Shown here in pieces: positions 1 to 39,181 of a stretch of DNA of 39,181 nucleotides. The notes beneath the pieces were generated by a model that searched no databases, was not told the origin of the DNA, and worked only from the letters and a program-made list of their open reading frames with translations. The stretch comes from Eubacteriales bacterium (GTDB lineage: Bacteria; Bacillota; Clostridia; Oscillospirales; CAG-272): positions 1 to 39,181 of the forward strand of contig JBJFHS010000250.1 of the NCBI GenBank assembly GCA_051893885.1, in the 5' to 3' direction. The translations under genes were made by a program, and so were the position numbers. Position 1 is the first letter of the stretch. Every line of letters starts with the position of its first letter.

Positions 1-53
1 ACCAACAACCTGCTGATTACAAATCAGCTGCTCTGCCATTGAGCCACACCAGC
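1..53 (-). tRNA. tRNA-Thr (anticodon UGU), 3' portion cut by the window edge
   Basis: The reverse complement reads GCTGGTG-TG-GCTC/AATGGCA/GAGC-A-GCTGA-TTTGTAA-TCAGC-AGGTT-GTTGG. This gives an acceptor stem, a D arm and an anticodon stem-loop with TGT at positions 34-36. The T arm is truncated at position 1. Confidence 0.8.
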
Positions 54-125
54 GTCTTATGCAATTTTAACAACTTTTGCGTCCTTGTTTTGTGGATTTT
101 TACCCACTCACTTGAGGACGTTGTT

Positions 126-154
126 ATTATATCATAAAGACGCCGGCTTGTCAA
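126..154 (-). promoter_or_regulatory. Consensus sigma-A type promoter upstream of tRNA-Thr
   Basis: The minus strand reads TTGACA (154-149), an exact 17-nt spacer, then TATAAT (131-126), preceded by TGa (extended -10). Confidence 0.6.
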
Positions 155-197
155 TACCTTTTTTAAATTTTTTTCGATTTTATTTTCAAAATTTTTT

Positions 198-1205
198 TCA
201 GCCGCAGATATCCGAAAAGTCTGTGCCGCAAAGTACCGCTGTGAGCTTGACGCACTCCTCAACGTCGCCGAGGTCTATCGTTTCAACAGGGGAGTGTATG
301 TACCGTGTGGGGATTGAAATGCAGCCTGCAATTGCGCCTTTTCCGGTCTGCTGCATTGATGAAGTGTCTGTTCCGCCTCCGGTGAGAATCTCGAGCTGGA
401 ACTTTATCTTGTTTTCCTCTGCCGCCGAGCGCATTTTCTGAACAAGAGCGCGGTCGCACACAACGGAGGAGTCCTTTATCTTGATCGCAGCGCCGCCGCC
501 GAGCTTTACCTCCATCGGTTTTGCGGAGAGCGTGTCCCCAGTTGCCGTGACGTCGAGCGCGATTCCGATATCGGGCATCACTGCGTATGAGGCGGTTTTT
601 GAGCCGCGGCAGCCGACCTCCTCCTGCGTGGTGAAGCAGAAGTACACGTCGTTGTACGGCTTTTCGATTCGCTTCATCGCCTCAATCATGACGACCGCGC
701 CGATTCTGTCGTCCATCGGTCTGCCGGCAACCCTCGAACCAGCGAGCTTTACGGCTTCCGATTTGACCGCAAAGGTGTCGCCGATTCTGACCCTTCTCTC
801 AGCGTCGCGCCTGTTCTTCGCACCGATGTCGACTGAGCAGTTGTCGGCGTTAAGCGGATTCTGTGCGCCCGAATCGGGTACGAGAACTCCGACGACGCCG
901 GTTTCAAACTCCACCTGCGAGTATGCGGCGGCGGTCATGTTGATTCCACCGAGTGTGGAGAAGCGAATATAGCCGCTGTCCTCGATGTGGGTGACGATGA
1001 ATCCGATTTCGTCGATGTGCGCGGCGAACATAACCTTCTTTTTGTTTTCACCGCAGCCTTCGACAAACGCGATGAGGTTTCCCATGTTGTCTCTCGAGCA
1101 CGATGTAACGTACGGAGCGATTTCCTCAGCGATTACGTCGGCGACCTTGCCCTCATTTCCGGGGACGCATACGGGTCTGATTACTTTTTTTATAAGATTA
1201 AGCAT
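198..1205 (-). CDS. M42 family metallo-aminopeptidase (FrvX/YsdC/TET-like), paralog 1
   Basis: Motifs HIDEIGF, MDDRIGA, TQEEVGCRG and RYIHSP are present. I place the start at the internal ATG at 1205 (MLNLIKK), which is preceded by AAAGGAG. The longer ORF-track start at 1247 has no RBS. Confidence 0.9.
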   Translation of the reverse strand: MLNLIKKVIRPVCVPGNEGKVADVIAEEIAPYVTSCSRDNMGNLIAFVEGCGENKKKVMFAAHIDEIGFIVTHIEDSGYIRFSTLGGINMTAAAYSQVEFETGVVGVLVPDSGAQNPLNADNCSVDIGAKNRRDAERRVRIGDTFAVKSEAVKLAGSRVAGRPMDDRIGAVVMIEAMKRIEKPYNDVYFCFTTQEEVGCRGSKTASYAVMPDIGIALDVTATGDTLSAKPMEVKLGGGAAIKIKDSSVVCDRALVQKMRSAAEENKIKFQLEILTGGGTDTSSMQQTGKGAIAGCISIPTRYIHSPVETIDLGDVEECVKLTAVLCGTDFSDICG

Positions 1206-1322
1206 ATTTTTACTCCTTTTACAATCATAGAAACATTTTCCGCGCAAATATTAACACATAACAGTGGCATTTTTCGCGCGATTGTGATAAATTTATAGCA
1301 CAAATTATGAAAACAGAGGTGA

Positions 1323-1853
1323 AATGTCACGGCAGCCAACATTATTACGATTTCGCGCATTTTTTTCTCGGCTCTGATACTTTTTGTCAGGCTTTTTTCG
1401 CCGTCTTTCTGGGTCATTTATCTGTGCTGTGGACTCAGTGACTGGCTTGACGGTTTTGCAGCCCGAAAATTGAATCAGTGCAGTGAAGCCGGTGCCAGAC
1501 TCGACAGTGCCGCCGCTTTGATTTTTGTCGCTGTCATGATCGTGAAATTGATCGCGAACATTAAATTCCCGGCATGGATTCTGGCGTGTGCTGCGGCTGT
1601 TTTCACGCTCCGTACTGTCTCGTATTCGGTCGGATATTTTAAATTCCACTGCTTTACGGCGCTTCACACACTGCTCAATAAAGCCTCCGGAGCGATTCTT
1701 TTTTTGTCACCGGCTCTTTATGCGGCATTTGGCATGACAGTTTCAGGCGTTTTGGTTTTTGGCGTCACTTTTCTCTCCTCCGCCGAAGAGCTTTCCATAA
1801 TACTCAGCTCAAAAACACTCGAAAGGGACCGCAAAGGCTTATTTATTAAATAA
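1323..1853 (+). CDS. CDP-alcohol phosphatidyltransferase family membrane protein, possibly disrupted (no canonical start in frame)
   Basis: The frame is open from 1323 and reads NVTAANIITISRIFF...DWLDGFAARKLNQCSEAGARLDSAAA (D-x2-DG-x2-AR-x8-G-x3-D-x3-A). The only RBS-linked ATG (1324, after GAGGTG) is one base out of frame and stops after 17 codons. The first in-frame ATG/GTG/TTG is the TTG at 1470, inside the signature motif. Confidence 0.6.
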   Translation, partial: NVTAANIITISRIFFSALILFVRLFSPSFWVIYLCCGLSDWLDGFAARKLNQCSEAGARLDSAAALIFVAVMIVKLIANIKFPAWILACAAAVFTLRTVSYSVGYFKFHCFTALHTLLNKASGAILFLSPALYAAFGMTVSGVLVFGVTFLSSAEELSIILSSKTLERDRKGLFIK

Positions 1854-1869
1854 ATTTAATTAAATAAAT

Positions 1870-2934
1870 TTACTTTAAATCAACCGTAACGGCGGTGAGC
1901 AGCCCGATAATAGAGTCCATGTCGCGCCGGTCAATCACGTTTGTCGAGGTGTGGATGTATCTCGCGGGGGCTGAAACTGCGGCGCACTTTACACCTGAGA
2001 GGGATTTCTGAATGCCGGCGGAGTCGTTTCTTCCGGCCAAACCGTTTTTGGACTGGACAGGTATTGAGTGATTTTTGCCCGTATTCATAATAAAATTGTA
2101 CAGCTCACGGTCGTAAACGGTTCCCGCGTCCGCCATCGAGACACAGCCGCCCATGCCCTGCTTCGCGACGAAACCGTTCTTGTCTCCGATTATGTCGTTC
2201 ACCGCGGTCGCTTCAACTACGATTGCGAGGTCCGGGGAGACGAGATTTGCGGCGGTTTTTGCTCCGGATGCACCGATTTCCTCACGCCTTGTGAACGCGA
2301 AGTAAACGTCGAAGGGAAGCGATATATTGTTTTCGCTGAGGTGACGCAGAATCATGCAGAGCACGGTACAGCCGAAGCGGTCGTCTATCGCCTTTCCTTT
2401 TATCTTATTGCCGCCCTCACCGAAGGTTACAAAATCGGAGCGATACACGCCGAAGTCACCCGGGGAGACGTATTTTTCCGCTTCCTCCTTGTTTTTCGCG
2501 CCGATGTCTACAAACATTGAGTCAAAATCCCCCACTCCGCCGCAGTGTACCGGCTTTACACCGAAGTAGCCGATGGTCTGCTTTTCCTCGTTTCCGACTG
2601 TAACATTTCTTCCCGCGAGGAGAGTCGGGTCATTTCCCGAGAGAGCCTTGATTCTGATAAATCCGTCGTCGTCGATTGATTTTACCATAAATCCGACCTC
2701 GTCCATGTGAGCGCAGAACATTAACCTGTCACATTTCAGGCCGGTGTTTTCCTGTTTTTCTGCACGTTTTGCGTATTTTACGATAAGCGTGCCGAGTCTG
2801 TCTTCCGTTATTTCGTCGGCATACGGAGACGCGAATTCCTTTATTATGTCGGCGACGTTGTCCTCGCAGCCGGATGGACCGAAGGCGAGCGAAAGCTTCT
2901 CAAGCAGTTCGATTGCGGTAATTTTTGTGTTCAT
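1870..2934 (-). CDS. M42 family metallo-aminopeptidase, paralog 2
   Basis: Motifs HMDEVGF, IDDRFGC, REEIGASG and RYIHTS are present. The RBS GAGGAGG lies upstream of the ATG at 2934. Confidence 0.9.
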   Translation of the reverse strand: MNTKITAIELLEKLSLAFGPSGCEDNVADIIKEFASPYADEITEDRLGTLIVKYAKRAEKQENTGLKCDRLMFCAHMDEVGFMVKSIDDDGFIRIKALSGNDPTLLAGRNVTVGNEEKQTIGYFGVKPVHCGGVGDFDSMFVDIGAKNKEEAEKYVSPGDFGVYRSDFVTFGEGGNKIKGKAIDDRFGCTVLCMILRHLSENNISLPFDVYFAFTRREEIGASGAKTAANLVSPDLAIVVEATAVNDIIGDKNGFVAKQGMGGCVSMADAGTVYDRELYNFIMNTGKNHSIPVQSKNGLAGRNDSAGIQKSLSGVKCAAVSAPARYIHTSTNVIDRRDMDSIIGLLTAVTVDLK

Positions 2935-2949
2935 TTCTCCTGCCTCCTC

Positions 2950-3987
2950 TCAATACAGCGGATTTGTGACGAGTGTCTGCACAAGCTTTATCATGCTCTC
3001 CGCGTCGGTCAGGCTCAGCTCCTCGTTGTATGAGTGCATTCCGTCGAGTGGGAGACCTATTACAGCCGCCGGGACTCCCTCGTTCACATACGCGATGCAT
3101 TCGGCGTTCGTACCTGTCGAGGTCGGTTCTATTGTTGTGGTATGCGGGATTTTGTTTTCCTTGGCGAGGCTTATGATGTGCTTGGTGAAGCGTCTGTCAG
3201 TTGCGGCGGAGATCGAAATCATGACACCGCTTTCGAGCTTTGACGCGCCGTCTCCGTTTGACAGACCGGGCTGGGCGGCAAAATTCACGTCACAGACAAG
3301 CGCGCAGTCGGGTTTTATCGTGAACGCCGCGCATGAAACTCCACCGCGTCCGGTTTCCTCTCCGGATGACAGGGTGATGTATGTATCGCAGGTCAGCTCC
3401 TCTGTGGGTGTGGAGATTATCGCTGCGATAAGTGCGGCGGCGCAGGATTTGTCGTCGAGTCCGCGTCCGGTGATTCTTCCGTTGAGAAGTTCATCCCCCG
3501 AGTAGGCGTATCCGACGGGTGTGCCGAGCTCTACAAGTTTTTCTGCGGCCTCTTTTGAGTATCCGATGTCGATGAGAACGTCATTCCACTCGGGAGCTTT
3601 GCCGCTTTTGTCCCTGTTCAGGTGCGGAGAGAGCGCGGAGACGACTCCGAACAGCTTCTCTTTGCCGTACACCGTCACCTCGGACGCGGGCAGGATTTTT
3701 CTGTCGATTCCGCCGATAGGTGTCACTCTGAGAAGTCCCTCGTCGGTGATTCCCGAGACAATCATGCCGACCTCGTCGAGATGCGCGTCGAGGATAATTT
3801 TCGGCTTGATGTCGCGGGTCATTTTTTTTGATTTTTTTACCAGAATAACGTTGCGCGCCATGTCCGTGTCGATCTCGTCGAAATATCCACCGTAGCTTTC
3901 GCGGATTTCTTCGAGCGCGTTTCTTTCGCAGCCGGATATTGTCATGACAGAGCACAGACGGCGCAGGATTTCTTTGAATTCAGGCAT
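2950..3987 (-). CDS. M42 family metallo-aminopeptidase, paralog 3 (more divergent)
   Basis: Motifs HLDEVGM, LDDKSCA, SGEETGRGG and DGMHSY are present. The RBS is GGAGGT. A 15-nt gap separates it from paralog 2. Confidence 0.85.
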   Translation of the reverse strand: MPEFKEILRRLCSVMTISGCERNALEEIRESYGGYFDEIDTDMARNVILVKKSKKMTRDIKPKIILDAHLDEVGMIVSGITDEGLLRVTPIGGIDRKILPASEVTVYGKEKLFGVVSALSPHLNRDKSGKAPEWNDVLIDIGYSKEAAEKLVELGTPVGYAYSGDELLNGRITGRGLDDKSCAAALIAAIISTPTEELTCDTYITLSSGEETGRGGVSCAAFTIKPDCALVCDVNFAAQPGLSNGDGASKLESGVMISISAATDRRFTKHIISLAKENKIPHTTTIEPTSTGTNAECIAYVNEGVPAAVIGLPLDGMHSYNEELSLTDAESMIKLVQTLVTNPLY

Positions 3988-4066
3988 TTTTACCTCCGTT
4001 TGGTTTATTTACAAAATTATATGATACTGCTGATTTGGCGGGATGAGTTCTCCATCGTATCCCATG

Positions 4067-5479
4067 TTACATCTCATTGACGAGCTTTTTGAAATATCTG
4101 CCTCTCTCCTCGAAGTTTTTGAATCTGTCGAACGAGGCTGAGGCAGGTGAGAGGATAACGGTGTCTCCCGCGGACGCACTGTTTTTCGCCTGAGTCACCG
4201 CGTCCTCGAACGAATCAGACTCGATGATTTTTATGCCCGACGAGGCTGCTTTTTCGTGTTCCGCAAGGGCTTTTTTTATCAGAGGAGCGGTGTCGCCGGT
4301 GAGAACCACGGTGTGGACTGAGGAGGAGTAAATTGCGTCGGCGAGAGGCTCGTAGGGGATGTGCTTGTCATAACCTCCGGCGATGAGAACCACGGGGCGG
4401 TCGTTTATCGCTGAGAGAGCGGCAGCGGTGCGTGTGGGGGAGGAGTCGATAGAGCCGTTGATATAGGTCACGCCGTCCTTTTCGCGCACAAACTCAAGCC
4501 GGTGCTCGACTCCGCCGAAGGTTGAAGCGATTTCGCGGATTTTTTCGGGCGTGGTTCTGCCCCATGTGACCGCGATGGCTGTCATGTAGTTGGCGGTGTT
4601 GTGCAGTCCGGGGAGCTTTATATCCTTTCTCTGCATGATTTCGGTTGTGCCGGAGTCGGGGAAGTAAGCATAAATCGTGTCGTTCTCAAGCCAGACCTTG
4701 CTGTCGATGTTGCGGAGTGCGGAGGACGGAATCGGCGAGAGTGAGAAGTACGTGACCGGAGTGGTAGTTTTCTTCACTTCTTCGGCTATTTCTCTCGTCA
4801 CGTCGTTGTCGTAGTTGAGAACGGCGCGTCGTGCGTGCTTCAGGATGTTCTTCTTCGCGGCGATGTACTCGTCCATTGAGGTGTGCCAGTTGAGGTGGTT
4901 GGGCGTCACGTTTGTTATGGCGGCGGCTTCAATTTCCGCGTCGTCAATCGTCATCAGCTGGAACGAGGACAGCTCTACCGCAACGGCGTCATTTTCACAC
5001 ATCTGCGAATATCTGTCGAGGAGCGGCTTTCCGATGTTTCCGCCGAGAAAAACCTTTCCGCCGTCTGTACCGCTCTCCAGCATGAGTGAGGTCAGGGTGG
5101 TGGTTGTGGATTTTCCGTCGCTTCCTGTGACTGCATAGACAGGGCAGGGGCATATCGAGAGGAAAAACTCCATTTCCGAGGTGAGTCTGCTTCCGGCGTC
5201 AACGGCTTTTTTGAACTGCGGCAGGTCGGGTCTGATTCCGGGCGAGCGGAAAACGACGTCTTCGGTTATATTTTCGAGGTAGTCGTCCCCGGTTATCAGT
5301 CTGACGCCGATTTTTTCGAGCTTTTCAGCTGTGTCACCGAGCTCGGCAGGGGATTTTTTGTCTCTGACCGAAACATTGGTGCAGACACTTGAGAGAAGTG
5401 AAGCAAGCGGCATATTTGACACGCCGGCTCCGATAAGGGTTACGCTTTTTCCGTTGAAATATTCTTCAAATTTATTCAT
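4067..5479 (-). CDS. murD: UDP-N-acetylmuramoyl-L-alanine--D-glutamate ligase
   Basis: It has an N-terminal Rossmann GAGVSN motif, the Mur ligase P-loop GSDGKSTTTT and typical MurD length and collinearity. The RBS is GGAGAAG. Confidence 0.9.
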   Translation of the reverse strand: MNKFEEYFNGKSVTLIGAGVSNMPLASLLSSVCTNVSVRDKKSPAELGDTAEKLEKIGVRLITGDDYLENITEDVVFRSPGIRPDLPQFKKAVDAGSRLTSEMEFFLSICPCPVYAVTGSDGKSTTTTLTSLMLESGTDGGKVFLGGNIGKPLLDRYSQMCENDAVAVELSSFQLMTIDDAEIEAAAITNVTPNHLNWHTSMDEYIAAKKNILKHARRAVLNYDNDVTREIAEEVKKTTTPVTYFSLSPIPSSALRNIDSKVWLENDTIYAYFPDSGTTEIMQRKDIKLPGLHNTANYMTAIAVTWGRTTPEKIREIASTFGGVEHRLEFVREKDGVTYINGSIDSSPTRTAAALSAINDRPVVLIAGGYDKHIPYEPLADAIYSSSVHTVVLTGDTAPLIKKALAEHEKAASSGIKIIESDSFEDAVTQAKNSASAGDTVILSPASASFDRFKNFEERGRYFKKLVNEM

Positions 5480-5700
5480 TTTTCTTCTCCATAGGAGGAA
5501 TGGAATACTTATTTTTTATTATATCTCATTTTTTATATATTTACAAGGTTTATTTTATTATAATCATTTGCCATCCGCGCCGCATATAATGGTATAAAAA
5601 ACACCGCCAAAATTTACGGCTGAGAGTGTTTAATAACTGCCGATGAGGATAATACTAAAATCATAAAACAAAGGATTAAATAAGAAAGGATTTGACTGAA

Positions 5701-6057
5701 ATGATACGGCGCGGAGACATATATTACGCGGATCTGAGTCCGGTTGTCGGAAGCGAGCAGGGCGGGGTCAGACCGGTGCTGATAGTCCAGAACGACGTCG
5801 GAAACCGGCACAGCCCCACAGTTATCGCGGCGGCTATAACGAGCAGAATGGGAAAAAACAAACTCCCCACACATATAGACATAAACGCGGAGAGGGTCGG
5901 CCTCGCAAAGGACTCCGTCGTTCTCCTTGAACAGGTGCGGACTATAGATAAACAGCGCCTCGGTGAAAAAATGGGACATCTCGACGACGAAACCATGAAT
6001 CATGTGAACGACGCCATAACTATAAGCTTCGGACTCGGCGGAAATACTGCGGAGTAA
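5701..6057 (+). CDS. mazF: MazF/PemK/EndoA-type mRNA interferase toxin
   Basis: [32 protein letters not shown]...LPTHIDI...[13 protein letters not shown] is near-collinear with B. subtilis NdoA/EndoA. The start is the ATG at 5701, after AAAGGA. Confidence 0.9.
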
Positions 6058-6104
6058 AAATTTATCAATACATGACTTTTCCCGACATCAGGTTTTTTAT
6101 TCTA

Positions 6105-6133
6105 TTGCTATTTTCAGATGCGGGTGATATAAT
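6105..6133 (+). promoter_or_regulatory. Sigma-A type promoter for the TauE/SafE gene
   Basis: TTGCTA (6105-6110), a 17-nt spacer, then TGaTATAAT (TATAAT at 6128-6133). Confidence 0.5.
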
Positions 6134-6171
6134 ATCGAAAAACTTATATAGAACATAAGGAAATCGATATC

Positions 6172-6927
6172 ATGAAACTCTTTCTCATATGCCTTGTAGC
6201 GGGAATAGCAGCTCAGCTTGTCGACGGAACTCTCGGAATGGCTTACGGAGTCACGTCGGGTACACTCCTGCGCTCGATGGGCGTGCCGTCTGCCGTCTCG
6301 TCGTTCTGCGTTCACCTCGCGGAGATTTTTACAACGTTCGTCTCCGGTATATCGCACTTCAAAATGAAGAACTTTGACAAAAGCCTGTTTCTGCGCCTAA
6401 TCATCCCCGGTGTAATCGGAGGTGTGACCGGCGCGTACATACTCACCTCTGTCGACGAGAGGATAATTTCGCCAATCGTCTCCGCGTACCTGATCATAAT
6501 GGGTGTGGTGATTTTTGTCAAGGCATTCAGAATCAAAGCTGAGTCGGACAAAAAAATCGGAAAAGCCGTTTATCCCATCGCGTTTGTCGGCGGATTTTCA
6601 GATTCCATCGGCGGAGGAGGCTGGGGTCCCGTCGTCACATCTACACTTGTAGCGTCCGACTGCAACATCAGAAAAACCATCGGCTCGGTCAACGCGGCGG
6701 AATTTTTTGTAACCGTGGCGGAATCCGTAACATTTGTCCTGACAATCGGCTCTGTCGGAGAGTATCTTCCGGCGGTTGCGGGTCTTATCGTCGGCGGAGT
6801 TATAGCTGCTCCTGTTGCGGCATACCTCTGCAAGAAGCTCCCGCTCAAGCCGTTCATCGCCGGTCTCGGAATCGTCATTATCGGCATCAACACATGGAAG
6901 CTGATAACAGCCCTCGCCGCGCTTTGA
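6172..6927 (+). CDS. TauE/SafE (TSUP, DUF81) family anion exporter membrane protein
   Basis: It is a multi-pass hydrophobic protein with a Gly-rich duplicated architecture typical of TSUP permeases. The RBS is AAGGAA. Confidence 0.8.
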   Translation: MKLFLICLVAGIAAQLVDGTLGMAYGVTSGTLLRSMGVPSAVSSFCVHLAEIFTTFVSGISHFKMKNFDKSLFLRLIIPGVIGGVTGAYILTSVDERIISPIVSAYLIIMGVVIFVKAFRIKAESDKKIGKAVYPIAFVGGFSDSIGGGGWGPVVTSTLVASDCNIRKTIGSVNAAEFFVTVAESVTFVLTIGSVGEYLPAVAGLIVGGVIAAPVAAYLCKKLPLKPFIAGLGIVIIGINTWKLITALAAL

Positions 6928-6945
6928 TTTTAATTTATCGGGAAT

Positions 6946-6995
6946 GAAAAAGCGGTATGATTCGGATTAATTCTGAACATACCGCTTGTTTTATT
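6946..6995. terminator. Bidirectional intrinsic terminator between convergent genes
   Basis: The 9-bp stem AGCGGTATG (6951-6959) pairs with CATACCGCT (6978-6986). It is flanked by an A-run upstream and TGTTTTATTT downstream. Confidence 0.75.
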
Positions 6996-7431
6996 TGTAT
7001 ATCAGCTCGAATTCCTCACACAGAACCGGCATTTTTTCGTCAAATTCAAGCCCTGCTTCACCGAGACATTCCGTGAAAAATTCCCTGTGAACATCCCGCC
7101 AGTACCCGAGACTCAAATCCCCTTCGCCTTCCTTTCGTGCGTGTGATTCGCTTACATCGCAGAATGGAGAAACATAGGTTTTTGTTGTCCGTATAACACA
7201 CTTTGCCTCACCCGCCGAGTCGAGTATTACGCTGTAATCCCCGGCCTTTGGAAGCGGCTCTTTTTCGATTTCATAGAGCTCGTACGCCGATGCTGTCCCT
7301 GTTTTCTTTCCGCTGAGTACAAGTGACGCCAGTTTGTCGGGAGCCGAACCGAAAGCCCACGCCTCGTATTCGGTGTCCTCCGGAATTCCTTGCGCCTCTG
7401 TGAATTTTTTCCACATTTCCGCAGGTGACAT
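6991..7431 (-). CDS. ASCH domain (PUA-like) protein
   Basis: The 146-aa protein has the typical ASCH layout (AWAFG...LVLSGKKTGT...ARKEGEGDLSL.YWR..H..FF). The RBS is AGGAGGA. Confidence 0.75.
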   Translation of the reverse strand: MSPAEMWKKFTEAQGIPEDTEYEAWAFGSAPDKLASLVLSGKKTGTASAYELYEIEKEPLPKAGDYSVILDSAGEAKCVIRTTKTYVSPFCDVSESHARKEGEGDLSLGYWRDVHREFFTECLGEAGLEFDEKMPVLCEEFELIYK

Positions 7432-7461
7432 TTTTTATTCCTCCTTTACAATTATTGTAAA

Positions 7462-8385
7462 TTACACGGCTTTTCCGCTCTCGCTTACCGGCTTTTCGGA
7501 GGCGTTGTCCTTGCCGAGTTTCAGCTGAGACAGGATTATTCCCGCGAAGATGAGCACACAGCCGAGATATCCCGCCGCACTCATTCTCTCATTCAGTAAT
7601 ATTGCGCCGCCGATTGCAGAAAACACCGATTCTGTCGACATAATGATTGAAGCGGAGGTTGGCTCACAGTATTTCTGACCGATGATCTGGAAGGTATACG
7701 CGACTCCGACCGACATCAGACCGCAGTACAGCACCGGGATAACCGCGTTTCTGAGAGGCTCAAGTGCCATATCTTCAAAAATCAGTGCGCAGACAAAGTT
7801 CAGTACAGTGCAGGTTGCGAACTGGGTCATGGCAAAACGGAGTGAATACATACGCTGACCGAAGTGGTCGATAATCAGTATCTGCACGGCGAAGAATACG
7901 GCGCACAGGATCAGATAAAAGTCGCCCTGAGTTATCGTGATTTTTCCGCCGCCCATGCAGACGAGGAACAGTCCGGAGACACCTAAAACCGCGCCTATCC
8001 ACGTCAGAATTCCGGTCTTGTTTCCGAGGAAAATTCCGAAAATCGGCACAAATATCATGTAAAGCCCCGTGATAAAGCCGCCCTTACCCGCGGAGTCTGT
8101 CAGCATGATTCCGTACTGCTGCAAAAACGACGCGATAAACAGCACCGCTCCGGAGACGATTCCCGCTGTAACGGTGGTTTTCATCATCTTTTTGTCCTTC
8201 GCACCGCGCTCGAAAATCATGATGACGGGAATTACCGAAAGTGTTCCGAGAAGATAGCGTGAAAAATTAAAGAAGAACGGCGTCATGTCGGACGAGCCCG
8301 TGACCTGTGCGACAAATGCGAAGCCCCAGACTATGGCTGCAACTGCCAGAAACAACGCGCCTTTTTTTGAATACTTTTTCTCCAT
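7462..8385 (-). CDS. EamA/DMT superfamily transporter
   Basis: It shows about ten TM segments with two EamA-like halves. The start is placed at MEKKYSKKG (8385) with a GGAG RBS. The upstream extension to 8445 lacks a convincing RBS. Confidence 0.8.
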   Translation of the reverse strand: MEKKYSKKGALFLAVAAIVWGFAFVAQVTGSSDMTPFFFNFSRYLLGTLSVIPVIMIFERGAKDKKMMKTTVTAGIVSGAVLFIASFLQQYGIMLTDSAGKGGFITGLYMIFVPIFGIFLGNKTGILTWIGAVLGVSGLFLVCMGGGKITITQGDFYLILCAVFFAVQILIIDHFGQRMYSLRFAMTQFATCTVLNFVCALIFEDMALEPLRNAVIPVLYCGLMSVGVAYTFQIIGQKYCEPTSASIIMSTESVFSAIGGAILLNERMSAAGYLGCVLIFAGIILSQLKLGKDNASEKPVSESGKAV

Positions 8386-8542
8386 AAACAATTGCTCCGA
8401 ATCAGAAAGAAAAGCCATACTCAGCAAAAACAGTATGCTCAGCATAGCTTCTTGTAGTTTACATTATTAAAGATTTAATGCGTTTGAAGTATATCACAGA
8501 TGAGTATTTTTGTCAATCGGCATTTTGCACTGATTTATAATG

Positions 8543-9550
8543 TCAGCCGCCGATTTTTACGAGTGCTTTGTGGATTGCGAGGATGTTATCACGCGATGTA
8601 GTCGTCGGAAGCTCACATCCCGGCATGAACATTGCGCGGCGATTTTCAACCGACTCCGCTGTTTTGAGAATTGCTTCCTCTGTGTGCTCTGCGGTGCAGG
8701 AGAAAACGTCCGCAACGGGGTCGATATTTCCGTTTACCACGCAGTTGTCTCCGGCGATTTCCACGGCGCGCCTGAAGTCTACCTCGTGGTCAATGTCAAC
8801 AACTGCGGCACCTACGGTTGTAGTCATAGGCAGCAGGTCTGTGGTGTTTCCGCACATATGCATCCTTCCCGTGACGCCGAGCGACTTCATCTGAGCGTAT
8901 ATTCTAATGTGCTGCTTCATAATGCTGTCTTTGTAGAATTTCGGAGACATGAGGGAGGCAACGGGGTCGGCGACATAGATGTATTTCACACCTGCGGCGG
9001 CGAGCTCTTTTATTAAATCAAGCTGGGTCTCGGTCACCTTTTCGAGAAGCTCGTCAACAGCCTCGGGTTCGTCGTAACAGTCGACCATCAGATCCTCTAC
9101 ACCGCGGATGTTTCCGGCAATCGTCATAGGTCCGACGGCGAGGGTCATGGCGTAAATATCTCCCTCATTTTGGACGGCATACGATGCGGCTTCAACCAGA
9201 TCGTACATTCGGCGGACGTCCTTTGCGCGCTTGACTTCGAGCTTTGAAACGTCAAGAATGTCCTCAAGAGCGGGCTTTTTCAGAGTGGGAAGGCGGTCGG
9301 GCGTAAAGAGAATCTCCGAGCCGTATCCCTCCGCCTCACGTACAAGGTCTGACGCGATCTGAACGTAGTCGAGCTGCAGATCGTGCGCGGCGAGAATTGC
9401 TGATTTTGCCATTTCAATCGGATTTTTGCAGTATTCGGTTATGTCGATTCCGCTGTACTGCGTGACGACACTGCCCACGATTGTCAGGTTGGGTCTTCTG
9501 TCGACAGCCTTTTTTGCGAGATATGCGTCAAGTCTTTCCTTTGAGTTCAT
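8543..9550 (-). CDS. Uroporphyrinogen decarboxylase (URO-D) family protein, MtaA/CmuA-like methyltransferase type
   Basis: The 335-aa protein has a TIM-barrel URO-D family pattern (ERLDAYL...D...QIASDL.REAEGYG). The RBS is AAGGAGGT. Confidence 0.7.
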   Translation of the reverse strand: MNSKERLDAYLAKKAVDRRPNLTIVGSVVTQYSGIDITEYCKNPIEMAKSAILAAHDLQLDYVQIASDLVREAEGYGSEILFTPDRLPTLKKPALEDILDVSKLEVKRAKDVRRMYDLVEAASYAVQNEGDIYAMTLAVGPMTIAGNIRGVEDLMVDCYDEPEAVDELLEKVTETQLDLIKELAAAGVKYIYVADPVASLMSPKFYKDSIMKQHIRIYAQMKSLGVTGRMHMCGNTTDLLPMTTTVGAAVVDIDHEVDFRRAVEIAGDNCVVNGNIDPVADVFSCTAEHTEEAILKTAESVENRRAMFMPGCELPTTTSRDNILAIHKALVKIGG

Positions 9551-9599
9551 GATTTTTACCTCCTTAATATTACATACTTGGATGATAGGATTTTAGTTC

Positions 9600-9628
9600 A
9601 TTGTACCATTCGGAATGAAACAAGTCAA
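9600..9628 (-). promoter_or_regulatory. Sigma-A type promoter for the URO-D family gene
   Basis: The minus strand reads TTGACT (9628-9623), 17 nt, then TACAAT (9605-9600). Confidence 0.55.
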
Positions 9629-9698
9629 TATGCTTTTGTCGCTTTTTATAAAATTTGCGGAAAAAGAGGAAATAAAACCATATACTCTAAATTTTAAA

Positions 9699-9749
9699 CA
9701 AAAAAAACGCCCCATTGGGTTACCAATAATTGGAGTACCAACGAGAGCG
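9699..9749 (-). terminator. Intrinsic terminator downstream of tRNA-Cys
   Basis: On the minus strand, CGCTCTCGTTGG pairs with CCAATGGGGCG (with G-U pairs and one bulge). A run of 8-9 T follows. Confidence 0.6.
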
Positions 9750-9760
9750 AATGTAAATGA

Positions 9761-9831
9761 AGGCGACACCCGGAATCGGACCGGGGATGAAAGTTTTGCA
9801 GACTTCTGCCTTACCGCTTGGCTATGTCGCC
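9761..9831 (-). tRNA. tRNA-Cys (anticodon GCA)
   Basis: The reverse complement is GGCGACA-TA-GCC/AAGCGGTAA/GGC-A-GAAGT-CTGCAAA-ACTTT-CATC-CCCGG-TCCGATT-CCGGG-TGTCGCC-T. This folds as a full cloverleaf. CCA is not encoded. Confidence 0.9.
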
Positions 9832-9844
9832 GCTGACAAGTAGG

Positions 9845-9873
9845 ATTATACTATAATCTTTCAGTTTTGTCAA
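9845..9873 (-). promoter_or_regulatory. Exact-consensus sigma-A promoter driving tRNA-Cys
   Basis: The minus strand reads TTGACA (9873-9868), an exact 17-nt spacer, then TATAAT (9850-9845). The predicted start site is a few nt before the tRNA 5' end at 9831. Confidence 0.7.
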
Positions 9874-10018
9874 GAGCTTTTACACAATTTGTTTCAGAAA
9901 ATTTTATATCACGGGTTTTTATTCATGCGCGGATGTTCCTTTAGGCGGTTCTGTACTGCTCGCGAACTCCCGTGTCATTATTCAGTATATTCATGTTTTC
10001 CATTTGTGATACAGAAAA

Positions 10019-10828
10019 TCAAAAGCTGAGCTGCTCAGGAATCGGCTCCGACTTTTCTTCATCGGTTTCGGAAAGAGCGGCACTTGGCTTGTAAATCACG
10101 GCGTCGCGGAGATTTTTTACCTCACCGCTGAACACAAAGGTTATTGAAGGGTCAAAAATTCCGCACGTTTTGGCTATCGAGCGGCCGGCAGAAATTTTTT
10201 GGCTTGAAGTGAAAACCGCCGGATGCAGCTTTGATATCAGCTCGGTGAGCGAATCCTCTTCTCCGCCTTTCTGACGTATGAGATTTGTGCGCTTTGTCAC
10301 GCAGTCACGGCCGATTACGAGAATTTCCGGCTTCGTCGAGGCGATATACGAATAGACCGAGGCGGACAGAATGTATCTCGCATCGCTGTCGTATTCACCG
10401 GGTATGTATGAGGTTATTCCGAAAGAATCCGCTATAATTTCGAGCGATTCCGAAAGCGCATCTCTCTCCGCCGGTGTTTCGGTGCATATGACTATTTTTG
10501 TAACTCCGGCATGAAGCAGTTCTTTCAGCGCGCCGATAATCGCCACAGTGCGGTCAAATTCTCCGCAGAGCAGGATAAAACGCCGCCGTTCGAGAAGTTT
10601 TTTTGTGTCTTTCGGAGAGCGAGTGCGCAGTACGGCGGAAATTCTGTCACAGTCGAGCTCGCACGAGTTTCCGCAGGCGGTGGCGTCCCCGGTCATTGAC
10701 AGCTGAGCGCCGACTTTGGTGGGAAGGGTGAGGTAATTGGGTGTAAAATGTGCGCAGGAACAAATCCCCCTTACGGCTGTTCTGATTTCGTTGATGCTTC
10801 CGACTGATGTACGGCGACTGCGCGGCAT
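10019..10828 (-). CDS. Hypothetical protein (269 aa): Cys-rich N-terminus plus a Rossmann-like alpha/beta body
   Basis: The start is the ATG at 10828 (MPRSRR), after AAGGGGTGGG. I recognise no family. The gene has its own promoter and sits downstream of the neighbour's terminator. Confidence 0.65.
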   Translation of the reverse strand: MPRSRRTSVGSINEIRTAVRGICSCAHFTPNYLTLPTKVGAQLSMTGDATACGNSCELDCDRISAVLRTRSPKDTKKLLERRRFILLCGEFDRTVAIIGALKELLHAGVTKIVICTETPAERDALSESLEIIADSFGITSYIPGEYDSDARYILSASVYSYIASTKPEILVIGRDCVTKRTNLIRQKGGEEDSLTELISKLHPAVFTSSQKISAGRSIAKTCGIFDPSITFVFSGEVKNLRDAVIYKPSAALSETDEEKSEPIPEQLSF

Positions 10829-10876
10829 TTTTCCCACCCCTTCTGTCATATGACATAAAATTACATTATTATAGGT

Positions 10877-10905
10877 ATTATAGCATAAATCCGCGCAAAT
10901 GTCCA
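10877..10905 (-). promoter_or_regulatory. Sigma-A type promoter for the 269-aa hypothetical gene
   Basis: The minus strand reads TGGACA (10905-10900), 17 nt, then TGcTATAAT (TATAAT at 10882-10877). Confidence 0.55.
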
Positions 10906-10909
10906 CAAT

Positions 10910-10957
10910 AAAAATGAAAAATCCTCCGCACGGCATCACAGCAGCTATACGGAGGAT
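10910..10957 (-). terminator. Intrinsic terminator after the glycosidase-like gene
   Basis: On the minus strand, ATCCTCCG (10957-10950) pairs with CGGAGGAT (10928-10921), followed by TTTTCATTTTT. Confidence 0.75.
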
Positions 10958-11006
10958 CAACTGTTTTTAGAGGACAAAAATCGTCAGAAAATATGCCTGA
11001 ATCTGT

Positions 11007-12644
11007 TCACCACAGGGATATGGTCGTTTCAAAATCTCTTCCGCTGAGTCCGCGTATCCAGACCCATGACGCGCGCTCTGTCTGCTCGATTTCGTAGCTC
11101 TGACCTGAGAGCAGACGCAGGTGCTTCGGGAATGGACCGAACCTCACGTCGAGCTTGTCTATCACATCTGAGCTGCTCAGGCGGAACGTGCAGGTTTTTC
11201 CCGCCCTGTCGTGATTCATCGAATAGGTGAGAGAGGAAATTTTTCCGTCTGAGGTGACGTACGGGAAGTTTTCGGCGGTGATTCCGTCCCATTTCCACGG
11301 AAGTCGCGGCATTATGCGCAAAGTGTCCGCATCGCTGTCGTCGATTCCCGCAACCAGACGGAACGCCTTTATCACTTCGGTCTCCTGAACAAGGTTTCCC
11401 TCGTCTCCGGGGTATTCAGCCACTCCTTTGCGGCCCAGCTTGTGAGTGCCGAAGGTGTGGTCAAGGCCTTCCTCGTAGTTTTCGTATGTGAAGCACTCGT
11501 GCATGACCCACGGATTCATCTCATCCGCCATGTCAGCGACAATATCGCCGTCGTAAGCGAGTCTGCATATGCCGTCGAGCAGGAGCGAATATGTGTTGAC
11601 GTCGTCGCTCATCAGCGCAGCCTGAGTCATGAAGCCCTGGCTGTATCCGCACATGAAGTCGTCGTGACGCTCGCCCATTCCGGTCCATCCGCTGCCGCTG
11701 ACAAAGCCGTATTTGCGGAATAGCCTGTCCGTGTTCATATAACCGAGCACGTGGCGGTAGCTGTTTTTGTGTGTCTGAAGCTGAGCGTCGTCCACCATCC
11801 GCAGTCCTATAGCATCCGATTGGAGAATAAACGGAAGCTGCCTTGTCCAGTGCCACACGGGCCACGAGGTGAAGTCCCACTCGGAGAAATCGTATGCCCT
11901 GCCGTCGCGCCCGTCGAGACCGTTCAGCCAGCAGCCGTCGGGTGTGTTTGAGGGAATCTTTCCCGCGGTCAGACGCTCTGTAATCTCATCGGTGAGCTTT
12001 TTCTCCATCTCCGCGATTTTTCCGGCGATTTGGCTGCCCGTGTGAGACGCCATTTCGCAAAGACCGGTGAGAGCCATTTTCAGCGCGTAATTCGGATAAA
12101 TCGCCGTGACGGTGTAAGGTGTGTTTGGGTTTCCCGACAGCTCCGAAATGCAGGGGAGGAGATATCCGCACGGGTTTTCCTTCATTTCCGAGTCAAGCCA
12201 GTTGATTACGGGTGTGATAAGCTCGGGCCAGCGCTTTGCAAGTTCGTCACGTCTTTTGCTCATACGCCAGACATTGTACAGCCCCAGAAGAATCAGAGCG
12301 TTTCCGTCGGCCTCATACCTGTTTCCGTCAGCAGAGGCGGTTGTGCGTCCCCAGTGGTCTCCTTTGTTGATGTGGCTGAGAAGGTACTCCGAGGCTGCCT
12401 CTGTCTGAGCGGAAAATCCCAGCCGGCTGAGCTCGATAAGACCGCGTCCGGCGTCACGTGTCCATATGCTTTTATAGTAGCAGGTGTTCGGATGCTCGAT
12501 GGTTGAGGTGTGGAAAAAACCTTTTTCGTATTCTCCGCCGCACATTTCAATCTTTTCGACAAGGTCGTGCAGATTTTCGGTGAAAACGGTGCTCATCATT
12601 TTTGCGCAGTCGTTGCCGCTGAAGCGCAGAACCGGTATATTCAT
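11007..12644 (-). CDS. Six-hairpin (alpha/alpha)6 glycosidase-like protein (GH15/GDE_C-like fold), cytoplasmic
   Basis: The 545-aa protein contains SIWTRDAGRGLIEL (a W-x-RD motif as in glucoamylase and debranching-enzyme barrels). It is aromatic- and acid-rich and has no signal peptide. The RBS is AAAGGGA. Confidence 0.6.
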   Translation of the reverse strand: MNIPVLRFSGNDCAKMMSTVFTENLHDLVEKIEMCGGEYEKGFFHTSTIEHPNTCYYKSIWTRDAGRGLIELSRLGFSAQTEAASEYLLSHINKGDHWGRTTASADGNRYEADGNALILLGLYNVWRMSKRRDELAKRWPELITPVINWLDSEMKENPCGYLLPCISELSGNPNTPYTVTAIYPNYALKMALTGLCEMASHTGSQIAGKIAEMEKKLTDEITERLTAGKIPSNTPDGCWLNGLDGRDGRAYDFSEWDFTSWPVWHWTRQLPFILQSDAIGLRMVDDAQLQTHKNSYRHVLGYMNTDRLFRKYGFVSGSGWTGMGERHDDFMCGYSQGFMTQAALMSDDVNTYSLLLDGICRLAYDGDIVADMADEMNPWVMHECFTYENYEEGLDHTFGTHKLGRKGVAEYPGDEGNLVQETEVIKAFRLVAGIDDSDADTLRIMPRLPWKWDGITAENFPYVTSDGKISSLTYSMNHDRAGKTCTFRLSSSDVIDKLDVRFGPFPKHLRLLSGQSYEIEQTERASWVWIRGLSGRDFETTISLW

Positions 12645-12704
12645 TTTAAGTCCCTTTCATTTGCCTGTTTTGCTGATATTATCTATATAATAGTTATATC
12701 TATG

Positions 12705-12756
12705 AAAAAAGTCAAGCGGTTCGGCAAAATACGGAAAAAACATATTGCGAACCGCT
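12705..12756 (-). terminator. Intrinsic terminator after the ABC exporter gene
   Basis: On the minus strand, the 9-bp stem AGCGGTTCG/CGAACCGCT (12756-12748 with 12723-12715) has a large loop and is followed by TGACTTTTTT. Confidence 0.6.
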
Positions 12757-12795
12757 GGTACTTTATTTTTCACATCGCCGGATAAACAGCGAAAG

Positions 12796-14553
12796 TTATC
12801 TGAGAACTATCTTTTCGCCGGTGTTTGCGCGGAACTGAAGGCTGTACAGGTCGGCATACATTCCGCCTTTTTTGATAAGCTCATCGTGGCTGCCCTGCTC
12901 AACTATCTTTCCGTCGGCTATAACCGCGATTTCGTCCGCATTTTTGATTGTCGAGAGCCTGTGTGCGACTACTATTGTGGTTCTGCCCTTGCAAAGCTCG
13001 TCCAAAGCCTGCTGAATCAGAATTTCGGTCGTGTTGTCGAGTGCGCTTGTTGCCTCATCGAGAATCAGAATCGGCGGATTTTTGAGGAACACTCTCGCGA
13101 TTGAAAGCCTCTGCTTTTGTCCGCCGGAAAGACGCACGCCTCGCTCGCCGATTACAGTGGCGTATCCGTTTTCAAGCGACATTATGTAGTCGTGGATGTT
13201 TGCGCGTTTTGCGGCTTCGACTACCTCCTCGTCGGTGGCGTCAAGTCTGCCGTAGAGTATGTTTTCCTTTATGCTCGCGTTGAAGAGGTATATGTCCTGC
13301 TGCACTATTCCGATGTTGCGGCGGAGAGATTCCATCGTGATGTCGTGAATTTCGCGCCCGTCGATCAGAATCTGACCCTTTGTAATGTTGTAAAAATGCG
13401 GAATAAGGTGGCATATCGTGGTTTTTCCGCCGCCGGACGGTCCCACAAGGGCGAAGGTCTCTCCCTTTTTTATATCGAGGCTGAGGTGGTCGATGACCTC
13501 GTTTTCCTCGCCGCCGTCCTCCGGGCTGGTGTACGAGTAGGATACGTCGCGCAGTTCAATGTGACCCTGAGCCTTTCCGATGTCGACTGCGGTGGGTGAG
13601 TCCTCCTCGGGCTTTTCTTCGATTATCTCAATGAATCTCTCGAAGCCGGTCACACCGTTCTGGTACTGCTCCATGAAGTTGATGAGGGTCATGACGGGGG
13701 AGATGAACATACTGATTGACACTACAAATGCAGAGTAGTCGCCGAAGGTTATTTTTCCGCTGTAGAGGAAAAGTCCGCCCGCGATTAAAATGATTACGTT
13801 GAAGACATCGGTGATGAAAGTCGTGCCGGAGTGAAACTGACCCATGGCGTTGTATGCGTCGCGGCGGGCCTCAATGAAGGACTGGTTGCCTTCCTCAAAC
13901 TTTTCTTCTTCCTTATCGGAGTTGGTGAAGGCTTTTGTGACGCGGATTCCGGATATACTGCTCTCGAGAGAGGCGTTGATCTGTGCTATCGACTGTCGGG
14001 AACGTGCAAAAGCGTCGCGCATCTTGTTTTTCAGCAGCATTGCAATCAGCAGGAGAAAAGGAACGGCGACAAAGATGATCAGCGTGAGGTAGATATTGAT
14101 TATTGACAGATAGATAAACGACGCGACGATTGAGATGGTTGATATGATGATATTTTCGGGGCCGTGGTGCGCGAGCTCGCTGATATCCATGAGGTCGTTG
14201 GTCATGCGCGACATGATTTTGCCGGTCTCGTGGTTGTCATAGAAGCTGTAGGGCAGTTTTTCGAGATGGGTGAACATATCCCGTCTCATCTGCGCCTGCA
14301 TTTTGACGCCCATCATATGACCTATGTACTGGATGAAGTAATTGAGCATCATTTTGACAAAGTACAACAGGAGAAGTGTTAGGCCGAAAATGACGATCAT
14401 GCGGTAATTTTTATTCGGTATCAGGTCGTTGAGCATGGTTCGCGTCACGACGGGATAGACGATTCCGATAAGCGAAACGCCAAGCGAGGCGAGCATATCG
14501 AGAATAAAGACCCCGATGTGCGGTTTGTAATAGGCAATGAATTTTTTTAACAT
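12796..14553 (-). CDS. ABC transporter, fused permease/ATPase half-transporter (MsbA/type I exporter class)
   Basis: It has an N-terminal six-TM domain. The ATPase motifs are Walker A GPSGGGKTT, signature LSGGQKQRLSIAR, Walker B ILILDEATSALD and the H-loop VAHRL. Confidence 0.9.
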   Translation of the reverse strand: MLKKFIAYYKPHIGVFILDMLASLGVSLIGIVYPVVTRTMLNDLIPNKNYRMIVIFGLTLLLLYFVKMMLNYFIQYIGHMMGVKMQAQMRRDMFTHLEKLPYSFYDNHETGKIMSRMTNDLMDISELAHHGPENIIISTISIVASFIYLSIINIYLTLIIFVAVPFLLLIAMLLKNKMRDAFARSRQSIAQINASLESSISGIRVTKAFTNSDKEEEKFEEGNQSFIEARRDAYNAMGQFHSGTTFITDVFNVIILIAGGLFLYSGKITFGDYSAFVVSISMFISPVMTLINFMEQYQNGVTGFERFIEIIEEKPEEDSPTAVDIGKAQGHIELRDVSYSYTSPEDGGEENEVIDHLSLDIKKGETFALVGPSGGGKTTICHLIPHFYNITKGQILIDGREIHDITMESLRRNIGIVQQDIYLFNASIKENILYGRLDATDEEVVEAAKRANIHDYIMSLENGYATVIGERGVRLSGGQKQRLSIARVFLKNPPILILDEATSALDNTTEILIQQALDELCKGRTTIVVAHRLSTIKNADEIAVIADGKIVEQGSHDELIKKGGMYADLYSLQFRANTGEKIVLR

Positions 14554-14591
14554 CAGCAGCTCCGTTAATTTGATAAACTTTGATTACATCA

Positions 14592-14620
14592 ATTATAAAT
14601 GAATTTTTTAATTTTGTCAA
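14592..14620 (-). promoter_or_regulatory. Exact-consensus sigma-A promoter for the ABC exporter gene
   Basis: The minus strand reads TTGACA (14620-14615), exactly 17 nt, then TATAAT (14597-14592). Confidence 0.65.
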
Positions 14621-14664
14621 TCAAATTTTAAAAAATGCCTTTCAAACAGAACCGTGACGCAATT

Positions 14665-14701
14665 AAAAAACTCCGCTGCGTAAGCTGAGCCGCATTGGAG
14701 T
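14665..14701 (-). terminator. Probable intrinsic terminator after the secreted-protein gene pair
   Basis: An imperfect hairpin pairs AACTCC...GGAGTT, with an inner TGCG/CGCA stem. TTTTTT follows on the minus strand. Confidence 0.5.
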
Positions 14702-14750
14702 TGATGACGGAAAGATTATATGGATACTAAACCTATGACATTACCGATTT

Positions 14751-15275
14751 TTATTCAGCGTCGGTAAGCTCAATAAGATATGTCATGCTGCCGGTGTAAG
14801 TAACACCCTTGGCTGAGGAAGGAAGCACTACCGGGAGAACCTTCAGATTAACCGAGCCGTCCTCTGTAAAAGAAGCAAGCTCAACGCCGTTTACCTGGTC
14901 TTTTCCGCCGGTGGTTTCGATTACGGTTTCATCGGGGAGAACTATCTGGTAACGCATTACGCAGCTGGAACCCGATTCGGACTGTCCGGCGAGAACCATC
15001 TGGTTGCGGTACTGGTCGGTGCCGGCAATTTTTACGGAGATTTTCTGATTTCCGAGGTTAGCTACATTTTCGGCTGAAATTGTCATGTCTGCGCCGGCGT
15101 TTGTAATGGTTATGGATTCGGGAATGGTTACTGTAAAAGTAGGGTCGTTGGCATACTCGTAAGTGAAAGAAGTGGAAGCATTTCCTCCGTCTGTGTCTAC
15201 GTCAGCTGCGGAAACAACTGCGCCGGCGCCGGAGAGCATCAGTAAAGCCATGATGAGTGCGATTTTTCTTTTCAT
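14751..15275 (-). CDS. Secreted beta-rich protein of unknown family (174 aa)
   Basis: The start is the ATG at 15275 after GGAGGA. The signal peptide is MKRKIALIMALLMLSGAGAVVSA/AD. The mature part is Thr/Ser/Val-rich (TFTVTIPESITIT...YTGSMTYLIEL). Confidence 0.7.
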   Translation of the reverse strand: MKRKIALIMALLMLSGAGAVVSAADVDTDGGNASTSFTYEYANDPTFTVTIPESITITNAGADMTISAENVANLGNQKISVKIAGTDQYRNQMVLAGQSESGSSCVMRYQIVLPDETVIETTGGKDQVNGVELASFTEDGSVNLKVLPVVLPSSAKGVTYTGSMTYLIELTDAE

Positions 15276-15335
15276 TTTAATTTTCCTCCAGAATATTTTA
15301 TTTATCATCAGGCATAAGCCCAATAGACTTGATAG

Positions 15336-15815
15336 TCAAATCACGAACAGCTTTGTTTTAACTATGGCGTTGTTCATGGTTTTGCCTTCGGCAGAGAAAA
15401 CATTGACCTTGATTTTTAATTCGTATTCTCCGATATCGAGCGCCCTGTTCAGCTCCGCTTCAGTTACAGCTTTTCCCGGTTCAATAAGCCCGGTGGAGCT
15501 GATGGGTTTTTCGTCGTCGTCGAGGTACAGCTCGAAGGAAAACAGACAGCTGTTCGCTTCAGGGTTATATAAAGTTATTTTTACGTTTGTTTCATCAGCC
15601 GGAAAATATATGTCTCCGTAGCCGGGGATTTTGATGCCCCCCTGACCGCCGTTGTCAACGGATGCAGACCAGCTTACCGCGTTTGTATCTATTTTTAACC
15701 CGGTGTCGGAGGTGATTCCGGAATTACGACCGATAATGAATGCCGCAATAATCATAAGCACCGCCGCAAGTATTGCTGTCAGATAAATTGCAGCGCGGGA
15801 TTTGTTTTTATCCAT
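15336..15815 (-). CDS. N-terminally membrane-anchored extracytoplasmic protein of unknown family (159 aa)
   Basis: It has a single N-terminal TM segment (AAIYLTAILAAVLMIIAAFII) followed by a beta-rich domain (IKIPGYGDIYFPADETNVKITLYNPEANSCLFSFELYL). The RBS is AAGGAG. Confidence 0.7.
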   Translation of the reverse strand: MDKNKSRAAIYLTAILAAVLMIIAAFIIGRNSGITSDTGLKIDTNAVSWSASVDNGGQGGIKIPGYGDIYFPADETNVKITLYNPEANSCLFSFELYLDDDEKPISSTGLIEPGKAVTEAELNRALDIGEYELKIKVNVFSAEGKTMNNAIVKTKLFVI

Positions 15816-15940
15816 AAGTTCGCTCCTTCTCTGTTCGCTGACCTGATTTTACCGCCGGCTTGTAAAAACTGAAATCGAGGCGGCGAAAAATAAAAGTAAA
15901 TTTATGCTTTGATATCATAAAAACATTAATCCACCACAGA

Positions 15941-15969
15941 TTGACATTTTTTGCGCGCGGTGATATAAT
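15941..15969 (+). promoter_or_regulatory. Exact-consensus extended -10 sigma-A promoter for azlCD
   Basis: TTGACA (15941-15946), exactly 17 nt, then TGaTATAAT (TATAAT at 15964-15969). Confidence 0.7.
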
Positions 15970-16015
15970 CTTTGCTGCATATGTAATTTAATTGGAAAGA
16001 GAAATAACAGACGAA

Positions 16016-16768
16016 ATGCAGAGTGATAATGTAAAACGCGCTTTCAATGCCGCTTTGCCGAGGACGCTGCCGGTTTTTGCGGGATACTGCTTCCTCGGAA
16101 TGACTTACGGAATATACCTGAACACCTCCGGACTTCCACAGTGGTTTCCGATAATAATGTCGCTGATAATTTTTTCGGGCTCAGCTGAAATCATAACGGT
16201 CGGGCTCATGCTGACAAAATTCGACCCGCTCAACGCCTTTATGATTGCGTTCATCACCGGCGCGAGGTACCTGTTCTACGGAATATCAATGCTCGACAAA
16301 TATAAAGGACTCGGCTGGAAGAAATTCTATCTGATATACGGCATGGTCGATGAGAGCTTTTCCATAAACTATCAGTCCGTGCTGTCTCCCGATGTTGACC
16401 GCGGCTGGTTCATGTTTTTCGTCACACTTCTCGACCACCTGTACTGGATTTTCGGCGCGGTTTCGGGCGGATTCCTCGGCTCACTTATCGGATTTGACAC
16501 TACAGGGCTGGATTTTGTCATGACCGCGATGTTCGTGGTTATTTTCATGAATCAGTGGATGACGGAAAAACGCCACCTGAGCGAGCTTATCGGAGGTGCG
16601 GCAACTGTGCTGTGCCTTGTGATTTTCGGCGCGGACAACTTTATTATACCGACAATGGCGGTAATTCTCGTTTGTCTTACGGCTTTCAGAAAACCTCTTA
16701 CCAAAGCCGCGGATGAAAACGACACATACAAAATCAGCAAATCGAACAGCTCGGAGGCGGCAAAATGA
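16016..16768 (+). CDS. azlC: AzlC family branched-chain amino acid exporter subunit
   Basis: It is a multi-TM protein of AzlC layout (LP.F.GY...G..YG). The start is ambiguous between the TTG at 15992 and the ATG at 16016. It overlaps azlD through ATGA. Confidence 0.8.
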
Positions 16769-17094
16769 CTATAACACAACAGCTTATCACTATATTGATG
16801 GTGTCACTCGGCACGATGGCGATGCGTTTTCTGCCTTTTATAATTTTTCCCGCGGGAAAGCCTACGCCAAAATACATAAGCTATCTCGGACGGGTGCTTC
16901 CCGGCGCAATATTTGCGATGCTTGTGGTGTACTGCCTGAAAAACGTTTCGTTTGTAACTTCTCCGTTCGGTGTGCCGGAGATTATATCAATAATAGTCGT
17001 AGTGGTTCTGCACCTCTGGAAAAAGCAGATGATTCTGTCGATGGCGGGCGGAACGGTGGTGTATATGCTCCTCGTTCAGCTGGTCTTCAAATAA
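16765..17094 (+). CDS. azlD: AzlD family branched-chain amino acid transport protein
   Basis: It is a 109-aa hydrophobic protein (R.LPF) that is translationally coupled to azlC. Confidence 0.8.
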
Positions 17095-17188
17095 TACGAA
17101 GCAGCGGAGCCGGTTCCCGATTTCGCCGGAAATTCAGCGTCAGATATAAGATATAAGAGCGATTATTGTCATTTTTAATCCGAAACTG

Positions 17189-17217
17189 TTGCAGAAATGC
17201 GGCGGTTGTGCTATCAT
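17189..17217 (+). promoter_or_regulatory. Sigma-A type promoter for the HdeD-like gene
   Basis: TTGCAG (17189-17194), 17 nt, then TGcTATCAT (17212-17217). Confidence 0.45.
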
Positions 17218-17254
17218 ATTTACAGCGAAAAAAATAATCTGAAGGAGTAGAAAA

Positions 17255-17803
17255 ATGTCGAAGATAAAAAATAAAATCGGCGGAATTTTCGCGGCAATAT
17301 GCGAGCTCGCTGTCGGAATTCTCCTGTTTATCGACGCAGCCATGTTTACAAAGGGCATAATTACGGTTTTTGGCGTAATCATAGCTCTGCTCGGTGTTGT
17401 CAGTGTAATCAACTATTTCCGCCAGCCCCCGTATGAGGCTGTTGTGAGCCACACGATGGCGCGCGGTCTGCTTGAGATAATACTCGGCATTTTCTGCGCG
17501 GTGAAGGCGGACTGGTTTCTGGAAGTATTCTCGGTTGTCGCGATAATTTACGGCGTGATTACGCTTGTAGTCGGAGCGGTGAAAATTGAGGCGGCGTTTG
17601 ATATGCTGCGCCTGAAAAACAAAAACTGGATCTGGCTCGGGCTGAGTGCGCTGATAACGATAATCTGTGCGGTGGTTATAATGGCAAATCCTTTCACCAC
17701 GACGAAGGTGCTGTGGATTTTCGCCGGAGTATCGCTTACCGTTGAAGGGCTGATTGACCTTATCTGCGCATTTTTCTCCGGCAGCGTTGATTTGAAGAAA
17801 TAA
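17255..17803 (+). CDS. HdeD/DUF308 family membrane protein
   Basis: It has six TM helices made of repeated short hairpins (GI.L...G......F). The RBS is GAAGGAG. Confidence 0.7.
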   Translation: MSKIKNKIGGIFAAICELAVGILLFIDAAMFTKGIITVFGVIIALLGVVSVINYFRQPPYEAVVSHTMARGLLEIILGIFCAVKADWFLEVFSVVAIIYGVITLVVGAVKIEAAFDMLRLKNKNWIWLGLSALITIICAVVIMANPFTTTKVLWIFAGVSLTVEGLIDLICAFFSGSVDLKK

Positions 17804-18010
17804 CGGCTTTTCGGGATGAACAATAATAATTTTCGGTCAGCAGAATAAAGAGAAAACGGGGTTACTGCCGCTCGCAGCAATCTCGTTTTTCTTTAAACTT
17901 TGAAATACTCTTGACTTGTCAGATTTTTTCTTACATATAAATATGGACTAAACACGCGGAATATGTTAAAATATATCGTAAAAACATAAAATCAAAAAGG
18001 CAAAAACCAG

Positions 18011-20593
18011 ATGAAGAAAACTGTTGTCGGAATAATAGCCCACGTCGATGCCGGAAAAACCACACTGGCGGAGGCGATGCTCTACCGCGCTGGCAGAATC
18101 AAAAAACAGGGCAGAGTCGATAAGCGCGATACTTTCCTCGATACCCATGAAATAGAACGGGAGCGCGGAATTACAATATTTTCCAAAATGGCGCGGCTTA
18201 GCGTGGAGAAAAGCGTAATAATTCTGCTTGATACCCCCGGACACGTCGATTTTTCCGCGGAAACCGAGCGAAGCCTCTCCGTCCTCGACTGCGCAGTCCT
18301 CGTCATAAGCGGGAGCGAGGGAGTTCAGGCGCATACAGAAACTCTGTGGTCTCTCCTTGCCAAACATAGGATTCCAACCTTTATTTTCGTGACGAAAATG
18401 GACCTCGCGGGGAGCGACAGAAATTCGGTCATGCGTGAGCTGAAAAATTCATTCGGAGACGGCGCTGTGGATTTCGGAGCGGAGGACAGCGCAAAAAACG
18501 AGAGCATAGCACTCTGCGACGAAGCACTGTTTGAAAAATACCTCGCCTCCGGTGTGATCACAGATGAGGAAACTGCCTCGCTTATAGCAGACCGTCGCCT
18601 TTTTCCGTGCTTCTTCGGCAGCGGTTTAAAGCTCGACGGCGTTGACGACCTCCTGCGCGCGCTCGACAGCCTCACAAAAGAGAGAAATTACTCCGACAGC
18701 TTTGCAGCCAAAGTCTATAAAATAGCGCACGACCCCGGCGGAAACCGGCTCACTTATATGAAAATCACCGGCGGAGCTCTGTCAAACCGTCAGATTGTCG
18801 ATTATTCCGCCGACGGAGAGAATTTTTCGGAAAAAATAAGCGGCATACGGCTGTACTCCGGAGCGAAATTTGAAAGTGCGGAAAACGTGTGTGCGGGAGA
18901 GATATGCGCGGTCACTGGGCTGAGCAAAACCTTCGCCGGTCAGGGAATCGGAGGGGAAAAAGGTGAAGATGCGCCGAGCCTTGTCCCCGTCATGAGCTAT
19001 CGCATAAAGCTGCCGCCGGAGGTGTCTCCTGTTCTGTTTCTCCCGAAGCTGCGTGAGCTCGAGGAGGAAGAACCGCTGCTCGGAATCGTCTGGAACGAAC
19101 GCTTCGGCGAAATCCACGCTCAGATTATGGGTCAGGTGCAGACGGAGGTTCTTTCGCGCCTGATATCGGACAGGTTTTCGATAGATGTCGGGTTCGACGA
19201 CGGAAGAATCATGTATAAGGAAACCGTGACCGGGACGGCTGAGGGTGTGGGACATTTCGAGCCGCTGCGCCACTATGCAGAGGTGCATCTCAAAATTGAG
19301 CCGATGCCTCGCGGAAGCGGACTTGTGTTTGACGCCGATTGCGTTGAAAATACGCTCGATACAAACTGGCAGCGGCTGATTCTGACCCACCTCGAGGAAA
19401 AAACACACCTCGGAGTCATGACCGGCTCGCCGATTACGGATGCGAAAATCACTCTCGTCAGCGGAAGGGCGCATCTCAAGCACACACAGGGCGGCGATTT
19501 CCGTGAAGCAACCTACCGCGCGCTCAGACAGGGGCTGATGACTCTGCGCTCAATGGGAAAAACCGAGCTGCTCGAGCCGTATTACGCGTTCAGACTGGAG
19601 CTGCCCGGAGAGTATGTCGGCAGAGCAATATCGGACATCACCGCAAAGTTCGGAAGTATATCGGAGCATGAGGCGCGGGAGGAGCTTTCTTCCCTCACAG
19701 GACTGGTTCCGGTGTCCGAGATGAGCGAATACGCAAATGAGGTCGCGGCTTATACACACGGAAAGGGAAGACTCTCGCTGCACTTCGACGGCTTCTATCC
19801 CTGCCACAACACCGACGAGGTTGTCGAAAAATACGCATACGACCCGACAGCCGACATGGACAACACACCCGACAGCGTTTTCTGCTCACACGGCGCGGGC
19901 TTTATCGTTCCGTGGAATTCAGTTCCGCAGTATATGCACCTTGAAATGAGATTCGCCGAAAGCATAGACAATGATGCGCCGGAAGAAATTCCAAAGCCGA
20001 AGATTATCGAGAAAAACCTCAATATCGACGAAAAAGAGCTCGAGGCGATCATGGAGCGTGAGTTCGGCCCGATCCGACGCCCGGTCTACTCAGAGGCGAG
20101 AAAGCCGGTCATAGCAAACGAGCGGGCGAAAAAACCAAAAAAATCGCTGTATATCGTCGACGGGTATAACGTGATTTTCGCGTGGGATGAACTGGCAGCC
20201 ATCGCCGAATACGACCTTGAGGGTGCGAGAGTCAAGCTGTGCGATATTTTAGCCAACTATAAGGCGTTTACCGGGCGTGACATCATTCTGGTTTTCGATG
20301 CGTACAACGTAAAAGGAGCGGTTCGGCGGAAGCTTGACTATCACGGCCTTGCTGTCGTCTATACCAAGGAGGGCGAGCTCGGCGACACGTATATCGAAAA
20401 GCTCGTTTACGAAATCGGAGAGGATTTTTCAGTCCGCGTAATCACCTCCGACGCACTCATACAGCTTCAGGCACTGCGCTCGGGTGTACTCAGAATGTCT
20501 GCGAGGGAGTTCAGGGATGAGGTAATCAAAAACGACGCGGAGATTGAAAAAATACTGTTGAAGCTCAGTCAGAAGCCCCGCGAAAAAAAATAA
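18011..20593 (+). CDS. Fusion protein: TetM/EF-G-like translational GTPase (aa 1 to about 645) plus linker plus YacP/Rae1-type NYN ribonuclease domain (aa about 712-850)
   Basis: The GTPase motifs are G1 AHVDAGKT, RGITI, G3 DTPGH and G4 TKMD, and the body is collinear with Tet(M)/EF-G domains II-V. The C-terminus reads LYIVDGYNVIFAW...LVFDAYN...GDTYIEKL...ITSDALIQ, matching B. subtilis YacP/Rae1. The reading frame is uninterrupted. Confidence 0.85.
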   Translation: MKKTVVGIIAHVDAGKTTLAEAMLYRAGRIKKQGRVDKRDTFLDTHEIERERGITIFSKMARLSVEKSVIILLDTPGHVDFSAETERSLSVLDCAVLVISGSEGVQAHTETLWSLLAKHRIPTFIFVTKMDLAGSDRNSVMRELKNSFGDGAVDFGAEDSAKNESIALCDEALFEKYLASGVITDEETASLIADRRLFPCFFGSGLKLDGVDDLLRALDSLTKERNYSDSFAAKVYKIAHDPGGNRLTYMKITGGALSNRQIVDYSADGENFSEKISGIRLYSGAKFESAENVCAGEICAVTGLSKTFAGQGIGGEKGEDAPSLVPVMSYRIKLPPEVSPVLFLPKLRELEEEEPLLGIVWNERFGEIHAQIMGQVQTEVLSRLISDRFSIDVGFDDGRIMYKETVTGTAEGVGHFEPLRHYAEVHLKIEPMPRGSGLVFDADCVENTLDTNWQRLILTHLEEKTHLGVMTGSPITDAKITLVSGRAHLKHTQGGDFREATYRALRQGLMTLRSMGKTELLEPYYAFRLELPGEYVGRAISDITAKFGSISEHEAREELSSLTGLVPVSEMSEYANEVAAYTHGKGRLSLHFDGFYPCHNTDEVVEKYAYDPTADMDNTPDSVFCSHGAGFIVPWNSVPQYMHLEMRFAESIDNDAPEEIPKPKIIEKNLNIDEKELEAIMEREFGPIRRPVYSEARKPVIANERAKKPKKSLYIVDGYNVIFAWDELAAIAEYDLEGARVKLCDILANYKAFTGRDIILVFDAYNVKGAVRRKLDYHGLAVVYTKEGELGDTYIEKLVYEIGEDFSVRVITSDALIQLQALRSGVLRMSAREFRDEVIKNDAEIEKILLKLSQKPREKK

Positions 20594-20648
20594 CAGGCAC
20601 TTCCGATGCCGCATATACTGGATAAAAACAGTATCTGAGAGGGAAAAT

Positions 20649-21194
20649 ATGCTTGTTACAAAGGAGTACGACAGAATTCGGGCGGTGGAGTATGCTCGCA
20701 GGTGGGCGTTTGACCGAAGTCCGCTGTTCGAGAGCTACAACGGAATTGGAGGGGACTGCACTAATTTCGTTTCACAGTGTGTTTACGCCGGAAGCTGCGT
20801 CATGAATTTCACCCGCGATTTCGGATGGTATTACATATCCCCGACAAACCGCGCGCCCGCATGGACAGGTGTAGAGTTTTTCTATAATTTCATGACGGAA
20901 AACCGCGGTGTCGGCCCGTTTGCGAGAGAAACCTACCCGGGAGGTCTTGCACCGGGAGACGTAATCCAGCTCGGCACACTTGAGGGGGATTATTACCACA
21001 CTTTGCTGGTCACGGGAAGCGAGGGCGGGGTTTACCTTGTCGCCGCACACTCAAACGACGCACTCGACAGACCGCTCGACACATATGAGTACGACAGAGC
21101 CCGTTTTCTTAAAATAGAAGGGGTAAGAGCAGAATTTCCGGATGAAGCCTTCAGGGACTGCTTTGAGGATTTCTATAACGGAGAGGGTTTCTGA
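20649..21194 (+). CDS. Putative amidase-domain (Amidase_6 / NlpC-P60-like papain fold) protein, cytoplasmic
   Basis: It contains GGDCTNFVSQCVYAG (candidate nucleophile Cys) and later YHTLLV/AAHSND His motifs. It has no signal peptide. The RBS is GAGAGGGA. Confidence 0.65.
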   Translation: MLVTKEYDRIRAVEYARRWAFDRSPLFESYNGIGGDCTNFVSQCVYAGSCVMNFTRDFGWYYISPTNRAPAWTGVEFFYNFMTENRGVGPFARETYPGGLAPGDVIQLGTLEGDYYHTLLVTGSEGGVYLVAAHSNDALDRPLDTYEYDRARFLKIEGVRAEFPDEAFRDCFEDFYNGEGF

Positions 21195-21233
21195 AATATT
21201 GAATCACGGGGGACAAAAAATCTCGCTTTTCTA

Positions 21234-21262
21234 TTGACAAAACGTTAAACCTGTGATAAAAT
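21234..21262 (+). promoter_or_regulatory. Sigma-A type promoter for tRNA-Ser
   Basis: TTGACA (21234-21239), exactly 17 nt, then TGaTAAAAT (21257-21262). Confidence 0.6.
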
Positions 21263-21309
21263 ATAAAACAGTGACGATAAGTGCGTTGCCGCTGTCGGAT
21301 GCAATACGC

Positions 21310-21398
21310 GCAGGGTTATCGAAGCGGTCATAACGAGGCGGTCTTGAAAACCGTTTGAGGGCAACCTCACGTGAGTTCGAATCTCACACCCTGCGCCA
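21310..21398 (+). tRNA. tRNA-Ser (anticodon UGA), class II with long variable arm, CCA encoded
   Basis: The sequence is GCAGGGT-TA-TCG/AAGCGGTCATAA/CGA-G-GCGGT-CTTGAAA-ACCGT-TTGAGGGCAACCTCAC-GTGAG-TTCGAAT-CTCAC-ACCCTGC-G-CCA. Confidence 0.9.
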
Positions 21399-21401
21399 CT
21401 G

Positions 21402-21439
21402 TGGAGTTGAAACTAAGGTTTTGACTCCATTTTTATTTT
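21402..21439 (+). terminator. Intrinsic terminator after tRNA-Ser
   Basis: TGGAGT (21402-21407) pairs with ACTCCA (21424-21429), with an inner AAAC/GTTT pairing. TTTTTATTTT follows. Confidence 0.75.
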
Positions 21440-21452
21440 GCCGGATTACGAT

Positions 21453-21496
21453 AAAAAATAAAAGGCGGGGAGCTTTTCCATCGAAGTTCACCCGCC
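21453..21496 (-). terminator. Intrinsic terminator after the alpha-galactosidase gene
   Basis: On the minus strand, GGCGGG (21496-21491) pairs with CCCGCC (21469-21464), followed by TTTTATTTTTT. Confidence 0.7.
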
Positions 21497-21503
21497 ATTT
21501 TTA

Positions 21504-22766
21504 TTATGTAAGCAGAAACGCCGCCGACTCGTGTGGACGCAGCTTAACTCTGATTCCGTCCTCCGCGTCAGATTCTTCCTTTGTCCAGAGGTTGAGCGCG
21601 TGGTTGAGCTCGGTTTCGAGGTCGCAAAGACTGATTTCGGCCTCAGTTTCAACTTCTCCCACGTTGAATATCGCAGCGTACTGCCCGCCGTCAGCCTTCA
21701 CCGCCGTCCAGAGCACCAGTTCGCAGCCCTCAGCTGACTTTTTCCGCCATACCTGATGCGCGTGACGCGATTTCTGCGACATTTCGATGAGCTCGGGATT
21801 GGTGAGCAGGCTCATCGTGAAGCCGTCAAAGCGCGTCATGTCGCCGCCGATCATCAGAGGTGAGCGGAAAATGCACCACAGGTTCAGCATGGTAATCTGC
21901 TCGTCAACTGTAAAAATGGTGTGGTTTTCGCAACCGTAAATCTGACGTATCGGGCCTATCGGGAGCATATCCGCGTCGGGGAAGTGACCTGCGGAGGTGT
22001 GAATCGACCACTTTTCGCACCGCTCGAACATACTATATAAAAGCTGCCACGAGTCCCAGAAGTCGTCGGTGATGCGCCACATATTCGAGGTCTCGCGGTA
22101 CAGCTGAGCGAACTCGAGCTTTGCCGGGCCGGGAGACAGGCTCAGCACAATATCGCGCCCGCAGTTTTTCATCGCGTCGGAGAGAAGGCGCAGCTCGTCC
22201 TCACATCGCGGCATTTCGCGGGCAATGTCGTCGCACTTGATGAAATCCACACCCCACTCGGCGTAGAGCTCGAAAATCGAGGCGTAATACTCCCTCGCAC
22301 CGTCGCGGCTGGGGTTCACACCGTACATATCGCCGTTCCAGCCGCAAATACTCGATGCGTCGGCTATTTTGTCCGCGGAGAGGGATGAGCCCTTTACCGG
22401 CAGTCTTCTGTGTACGGCGTCGCGCGGGATTCCCCTCATGATGTGGATGCCGAATTTCAATCCGAGCGAGTGGATGTAATCGGCAAGCGGCCTGAATCCG
22501 GCGCCGTTCGCTGATGACGGGAACCGGTTTTCTGCGGGAATTAGTCTGCCGAAGCCGTCCATTGCGAGTTCGGGAAAGGCGTTGTAGTTATGCGAGGAAG
22601 CGGTGGGCTCGTACCACTGGATATCGACGACGATGTACTCCCAGCCGTATTTTTTGAGATTTGCTGCCATGAATTCTGCGTTGGCACGAACAATATCCTC
22701 ATTTACCGCCGCTCCGTAGCAGTCCCACGAGTTCCAGCCCATGTAAGGCGTAGCTGCTTTTTTCAC
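21504..22766 (-). CDS. Alpha-galactosidase, glycoside hydrolase family 27 type, cytoplasmic
   Basis: It contains TPYMGWNSW and DFIKCDD motifs and a (beta/alpha)8 plus C-terminal beta domain layout. The likely start is the GTG at 22766, 8 nt after GGAGG. The ORF-track GTG at 22775 overlaps the RBS. Confidence 0.85.
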   Translation of the reverse strand: MKKAATPYMGWNSWDCYGAAVNEDIVRANAEFMAANLKKYGWEYIVVDIQWYEPTASSHNYNAFPELAMDGFGRLIPAENRFPSSANGAGFRPLADYIHSLGLKFGIHIMRGIPRDAVHRRLPVKGSSLSADKIADASSICGWNGDMYGVNPSRDGAREYYASIFELYAEWGVDFIKCDDIAREMPRCEDELRLLSDAMKNCGRDIVLSLSPGPAKLEFAQLYRETSNMWRITDDFWDSWQLLYSMFERCEKWSIHTSAGHFPDADMLPIGPIRQIYGCENHTIFTVDEQITMLNLWCIFRSPLMIGGDMTRFDGFTMSLLTNPELIEMSQKSRHAHQVWRKKSAEGCELVLWTAVKADGGQYAAIFNVGEVETEAEISLCDLETELNHALNLWTKEESDAEDGIRVKLRPHESAAFLLT

Positions 22767-22884
22767 TTTCTGCACCTCCGTTTGATTGATTTTTATTTGA
22801 TTTTAACATTTATTCGGCTCATATGTCAATATGGTTAAAGGAATTAACTTTTTTTGTGAGTTCCTCAACAAATTCACGTTACAT

Positions 22885-22922
22885 AAAAAAGCCGAGGCAG
22901 GGAAACTGATCCGTACCTCGGC
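22885..22922 (-). terminator. Intrinsic terminator ending the hydrogenase operon
   Basis: On the minus strand, GCCGAGG (22922-22916) pairs with CCTCGGC (22897-22891), followed by TTTTTT. Confidence 0.8.
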
Positions 22923-22958
22923 TGAATTTATTGTATTAAGCTGCGCAGGAAAAGCGAA

Positions 22959-24704
22959 TTAAAGTCCGCGCTTTACGTAATGTGTGTGGAGCAGCTCGTG
23001 AGCTTTGTGTGAGTTCGGCTCGCCGAGATATTCCTCGTAAACCTTCTTGATGATCGGGTTTTCGTGGGACTTTCTGTACTCGAGCTTTTCGGAATCCGCC
23101 TTGTAGAGAACGGACGCGCGGAGAGACTTGAGGTCCACATTGTTGCGAACGGACGCAGGCTGTGTGGGCTGACCGCCGCCGTTTACACATCCGCCGGGAC
23201 AAGCCATGATTTCGATGAACTGTACATCGTATGTGCCGTCCTGTACGCCGCGGAGGAGCTTGTTTGCGTTGGCTGTACCGGAAGCAACCGCAACCTTGAG
23301 CTCAATGTCGCCGATCTTGTACTTAGCAAACTTGATTCCCTCTGTTCCGCGTACTTCTTCAAAGTCAACCTTTTCAAGCGGCTTTCCTTCGATGACTTCC
23401 GCTGCGGTACGGAGAGCAGCCTCCATTACGCCGCCTGTTGCACCGAAGATTGCGCCGGCTCCGGAACCGATGTCGATAGGCTGGTCGAACTTTTCGTCCT
23501 CGAGAGACTTGAAGTCGATACCTGCCATCTCGATCATTCTGCCGAGCTCACGTGTGGTAACGGCGATGTCAACTCCGGGAAGTCCGTTTACGTCCTGACC
23601 GTCTCTGCCAACCTCGAACTTCTTGGCTGTGCAGGGGATAGCGGAAACGAATACGATATCCTCGGGGTTCAGACCCATCTTTTCTGCGAAATAGGTCTTG
23701 TAAATCGCACCGAACATCTGCTGAGGAGACTTGCAGGTTGAGAGGTTTTCAGTCATTTCGGGGAAGTAGTGTTCGCAGTACTTGACCCATCCGGGTGAGC
23801 AGGAGGTGATCATCGGGAGTGCGCCGCCGTTCTTTACTCTGCCGATGAATTCGTTAGCTTCTTCCATGATTGTCAGGTCAGCCGTGAAGTTCATGTCGTA
23901 TACGCCGTCGAATCCGAGCTTCTTGAGAGCAGCAACCATCTTGCCTTCTGTGTCTGTGCCGGGTTCATAGCCGAAGCATTCGCCGATTGTAGCACGAACG
24001 GAAGGAGCGCAGCAGATTGCAACGTGCTTTGTGGGGTCGGAGATGGCGTCGAAGATCTTCTGTGTGTCGTCTCTTTCGTAGAGAGCACCGACAGGGCAGG
24101 CGACGATGCACTGACCGCAGTTGATGCAGGAGGTCTCTGCAAGGGGTTTTTCAAACGCACATTCAATTTTTGCGTCATAGCCGCGGTTTGCGGTTCCGAT
24201 AGCGCCGATGCCCTGGAGCTTGTTGCAGGCAGCTACGCAGCGGCGGCAGAGGATACATTTGGACGAGTCTCTGATGATGGAGACGGAGGAGTCGTCGATG
24301 TCAGCCGTTGTGGGCTTCTGTGAGTAGCAGAAACGGTCCTCGTCAACCTTGTATTCCTGAGCGAGCTTCTGGAGTTCGCAGGTAGTGGAGCGGATACAGG
24401 TGAGACATTTCTTGTTGTGAGCGGAGAGAACGAGCTCGAGGTTTGTCTTTCTGACCTGTCTGATTTTGGGGGTGTTAGTCTGAATCTCCATGCCCTCGTT
24501 TACGGGGTACACGCAGGAGGCAACAAGACCTCTCGCGCCCTTGACCTCAACAAGGCAGAGACGGCACGCGCCGATCTGGTTGATGTCCTTGAGGTAGCAG
24601 AGAGTGGGGATGTCGATATTCGCGTACTTGCAGGCTTCGAGAACGGTAATGCCCGCCGGAACGGAATAATCGGCGCCGTTTATTTTTACATTTACCATAT
24701 CCAT
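22959..24704 (-). CDS. hydA: [FeFe]-hydrogenase catalytic subunit HydA of a HydABC/Hnd-type (NuoE/F-linked) enzyme
   Basis: It has an N-terminal 2Fe-2S ferredoxin fold, NuoG-like clusters and two 4Fe-4S motifs. The H-cluster motifs are TSCSPGW, IPCTAKKFE and EIMACPGGCVNGGGQP. The start is ambiguous (TTG 24728, TTG 24713 or ATG 24704). Confidence 0.9.
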   Translation of the reverse strand: MDMVNVKINGADYSVPAGITVLEACKYANIDIPTLCYLKDINQIGACRLCLVEVKGARGLVASCVYPVNEGMEIQTNTPKIRQVRKTNLELVLSAHNKKCLTCIRSTTCELQKLAQEYKVDEDRFCYSQKPTTADIDDSSVSIIRDSSKCILCRRCVAACNKLQGIGAIGTANRGYDAKIECAFEKPLAETSCINCGQCIVACPVGALYERDDTQKIFDAISDPTKHVAICCAPSVRATIGECFGYEPGTDTEGKMVAALKKLGFDGVYDMNFTADLTIMEEANEFIGRVKNGGALPMITSCSPGWVKYCEHYFPEMTENLSTCKSPQQMFGAIYKTYFAEKMGLNPEDIVFVSAIPCTAKKFEVGRDGQDVNGLPGVDIAVTTRELGRMIEMAGIDFKSLEDEKFDQPIDIGSGAGAIFGATGGVMEAALRTAAEVIEGKPLEKVDFEEVRGTEGIKFAKYKIGDIELKVAVASGTANANKLLRGVQDGTYDVQFIEIMACPGGCVNGGGQPTQPASVRNNVDLKSLRASVLYKADSEKLEYRKSHENPIIKKVYEEYLGEPNSHKAHELLHTHYVKRGL

Positions 24705-24728
24705 ATTGTTCAATTCCGACCCTTTCAA

Positions 24729-26531
24729 TTATTTCTTAGAGATAGCGCCAAACTTACACTTTTCAATACAAGCTCCGCACTTTACGCACTTTTCCTTATC
24801 GATAACGTGAGCTTCCTTAACCTTACCGCTGATAGCACCAGCCGGGCAGTTTCTCGCGCAGAGAGTACATCCGCGGCACTTGTCGGGATCGATTTCGTAG
24901 GAGAGAAGCTTCTTGCAGACGCCTGCGGGGCACTTCTTGTCGACGATGTGTGCGATATATTCGTCGCGGAAGAAGTGGAGAGTGGAGAGAATCGGGTTGG
25001 GCGCTGTCTGACCGAGTGCGCAGAGAGAAGCGGACTTTATGTAGTTAGCCAGTTCTTCAAGCTTGTCAAGGTCTTCCATTTCGCCGTTGCCGGATGTAAT
25101 CTTGTTGAGTATCTCGAGAAGTCTTACCGTACCGATACGGCAGGGAGAGCACTTACCGCAGGATTCGTCGACTGTGAACTCGAGGAAGAATTTAGCGATA
25201 TCGACCATACAGGTGTCCTCGTCCATTACGATAAGACCGCCGGAACCCATCATGCAGCCGATTTTTGTGAGGTTGTCAAAGTCGATAGGTGTGTCGATGA
25301 GGGAAGCGGGGATACATCCGCCGGAAGGACCGCCTGTCTGAGCAGCCTTGAACTTCTTTCCGTTCGGTACGCCGCCGCCGATTTCCTCGACGATTTCACG
25401 GAGCGTTGTACCCATCGGAATTTCAACGAGACCTGTGTTCTTGATCTTGCCGCCGAGAGCGAATACCTTAGTACCCTTTGAACCCTCAGTACCCATGGAA
25501 GCGAACCAGTCCGCACCCTTGAGGATGATCTGAGCGACGTTAGCGAGGGTTTCAACGTTGTTTACGATGGTAGGCTGACCCCAGAGACCCTTGACTGCCG
25601 GGAACGGAGGACGGGGACGGGGTTCGCCGCGGTTGCCTTCGATGGAGGTGAGAAGAGCTGTTTCTTCACCGCATACGAACGCGCCGGCGCCGAGTCTGAT
25701 GTGAATATCGAAGTTGAAGCCTGTTCCGAAGATATCCTTGCCGAGCAGACCGTATTCTCTCGCCTGTTCGATAGCGATGTTGAGTCTCTTTACGGCGATA
25801 GGATACTCAGCGCGGACGTAGATCCAACCCTCGTCAGCTCCGATAGCGTAGCCGGCGATAGCCATAGCTTCGAGAACGGAGTGCGGGTCGCCTTCGAGAA
25901 CGGAACGGTCCATGAACGCACCCGGGTCGCCCTCGTCGGCGTTACATACGACGTATTTTTTGTCGGAAACGGAAGCGCGTGCGAACTGCCACTTGCGTCC
26001 TGTCGGGAATCCGCCGCCGCCTCTGCCTCTTAGTCCTGAGTCGAGGATGGTCTTGATTACGTCTTCGGGAGTCATTTCCTTGAGGACCTTGGCGAGTGCA
26101 AAGTAACCGTCCATTGCGATGTACTCGTCGATAACTTCGGGGTTGATAACACCGCAGTTACGGAGAGCGACTCTCTTCTGCTTCTTGTAGAATGCGGTCT
26201 GGTTGAGGGATGCGGCAACTGCTTCTTCCTCGCCCTTTGTGTCTCCGGTTTCATTGTATACAAGGCGTTCGACGATACGGCCCTTGAGGAGGTGTTCGGA
26301 TACGATTTCGGGGATATCCTCGGGAGTTACTCTTGAATAGAAGGTTCCTTCGGGATAGATAATCATAATCGGACCGAGTGCGCAGAGACCGAAGCAGCCC
26401 GTCTGGACTATTTTGACCTCCTCCTCAAGTCCTTTTATCTTAAGCTCATCGGCGAGCTTTTCACGGATGGCACGGCTGCCAGAGGAAGTACATCCCGTAC
26501 CGCCGCACACCAATACATGAGAACGAATCAT
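24729..26531 (-). CDS. hydB: HydB, NuoF-like flavoprotein subunit (NAD(P)H/FMN-binding) with Trx-like 2Fe-2S N-domain and C-terminal 2x[4Fe-4S]
   Basis: It contains GRGGGGFPTGRKW (FMN site), ESCGKCSPCR, and the C-terminal CRGCTLCARNCP and CVKCGACIEKC motifs. The RBS is AGGAGGA. Confidence 0.9.
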   Translation of the reverse strand: MIRSHVLVCGGTGCTSSGSRAIREKLADELKIKGLEEEVKIVQTGCFGLCALGPIMIIYPEGTFYSRVTPEDIPEIVSEHLLKGRIVERLVYNETGDTKGEEEAVAASLNQTAFYKKQKRVALRNCGVINPEVIDEYIAMDGYFALAKVLKEMTPEDVIKTILDSGLRGRGGGGFPTGRKWQFARASVSDKKYVVCNADEGDPGAFMDRSVLEGDPHSVLEAMAIAGYAIGADEGWIYVRAEYPIAVKRLNIAIEQAREYGLLGKDIFGTGFNFDIHIRLGAGAFVCGEETALLTSIEGNRGEPRPRPPFPAVKGLWGQPTIVNNVETLANVAQIILKGADWFASMGTEGSKGTKVFALGGKIKNTGLVEIPMGTTLREIVEEIGGGVPNGKKFKAAQTGGPSGGCIPASLIDTPIDFDNLTKIGCMMGSGGLIVMDEDTCMVDIAKFFLEFTVDESCGKCSPCRIGTVRLLEILNKITSGNGEMEDLDKLEELANYIKSASLCALGQTAPNPILSTLHFFRDEYIAHIVDKKCPAGVCKKLLSYEIDPDKCRGCTLCARNCPAGAISGKVKEAHVIDKEKCVKCGACIEKCKFGAISKK

Positions 26532-26553
26532 AAGTGTTTTTTCCTCCTAAAAG

Positions 26554-26925
26554 TTATATCTTGGTCGCGCCGATTGTGTATTCTGTAACGATTTCGCCGC
26601 CTTTGATGTGCTTTTCGATAACTTCTGCGGCGCGCTCTGCTGTCATCTTGACGTATGTTACCTTTTCCTTGTCCTTTTCGTAAACTTCTACGACGGGCTC
26701 GTACTGGCAGATACCGATGCAGCCGGTCTGGGTGACTGTTACCTTATCGGAAAGACCCGAGTTTGAGATTCCCTCAACAAAAGCGTTGAGTACAGGACGT
26801 GCACCCGCAGCGATTCCGCAGGTAGCCATGCCGACTACTATTCTGATGTCTCCGCTGGAGGTGCGGACAGAAACCTTGTCCTGCATTTTGGCCTTTATAG
26901 CCTTGAGTTCCTCAAGTGACTTCAT
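26554..26925 (-). CDS. Thioredoxin-like [2Fe-2S] ferredoxin (HndB/HydD-like small subunit)
   Basis: The 123-aa protein has the GMATCGIAAG...TGCIGICQYEP cysteine pattern. Confidence 0.8.
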   Translation of the reverse strand: MKSLEELKAIKAKMQDKVSVRTSSGDIRIVVGMATCGIAAGARPVLNAFVEGISNSGLSDKVTVTQTGCIGICQYEPVVEVYEKDKEKVTYVKMTAERAAEVIEKHIKGGEIVTEYTIGATKI

Positions 26926-26994
26926 AATGTGGTATTCCTTTCTATTTTGTAAAAATAATTAACTGTTTTAATAAGTTTATGCGACTTTACCTTT

Positions 26995-27558
26995 TCAGCT
27001 CTGCTTACCTGTAAGCTCAGCATACTGCTCCCTGAGATATCCGTCTATCCATGTCAGAATTTCCGGCTCCGCGAGGGATATGTCCTCTCCCAGAGTTTCT
27101 CTCAGTTCACGGCAGGACAGCTCAACCTTTCCCTCCGGCATTGTGTGCGTAAAGGTGAAGTTGACGTCGGGCGAGCCCTGAATCAGCGTCGTCACCGTTG
27201 ACACAATATCGCCAAGCGGGATAAAGTCGATGTGATTTTTGCCGAACTTTGCCGTGGTCGTGGTGCCGTGGTTTTCGCTGACCGTCTCGGAAACAGACTC
27301 GACCTTGACCCAGCCGCCCGTCATCTCCGCGAGCATGGTGAGAAACGGCACGCCGAGTCCGACCTTGCGCGTTTTGCGGGTGGTGAAGAACGGATTCGTC
27401 AGCTTTTTTACCTGTTCCTCCGTCATTCCGCAGCCGTTGTCGCTCACGCTGAAGTAAAGCCATTCGCCGTCCTCGGTGAGGGTAATCGAAATCTCAGTCG
27501 CGCCCGCCCTTACCGAGTTCATAGTGATATCGAGCACATACAGTGACAGCTCATCCAT
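26995..27558 (-). CDS. Stand-alone histidine-kinase-like ATPase (HATPase_c) protein without a DHp/His domain
   Basis: It has an N-box-like DITMNSVRAG, G1 DNGCGM, then FFTTRK and G2 GLGVPF. It overlaps the PHP gene by 8 nt. Confidence 0.8.
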   Translation of the reverse strand: MDELSLYVLDITMNSVRAGATEISITLTEDGEWLYFSVSDNGCGMTEEQVKKLTNPFFTTRKTRKVGLGVPFLTMLAEMTGGWVKVESVSETVSENHGTTTTAKFGKNHIDFIPLGDIVSTVTTLIQGSPDVNFTFTHTMPEGKVELSCRELRETLGEDISLAEPEILTWIDGYLREQYAELTGKQS

Positions 27559-28315
27559 TTTCGTCAGCGTCCTTTCGTGTGTCTGTACCGAGCAGGTAAT
27601 CTATCAGCCGGTTGCGCACATACGAGCTTGAATAAGGCTCGTCGTCAAGCGGGATTGCGAAATTTGCCTCCGATATGTCCCACAGATAGTGCGCGTCGGA
27701 CGAAACCGCTCTCGGCAGTTTTCTAATAATCGGGAATTTTTCCTCGTATTCGGCGAGAGAGGCGGCGTCGTTGAGCTCGTAAGCTGTGTACGCCGGTTCT
27801 TCCGGAAAAGTGCCGAGCATTGCCACAATGCCGTTTGAAGTCCGGTCGATGTGAGCGGGATAGCAGACACCTCCGCGTGAGATAACCTCCGAAAACGCGT
27901 CCTCAAGGGTCAGATCCGTCGCGTTTATAAGGAGATTTTCCTCCTCACCGCACACCTCGTCGTTTTCGTCCCTAATGTACTGGTGACCGAAGATCTCCGG
28001 CTTGTTCGGGAATGGGATGCGGTGTTCCTCGACGAATCTGTCGAACTTCATGGCGTCGTGAAGCTCGCGGAAAAGGCACACAACATGAATGTCCTCCGCG
28101 GTGGTCAGCTCCATTCCGGGCACGGGGATCAGTCCCTGCATTCTCGCCTGAGCGAAAAACGCCGGACAGTTCTTTGCGGTGTTGTGATCCGTCAGCGCGA
28201 TGATGTTCAGACCGTTGATGAGCGCCATTCCGACGATGTTCGCGGGTGTCATCTCGTCGTCGCCGCAGGGTGAGAGGCAGGAGTGTATGTGAAGGTCACA
28301 GAAGTAGTCTCTCAT
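27551..28315 (-). CDS. PHP (polymerase/histidinol-phosphatase) domain metal-dependent phosphoesterase
   Basis: It contains DLHIHSCLSPCGDD and IIALTDHNT motifs. The RBS is GAGGG. Confidence 0.8.
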   Translation of the reverse strand: MRDYFCDLHIHSCLSPCGDDEMTPANIVGMALINGLNIIALTDHNTAKNCPAFFAQARMQGLIPVPGMELTTAEDIHVVCLFRELHDAMKFDRFVEEHRIPFPNKPEIFGHQYIRDENDEVCGEEENLLINATDLTLEDAFSEVISRGGVCYPAHIDRTSNGIVAMLGTFPEEPAYTAYELNDAASLAEYEEKFPIIRKLPRAVSSDAHYLWDISEANFAIPLDDEPYSSSYVRNRLIDYLLGTDTRKDADENG

Positions 28316-28327
28316 TTCACAAAGCCC

Positions 28328-28651
28328 TCAGTTCACGCCCGCAATCATCACGCAGAGCTCATACACCGTTTTGTCGGAGGAGAGCACGGTGATGTCGTTC
28401 TCACGCGCAGCCTCGAGAGCATCGGGAAGAAGCTCCACACCCTCGGCCAGAATCACCGCAGCGGCTTCAGTCAGGCTTGCGACGGCGATGACGTTGGTGT
28501 TGGACATGATGGTTATCCAGAGATTGTCCATCTTGACGTGGCTCATCGCGCGGCTGAGAAGGTCTCCGGCGTAGACTGTGTTCCACTCGCGTGAGACGTC
28601 TCCGCAGACAACTTTGAGAGAGAGCTTATCGCATAATTCTGATACGGTCAT
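28328..28651 (-). CDS. DRTGG domain protein (copy 2)
   Basis: It is 107 aa with the YAGDLLSRAMSH...ITIMSNTNVIAVAS pattern. It has a 4-nt ATGA overlap with the upstream gene. Confidence 0.7.
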   Translation of the reverse strand: MTVSELCDKLSLKVVCGDVSREWNTVYAGDLLSRAMSHVKMDNLWITIMSNTNVIAVASLTEAAAVILAEGVELLPDALEAARENDITVLSSDKTVYELCVMIAGVN

Positions 28652-30006
28652 TCCGGTTTTCCTCCCGTCTTATCGCCGTCTTCTTTTTCGGAGATCGGTG
28701 TGATCGGCTTCAGGGCATCGAGAGCCGACTTGTCTTTGTGCTGTTCGAGATACTGGTGGAACATCTCACGCATGATGACCGTACACTCGTCCGCCGTGGT
28801 TTCGCCTTTGACGATATCCTCCGCGAACGCCATGCAGGTAGGAGCACCGCATGAGCCGCAGTCGATTTTCGGAAGGCTTTCGGTTATGGATTCGATGTCG
28901 CTCATCATTTTTCTCGCCTTTTTCCTGTCGTCGGAGAGAAGGCTTGACGGGCTGTATTCCACCTGATTTTCGTTGAAGAATTTGTCGGGTATCCACTCGC
29001 TCGCGGGTCTGTTGGGAGAAACGGGGAGATACCTCTTGAGCGCCTGAAGTCTCGCCTGTGCGATGTACGGGTTCGCTACGGTCATAGCTCCTCCGACGCA
29101 TCCGCCGCTGCACGCATTCAGCTCGACGAAATCAAGGCTTGTCATTTCCTCGTTGTCGATCTGGTCGAGCACCTTGATGCAGTTTTCGATTCCGTCTGCG
29201 GCGAGATACCGCTCGTTGAATATAGCGGACGACTCTCCTCCCGTTGTTGCCCATCCGATTCCTATCATGCCGGATTCGGTGGTTTCGGCGGGGTCGTCCT
29301 TTTGATTCTTCATGATGTCAAGAAGGGCGAAATACACATCTCTGACAGAAACCGTTGCGTCGATGTAATTCCGCTCTCCCGCGAAGTTGTTCTTTACATA
29401 GCTCACTTTCGCGGGGCAGGGGGAGATAAATATTATACCGATGTCCTCGTCACTCAGCTCCGGGTGCTCCTTTTTCGCCTTATCCCTCGCGAGGCAGGCT
29501 GCGATGTCGATAGGCGGGAGTATCGGCATGACGTTGTCGCACAAAAACGGATAGTTCATGCTTATCATCCGTGTGATTGTGGGGCAGGCGGAACTTATGA
29601 CCGGCTTTTTGACGTCGTTTCGCTTTATGTATAGCCGTGTGTATGCAGAAACAAGTTCGGCGGCGCAGGCAACCTCAAAGACGTCGTCAAAGCCCATCTC
29701 ACGCAGCCCGCGCAGAATGTGACCGATGTCGTCCATGTTGTTGAACTGTCCGTACAGAGACGGAGCGGGCAGCGCAACCCTGTATTTGTAGTTTCCTATA
29801 CACGAAATGTCGTCGTGTGTTGCTTTTTTTGCTTTATACGGGCACACCTTTATGCACTCGCCGCAGTCTATGCACCTCTCCGAATTGATAACCGCGTGAC
29901 CGCCGCGGATTCGTATCGCCTCGGTTGGGCATCTCTTGAGGCAGGTGGTGCAGCCCTTGCATTTGTTTGTCTCAAGCGAGACCGAGTGCTTGTAATCTGT
30001 TATCAT
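28648..30006 (-). CDS. Putative sensory [FeFe]-hydrogenase-like protein (HydS-like): 2x[4Fe-4S] + short H-domain + C-terminal Cx2Cx4Cx16C domain
   Basis: The ferredoxin motifs are CKGCTTCLKRCP and CIDCGECIKVCP. The H-cluster-like motifs are ISSACP (instead of TSCCP), SPCPAK and ELNACSGGCVGG. The C-terminus reads CGSCGAPTC-x16-C. Confidence 0.8.
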   Translation of the reverse strand: MITDYKHSVSLETNKCKGCTTCLKRCPTEAIRIRGGHAVINSERCIDCGECIKVCPYKAKKATHDDISCIGNYKYRVALPAPSLYGQFNNMDDIGHILRGLREMGFDDVFEVACAAELVSAYTRLYIKRNDVKKPVISSACPTITRMISMNYPFLCDNVMPILPPIDIAACLARDKAKKEHPELSDEDIGIIFISPCPAKVSYVKNNFAGERNYIDATVSVRDVYFALLDIMKNQKDDPAETTESGMIGIGWATTGGESSAIFNERYLAADGIENCIKVLDQIDNEEMTSLDFVELNACSGGCVGGAMTVANPYIAQARLQALKRYLPVSPNRPASEWIPDKFFNENQVEYSPSSLLSDDRKKARKMMSDIESITESLPKIDCGSCGAPTCMAFAEDIVKGETTADECTVIMREMFHQYLEQHKDKSALDALKPITPISEKEDGDKTGGKPE

Positions 30007-30078
30007 TGATACACCTCGATACGTTATCAGTTATTTTCGGCAAAGTAACGGAGTAACGTACTTACGGGGCGGGACGAA

Positions 30079-30501
30079 TTACAACTTGACTTTCATGGTA
30101 ATTGTGGTGCCGACTCCTACCGTAGTGTCGATGTTCATGAAGTCGGTGTATTTTTTCATGTTCGGAAGTCCCATTCCCGCGCCAAAGCCGAGAGCTCTTA
30201 TGCTGTCACGCGCTGTGGAATAACCCTCCTGCATCGCGAGTGCGACGTCCGGTATGCCGGGGCCGGTATCGCTGAGCACAATTATTATCTCGTCGTCGTT
30301 CACTTCAACGTCAGCGCTTCCGCCGTTTGCGTGGATTACCATATTTATTTCGCCTTCATACATCGCAATAGACACCTTGCGTATGACGTCCGGCGGATAT
30401 CCAAGCTGTCGGAGCTTCTTTTTTACCACAACAGATGCCTCTCCTGCCGACGAAAAGTTTTCGCCGTCCACATCAAAGTGGAATCTGATTACGTCAGACA
30501 T
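30079..30501 (-). CDS. RsbW/SpoIIAB-like anti-sigma-factor-type Ser/Thr protein kinase (HATPase_c_2)
   Basis: It is 140 aa starting MSDVIRFHF. Motifs include EASVVVKK...AMYEGEINMVIHA...DTGPGIPD...GFGAGMGLPNMKK. The start at 30501 has an AAGGGTGA RBS and overlaps the upstream DRTGG gene by 8 nt. Confidence 0.75.
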   Translation of the reverse strand: MSDVIRFHFDVDGENFSSAGEASVVVKKKLRQLGYPPDVIRKVSIAMYEGEINMVIHANGGSADVEVNDDEIIIVLSDTGPGIPDVALAMQEGYSTARDSIRALGFGAGMGLPNMKKYTDFMNIDTTVGVGTTITMKVKL

Positions 30502-30862
30502 GGGCGTCACCCTTGTGTGCGGGATTGTTACCCAGCCCGGCAGTATAAAGAAGACCGCACGCCTCATATGCGCGGAGAGTCGATCGCATAACGGTAATTC
30601 CGCATTCCTCAGCCAGAGCTATCATCTCCGGAGTGGGAGTTTTGCTTCTTACAAACACGATACATACCATATCCATCATATTTGCGGTGCGAATTACCTG
30701 AGAATTGGACAGTCCCGTAAGCAGTACCCCCTGATCCTTTACAAAGGCGAGAACGTCGCTCATCATATCGCTGCAGCACGCGGAGGAAACCTCATGGTCA
30801 AGGCATTCCTCACCGCACAAAAGCTCAGCTCCGAGCAGATTCTGAATTTCTCTTATTTTCAT
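30494..30862 (-). CDS. DRTGG domain protein (copy 1)
   Basis: It is 122 aa with the CCSDMMSDVLAF...VLLTGLSNSQVIRTA pattern. The RBS is GAGGT. Confidence 0.7.
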   Translation of the reverse strand: MKIREIQNLLGAELLCGEECLDHEVSSACCSDMMSDVLAFVKDQGVLLTGLSNSQVIRTANMMDMVCIVFVRSKTPTPEMIALAEECGITVMRSTLRAYEACGLLYTAGLGNNPAHKGDAHV

Positions 30863-30928
30863 GTGTACCTCATTCTGCCGCGCGGCAAATATTCAATTCG
30901 GATTTATTTTAAGGTATTGATAACGATG

Positions 30929-31426
30929 TCAGTCCTGATATTTTGCGAGGATGTCCTTCAGCATTGAGGGCTCAAGTCTGCCGTAAACGTCTTCACCGAT
31001 CGTCATAACGGGAGCGAGACCGCAGGCACCGATGCATCTTGTGGCGTCGAGGCTGAAGCGGAGATCGGGTGTGATAGAGCCGCTCTTGATTCCGAGCATT
31101 TCCTCAAGTTTTTCCATGATAATGCCGGAGCCCTTTACGTAGCAGGCTGTGCCGAGACATACTGCAACGGGATGAGAGCCCTTCGGGTTGAGCTGGAACT
31201 GTGAATAGAAGGTTACTACGCCGAAAACCTCGGAGTAGGGGATGTCGAGCTCTGCTGCGATATGCTTCTGAACTTCGACGGGGAGATATCCGTAGATGTC
31301 CTGAGCCTTCTGGAGCACCGGCATGAGCGCGCCCTTCTGATTCTTGTTTTCAGCGATAACCGCGTCAAGAGCGGCGAGCTGTTCAGCTGTACCGTGGAAG
31401 GGGACAGTTGTCATTGCTTTTTTCAT
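30929..31426 (-). CDS. hydC: HydC, NuoE-like [2Fe-2S] subunit
   Basis: The 165-aa protein has the CLGTACYVKG...CIGACGLAPV cysteine pattern typical of the NuoE/24-kDa subunit. The RBS is AGGAGGA. Confidence 0.9.
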   Translation of the reverse strand: MKKAMTTVPFHGTAEQLAALDAVIAENKNQKGALMPVLQKAQDIYGYLPVEVQKHIAAELDIPYSEVFGVVTFYSQFQLNPKGSHPVAVCLGTACYVKGSGIIMEKLEEMLGIKSGSITPDLRFSLDATRCIGACGLAPVMTIGEDVYGRLEPSMLKDILAKYQD

Positions 31427-31547
31427 AAAGCTTTTTTCCTCCTGAAATATATTGAATATTTTTTATTTTTTTTTAATTATGTATTGCCGCCAACGCCAGA
31501 TAACGCGGCGGTTACATTTTACTCGGTTGGTCCTGCGGATATTACCG

Positions 31548-32381
31548 TTATTTATTGCAGAATGCTTCGACTCTGTCGGCTGCGGCTTCGAGGTAATCGT
31601 TTTCCATGAGCTCGATCACGCCCTTGTCTACGAGAGCGGAGAGCTTTTCGTCAATGGGCATTCTTCCGAGCAGCTCGATGCCGTATTCCTTGCAGACTTC
31701 CTCGGCTTTTGACTTGCCGAATACGTTTATCTCACGTCCGCAGTCGGGGCATTTTACATAGGACATATTTTCGACAAGACCGATTACGGGGATATTCATC
31801 ATAGCCGCCATGTTTACAGCCTTGCCGACTATCATTGACACGAGATCCTGTGGTGTGGTGACGATGATCACGCCGTCGAGCTTGATTGACTGGAATACGG
31901 TGAGCGGAACGTCGCCGGTTCCCGGAGGGCAGTCGATGAACATATAGTCGACATCTCCCCAGACTACGTCGGTCCAGAACTGCTTTACAGTGCCGGCGAT
32001 AACGGGGCCTCTCCATACGACGGGGCGTGTTTCTTCCTCGAGAAGGAGGTTTACGGATATCATTTTAATGCCGGTTTTTGTTGCGAGAGGGAGGAGACCG
32101 TCTCCTGTTGAGAGGATGTCGCCCTTTGTGCCGAACGCCTTGGGGATTGAGGGGCCGGTAACGTCGGCGTCGAGGATAGCGCATTTGTTGTCGCGTCTCT
32201 GCATGATTGTTGCGAGCATGGAGGTGACTATTGATTTGCCGACTCCTCCCTTGCCGGAGACTACACCGATGACGTGCTTTATATGTGAGTCCTTGTGCGG
32301 CGCGTCGTGCTGCGGTTCACGTGACGAGCAGTTGGCGGAGCAGGTGGAACAGTCATGTGTGCATTCTTTGTTTTCTGCCAT
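31548..32381 (-). CDS. Mrp/NBP35 (ApbC) family P-loop ATPase, Fe-S cluster carrier type, with Cys-rich N-terminus
   Basis: It has the deviant Walker A SGKGGVGKS, a C-terminal CPDCG motif and an N-terminal CTHDCSTCSANC stretch. The start is placed at MAENKE (32381) after GGAAAGGAA. Confidence 0.85.
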   Translation of the reverse strand: MAENKECTHDCSTCSANCSSREPQHDAPHKDSHIKHVIGVVSGKGGVGKSIVTSMLATIMQRRDNKCAILDADVTGPSIPKAFGTKGDILSTGDGLLPLATKTGIKMISVNLLLEEETRPVVWRGPVIAGTVKQFWTDVVWGDVDYMFIDCPPGTGDVPLTVFQSIKLDGVIIVTTPQDLVSMIVGKAVNMAAMMNIPVIGLVENMSYVKCPDCGREINVFGKSKAEEVCKEYGIELLGRMPIDEKLSALVDKGVIELMENDYLEAAADRVEAFCNK

Positions 32382-32440
32382 AGTGGTTATTCCTTTCCAA
32401 AACATTATCAATAAGCATAAGAATTATCATACTTAGAATT

Positions 32441-32469
32441 ATTATATAACATTTTGCCGAAAAATACAA
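32441..32469 (-). promoter_or_regulatory. Sigma-A type promoter for the mrp-hyd transcription unit
   Basis: The minus strand reads TTGTAT (32469-32464), 17 nt, then TATAAT (32446-32441). Confidence 0.5.
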
Positions 32470-32589
32470 GGGTTTCAGCGATATTTAATGGCTTTTTTGA
32501 ATTATTCAGAATTTTCAGCCTGTGCCGGTGGTTTTTCACCCGAAGAAAGTCAAAGAAAAAAACGAGACCCCGAAAAAAAATCAGCAGCC

Positions 32590-35400
32590 TCATTTTTTTG
32601 ACCTGCGAATTGCCGCAGCTGACGCATAGCAGATAAAATACAGCACTGTTATCGCAGCCGCGGGAATCAGAGCAAACAGCGCACTGAGCGTCGCAGCCTC
32701 TCCCGAGCACAGCTTTGCCCCAACCTTTGTCAGCATCAGAAATGACGTCAGCGCAGCGGAGAAAAGTATGAAAAGTATATCGGCGTTGCTGAGCGAATTC
32801 CGCTTCTTTTTCGGCTTTAGTATCACCTCGGTCAGTATAAGTCCCGATAAAATCACGCCGCCGGAGAGTACCGATGCGCCCTCGCCCGCCGATTTTGTCA
32901 CGTATAACGCTAAATACGCCGTCAGAGAGAGTATCGCGCCCCAGATGATCCCAAAAATTACCGGCACAGCTGAGGAGAAATCCACGGGTTTTTGCGTTGC
33001 TTCGTCCTCGTCTCCGTTGTCAGCCTTTGATGAGACAATGCCGGATGAGCGAATTTCCATAAAATTGCCGAACGCCATTACGAGAGACGCCGTAAAGTCG
33101 AACAGCAGTCCCCATATGAGTATGAAAACCGCCGAAAGCTGGGGAAGGGAAAAAATTACCGACGCGAACATTACGCAAAGCCGCGCGCTCTGTGACGCAG
33201 TGAGGTAGAATTTCGCGCTCTCAATGTTGCCTGACGCCCTGAGCGACGACTTGATCACACGCACCACGCCGTCAAGTCCGCCCGACTGTGAGTCATATCC
33301 TATAGACTGACTGTTATGCTGTTTGGAATTACTGTCATGCTGTCCACCGTTTGCCGCAAAATCGGGATAAACCACGGCGTCCGAATTCCGCGCGAGTGTT
33401 TCGGGTATCGTTCTGACGTTTGAGGCGGCGACAGTTATTCCGTGCTCGGCCTCTGCTAAAACTCCCGAGTTCCAGACGCTTCTTCCGACCGCTATCGAGT
33501 CCTCTCCGCCGAGCTGCTTCATTATCTGCGCGGAAGATGCGGCAAATTCACGCTCGCTCATACCCTCAAATGAAATTACGGCGGGATTGTTTCCGTTCCT
33601 GATCGACTCAATTCCGGCGTTGTCAGTCGCGTGCAGCACTTTCGCGTTTTTGACGAACAGCCCGAGCTTTAATAAATAGTAGTAATCAGCCTGCGCGTTC
33701 TGCGTGAAAAGTATCGGAGAAACGCCGCGCCGGGTGAGAAATTCGATGTTTTCCCGAGCGTACCTCTCCTCTTTTTCAGCTATTGCGAAGTATCCTACAA
33801 ATGTCATGTACTGCGTCAGCACGGGCAGCCTTGTCAGACTCTGGAACTGTGATTTTCTCTTTGCCACCGCAACAACGCGTCCGCCGCTTATCTCAAGACG
33901 GGCACATTCGGTGAAAATTTTCTTTTTTGTCTCAAAATCGAGCTCAGCTATGCCGTTTTCAGTCTCAACTGATGTGCAGCAGCGCATTACGTCGTCGATT
34001 TTGCCGCAGGAAATTGCGTAAAATTCGTTTTCGATAAGTACAAGAGAGGTTTCCGTCCCCATCGAGCCCTCAGCCTCATGACCGCGGTGGTCTGCGAGAG
34101 CACATTCGGACGGGATATTTTTCATCACGGCTTTGATGTATGCCTCAGCAGCGAGGGAAGTGAGAGTTTCCGATTCACTGTTCTTTACGCTTTCGCCGCC
34201 GCTTGAGAGCCCCGTATTCACGCTCAGAGAAGCCGATTTCGCATAGTCTATAATCCGCTCAAGGGATTTGTCCTCGATGAGACCGTCCTTTGCTTCCCTG
34301 TAGCCGCCCGATGTTCTGTAAGCAGAGATGACCGCCTCTCCCGATTTGAAATACGACGAGCCGCAGAACACGATCCGGCTGACACGTCCGATTCCTCCGA
34401 GCTTTTCGGGATTCCGTATGACCGCGCGGGTGGAGAGCTCACTGTGACCGCACTTCCACTTTTTGTCGGCGCAGTCGCGGATTGACACCGAGAAAATTAT
34501 GTATCCGATAACGGTCAGAAATTCGCTCATCGCCGCGGTCGCCATAGCCATCGAGGACAGAAAAACGCTTGGAAGGCTGTTGTTTTTTCCGAGAGCCATC
34601 GACAGCACCGTCAGCACCATTACGCATCCGAGCATTACGAGCGAAACGGTTCGGCTTTTTATTTTCAGCTTCTCGATTTCGGGAATTTCCGCCGTCTCAA
34701 GCTCAATTCCGCCCTGTTTCATCGCGATAAGAGTGTCGTCTCCCGTAGCAGTGACAACCATCCTGACCGAGCCGGAAATTACGCTTGAGCCGGCAAAAAG
34801 CATATTCGAGCGGTATTCGCACGGCACGTCGTGGCTTCCTTTGGCGAGCTGTATGGCGGAGTTGAACTTCTTCACCGGGGTTTTGTTCTCGGTAATTCCG
34901 CGCTCGAGAACAGACGCCCCGAAGCCTGACACCACACGCCCGTCGCATGGAACGGTGTCACCCGCCTCGAGGAACACGATGTCACCCGGAACCAGCTCGA
35001 GCGCGGACGGCATCTTTAATTTTCCGCCCCTTATGACGGAACAGGCGGGTATTTTAGACTTCGCGGAATCCTCCAAAATGCGGTTGGCCCTGATGAACGT
35101 GACGCTGCGCATTACAGCTCCGATTATCAGTATTGCGCTCAGCCAGCCTGCCTCATAGCTCTTGTCGAAAAGTGCGGCACAGACGGCGGCGACTACCAGT
35201 ATCAGCGTGGCGATATCGAAAACCGACGACGCAATGCTGGACAGCGACGGCGAATGCCTGATGTGCCACAGCGAGTTTGAGCCGTATTTCTTCCTGCGCC
35301 GCGCCGCCTCCCGGTCGTCAAGCCCCTTGTACATATCGACTGACAGCCGCTCAAGGGTCTCCCTGTCCGTCAGAAGATGCCAGTCGTTTTTTGATTCCAT
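32590..35400 (-). CDS. P-type (P2-like) cation ATPase homolog lacking all catalytic signature motifs (pseudo-ATPase)
   Basis: It has a Cation_ATPase_N-like N-terminus, an A-domain (PGDIVFLEAGDTVPCDGRVV) and about 10 TM segments. However, DKTGT is replaced by GSSYF, TGES by ITEN, PEGLP by SEFLT, DPPR by EKEE, TGD by TQN and GDGVND by GRSVWN. Confidence 0.8.
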   Translation of the reverse strand: MESKNDWHLLTDRETLERLSVDMYKGLDDREAARRRKKYGSNSLWHIRHSPSLSSIASSVFDIATLILVVAAVCAALFDKSYEAGWLSAILIIGAVMRSVTFIRANRILEDSAKSKIPACSVIRGGKLKMPSALELVPGDIVFLEAGDTVPCDGRVVSGFGASVLERGITENKTPVKKFNSAIQLAKGSHDVPCEYRSNMLFAGSSVISGSVRMVVTATGDDTLIAMKQGGIELETAEIPEIEKLKIKSRTVSLVMLGCVMVLTVLSMALGKNNSLPSVFLSSMAMATAAMSEFLTVIGYIIFSVSIRDCADKKWKCGHSELSTRAVIRNPEKLGGIGRVSRIVFCGSSYFKSGEAVISAYRTSGGYREAKDGLIEDKSLERIIDYAKSASLSVNTGLSSGGESVKNSESETLTSLAAEAYIKAVMKNIPSECALADHRGHEAEGSMGTETSLVLIENEFYAISCGKIDDVMRCCTSVETENGIAELDFETKKKIFTECARLEISGGRVVAVAKRKSQFQSLTRLPVLTQYMTFVGYFAIAEKEERYARENIEFLTRRGVSPILFTQNAQADYYYLLKLGLFVKNAKVLHATDNAGIESIRNGNNPAVISFEGMSEREFAASSAQIMKQLGGEDSIAVGRSVWNSGVLAEAEHGITVAASNVRTIPETLARNSDAVVYPDFAANGGQHDSNSKQHNSQSIGYDSQSGGLDGVVRVIKSSLRASGNIESAKFYLTASQSARLCVMFASVIFSLPQLSAVFILIWGLLFDFTASLVMAFGNFMEIRSSGIVSSKADNGDEDEATQKPVDFSSAVPVIFGIIWGAILSLTAYLALYVTKSAGEGASVLSGGVILSGLILTEVILKPKKKRNSLSNADILFILFSAALTSFLMLTKVGAKLCSGEAATLSALFALIPAAAITVLYFICYASAAAIRRSKK

Positions 35401-35452
35401 AAAAACATACCTTTCGGTTTATTGCGATTGCTGAATCATTCTGCCTGCTGAA

Positions 35453-37729
35453 TCATTTCACTTTGATTCCGTTTTCGTCGGCGTCGACAGTCACGTGTTC
35501 AAGCAGACCGCGCTTTGCAATAATCAGCTCGGCTATTTTGTCCTCTATCTCTGTCTGAATCAGGCGGCGCATATTTCTCGCACCGAACTTGACCGAATAC
35601 GATTTTTCCGACACGTAATCGCGCGCAGATGAGGTGAAGTCGACCGAAATTCCCTTTTTGTCGAGAACACCCTCGAGGTCGGAGAACATTATGTCCGCTA
35701 TCGCCTTGAAGTTTTCCTTTGAGAGCGGGTTGAATGTGATTATCTCGTCCACGCGGTTTATGAACTCGGGGCGGAGGAATTCCTCGAGAGCTCTCCTTGT
35801 CTTGTCCTCGGTCATAGCCTTGGGAGAGTCTGCAAAGCCCGCCTTGGCCTGAGCGTATGTGCTGCCCGCGTTTGTCGTCATGACGATTATCGTGTTTGTG
35901 AAGTCGACCTGTTTTCCGTGAGAGTCGGTGATTATTCCGTCGTCGAGTATCTGGAGCAGAATGTTCATTACGTCGGGGTGCGCCTTCTCGATTTCGTCGA
36001 ACAGGATCACGGAATACGGTCTGCGGCGGATTTTTTCGGTGAGCTGACCCGCGTCGTCGTATCCAACGTATCCCGGAGGAGAGCCTATTATGCGCGATAC
36101 CGAGAACTTGTCCATGAATTCGCTCATGTCGAGCCTTATAAGAGTCTCGGGCGAGTTGAACAGATCCGCGGCGAGCACCTTGACAAGCTCCGTTTTTCCC
36201 ACGCCTGTAGGACCTGCGAAGATGAATGATACCGGCTTTTTCTTGTACGTCACTCCGGCTCTCGAACGTCTTACCGCGCGTGATACCGCGTTCACAGCCT
36301 CGTTCTGACCGACGATTCTGAGAGAAAGGCGTTTTTCGAGCATCTCGAGCTTTTCGTACTCGCTCTCCGCAATCGCAGACGCCGGAACTCCCGTCCATAT
36401 CTCGATTACGTCGCACAGGTCGCTCTCGTTCATCATCACGTTGCCGCAGAGTATATCCAGCTCGCCGAGACGGTTTTCGATTCGCATCTGTTCCGCTCTG
36501 TAGTCTGCGAGCTTTTTGTACCGCTCTTCGGCTTCCTCGTCCGATTTCGGAGCTTCACCGCCGTTGATCAGCGCCTCAAGCTCTCCCATCTCTTTTTCAA
36601 CCCGAACTTTGCGGTCTGCGAGCTCGTGACGTTCGTTTATCTCGGGCGTGTTAACGGAGATGTGCGACGCCGCCTCGTCGATTAAGTCTATCGCCTTGTC
36701 GGGGAGGTATCGGTCGGTGATGTATCTCTCTGACAGCTGTGCTGCGGAGGAAAGGAGCGAATCCGCTATCTTCACGCCGTGGTAGTCCTCGTAATACTTC
36801 TTGATTCCGCGCAGAATGTCTACGGTTTCGTCAACTGATGGCTCGTTTACCATGACCGGCTGAAAACGTCTCTCGAGCGCGGTGTCCTTTTCGATGTATT
36901 TTCTGTATTCGGTGAGTGTCGTCGCGCCGATAACCTGAATCTCACCCCTTGAGAGGGCGGGCTTGAGTATATTCGCGGCGTTCATGCTTCCCTCGGCGTC
37001 ACCTACTCCGACGATATTGTGCACCTCGTCGATCACAAGGATGACATTCCCCTTTGCCTTTACGTCTCCGAGAAGTCCGAGCACGCGTGATTCAAACTGA
37101 CCCCTGAACTGGGTTCCGGCGACAAGCGCGGTCAGATCGAGCAGGCAGACGTCGTGGTCCTTCAGCCTGTACGGGACGTTTCCTGAGGCAATTTTTTCGG
37201 CGAGAGCTTCGGCAATCGCGGTTTTTCCGACGCCCGGCTCACCGATAAGACAGGGGTTGTTCTTCTGTCTGCGGCAGAGAATCTGAATTACTCTCTCAAG
37301 CTCACGGTCGCGTCCGACTATTCTGTCGAGCTTTCCCTCACGCGCCCTCTGGGTCAGGTTGGTGGTATAGCCGGAGAGGTATTTGTACTCCTTTTCTCCG
37401 CCATCCTTGCTTTTCTCGCGATTTTTGGTGCCCGATTCCGACTTTTTCGCGCCCTCGCCCATCAGCTTTGAGAAATTGAGCAGGGGAGCCGCTCCGTTTG
37501 TTTCGCCCGGAGTTATCTCACCGCTGTCGATGAGCTCCTGCATATCGCTGTTGAGGCGCTCTATCGTCTCGTCGTCAAGGCCTTCGCGGGCGAGAATATC
37601 GTCCATCGGCTTTATTCCGAGCTCTTTTGCGCACTTGATGCAGAAACCCTGCGGTTTGTCATTCCCGCTCTGAGCGTTGTAAAGAAAAACTACAGCCACT
37701 CTTTTATGGCATCTTGAACACATTGTCAT
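35453..37729 (-). CDS. ClpC/ClpA-class double-AAA+ unfoldase with an N-terminal C4 zinc ribbon instead of Clp_N repeats
   Basis: D1 has GEPGVGKT, D2 has GPTGVGKT, and sensor and arginine-finger regions are present. The AGF loop resembles the ClpP-docking tripeptide. The N-terminus has C4-x2-C7-x22-C30-x2-C33. Confidence 0.85.
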   Translation of the reverse strand: MTMCSRCHKRVAVVFLYNAQSGNDKPQGFCIKCAKELGIKPMDDILAREGLDDETIERLNSDMQELIDSGEITPGETNGAAPLLNFSKLMGEGAKKSESGTKNREKSKDGGEKEYKYLSGYTTNLTQRAREGKLDRIVGRDRELERVIQILCRRQKNNPCLIGEPGVGKTAIAEALAEKIASGNVPYRLKDHDVCLLDLTALVAGTQFRGQFESRVLGLLGDVKAKGNVILVIDEVHNIVGVGDAEGSMNAANILKPALSRGEIQVIGATTLTEYRKYIEKDTALERRFQPVMVNEPSVDETVDILRGIKKYYEDYHGVKIADSLLSSAAQLSERYITDRYLPDKAIDLIDEAASHISVNTPEINERHELADRKVRVEKEMGELEALINGGEAPKSDEEAEERYKKLADYRAEQMRIENRLGELDILCGNVMMNESDLCDVIEIWTGVPASAIAESEYEKLEMLEKRLSLRIVGQNEAVNAVSRAVRRSRAGVTYKKKPVSFIFAGPTGVGKTELVKVLAADLFNSPETLIRLDMSEFMDKFSVSRIIGSPPGYVGYDDAGQLTEKIRRRPYSVILFDEIEKAHPDVMNILLQILDDGIITDSHGKQVDFTNTIIVMTTNAGSTYAQAKAGFADSPKAMTEDKTRRALEEFLRPEFINRVDEIITFNPLSKENFKAIADIMFSDLEGVLDKKGISVDFTSSARDYVSEKSYSVKFGARNMRRLIQTEIEDKIAELIIAKRGLLEHVTVDADENGIKVK

Positions 37730-37767
37730 ATTATTTTTACCTTATTCTATATAGCTTATTTTTGTTA

Positions 37768-38499
37768 TTACCACTTTATGATTTTGTTCACGGCATCGAT
37801 AGGGTTGTGCTCCATCAGATATTTGCAGATTCGGGTGTCCTCGACCACATCCTTGCCGAACAGGGAGGGGTCTATCGCTCCGAGTGATGATACAAGGGAG
37901 GAGAGCACCACAGCAAGTACAAACGCTGCGAGAATTGCTTCGACAACGCCGAAAATCAGTCCGAGGACGGAATTTGCCTGACTGAGCACCGGCAGCTTGA
38001 ATATCAGGTTGAGTATTGCGGTCAGTATCGAGAGCACTACGAACACAGCGAGGAAGATAAGCACGAACGAAATGCAGTTTGCTATAATCTGAGCGGTCGG
38101 GTCGGCTATCTCCTCGGCAAAGGCGCGGACCGTGTTTTCTCCGCATCCCGTGATTCCGGCGATTTTTTCCGTGAATGCGTCGATGTTCACGTTGTATCTC
38201 TCGAGAATTGAGACAAAAGGCTCCGGCAGGTCAACTGCGAGGCGGTCGAGGTTGTATAAATCCGTGCTCGTGTCGAAGGCGAGGGACTTGAGTGTTTCAA
38301 AAATTCCCTCCGTTATGCCTTCCGAGAGATATTTTGTCTTGATTATCGCCGCGAGAACGGGGGTGTATGCGTAAGCCGCGATGAAGGATACCACGGAGGT
38401 GACAAGACCCATAACTGACTTGACGAGTCCTCTGCCCGCTCCCCTCCATATTATTACAACAGCGGTCAGCAATATGATTGCGTCTATGGCTAAGCTCAA
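37768..38499 (-). CDS. cvpA: CvpA family membrane protein
   Basis: The N-terminus is IDAIILLTAVVIIWRGAGRGLVKSV, typical of CvpA, and there are about four TM segments. The start is the TTG at 38499, 6 nt after AGGAGGG. Confidence 0.8.
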   Translation of the reverse strand: MSLAIDAIILLTAVVIIWRGAGRGLVKSVMGLVTSVVSFIAAYAYTPVLAAIIKTKYLSEGITEGIFETLKSLAFDTSTDLYNLDRLAVDLPEPFVSILERYNVNIDAFTEKIAGITGCGENTVRAFAEEIADPTAQIIANCISFVLIFLAVFVVLSILTAILNLIFKLPVLSQANSVLGLIFGVVEAILAAFVLAVVLSSLVSSLGAIDPSLFGKDVVEDTRICKYLMEHNPIDAVNKIIKW

Positions 38500-38605
38500 A
38501 TTTTTTCCCTCCTGTCAAGGACTTGGTTTTGTATTTTTAAATGGTTCGGCGGTTCGGTGAATTCTGTCCCCAAAAATGCACTTCTGCGGTATCGGCTGTG
38601 ATACA

Positions 38606-39181
38606 TCAATCCGTAAAGGCGGGAGAAGCAGAGGTTTTCGAGCAGATGAGCACGCCCTTTGAGAGAGGTACTGCCGTTATTGCCTCGCCCGGGGTTTCTT
38701 CCTCACTAAGCGTGCCGTCGGAGGAGATTTTTATTATCTTCTCGGGAGAGGTCAGATACGCGGCGGCATCGGTATAGTCCACAGAGGCGTAAGCTCCCGT
38801 TATTCTCATGTCGAGGACTTTTTCGCACACCTTGTTTCCGGAGCTGTCGAATACCGCGCACTTGTTTTCGCTTCCGAGCGCGTTCGTGCTTCCCACAATC
38901 ACCGCACCGGATGAATTCAGGTCCGCAAAGCGCAGGTTGATTCCGCTGAAGCTGTAAGAGGAAGTGATTCCTCCGCTGTAGTCGAAGAAGTAAATTCCGT
39001 TGTCGCACAGCAGTATGAATCCGTCTTTCTCCGCGTGAAGCTCAAGCGGCATTGTGTGCGTGTAGGACGAGGTGTACAGCGGCGTGTCCGAGCCCTTTCT
39101 GACTATCGAGATTTCGCAGTCGAGGTCGGTCTGTGCGGGAATGCCGGATGCTATGACGATATACTCACCGTCGGGGGAAAT
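38606..39181 (-). CDS. Hypothetical protein, 5'-partial (frame open to the window edge), beta-repeat rich
   Basis: The frame continues without stops from 39181 (ISPDGEYIVIASG...) through the ORF-track Met at 39052 to the stop at 38606. I cannot assign a family confidently; it may be DUF5711-like. Confidence 0.6.
   Translation of the reverse strand: MSPDGEYIVIASGIPAQTDLDCEISIVRKGSDTPLYTSSYTHTMPLELHAEKDGFILLCDNGIYFFDYSGGITSSYSFSGINLRFADLNSSGAVIVGSTNALGSENKCAVFDSSGNKVCEKVLDMRITGAYASVDYTDAAAYLTSPEKIIKISSDGTLSEEETPGEAITAVPLSKGVLICSKTSASPAFTD

Follow-up and report, generated by a model that had tools for sequence, protein, structure and literature searches.

A TetM-like GTPase fused to a Rae1-type NYN domain in Clostridia: a candidate ribosome-docked mRNA endonuclease

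Rae1 (YacP) of B. subtilis is a free endoribonuclease whose activity is translation-dependent and whose reported cut site lies at the 5′ tail of the stalled ribosome. Its association with the ribosome is transient, and there is no structure of ribosome-bound Rae1 (PMC13622287). SmrB in E. coli, Cue2/NONU-1 in eukaryotes, MutS2/RqcU in B. subtilis and Hbs1–Dom34 follow the logic proposed here, pairing a ribosome-state sensor with an endonuclease or NTPase on stalled ribosomes, although the collision nucleases are unrelated to the family considered here in fold (SMR versus NYN) and in NTPase (ABC ATPase versus translational GTPase). Outside this family, we found no published example in which a translational GTPase is covalently joined to the nuclease. 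The family itself has been recorded in computational surveys. Atkinson 2015 (PMC4342817) gave ten clostridial examples of the architecture, the cultured hosts including C. thermocellum, C. cellulolyticum, E. rectale, R. albus and D. hafniense, and Matelska et al. 2017 (PMC5499597) described ‘TetM-NYN_YacP fusion proteins’. The architecture was thus already known. Our first-pass annotation knew of no experimental work on it, and our literature searches likewise found no experimental study of any member.

The window, that is, the whole 39,181-nt stretch of DNA analysed here, carries such a gene on its forward strand (18011..20593; all features below are on this strand). The gene opens with ATG and encodes 860 residues in one uninterrupted frame, with Pfam domains recognised at both ends. 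Identical architecture was found in all of the top 120 database clusters (61–89% identity), and a single fused ORF is present at 73 of the 80 best genome loci. Comparison with homologues and genome loci therefore excludes a frameshift or an assembly artefact. Pfam, PDB and Foldseek searches agreed, confirming that the gene truly joins an EF-G/TetM-type GTPase to a Rae1-type RNA-cutting domain, as had been read from the sequence at first pass. By its sequence the window gene is a member of the TetM-like–NYN_YacP family of Clostridia already noted; the published examples share the motifs GHFEPLRHYAEVHL, GRAHxKHTEGGDFR, DSVFC.HG and LLVDGYN. A promoter-like site, TGGACT-17-TAAAAT with a TG extension, lies 39 nt before the start codon (17944..17972), this being a consensus match only.

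The N-terminal part of the protein starts with a G domain (aa 5–222; 18023..18676; Pfam GTP_EFTU, E 1.7e-51) with a short G′ region. The motifs reported at first pass are present as described, namely G1 AHVDAGKT, G2 RGITI, G3 DTPGH with the catalytic His78, and G4 TKMD, the last being NKMD in most of the fusion family; direct inspection gives GSGLK for G5. Conservation was assessed in 84 divergent fused representatives of 50%-identity clusters. The P-loop Asp/Lys, T55, D74, K129 and D131 are kept in all of them and H78 in 83. Domain II (aa 231–308; 18701..18934) matches Pfam EF-G_D2 and forms a β-barrel in the AlphaFold model. Domain III (aa ~311–397; 18941..19201) has no Pfam match in the window protein itself; it is assigned from the α/β fold of the model and from EFG_III (PF14492) matches in many homologues. 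Domains IV (aa 398–510; 19202..19540) and V (aa 519–600; 19565..19810) match Pfam EFG_IV and EFG_C (E 2.7e-17), respectively. In Foldseek the model aligns to EF-G structures over ~690 columns (E 1e-52). Taken from sequence and model, aa 1–600 are assigned as a complete five-domain EF-G-fold translational GTPase.

In EF-G and TetM, domain IV reaches the decoding centre. Domain IV of the fusion protein is the most conserved of all regions (mean 0.69), and its family-specific loops, GHFEPLRHYAEV (aa 414–425) and GRAHLKHTQGGDFR (aa 485–498), are invariant and rich in His, Lys and Arg, with H415, P418, H491 and D496 kept in 84 of 84 representatives. Domain V is followed by a family-specific C-terminal extension (aa 601–650; 19811..19960), folded in the AlphaFold model with a hairpin at 622–633 and carrying the motif GY.PCHN..EV....YDPE.D.EN.PDSVFC.HGAG..VPW..VP.YMH. 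This extension occurs in at least 596 species genomes. It is also present in unfused orthologues, which end there. In the extension region C598, C625 and H643 are conserved in 78–82 of the 84 representatives and H627 in 70, making a candidate zinc site.

A predicted flexible linker of ~60 residues (aa 651–710; 19961..20140; mean conservation 0.29) leads to the nuclease. It is disordered in two independent AlphaFold models, one of them of aa 596–860, with pLDDT <50 at aa 651–672 and 684–707. The charged linker reported at first pass is real; its composition is not simply Pro/Lys-rich, however, but Glu/Lys/Ile/Pro-rich (11 E, 9 K, 8 I and 7 P among 67 residues). Within it lies a conserved short helix or linear motif, DEKELEAIMEREFGPIRRPVY (aa 673–693; 20027..20089), in which L677, M681, R683–P687 and Y693 are invariant among 74 close relatives and which is recognisable across the whole fusion family. 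Both models place a helix at 674–685, with the conserved sequence DEKELEAIMEREFGP. Neither extension nor linker matched a Pfam family at E ≤ 10.

The C-terminal domain (aa 711–858; 20141..20584) is of the NYN_YacP, Rae1 type. Pfam NYN_YacP (PF05991) covers aa 715–855 with E 1.2e-41, its 143 bits lying far above the 24.6-bit cutoff, the significant match that the first reading called for in the last ~150 residues. The PDB search returned B. subtilis YacP/Rae1 (5mq8/5mq9, E 3e-22), and the aa 596–860 model, in which the domain has a pLDDT of 85–94, gave 5mq9_A as best Foldseek match (E 5.7e-12, TM 0.78, rmsd 2.9 Å); all matches after Rae1 had E ≥ 1e-3, so that Rae1 is the closest structural match by a wide margin. 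NYN_YacP domains are defined by ‘GYN’ after the first Asp and by four conserved Asp (Matelska 2017, PMC5499597). The window protein has D717-G-Y-N, and the four acidic positions picked out earlier, D717, D763, D792 and D814, pair in HMMER alignments with D7, D53, D81 and D104 of Rae1. These four residues, Y719 and N720 are kept in all 84 fused representatives. The published catalytic mutant of Rae1 is D7N D81N (PMC10351889), which corresponds to D717/D792 and not to the D717N/D763N pair initially put forward as controls. Sequence and model assign the domain as a Rae1-type nuclease with all catalytic Asp retained. It shares with Rae1 the fold, the DGYN motif, the four Asp and ~35–40% identity over ~146 residues. 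Unlike Rae1, a free 170-aa protein encoded after rlmB, it forms the C-terminus of an 860-aa GTPase, is preceded by the conserved linker motif and is encoded outside the yacP operon; the last ~22 residues of Rae1 have no counterpart in it.

The fusion is, as judged from its distribution, old, common and widespread in gut Clostridia. At E ≤ 1e-30, 306 clusters (50% identity) match the C-terminal 265 aa, and the best 150 of these are fused proteins or their fragments; members from Monoglobus and A. rectalis are 51% and 45% identical to the window protein. Across the 84 fused representatives the four NYN Asp and the GTPase motifs show next to no variation, and both modules are bona fide and under joint selection. 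Unfused members, named ‘translation factor GTPase family protein’, occur in Lactobacillaceae (Ligilactobacillus salivarius megaplasmids, Pediococcus, Companilactobacillus), Bifidobacterium and Subdoligranulum. They are true family members, 42–49% identical over aa 1–645 and with the same C-terminal extension, but their chain stops right behind it. Their domain IV loops are the same or nearly so, being identical in Subdoligranulum, while in L. salivarius the second loop reads GKASNVHTVGGDFRQA. Within 6 kb of the unfused members no NYN gene was found, and near them no split arrangement of a GTPase gene beside an NYN gene. An S14 paralogue, rpsN, adjoins the L. salivarius orthologue and was considered as a partner, but is absent at every other locus. 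In a neighbour-joining tree of the body, which carries no support values and whose sampling favours fused proteins, unfused members fall within fused clades, a hint that they lost the nuclease secondarily. The GTPase seems to be missing from many Rae1-bearing bacteria: the best match to the body on a Listeria chromosome (PLSDB) is only 28% identical, and A. noterae has free yacP only. Given unfused GTPases on the one hand and Rae1-bearing bacteria without the GTPase on the other, neither partner strictly needs the other.

Loci were collected by a genome scan with a 7-sequence alignment subset, the initial 19-sequence alignment being too diverse. Those examined are chromosomal and variable in synteny, without mobile or resistance genes, and the GC content of the fusion gene resembles that of its neighbours. 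In the window these are azlCD, DUF308 and Amidase_6. The window gene is not a single-domain form in a cysS-mrnC-rlmB-yacP operon, the setting of free yacP in B. subtilis and A. noterae. In the window and three relatives the next gene downstream encodes Amidase_6, which holds this place at only 4 of 73 genome loci, and a small membrane protein is encoded 3′ of the gene at 20 of 73 loci, in one relative group; both look like lineage synteny rather than functional links. Rfam found only tRNAs over the whole window, with no leader or riboswitch upstream of the gene.

We propose, at even confidence, that the gene encodes a GTPase-docked, tethered ribosomal endonuclease acting on mRNA in a no-go-type manner. 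What was seen is the domain composition, the catalytic residues intact in both modules across the family, the disordered tether with its conserved motif, the wide vertical distribution and the absence of the Tet-specific loop; ribosome binding, an mRNA substrate, the ribosome state, the cut position and the link to tmRNA are inferred. Cleavage of mRNA on stalled ribosomes, and not tetracycline resistance, is the most likely function of the protein. In this model, aa 1–650, as an active EF-G-fold GTPase, would bind the ribosomal factor site and thrust the highly conserved domain IV tip at the decoding centre, recognising a ribosome stalled with an open A site or caught in a collision. The NYN nuclease, held at high local concentration by its ~60-residue tether, would then cut mRNA at the edge of that or a neighbouring ribosome. 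The truncated message would be cleared and the ribosomes freed by trans-translation, as for free Rae1 in B. subtilis, and by hydrolysing GTP the factor would be released or reset. The fusion would serve anaerobic Clostridia in housekeeping or quality control and would be chromosomal. At first pass the GTPase had been suggested to deliver or license the nuclease, and the flexible tether on the nuclease fits this; the accompanying premise of Rae1 action in the A site has been revised by Rae1’s own discoverers. The geometry of the model is conjecture, and since the factor site and the reported Rae1 cut site lie on different faces of one ribosome, either the tether would have to reach far or the factor would have to bind the trailing ribosome.

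A more far-reaching version, which we rate as rather improbable, takes the fusion as a ‘Rosetta stone’: the whole GTPase family, with or without the nuclease, would be dedicated to sensing ribosomes that have stalled or collided, in a bacterial, GTP-gated form of no-go decay. With its domain IV tip the GTPase would probe the decoding centre of a non-translocating ribosome and license a Rae1-type nuclease to cut the mRNA between ribosomes. On a trailing, rotated ribosome, the fused factor would set the NYN domain at that ribosome’s mRNA entry, which is also the tail of the stalled ribosome and hence the known place of Rae1 cleavage. The free GTPases of Lactobacillaceae and Bifidobacterium would work with free Rae1 or alone.

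Somewhat improbable, in our judgement, is a role in ribosome biogenesis or quality control, in which a translation-like step would let the GTPase check a (pre-)ribosome and the NYN domain would cut rRNA, for maturation or decay, or tRNA. Such a role would have an analogue in the eukaryotic PIN nuclease Nob1 and GTPase eIF5B; structured RNAs are commonly processed by NYN/PIN domains, a GTPase at the factor site would put the nuclease near rRNA, and free yacP sits in the conserved cysS-mrnC-rlmB-yacP operon beside rRNA-processing and -modifying genes (PMC5499597). The fused gene, however, lies outside that operon with no conserved biogenesis neighbour found, and every experimentally defined Rae1 substrate is a translated mRNA whose cleavage needs reading frame and stalling (PMC10351889).

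It is unlikely that the protein is a conditional growth-arrest or defence effector, cleaving bulk mRNA or rRNA on ribosomes upon stress or phage infection. The single copy, the broadly vertical distribution and neighbours that are not defence islands speak against it, as does the lack of a conserved antitoxin-like or immunity partner, although a BrnT/BrnA toxin–antitoxin pair adjoins the gene in A. rectalis. PADLOC gave no defence match besides weak similarity of the G domain to the LeoA GTPase model (E 4e-4, 17.6 bits), and among ‘phage’ contigs just two, both unannotated, carry the gene. RelE and other ribosome-dependent RNases do work in this way. Defence against foreign mRNA is also a speculation of the Rae1 preprint (PMC13622287).

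Atkinson 2015 put forward a novel resistance mechanism, that is, a tetracycline ribosomal protection protein that has acquired an accessory RNase, and their HMMs place the fusion in the Tet subfamily (PMC4342817). We consider this very unlikely. The collinearity with Tet(M)/Tet(O) claimed at first pass does run as one stretch, aa 4–598 against 4–613 of TetO/TetM, and the proteins share a similar length, the five-domain EF-G-like fold and a short G′ region. Among NCBIfam models tet_protect does score best, but at 400 bits against a cutoff of 775, and the specific models also fall far short (Otr(A) 298/900, M/W/O/S 270/1100, Tet(Q) 248/1425, Tet(M) 223/1420). Identity is 28–29% to Tet(M)/(O)/(S) and 30.7% to TetB(P). 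‘TetM-like’ describes the body only loosely.

In domain IV TetM has the loops HIEVPPNPFWAS and GLYYSPVSTPADFR, which differ from those of the fusion family. Loop III of TetM comprises Y506-Y507-S508-P509-V510. The drug-dislodging loop, GLYYSPVSTPADF in TetM, TetO and TetB(P), is replaced by the family-invariant GRAHxKHTEGGDF; aligned, G(L/E)(Y/F)(Y/F)SP(V/M)STPADF of the three Tet proteins stands against GRAHLKHTQGGDF of the query family. According to PMC4342817, which cites Donhofer 2012 and Li 2013, it is loop III that touches the tetracycline site. The fusion protein lacks both the YSPVS loop III and TetM loop I, and it has a different, longer, folded C-terminal extension besides the nuclease. 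Its domains IV–V are nearer by sequence to T. thermophilus EF-G (78 bits) than to TetO or TetM (59 and 57.6 bits), and the loop His is kept (GSYH in EF-G, GRAH here). Nor is it EF-G proper: compared with EF-G, loop I of domain IV is reduced by four residues and the G′ region by far more, and TIGR00484 scores 254.7 bits against 659.4, further EF-G models likewise remaining under cutoff. The variable, non-mobile core-chromosome contexts lack transposon or leader-peptide features; the tet(M) locus encodes a leader peptide, whereas upstream of the fusion gene neither a leader ORF nor an RNA element was found. On its sequence, the body is best described as a family of its own and not a tetracycline ribosomal protection protein. 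Mislabelling had been predicted, and several homologues do carry the NCBI name ‘TetM/TetW/TetO/TetS family tetracycline resistance ribosomal protection protein’, while the window’s own protein is ‘MAG: NYN domain-containing protein [Eubacteriales bacterium]’; such resistance labels on fusion members are probably wrong.

That the ORF is two adjacent genes joined by sequencing or assembly error has a negligible chance, even for a metagenome-assembled genome, and is refuted because the comparative data show the same unbroken ORF across hundreds of independent assemblies and the closed genomes of cultured species.

Members of the fusion family abound in gut and rumen Clostridia, and the tetracycline-resistance labels on many of its members inflate resistome counts in microbiome surveys. 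It occurs in the genetically tractable C. thermocellum, C. cellulolyticum and E. rectale, and non-hydrolysable GTP analogues or fusidic-acid-like trapping could lock the fusion on ribosomes for cryo-EM. The GTPase fusion offers a testable targeting hypothesis for the way in which Rae1 reaches ribosomes that have stalled or collided.

The window carries, at 18011–20593 on the forward strand, one ORF of 860 codons with an ATG start, in which Pfam recognises GTP_EFTU (residues 5–222, E = 1.7e-51), EF-G_D2 (231–308), EFG_IV (398–510), EFG_C (519–600) and NYN_YacP (715–855, E = 1.2e-41, 143 bits for a threshold of 24.6 bits). These matches bear out the single-ORF GTPase–nuclease fusion proposed in the first-pass annotation, whose listed motifs can all be read in the translation. 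The AlphaFold model of the full-length protein (mean pLDDT 80.4) shows the GTPase body (residues 1–650) as a five-domain EF-G fold, with EF-G structures as the top Foldseek matches (E ~1e-52), and its 50-residue C-terminal extension (601–650) is predicted to be folded. Residues 651–710 are predicted to be disordered except for a short helix at 674–685, and the nuclease domain follows.

The last 185 residues match a sole solved-structure family, that of B. subtilis YacP/Rae1 (5mq8/5mq9, E = 3e-22). In an AlphaFold model of residues 596–860 the NYN domain is confident (pLDDT ~85–94), and the PDB structure nearest to this model is Rae1 (E = 5.7e-12, TM 0.78, rmsd 2.9 Å, 147 columns), all other neighbours having E ≥ 1e-3. 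The four acidic positions previously proposed for the active site, D717, D763, D792 and D814, do pair with Rae1 D7, D53, D81 and D104, and each of them, as well as Y719 and N720, is kept in 84/84 divergent fused representatives of 50%-identity clusters. The standard catalytic mutant of Rae1, D7N D81N (PMC10351889), corresponds to D717 and D792. The NYN motifs DGYN, VFD(A/G/S)Y, TAD and SD are kept family-wide and the GTPase motifs are intact in every family member examined; as read from these alignments, both active sites are universally kept in the fusion family. The G4 motif is TKMD in the lineage of the window rather than the usual NKxD (residue 128, nt 18392–18394). Its first residue is N in 74, T in 5 and S in 5 of the 84 representatives, and guanine specificity is probably kept, because the Lys and Asp are invariant.

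The architecture, which had been taken as unnoticed, was in fact reported in two computational surveys, Atkinson 2015 (PMC4342817) and Matelska et al. 2017 (PMC5499597); full-text literature searches found no experimental study of the fusion. NCBI lists an identical protein under the name ‘MAG: NYN domain-containing protein [Eubacteriales bacterium]’, and the same Pfam architecture occurs in 120/120 of the best database clusters (61–89% identity), which span 844–900 aa, two fragments excepted. The C-terminal 265 residues, searched against one representative per 50%-identity cluster (~15 billion proteins), gave 2988 matches at E ≤ 1e-3, of which 306 reach E ≤ 1e-30; the top 150 are fused proteins of 830–1069 aa or their fragments. 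The peptide [ED]N[TP][PA][DQ]SVFC, which is specific to the family, was also sought in one genome per species, yielding at least 599 matches, of which 596 were confirmed; 80 loci were retained, and 73 of these are single fused ORFs. The fusion is likewise present in the ten strains listed by Atkinson and in closed genomes of cultured bacteria, such as Monoglobus pectinilyticus and Agathobacter rectalis. By these counts the family is large, with hundreds of 50%-identity clusters and at least 596 species.

A frameshift or mis-assembly as the origin of the single ORF is excluded by comparison across assemblies and closed genomes, since the same fusion recurs in database clusters, in genome loci of many species and in closed genomes of cultured bacteria. 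Two unannotated ‘Bacteriophage sp.’ contigs of human faecal origin in a phage collection, MT835563.1 (7212–8009) and MT835514.1 (17022–17759), encode the extension, linker and NYN region of the fused family at 40–42% identity; they are either misfiled bacterial contigs or prophage-flanking DNA. A further fused gene (L072), very similar to those of Faecousia/Oscillospiraceae MAGs, lies on a 6-kb contig from a MAG that bears the label uncultured Spirochaetaceae; it is probably a binning error and not a true occurrence outside Bacillota.

Upstream of the fusion gene in the window lie azlC, azlD and a DUF308 membrane protein gene; downstream come an Amidase_6 gene (PF12671; 20649–21194, +), directly 3′ on the same strand, and a tRNA, then convergent alpha-galactosidase and [FeFe]-hydrogenase genes. 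Amidase_6 is also directly 3′ in the closest relatives (L003, 8753–9298; L005, 8641–9174; L016, L017, L019 and L034) but at only 4/73 fused genome loci, and this adjacency is probably lineage synteny. At 20/73 fused loci, all in one relative group, a predicted membrane protein of ~130 aa is encoded 3′ on the same strand (for example L042, 6889–7491, +). Upstream of the start codon, at a distance of 39 nt, there is a promoter-like site, and neither a leader peptide nor an RNA element was found upstream of the gene in the window. The neighbours vary between relatives, the GC content is about that of the neighbouring genes, and the 6 kb around each family member examined contain no free NYN gene. 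Overall, the fusion has the look of a core gene that is transcribed independently. In A. rectalis (L008, 5307–5815), and in this genome only, a divergent BrnT toxin/CopG-family antitoxin pair is directly upstream. The best promoter-like site of the region (TTGACA-17-TAAAAT, 21234–21262) lies ahead of the downstream tRNA (21310–21395, +, 86 nt), and a terminator-like hairpin (21401–21430) lies after it; other tRNAs lie at 9761–9831 (−) and 1–53 (−). At 22959–26531 (−), the [FeFe]-hydrogenase large subunit, with N-terminal ferredoxin-like domains, adjoins a NuoF-like flavoprotein, the typical HydA/HydB arrangement of electron-bifurcating hydrogenases in anaerobic Clostridia.

The body resembles TetM in length and is collinear with it. 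Its best NCBIfam model is tet_protect, at 400 bits against a 775-bit cutoff, and no Tet-specific or EF-G-specific NCBIfam model reaches its cutoff on the fusion protein. Identity is 28–29% to Tet(M)/(O)/(S) and 30.7% to TetB(P), and reaches ~48.5% over residues 1–645 with an unfused 644-aa protein of L. salivarius megaplasmids and 42.6% with an unfused Subdoligranulum variabile protein. In an explicit alignment, the tetracycline-dislodging loop GLYYSPVSTPADF of TetM/TetO/TetB(P) is replaced by GRAHLKHTQGGDF, and a second loop, HIEVPPNPFWAS, by GHFE--PLRHYAEV. Domains IV–V are nearer to T. thermophilus EF-G (78 bits) than to TetO/TetM (59/57.6 bits). Across the 84 representatives, domain IV is the best-conserved region (mean column conservation 0.69, against 0.47–0.59 in other folded regions and 0.29 in the linker), with H415, P418, H491 and D496 invariant.

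After domain V the body carries the extension GY.PCHN..EV....YDPE.D.EN.PDSVFC.HGAG..VPW..VP.YMH, which is common to the unfused proteins; these end directly after it. The GTPase family has unfused members, in Lactobacillaceae, Bifidobacterium and some Clostridia. Given the failed NCBIfam cutoffs, the low Tet identity, the replaced loops and this shared extension, the body is, judged by its sequence, a distinct translational GTPase family, related to but apart from the resistance proteins. In the extension region (residues 598–643, nt ~19802–19939), C598 (78/84), C625 (81/84), H627 (70/84) and H643 (82/84) are conserved and could form a metal site. On L. salivarius pHN3 (L009, 5403–7920), the unfused orthologue is divergent from a 35-aa ‘putative metal homeostasis protein’ and from an additional copy of rpsN (S14), which hints at a zinc-limitation regulon; this rpsN adjacency is absent from all other loci examined.

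No Pfam family matches residues 596–714, even at E ≤ 10. The linker is weakly conserved overall but holds the motif DEKELEAIMEREFGPIRRPVY (residues 673–693), which is invariant in close relatives, recognisable family-wide and in Atkinson’s sequences, and could be a docking peptide.

Within one ribosome, the mRNA entry channel (uS3/uS4/uS5) is closer to the factor site than the exit is. In a disome, the entry of the trailing ribosome abuts the tail of the stalled one, and the trailing ribosome in disome structures is described as trapped in a rotated, pre-translocation state, the natural EF-G substrate. The stalled ribosome’s tail is where Rae1 cuts. Rae1 creates tmRNA substrates on collided ribosomes and, as its binding is transient, a ribosome-bound structure is lacking (PMC13622287, preprint). 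Knowledge of Rae1 has changed since the two surveys. The first-pass idea of nuclease delivery by the GTPase is reasonable, but its A-site premise is outdated. Most likely, we infer, the EF-G-fold GTPase would bind the ribosomal factor site, the conserved domain IV tip would probe the decoding centre, mRNA would then be cut at a ribosome boundary by the Rae1-type nuclease on its tether, and tmRNA would clear the cleavage products. A factor on the trailing ribosome would place the nuclease correctly, because the entry there abuts the stalled tail and the trailing state is an EF-G substrate; the ~60 disordered residues, with a contour length roughly estimated at ~200 Å, would be ample either way.

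A role in rRNA/tRNA processing or ribosome quality control, by analogy with Nob1 and eIF5B, is possible though less likely, its one line of support being the genomic company of free yacP. A stress or defence effector is more doubtful still, the fusion locus having no defence-system match and no other supporting context. The tetracycline-resistance reading is weak, as the body falls below the Tet cutoffs, is distant from Tet(M)/(O)/(S) and has its drug-dislodging loop replaced.

Beyond the earlier surveys, these results indicate that the GTPase body falls outside the ribosomal protection proteins, in a family of its own that includes unfused members, and that the fusion family is large, keeps both active sites and joins them by a tether that is predicted to be disordered and carries a conserved motif.

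Follow-up and report, generated by a model that had tools for sequence, protein, structure and literature searches.

A P2A-type ATPase homolog with replaced catalytic motifs, encoded beside a ClpE-type unfoldase gene in uncultured Clostridia

GENES AND SIGNALS AT THE LOCUS

The window analyzed here is a stretch of 39,181 nucleotides from a Eubacteriales bacterium of the Oscillospirales (CAG-272; assembly GCA_051893885.1, contig JBJFHS010000250.1). Its right-hand end carries genes on the minus strand for a DUF5711 protein that runs past the window end, a CvpA-family membrane protein, a Hsp100/AAA+ unfoldase of the ClpE type and a homolog of P-type ATPases, referred to below as the pseudo-pump; the coordinates of these genes and of their main features are collected in Table 1. 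The DUF5711 protein, as read from its sequence, comprises one transmembrane helix and an extracytoplasmic domain, and the ClpE-like protein displays an N-terminal zinc ribbon (CxxC...CxxC), two intact pairs of Walker A/B motifs and an AGF loop.

The pseudo-pump gene was described in a first-pass annotation, prepared by a model from the DNA letters, as having a good ribosome-binding site, and a GAAAGG element indeed occurs 9 nt before the ATG, inside the 52-nt spacer that separates this gene from the stop codon of the ClpE-like gene. A scan of the same gap found no terminator-like site on the minus strand. At the other end, the stop codon of the pseudo-pump is directly trailed by T-rich runs, and a TATAAT box (32441–32446) with a weak -35 element (TTGTAT), on which a promoter scanner made no call, precedes the neighboring Mrp gene. 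These signals weakly suggest that the operon may end in this intergenic region.

Table 1. Features of the pseudo-pump locus (window coordinates; aa, residues of the 936-aa protein).
Feature	Coordinates	Strand	Basis or remark
DUF5711 protein, C-terminal part, runs past window end	38609..39181	-	tblastn, 61% identity to the DUF5711 protein of related locus L001
CvpA-family membrane protein, upstream of ClpE-like gene	37768..38499	-	Pfam Colicin_V; position conserved
ClpE-type Hsp100/AAA+ unfoldase, adjoins pseudo-pump on upstream side	35453..37729	-	Pfam and NCBIfam scans
RBS GAAAGG, 9 nt 5' of pseudo-pump ATG	35410..35415	-	Direct sequence reading
Catalytically dead P2A-type ATPase homolog (predicted), 936 aa	32590..35400	-	ORF, profile alignment, AF2 model, Foldseek
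Cation_ATPase_N domain, aa 7–74	35179..35382	-	Pfam, E = 4.7e-13
Actuator (A) domain and M3–M4, aa 118–312	34465..35049	-	Pfam E1-E2_ATPase, E = 2.2e-26
ITEN replacing TGES dephosphorylation loop, aa 169–172	34885..34896	-	Alignments and translation
M4 SEFL replacing PEGL, aa 292–295	34516..34527	-	Alignments and translation
IVFCGSSYFKSG, dead phosphorylation loop replacing ICTDKTGTLTQN	34339..34374	-	HMM alignment, MAFFT, AF2, translation
N-domain homolog, aa 373–530, fold retained	33811..34284	-	Alignments, AF2 model
EKEE replacing DPPR, aa 542–545	33766..33777	-	Alignments and translation
TQN replacing TGD, aa 566–568	33697..33705	-	Alignments and translation
GRSVWNSG replacing hinge GDGVNDAP, aa 639–646	33463..33486	-	Alignments and translation
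Gln/Ser/Asn-rich low-complexity insertion, aa 683–706	33283..33354	-	Lineage-specific, predicted disordered
M5 YLTASQSARL	33178..33207	-	Q737 for Ca-site Asn; R740 for Ca-site Glu (SERCA E771 position)
M6 WGLLFDF	33094..33114	-	G764 for Ca-site Asn; D768 equivalent to SERCA D800
Intergenic region 3' of pseudo-pump stop	32412..32589	-	Direct sequence reading

HOMOLOGY, DOMAINS AND FOLD

The pseudo-pump is a full-length descendant of a P2A Ca2+-ATPase of the SPCA/LMCA1-like type. In a profile alignment the family matches LMCA1, a Ca2+-ATPase from Listeria, over the full length (positions 25–916, E = 5.6e-74), and the AF2 model (pLDDT 85.1, pTM 0.85) contains ten transmembrane helices and superposes in Foldseek on human SPCA1 with TM scores of 0.75/0.78 across all four domains. 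The P-type architecture, i.e., a membrane domain plus A, P, and N domains recognizable by sequence homology, is present, and the whole fold of SPCA, SERCA and LMCA1 has been kept. The P2-type layout with about ten helices that had been proposed from the letters, including a Cation_ATPase_N-like N-terminus and an actuator core, is thus borne out by the LMCA1 alignment, the model and the Pfam matches. Apart from full-length homology, the ten-helix membrane domain and the A/P/N arrangement, the protein shares with the SPCA/PMR1/LMCA1 pumps (LMCA1, PDB 6zhf/9euq; human SPCA1, PDB 8iwp) the Cation_ATPase_N domain and the A-domain core residues PGD, GD.VP.DGR, K178, and N199.

Unlike the P2A pumps, the pseudo-pump is fast-evolving and falls below every NCBIfam P-type cutoff, all models scoring far under their thresholds (30.8 vs. 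62.3 bits for TIGR01494; 107.5 vs. 798.3 for the best equivalog, TIGR01522). Cation_ATPase_N and E1-E2_ATPase are the only Pfam domains found in the 936-aa protein, with no match to Hydrolase/HAD or Cation_ATPase_C, and Hydrolase gave no above-threshold match in any member of the family that was scanned. The Gln/Ser/Asn-rich insertion that had been pointed out in the C-terminal half is present, with pLDDT below 50 over aa 683–702; it does not represent a family feature, its columns having an occupancy of 0.21 across the family.

LOSS OF THE CATALYTIC MOTIFS

The motif replacements were checked in three ways: profile alignment to LMCA1, a MAFFT alignment of 179 core-group sequences and direct translation of the coordinates. 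DKTGT, TGES, PEGL, KGAP, DPPR, TGD, and GDGxND, all of them present in P2A pumps, are replaced in the pseudo-pump, and for TGES, PEGL, DPPR, TGD, and GDGVNDAP the alignments and the translation agree with the substitutions listed in the first-pass annotation (ITEN, SEFL, EKEE, TQN, and GRSVWNSG, respectively). In the dephosphorylation loop the catalytic Glu is gone, its column being Asn in 173/179 sequences, and core-group members hardly vary at T170 and N172. The helix-breaking Pro of M4 is changed to Ser. The N-domain motif KGGP/KGAP reads CGKI (aa 465–468), with the ATP-binding Lys replaced by Cys; core-group sequences have Cys or Ser in this column, and those of a distant subgroup have Arg.

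At the phosphorylation site, ICTDKTGT is converted into IVFCGSSY. The residue equivalent to the nucleophilic Asp had been taken to be S348; the HMM and MAFFT alignments place it at C346 instead (nt 34363–34365), which is also where the AF2 model ends its beta-strand 342–346. Asp is absent in both registers, and neither the profile nor the MAFFT alignment reveals a DKTGT-type motif. The nucleophile column contains Cys in 102 and Ser in 43 of the 179 core sequences and Asp in none; among 132 sequences of the wider clade it is variable (C, S, K, G, T, N, P, and others), again with no Asp. The canonical motifs were found in none of 120 homologs and 79 species representatives, and 148 of the best 150 representatives of 50%-identity clusters have none of them. 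Because the phospho-acceptor Asp, the phosphate/Mg2+ site, the TGES Glu, the N-domain Lys, and the M4 Pro are all lost, the protein, judged by these positions, cannot run the Post-Albers phosphorylation cycle.

A pump still driven by ATP through unconventional residues, for instance a Cys or Ser nucleophile, is a highly improbable reading. It would accommodate the Cys/Ser found at the nucleophile column in 145/179 core-group sequences, the second Asp of GDGxND (130/179), the Ser/Thr at the TGD position (172/179) and the intact folds of the P and N domains, but the nucleophile column is not conserved in the wider clade, the protein of the window has N644 where others retain the second Asp, and DKTGT has also lost its Lys, Thr, and Gly, GDGxND its first Asp, TGES its Glu, and the N domain its Lys, in addition to the missing Hydrolase match. 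To our knowledge, no phosphotransferase of the HAD fold works without an Asp nucleophile.

THE MEMBRANE SITE

The view that all positions defining the family are replaced holds for the catalytic motifs and fails in the membrane domain, where M4 E293 and M6 D768 are retained and nearly invariant. Within the Ca2+-coordinating set of P2A pumps, M4 Glu and M6 Asp are kept, and M5 Asn, M5 Glu, and M6 Asn are replaced by Gln, Arg, and Gly, respectively. E293 (equivalent to SERCA E309) occurs in 156/179 sequences; the M5 Gln is found in 171/179 and the following Arg/Lys in 179/179 of the MAFFT alignment, a pattern repeated in the wider clade, whereas canonical pumps show N...E. In M6, Gly and Asp are each conserved in 178/179 core sequences and Asp in 132/132 sequences of the wider clade. 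As read from these alignments, the cation site is rewired rather than simply degraded (M4 Ser-Glu, M5 Gln...Arg, M6 Gly...Asp), and from the homologous positions we infer a salt bridge between R740 and D768.

R740 is presumably the positional equivalent of Arg655 in the P3A H+-ATPase AHA2. In AHA2 the M6 residue Asp684 faces Arg655 of M5, which acts as a built-in counter-ion (PMC10654040). The pseudo-pump clade resembles AHA2 in combining an invariant M6 Asp (D768) with a positively charged M5 residue (R740); however, P3A pumps are fully active and have all catalytic motifs, and the clade descends from P2A-like and not from P3A pumps.

These residues bear on the possibility that the dead pump acts alone through its membrane domain, either as a passive proton/cation pathway or as a sensor of pH, ions or voltage, the linkage to ClpE being inherited gene order devoid of functional meaning. 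A polar cluster (E293, Q737, R740, and D768) remains at the old Ca2+ site; no family-specific residues persist more widely in the clade than the M4 Glu, the M5 Gln and Arg/Lys, and the M6 Asp, and in a merely obsolete site such buried charges could have drifted to hydrophobic residues; and P3A H+-ATPases control proton handling through just such a pair of M5 Arg and M6 Asp (AHA2 Arg655/Asp684; PMC10654040). On the other hand, a fixed Arg/Lys in the site speaks against cation binding, and a pathway of this kind has no known gate without a phosphorylation cycle.

DISTRIBUTION AND SELECTION

Relatives of the pseudo-pump are carried by about 473 species-level genomes, and all carriers that were fetched are metagenome-assembled genomes (MAGs) of uncultured Clostridia/Oscillospiraceae from gut or rumen. 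At the 50% identity level, 148 or more clusters are degenerate, and a neighbor-joining (NJ) tree separates 72 degenerate proteins from 23 canonical pumps by a single split. Since the clade also has derived residues in common (M5 Arg, M6 Gly, and M4 Ser), it apparently arose once. It evolves under purifying selection. The overall dN/dS is 0.13–0.17 at a dS of about 0.6 and does not exceed 0.27 in any domain; the A domain is the most conserved region (dN/dS 0.05, with 30/123 columns conserved at 90% or more), and the dead P and N domains give values of 0.10–0.18 (N domain, 0.10–0.15). The replacement motifs are themselves conserved among orthologs, e.g., RIVFCGSSFFKSG, ERGITEN, and AMSEFLT. Several distant members possess acidic, disordered cytoplasmic C-terminal tails of 150–360 aa with the recurring motif GIGYLFS[ED]xEY, which are absent from the protein of the window and most of its close relatives.

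A decaying pseudogene that is still open by chance, a reading to which the loss of all catalytic motifs and an evolution faster than that of the neighboring genes might lead, is refuted by the intact ORFs and the dN/dS of 0.13–0.17, and we regard its likelihood as negligible: all 79 ORFs from species representatives are intact (880–1019 aa) except where a contig end truncates them, and in addition relatives persist in several hundred species, the replacement motifs are conserved and the AF2 fold is confident. The conclusion of the first-pass annotation that a non-catalytic function has been maintained, as opposed to recent decay, gains support from the intact ORFs, the conserved replacement motifs, the dN/dS values, and the retained fold, and the comparison of orthologs that it had suggested uncovered no random disruptions. 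The pseudo-pump is almost certainly a dead but maintained pseudoenzyme, and on the same sequence evidence the database label "cation-transporting ATPase" is wrong.

A precedent is provided by P4GC-beta, the alveolate guanylate cyclase chimeras of Cryptosporidium, gregarines, and Tetrahymena, in which degenerate P4-ATPase modules persist (PMC13466520). As in the pseudo-pump, DKTGT and the A-domain dephosphorylation motif are altered or missing and the predicted domain structure is conserved (PMC13466520). The literature search returned no other case of a maintained, motif-degenerate P-type ATPase. P4GC-beta differs in being eukaryotic, in belonging to the P4 lipid flippases and in its covalent fusion to a cyclase, from which the output activity comes, whereas the pseudo-pump is bacterial, free-standing and of P2A descent; degeneration in P4GC-beta is also partial and lineage-specific, and that of the pseudo-pump affects every motif across the clade.

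LINKAGE TO THE ClpE-TYPE UNFOLDASE

Unlike ordinary pumps, the pseudo-pump lies inside an operon with a ClpE-type unfoldase. The order DUF5711-CvpA-ClpE-like-pump recurs as a conserved four-gene block that is opened by the DUF5711 gene, present in 63 related loci, and almost always closed by the pseudo-pump, the genes downstream of which vary. The ClpE-like gene, with its zinc ribbon kept in 67/67 loci, is directly upstream of the pseudo-pump in all loci with enough DNA except L104, where a degenerate member stands in an unrelated neighborhood; the linkage persists in relatives whose pump identity is as low as 24%, and also in the distant subgroup. The gap between the two genes has a median of 46 nt and is 60 nt or shorter in 54/79 cases, and neither ClpE nor CvpA adjoins a canonical pump in any of about 75 canonical pump loci. 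Co-transcription of the pseudo-pump with the ClpE-like gene is likely, judged from this arrangement.

The pump is by far the faster-evolving of the two proteins, both in identity range (25–63% for the pump vs. 54–89% for the ClpE-like protein) and in dN/dS (0.13 vs. 0.03); partners in a tight obligate complex do not usually differ so much in rate. A rate-covariation test gave a partial correlation of r = 0.72 between pump and ClpE for full-length proteins, and at equal length (150-column subsamples) r is 0.81 ± 0.04 for pump and ClpE, 0.77 for CvpA, and 0.71 ± 0.07 for Mrp, i.e., the test does not set ClpE apart. This result and the existence of L104, a member away from the ClpE-like gene, are compatible with a pump acting alone; that account leaves unexplained the strongest constraint falling on the A domain, the continuing selection on the P and N domains and the nearly universal tight spacing to the ClpE-like gene, and we consider it possible although unlikely.

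PROPOSED ROLE

Non-catalytic or accessory proteins encoded in operons with Clp/Hsp100 unfoldases are known, such as ClpS with ClpA, McsA/McsB with ClpC, and MecA, and pseudoenzyme membrane partners of AAA+ ATPases are exemplified by Derlin/iRhom with p97; Derlin, related to a membrane enzyme but itself inactive, recruits the AAA+ motor to the membrane. The pseudo-pump resembles the Clp/Hsp100 partners in being a non-catalytic protein encoded beside, and from gene order presumably co-transcribed with, a Hsp100 gene, but it has no sequence or structural relationship to ClpS, McsA/McsB, MecA or Derlin/iRhom. We know of no polytopic membrane adaptor for Clp proteins that descends from P-type ATPases.

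The reading that we tentatively favor, without holding the mechanism as a whole to be quite probable, is that the pseudo-pump serves the DUF5711/CvpA/ClpE-type module as a membrane-embedded, non-catalytic partner of the unfoldase, be it as an anchor, an adaptor or a regulator. The M5 Arg/Lys (R740), in the place of a former Ca2+-binding Glu and next to the retained D768, E293, and Q737, would plug the old Ca2+ site with a built-in cation and thereby lock the membrane domain into a single stable conformation that does not depend on ions. The task of the conserved cytoplasmic headpiece, and chiefly of its A domain, would then be to anchor the unfoldase at the membrane, to recruit it there or to regulate it. 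Because the carriers all come from a single bacterial lineage, the conserved gene order could reflect inheritance and not function.

The operon evidence is identical for a regulator of the decoy or substrate-like type. In this reading the pseudo-pump would be a membrane protein of long lifetime that the unfoldase engages by its cytoplasmic domains or tails, and the activity or availability of the unfoldase would be tuned in this way, e.g., under membrane or heat stress. Sequence data hardly separate such a decoy from an anchor or adaptor; the acidic, disordered tails of the distant members are the type of element that AAA+ unfoldases engage, but the protein of the window and most close relatives have no such tail, and we rate this alternative as improbable. 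A bolder proposal, for which we see only a slim chance, is that the dead pump and the unfoldase make up one hybrid machine, the AAA+ motor substituting for the lost ATP engine of the P and N domains. The motor would pull on the A domain or the cytoplasmic tails and so drive conformational changes of the membrane domain, or the pump would serve the unfoldase as a membrane portal. The cargo extracted, dislocated or moved across or out of the membrane might be a polypeptide, lipid or ion. If true, bacteria would here have an equivalent of Derlin-p97 or of the P5A helix dislocase that is based on a recycled Ca2+-pump chassis.

No earlier description of a bacterial pseudo-pump was found in the literature. 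The gene of the window does not stand alone but belongs to a large and deep clade of what would be previously undescribed bacterial "pseudo-pumps."

Catalytic Motifs

The first-pass annotation had described a full-length P-type ATPase homolog with its catalytic signatures replaced. Pfam matches to this protein, here called the pseudo-pump (see the table of features), are confined to its N-terminal third (Cation_ATPase_N, aa 7-74; E1-E2_ATPase, aa 118-312), with no match to Hydrolase/HAD or Cation_ATPase_C, and all NCBIfam P-type ATPase models score far under cutoff. A single-sequence search of the PDB aligned aa 15-310 alone, the top match being the Listeria Ca2+-ATPase LMCA1. When a profile of 72 homologs was compared with LMCA1, positions 25-916 were aligned (E = 5.6e-74), which identifies the protein as a P2A-type homolog over its whole length and allows the motif columns to be read directly.

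Features of the window
Feature	Position	Strand	Remarks
DUF5711 gene, partial	38609-39181	-	first gene of the block
CvpA gene	37768-38499	-	same-strand block
ClpE-type Hsp100 gene	35453-37729	-	same-strand block
Ribosome-binding site GAAAGG	9 nt before pump ATG	-	inside the 52-nt gap after the preceding gene
Pseudo-pump ORF	32590-35400	-	936 codons
Mrp/NUBPL Fe-S carrier gene	31548-32411		precedes hydrogenase cluster
HydABC-type electron-bifurcating [FeFe]-hydrogenase cluster	22959-31426	-
HydS-like sensory hydrogenase	28648-30006		within hydrogenase cluster
EF-G/Tet(M)-like translational GTPase	18011-20593	+	860 aa
ORF	11007-12644	-	545 aa; no Pfam match at E <= 1e-8
ORF	10019-10960	-	313 aa; no Pfam match at E <= 1e-8

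These columns were read from the LMCA1 profile alignment, from a MAFFT alignment of 179 sequences including LMCA1 and from direct translation, and the replaced motifs listed in the first-pass annotation were confirmed by both alignments and by the translation (see the table of motifs). The phospho-Asp equivalent had been placed at S348; it is C346 in both alignments, where a predicted beta-strand (342-346) ends as the strand of the HAD fold does at the phospho-Asp. A DKTGT motif hidden in another register was sought by regular expressions in sets of 120, 79 and 150 sequences and in the two independent alignments (profile and MAFFT), and none was found. The earlier view that all family-defining positions are replaced is correct for the catalytic motifs but not for the Ca2+ site, where two residues, Glu E293 of M4 and Asp D768 of M6, survive. 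The Gln/Ser/Asn-rich insertion noted before is present but proves to be lineage-specific and disordered (pLDDT < 50, column occupancy 0.21).

Motifs of active pumps and their counterparts in the window protein and in its motif-degenerate relatives (the dead clade)
Active pumps	Window protein	Dead clade
TGES	ITEN
PEGL (M4)	SEFL	[ML]-S-E-[FYL]
ICTDKTGT	IVFCGSSY
KGGP	CGKI
DPPR	EKEE
TGD	TQN
GDGVNDAP	GRSVWNSG
YLxxxNxxE (M5)		Y-L-x-x-S-Q-x-x-R/K
NLxxD (M6)		G-L-x-x-D

P-type ATPases are defined by a phospho-aspartate cycle. The closest relatives of the window protein by descent are the SPCA/LMCA1-type Ca2+ pumps of this superfamily; it lacks every catalytic attribute of P-type ATPases that was tested and has the sequence-level attributes of a pseudoenzyme. 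Judged from these features and from the selection analysis described below, it is almost certainly a maintained, catalytically dead P2A-type pump homolog ("dead but maintained"), and the idea of a cryptically active enzyme is very improbable. A remnant of the phosphate site persists in most core-group members, with Ser or Thr at the TGD position (column at window aa 566) in 172/179 and the second Asp of GDGxND kept in 130/179 (N644 in the window protein).

Predicted Structure and Membrane Site

An AlphaFold2 model computed from the family alignment (mean pLDDT 85.1, pTM 0.85) displays the A, P and N domains and ten transmembrane helices, an intact P2-type fold that agrees with the approximately ten helices counted previously. 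Full-length Foldseek matches in the PDB are all P2-type pumps, the best being human SPCA1 in the CaE1 state (TM 0.75/0.78); E1 structures score 0.65-0.68 and E2 structures 0.48-0.55, a preference of the model that carries no evidential weight.

The catalytic columns are free to vary throughout the dead clade, with C, S, K, G, T, N or P at the nucleophile position, and the membrane signature formed by M4, M5 and M6 is nearly universal, with the M6 Asp present in 132/132 wide-clade sequences. With the SERCA Ca2+ ligands E309, N768, E771, N796 and D800, which we take as positional reference, a positive side chain is located by homology at a Ca2+-binding Glu position, beside the retained Asp and Glu. 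Such a built-in cation would fill the former Ca2+ site and may lock the membrane domain. The M5 positive residue and the M6 Asp of the dead clade resemble, at the sequence level, the M5 Arg and M6 Asp pair mentioned for P3A proton pumps (PMC10654040). Conservation of this polar cluster would also suit an autonomous proton or cation pathway or a sensor, an explanation that is possible but doubtful.

Distribution and Selection

A protein database search produced 1843 hits, the best 120 of which are nearly all full length (about 880-1050 aa, 30-86% identity) with a few partial sequences (about 600-850 aa); those with named sources derive from Clostridia, Eubacteriales or Ruminococcaceae MAGs and bear the name "cation-transporting P-type ATPase". 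Among these 120 homologs there is no precomputed Hydrolase match and no DKTGT, PEGL, GDGxND or correctly placed TGES; replacement motifs are conserved instead (NDWHLL, ERGITEN, VPCExRSNMLFAGS, AMSEFLT, RIVFCGSSFFKSG, FYLTASQxARL, WGLLFDFAAVLVMAFE). Family-specific peptide patterns, applied to one genome per GTDB species, identified 473 loci that encode relatives. The 79 loci that were fetched all belong to uncultured MAGs, sampled from the gut or rumen of goat, sheep, buffalo, deer, horse, chicken or human. Their labels are Oscillospiraceae, "uncultured Ruminococcus sp.", Clostridia or Eubacteriales, with Firmicutes CAG:272 and Candidatus Flemingiibacterium among them. ORFs free of contig-end cuts are intact without exception (880-1019 aa) and lack the canonical motifs even at 24% identity, so that the orthologs show conserved replacements and no random disruption.

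An exhaustive profile search of 1.84 billion representatives at 50% identity extended this picture. Among the best 150 (1364 to 287 bits; LMCA1 itself scores 253 bits against the same profile), 148 lack all four of DKTG, TGES, PEGL and GDGVNDAP, and the two canonical pumps appear at ranks 136 and 144. Where the distant clusters have named members, these too come from Clostridia MAGs and carry P-type ATPase annotations. In a neighbour-joining tree, a crude method, one split parts 72 degenerate from 23 canonical sequences, in agreement with the shared derived residues. The protein thus belongs to a family and is not an accident.

Rates of substitution were estimated by pairing the gene with each of its two nearest orthologs (86% and 82% identical in amino acids; dS about 0.6-0.7), and dN/dS for the whole pump came to 0.13 and 0.17. 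By region these are 0.05-0.08 for the A domain, 0.05-0.09 for M3-M4, 0.17-0.18 and 0.13-0.15 for the N- and C-terminal halves of the P domain, 0.10-0.15 for the N domain and 0.23-0.27 for M5-M10; the adjacent ClpE-like and CvpA genes give 0.027 and 0.033. The "dead" domains are still constrained, and the whole pump is under weaker constraint than its neighbours, which is matched by the identity ranges across loci (pump 25-63%, ClpE-like 54-89%, Mrp 59-91%). Conservation peaks in the A domain; M1-M2, M3-M4 and M5-M6 form a second tier of similar level, the P and N domains come below it, and M7-M10 are the least conserved. Intact ORFs together with purifying selection rule out pseudogene decay, the chance of which is negligible, and uphold the initial proposal that the gene is maintained rather than recently decayed.

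Association with ClpE-Like, CvpA and DUF5711 Genes

In the window the pump is the last member of a same-strand four-gene block. In the ClpE-like protein the N-terminus bears a CxxC...CxxC zinc ribbon (kept in 67/67 related loci), both Walker A/B pairs are intact and an AGF loop is present; the protein lacks a Clp_N domain and falls below all NCBIfam ClpA/ClpB/ClpV cutoffs. In the DUF5711 protein, a single transmembrane helix joins a short cytoplasmic N-terminus to an extracytoplasmic part of about 350 residues. All nine places with called genes have the ClpE-like gene immediately upstream of the pump and CvpA ahead of it, as does every locus, among the 79 species loci, whose upstream DNA reaches far enough; DUF5711 was found in 63 loci. 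Between ClpE stop and pump start the median gap is 46 nt (<=60 nt in 54/79), and no terminator-like site occurs in the gap of the window. A promoter/terminator scan of the window gave nothing above shuffled expectation, and operon boundaries rest on gene spacing and reading of the sequence. The T-runs after the pump stop codon and a TATAAT box before mrp suggest that the pump closes the operon. What follows it varies, most loci having Mrp and the HydABC-type hydrogenase cluster, one (L006) an S8 peptidase and another (L090) a CoA-enzyme activase.

The block is retained in a distant subgroup (loci L088, L089, L090, L093 and L116) at pump and ClpE identities of 24-28% and 56-61%. A metagenome scan with a back-translated pattern from this subgroup, which is generic, yielded 6 clade members and about 75 ordinary pumps, the latter serving as a negative control for the ClpE linkage: none of these loci has ClpE or CvpA beside the pump. 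The sole degenerate member found lacking both genes upstream is L104 (metagenome contig JAEIGA010005884.1, 2993-5824), flanked by a GFO/IDH/MocA oxidoreductase and a pectate-lyase-like gene. Mirror-tree rate covariation between pump and ClpE looks strong for full-length proteins (partial correlation r = 0.72) but is within noise at equal alignment length (r 0.81 +/- 0.04 versus 0.77 for CvpA and 0.71 +/- 0.07 for Mrp). All carriers represent one lineage, so common inheritance, and not function, may explain the synteny.

The pump would work non-catalytically with this presumably co-transcribed module. Other Clp partners, such as ClpS for ClpA and McsA/McsB for ClpC, are encoded beside their ATPase, as the pump adjoins the ClpE-like gene. 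Its likeliest role, though a tentative one, is that of a partner by which the ClpE-type unfoldase would be anchored, recruited or regulated at the membrane. That the pump serves as a decoy or substrate-like regulator is an unlikely alternative for which some distant members offer a hint. In P0185, P0183, P0163, P0182 and P0174, M10 is followed by a disordered cytoplasmic tail of 150-360 aa, acidic and rich in Pro, Glu and Ser, and near its end a short motif recurs (GIGYLFS[ED]xEY; FSGIGYLFSEEEY, FTGIGYLFSDSEY, FNIIGFTMSD) that could serve for docking. The C-terminal extensions of long clade members consist of such tails only, with no Pfam domains, and the window protein has no acidic tail. The operon link to the unfoldase is a functional lead.

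Other Genes in the Window

A canonical pump paralog was sought in the window and none was found; the 860-aa ORF carries the GTP_EFTU, EFG_IV and EFG_C domains of a translational GTPase similar to EF-G and Tet(M), fused to a C-terminal YacP-like NYN ribonuclease domain (aa 715-855), an unusual combination. The hydrogenase cluster, which follows the pseudo-pump in most but not all related loci, also comprises two HATPase_c proteins and a PHP-domain protein, and is joined by DRTGG proteins in related loci.

Relation to Known Systems and Significance

Maintained dead P-type ATPases are not discussed in a 2023 review of the field (PMC10654040), and full-text literature searches, whose coverage did not extend to the Saier-lab prokaryotic census, turned up neither a dead P-type ATPase in bacteria nor a link between ClpE, CvpA and P-type ATPases. 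The nearest precedent found is in some alveolates, where guanylate cyclases are fused to a flippase module with degenerate motifs (PMC13466520). That module is eukaryotic, of P4 type, cyclase-fused and only partly degenerate, whereas the dead clade is bacterial and free-standing.

Since every catalytic attribute tested is missing, the window protein should not be filed as a cation-transporting ATPase. NCBI and JGI records give members of the dead clade the name "cation-transporting P-type ATPase" or "Ca2+-transporting ATPase" (homologs P0001, P0027, P0033, P0041, P0069, P0078, P0102, P0253 and P0155), a label that is probably wrong, and systematically so, and that will mislead metabolic and transport reconstructions of the host organisms. 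The clade would represent a second, non-enzymatic use of the pump scaffold, free-standing in bacteria, with the fold kept and every catalytic residue discarded, across hundreds of species and under purifying selection; so deep a dead clade would surprise a pump specialist. As an experiment of nature, it suggests that the A-domain core and a putatively Arg-plugged cation site matter without catalysis, and its fixed link to a ClpE-type unfoldase, CvpA and DUF5711 offers a concrete, testable entry to membrane-associated proteostasis among gut and rumen Clostridia that are abundant but uncultured.
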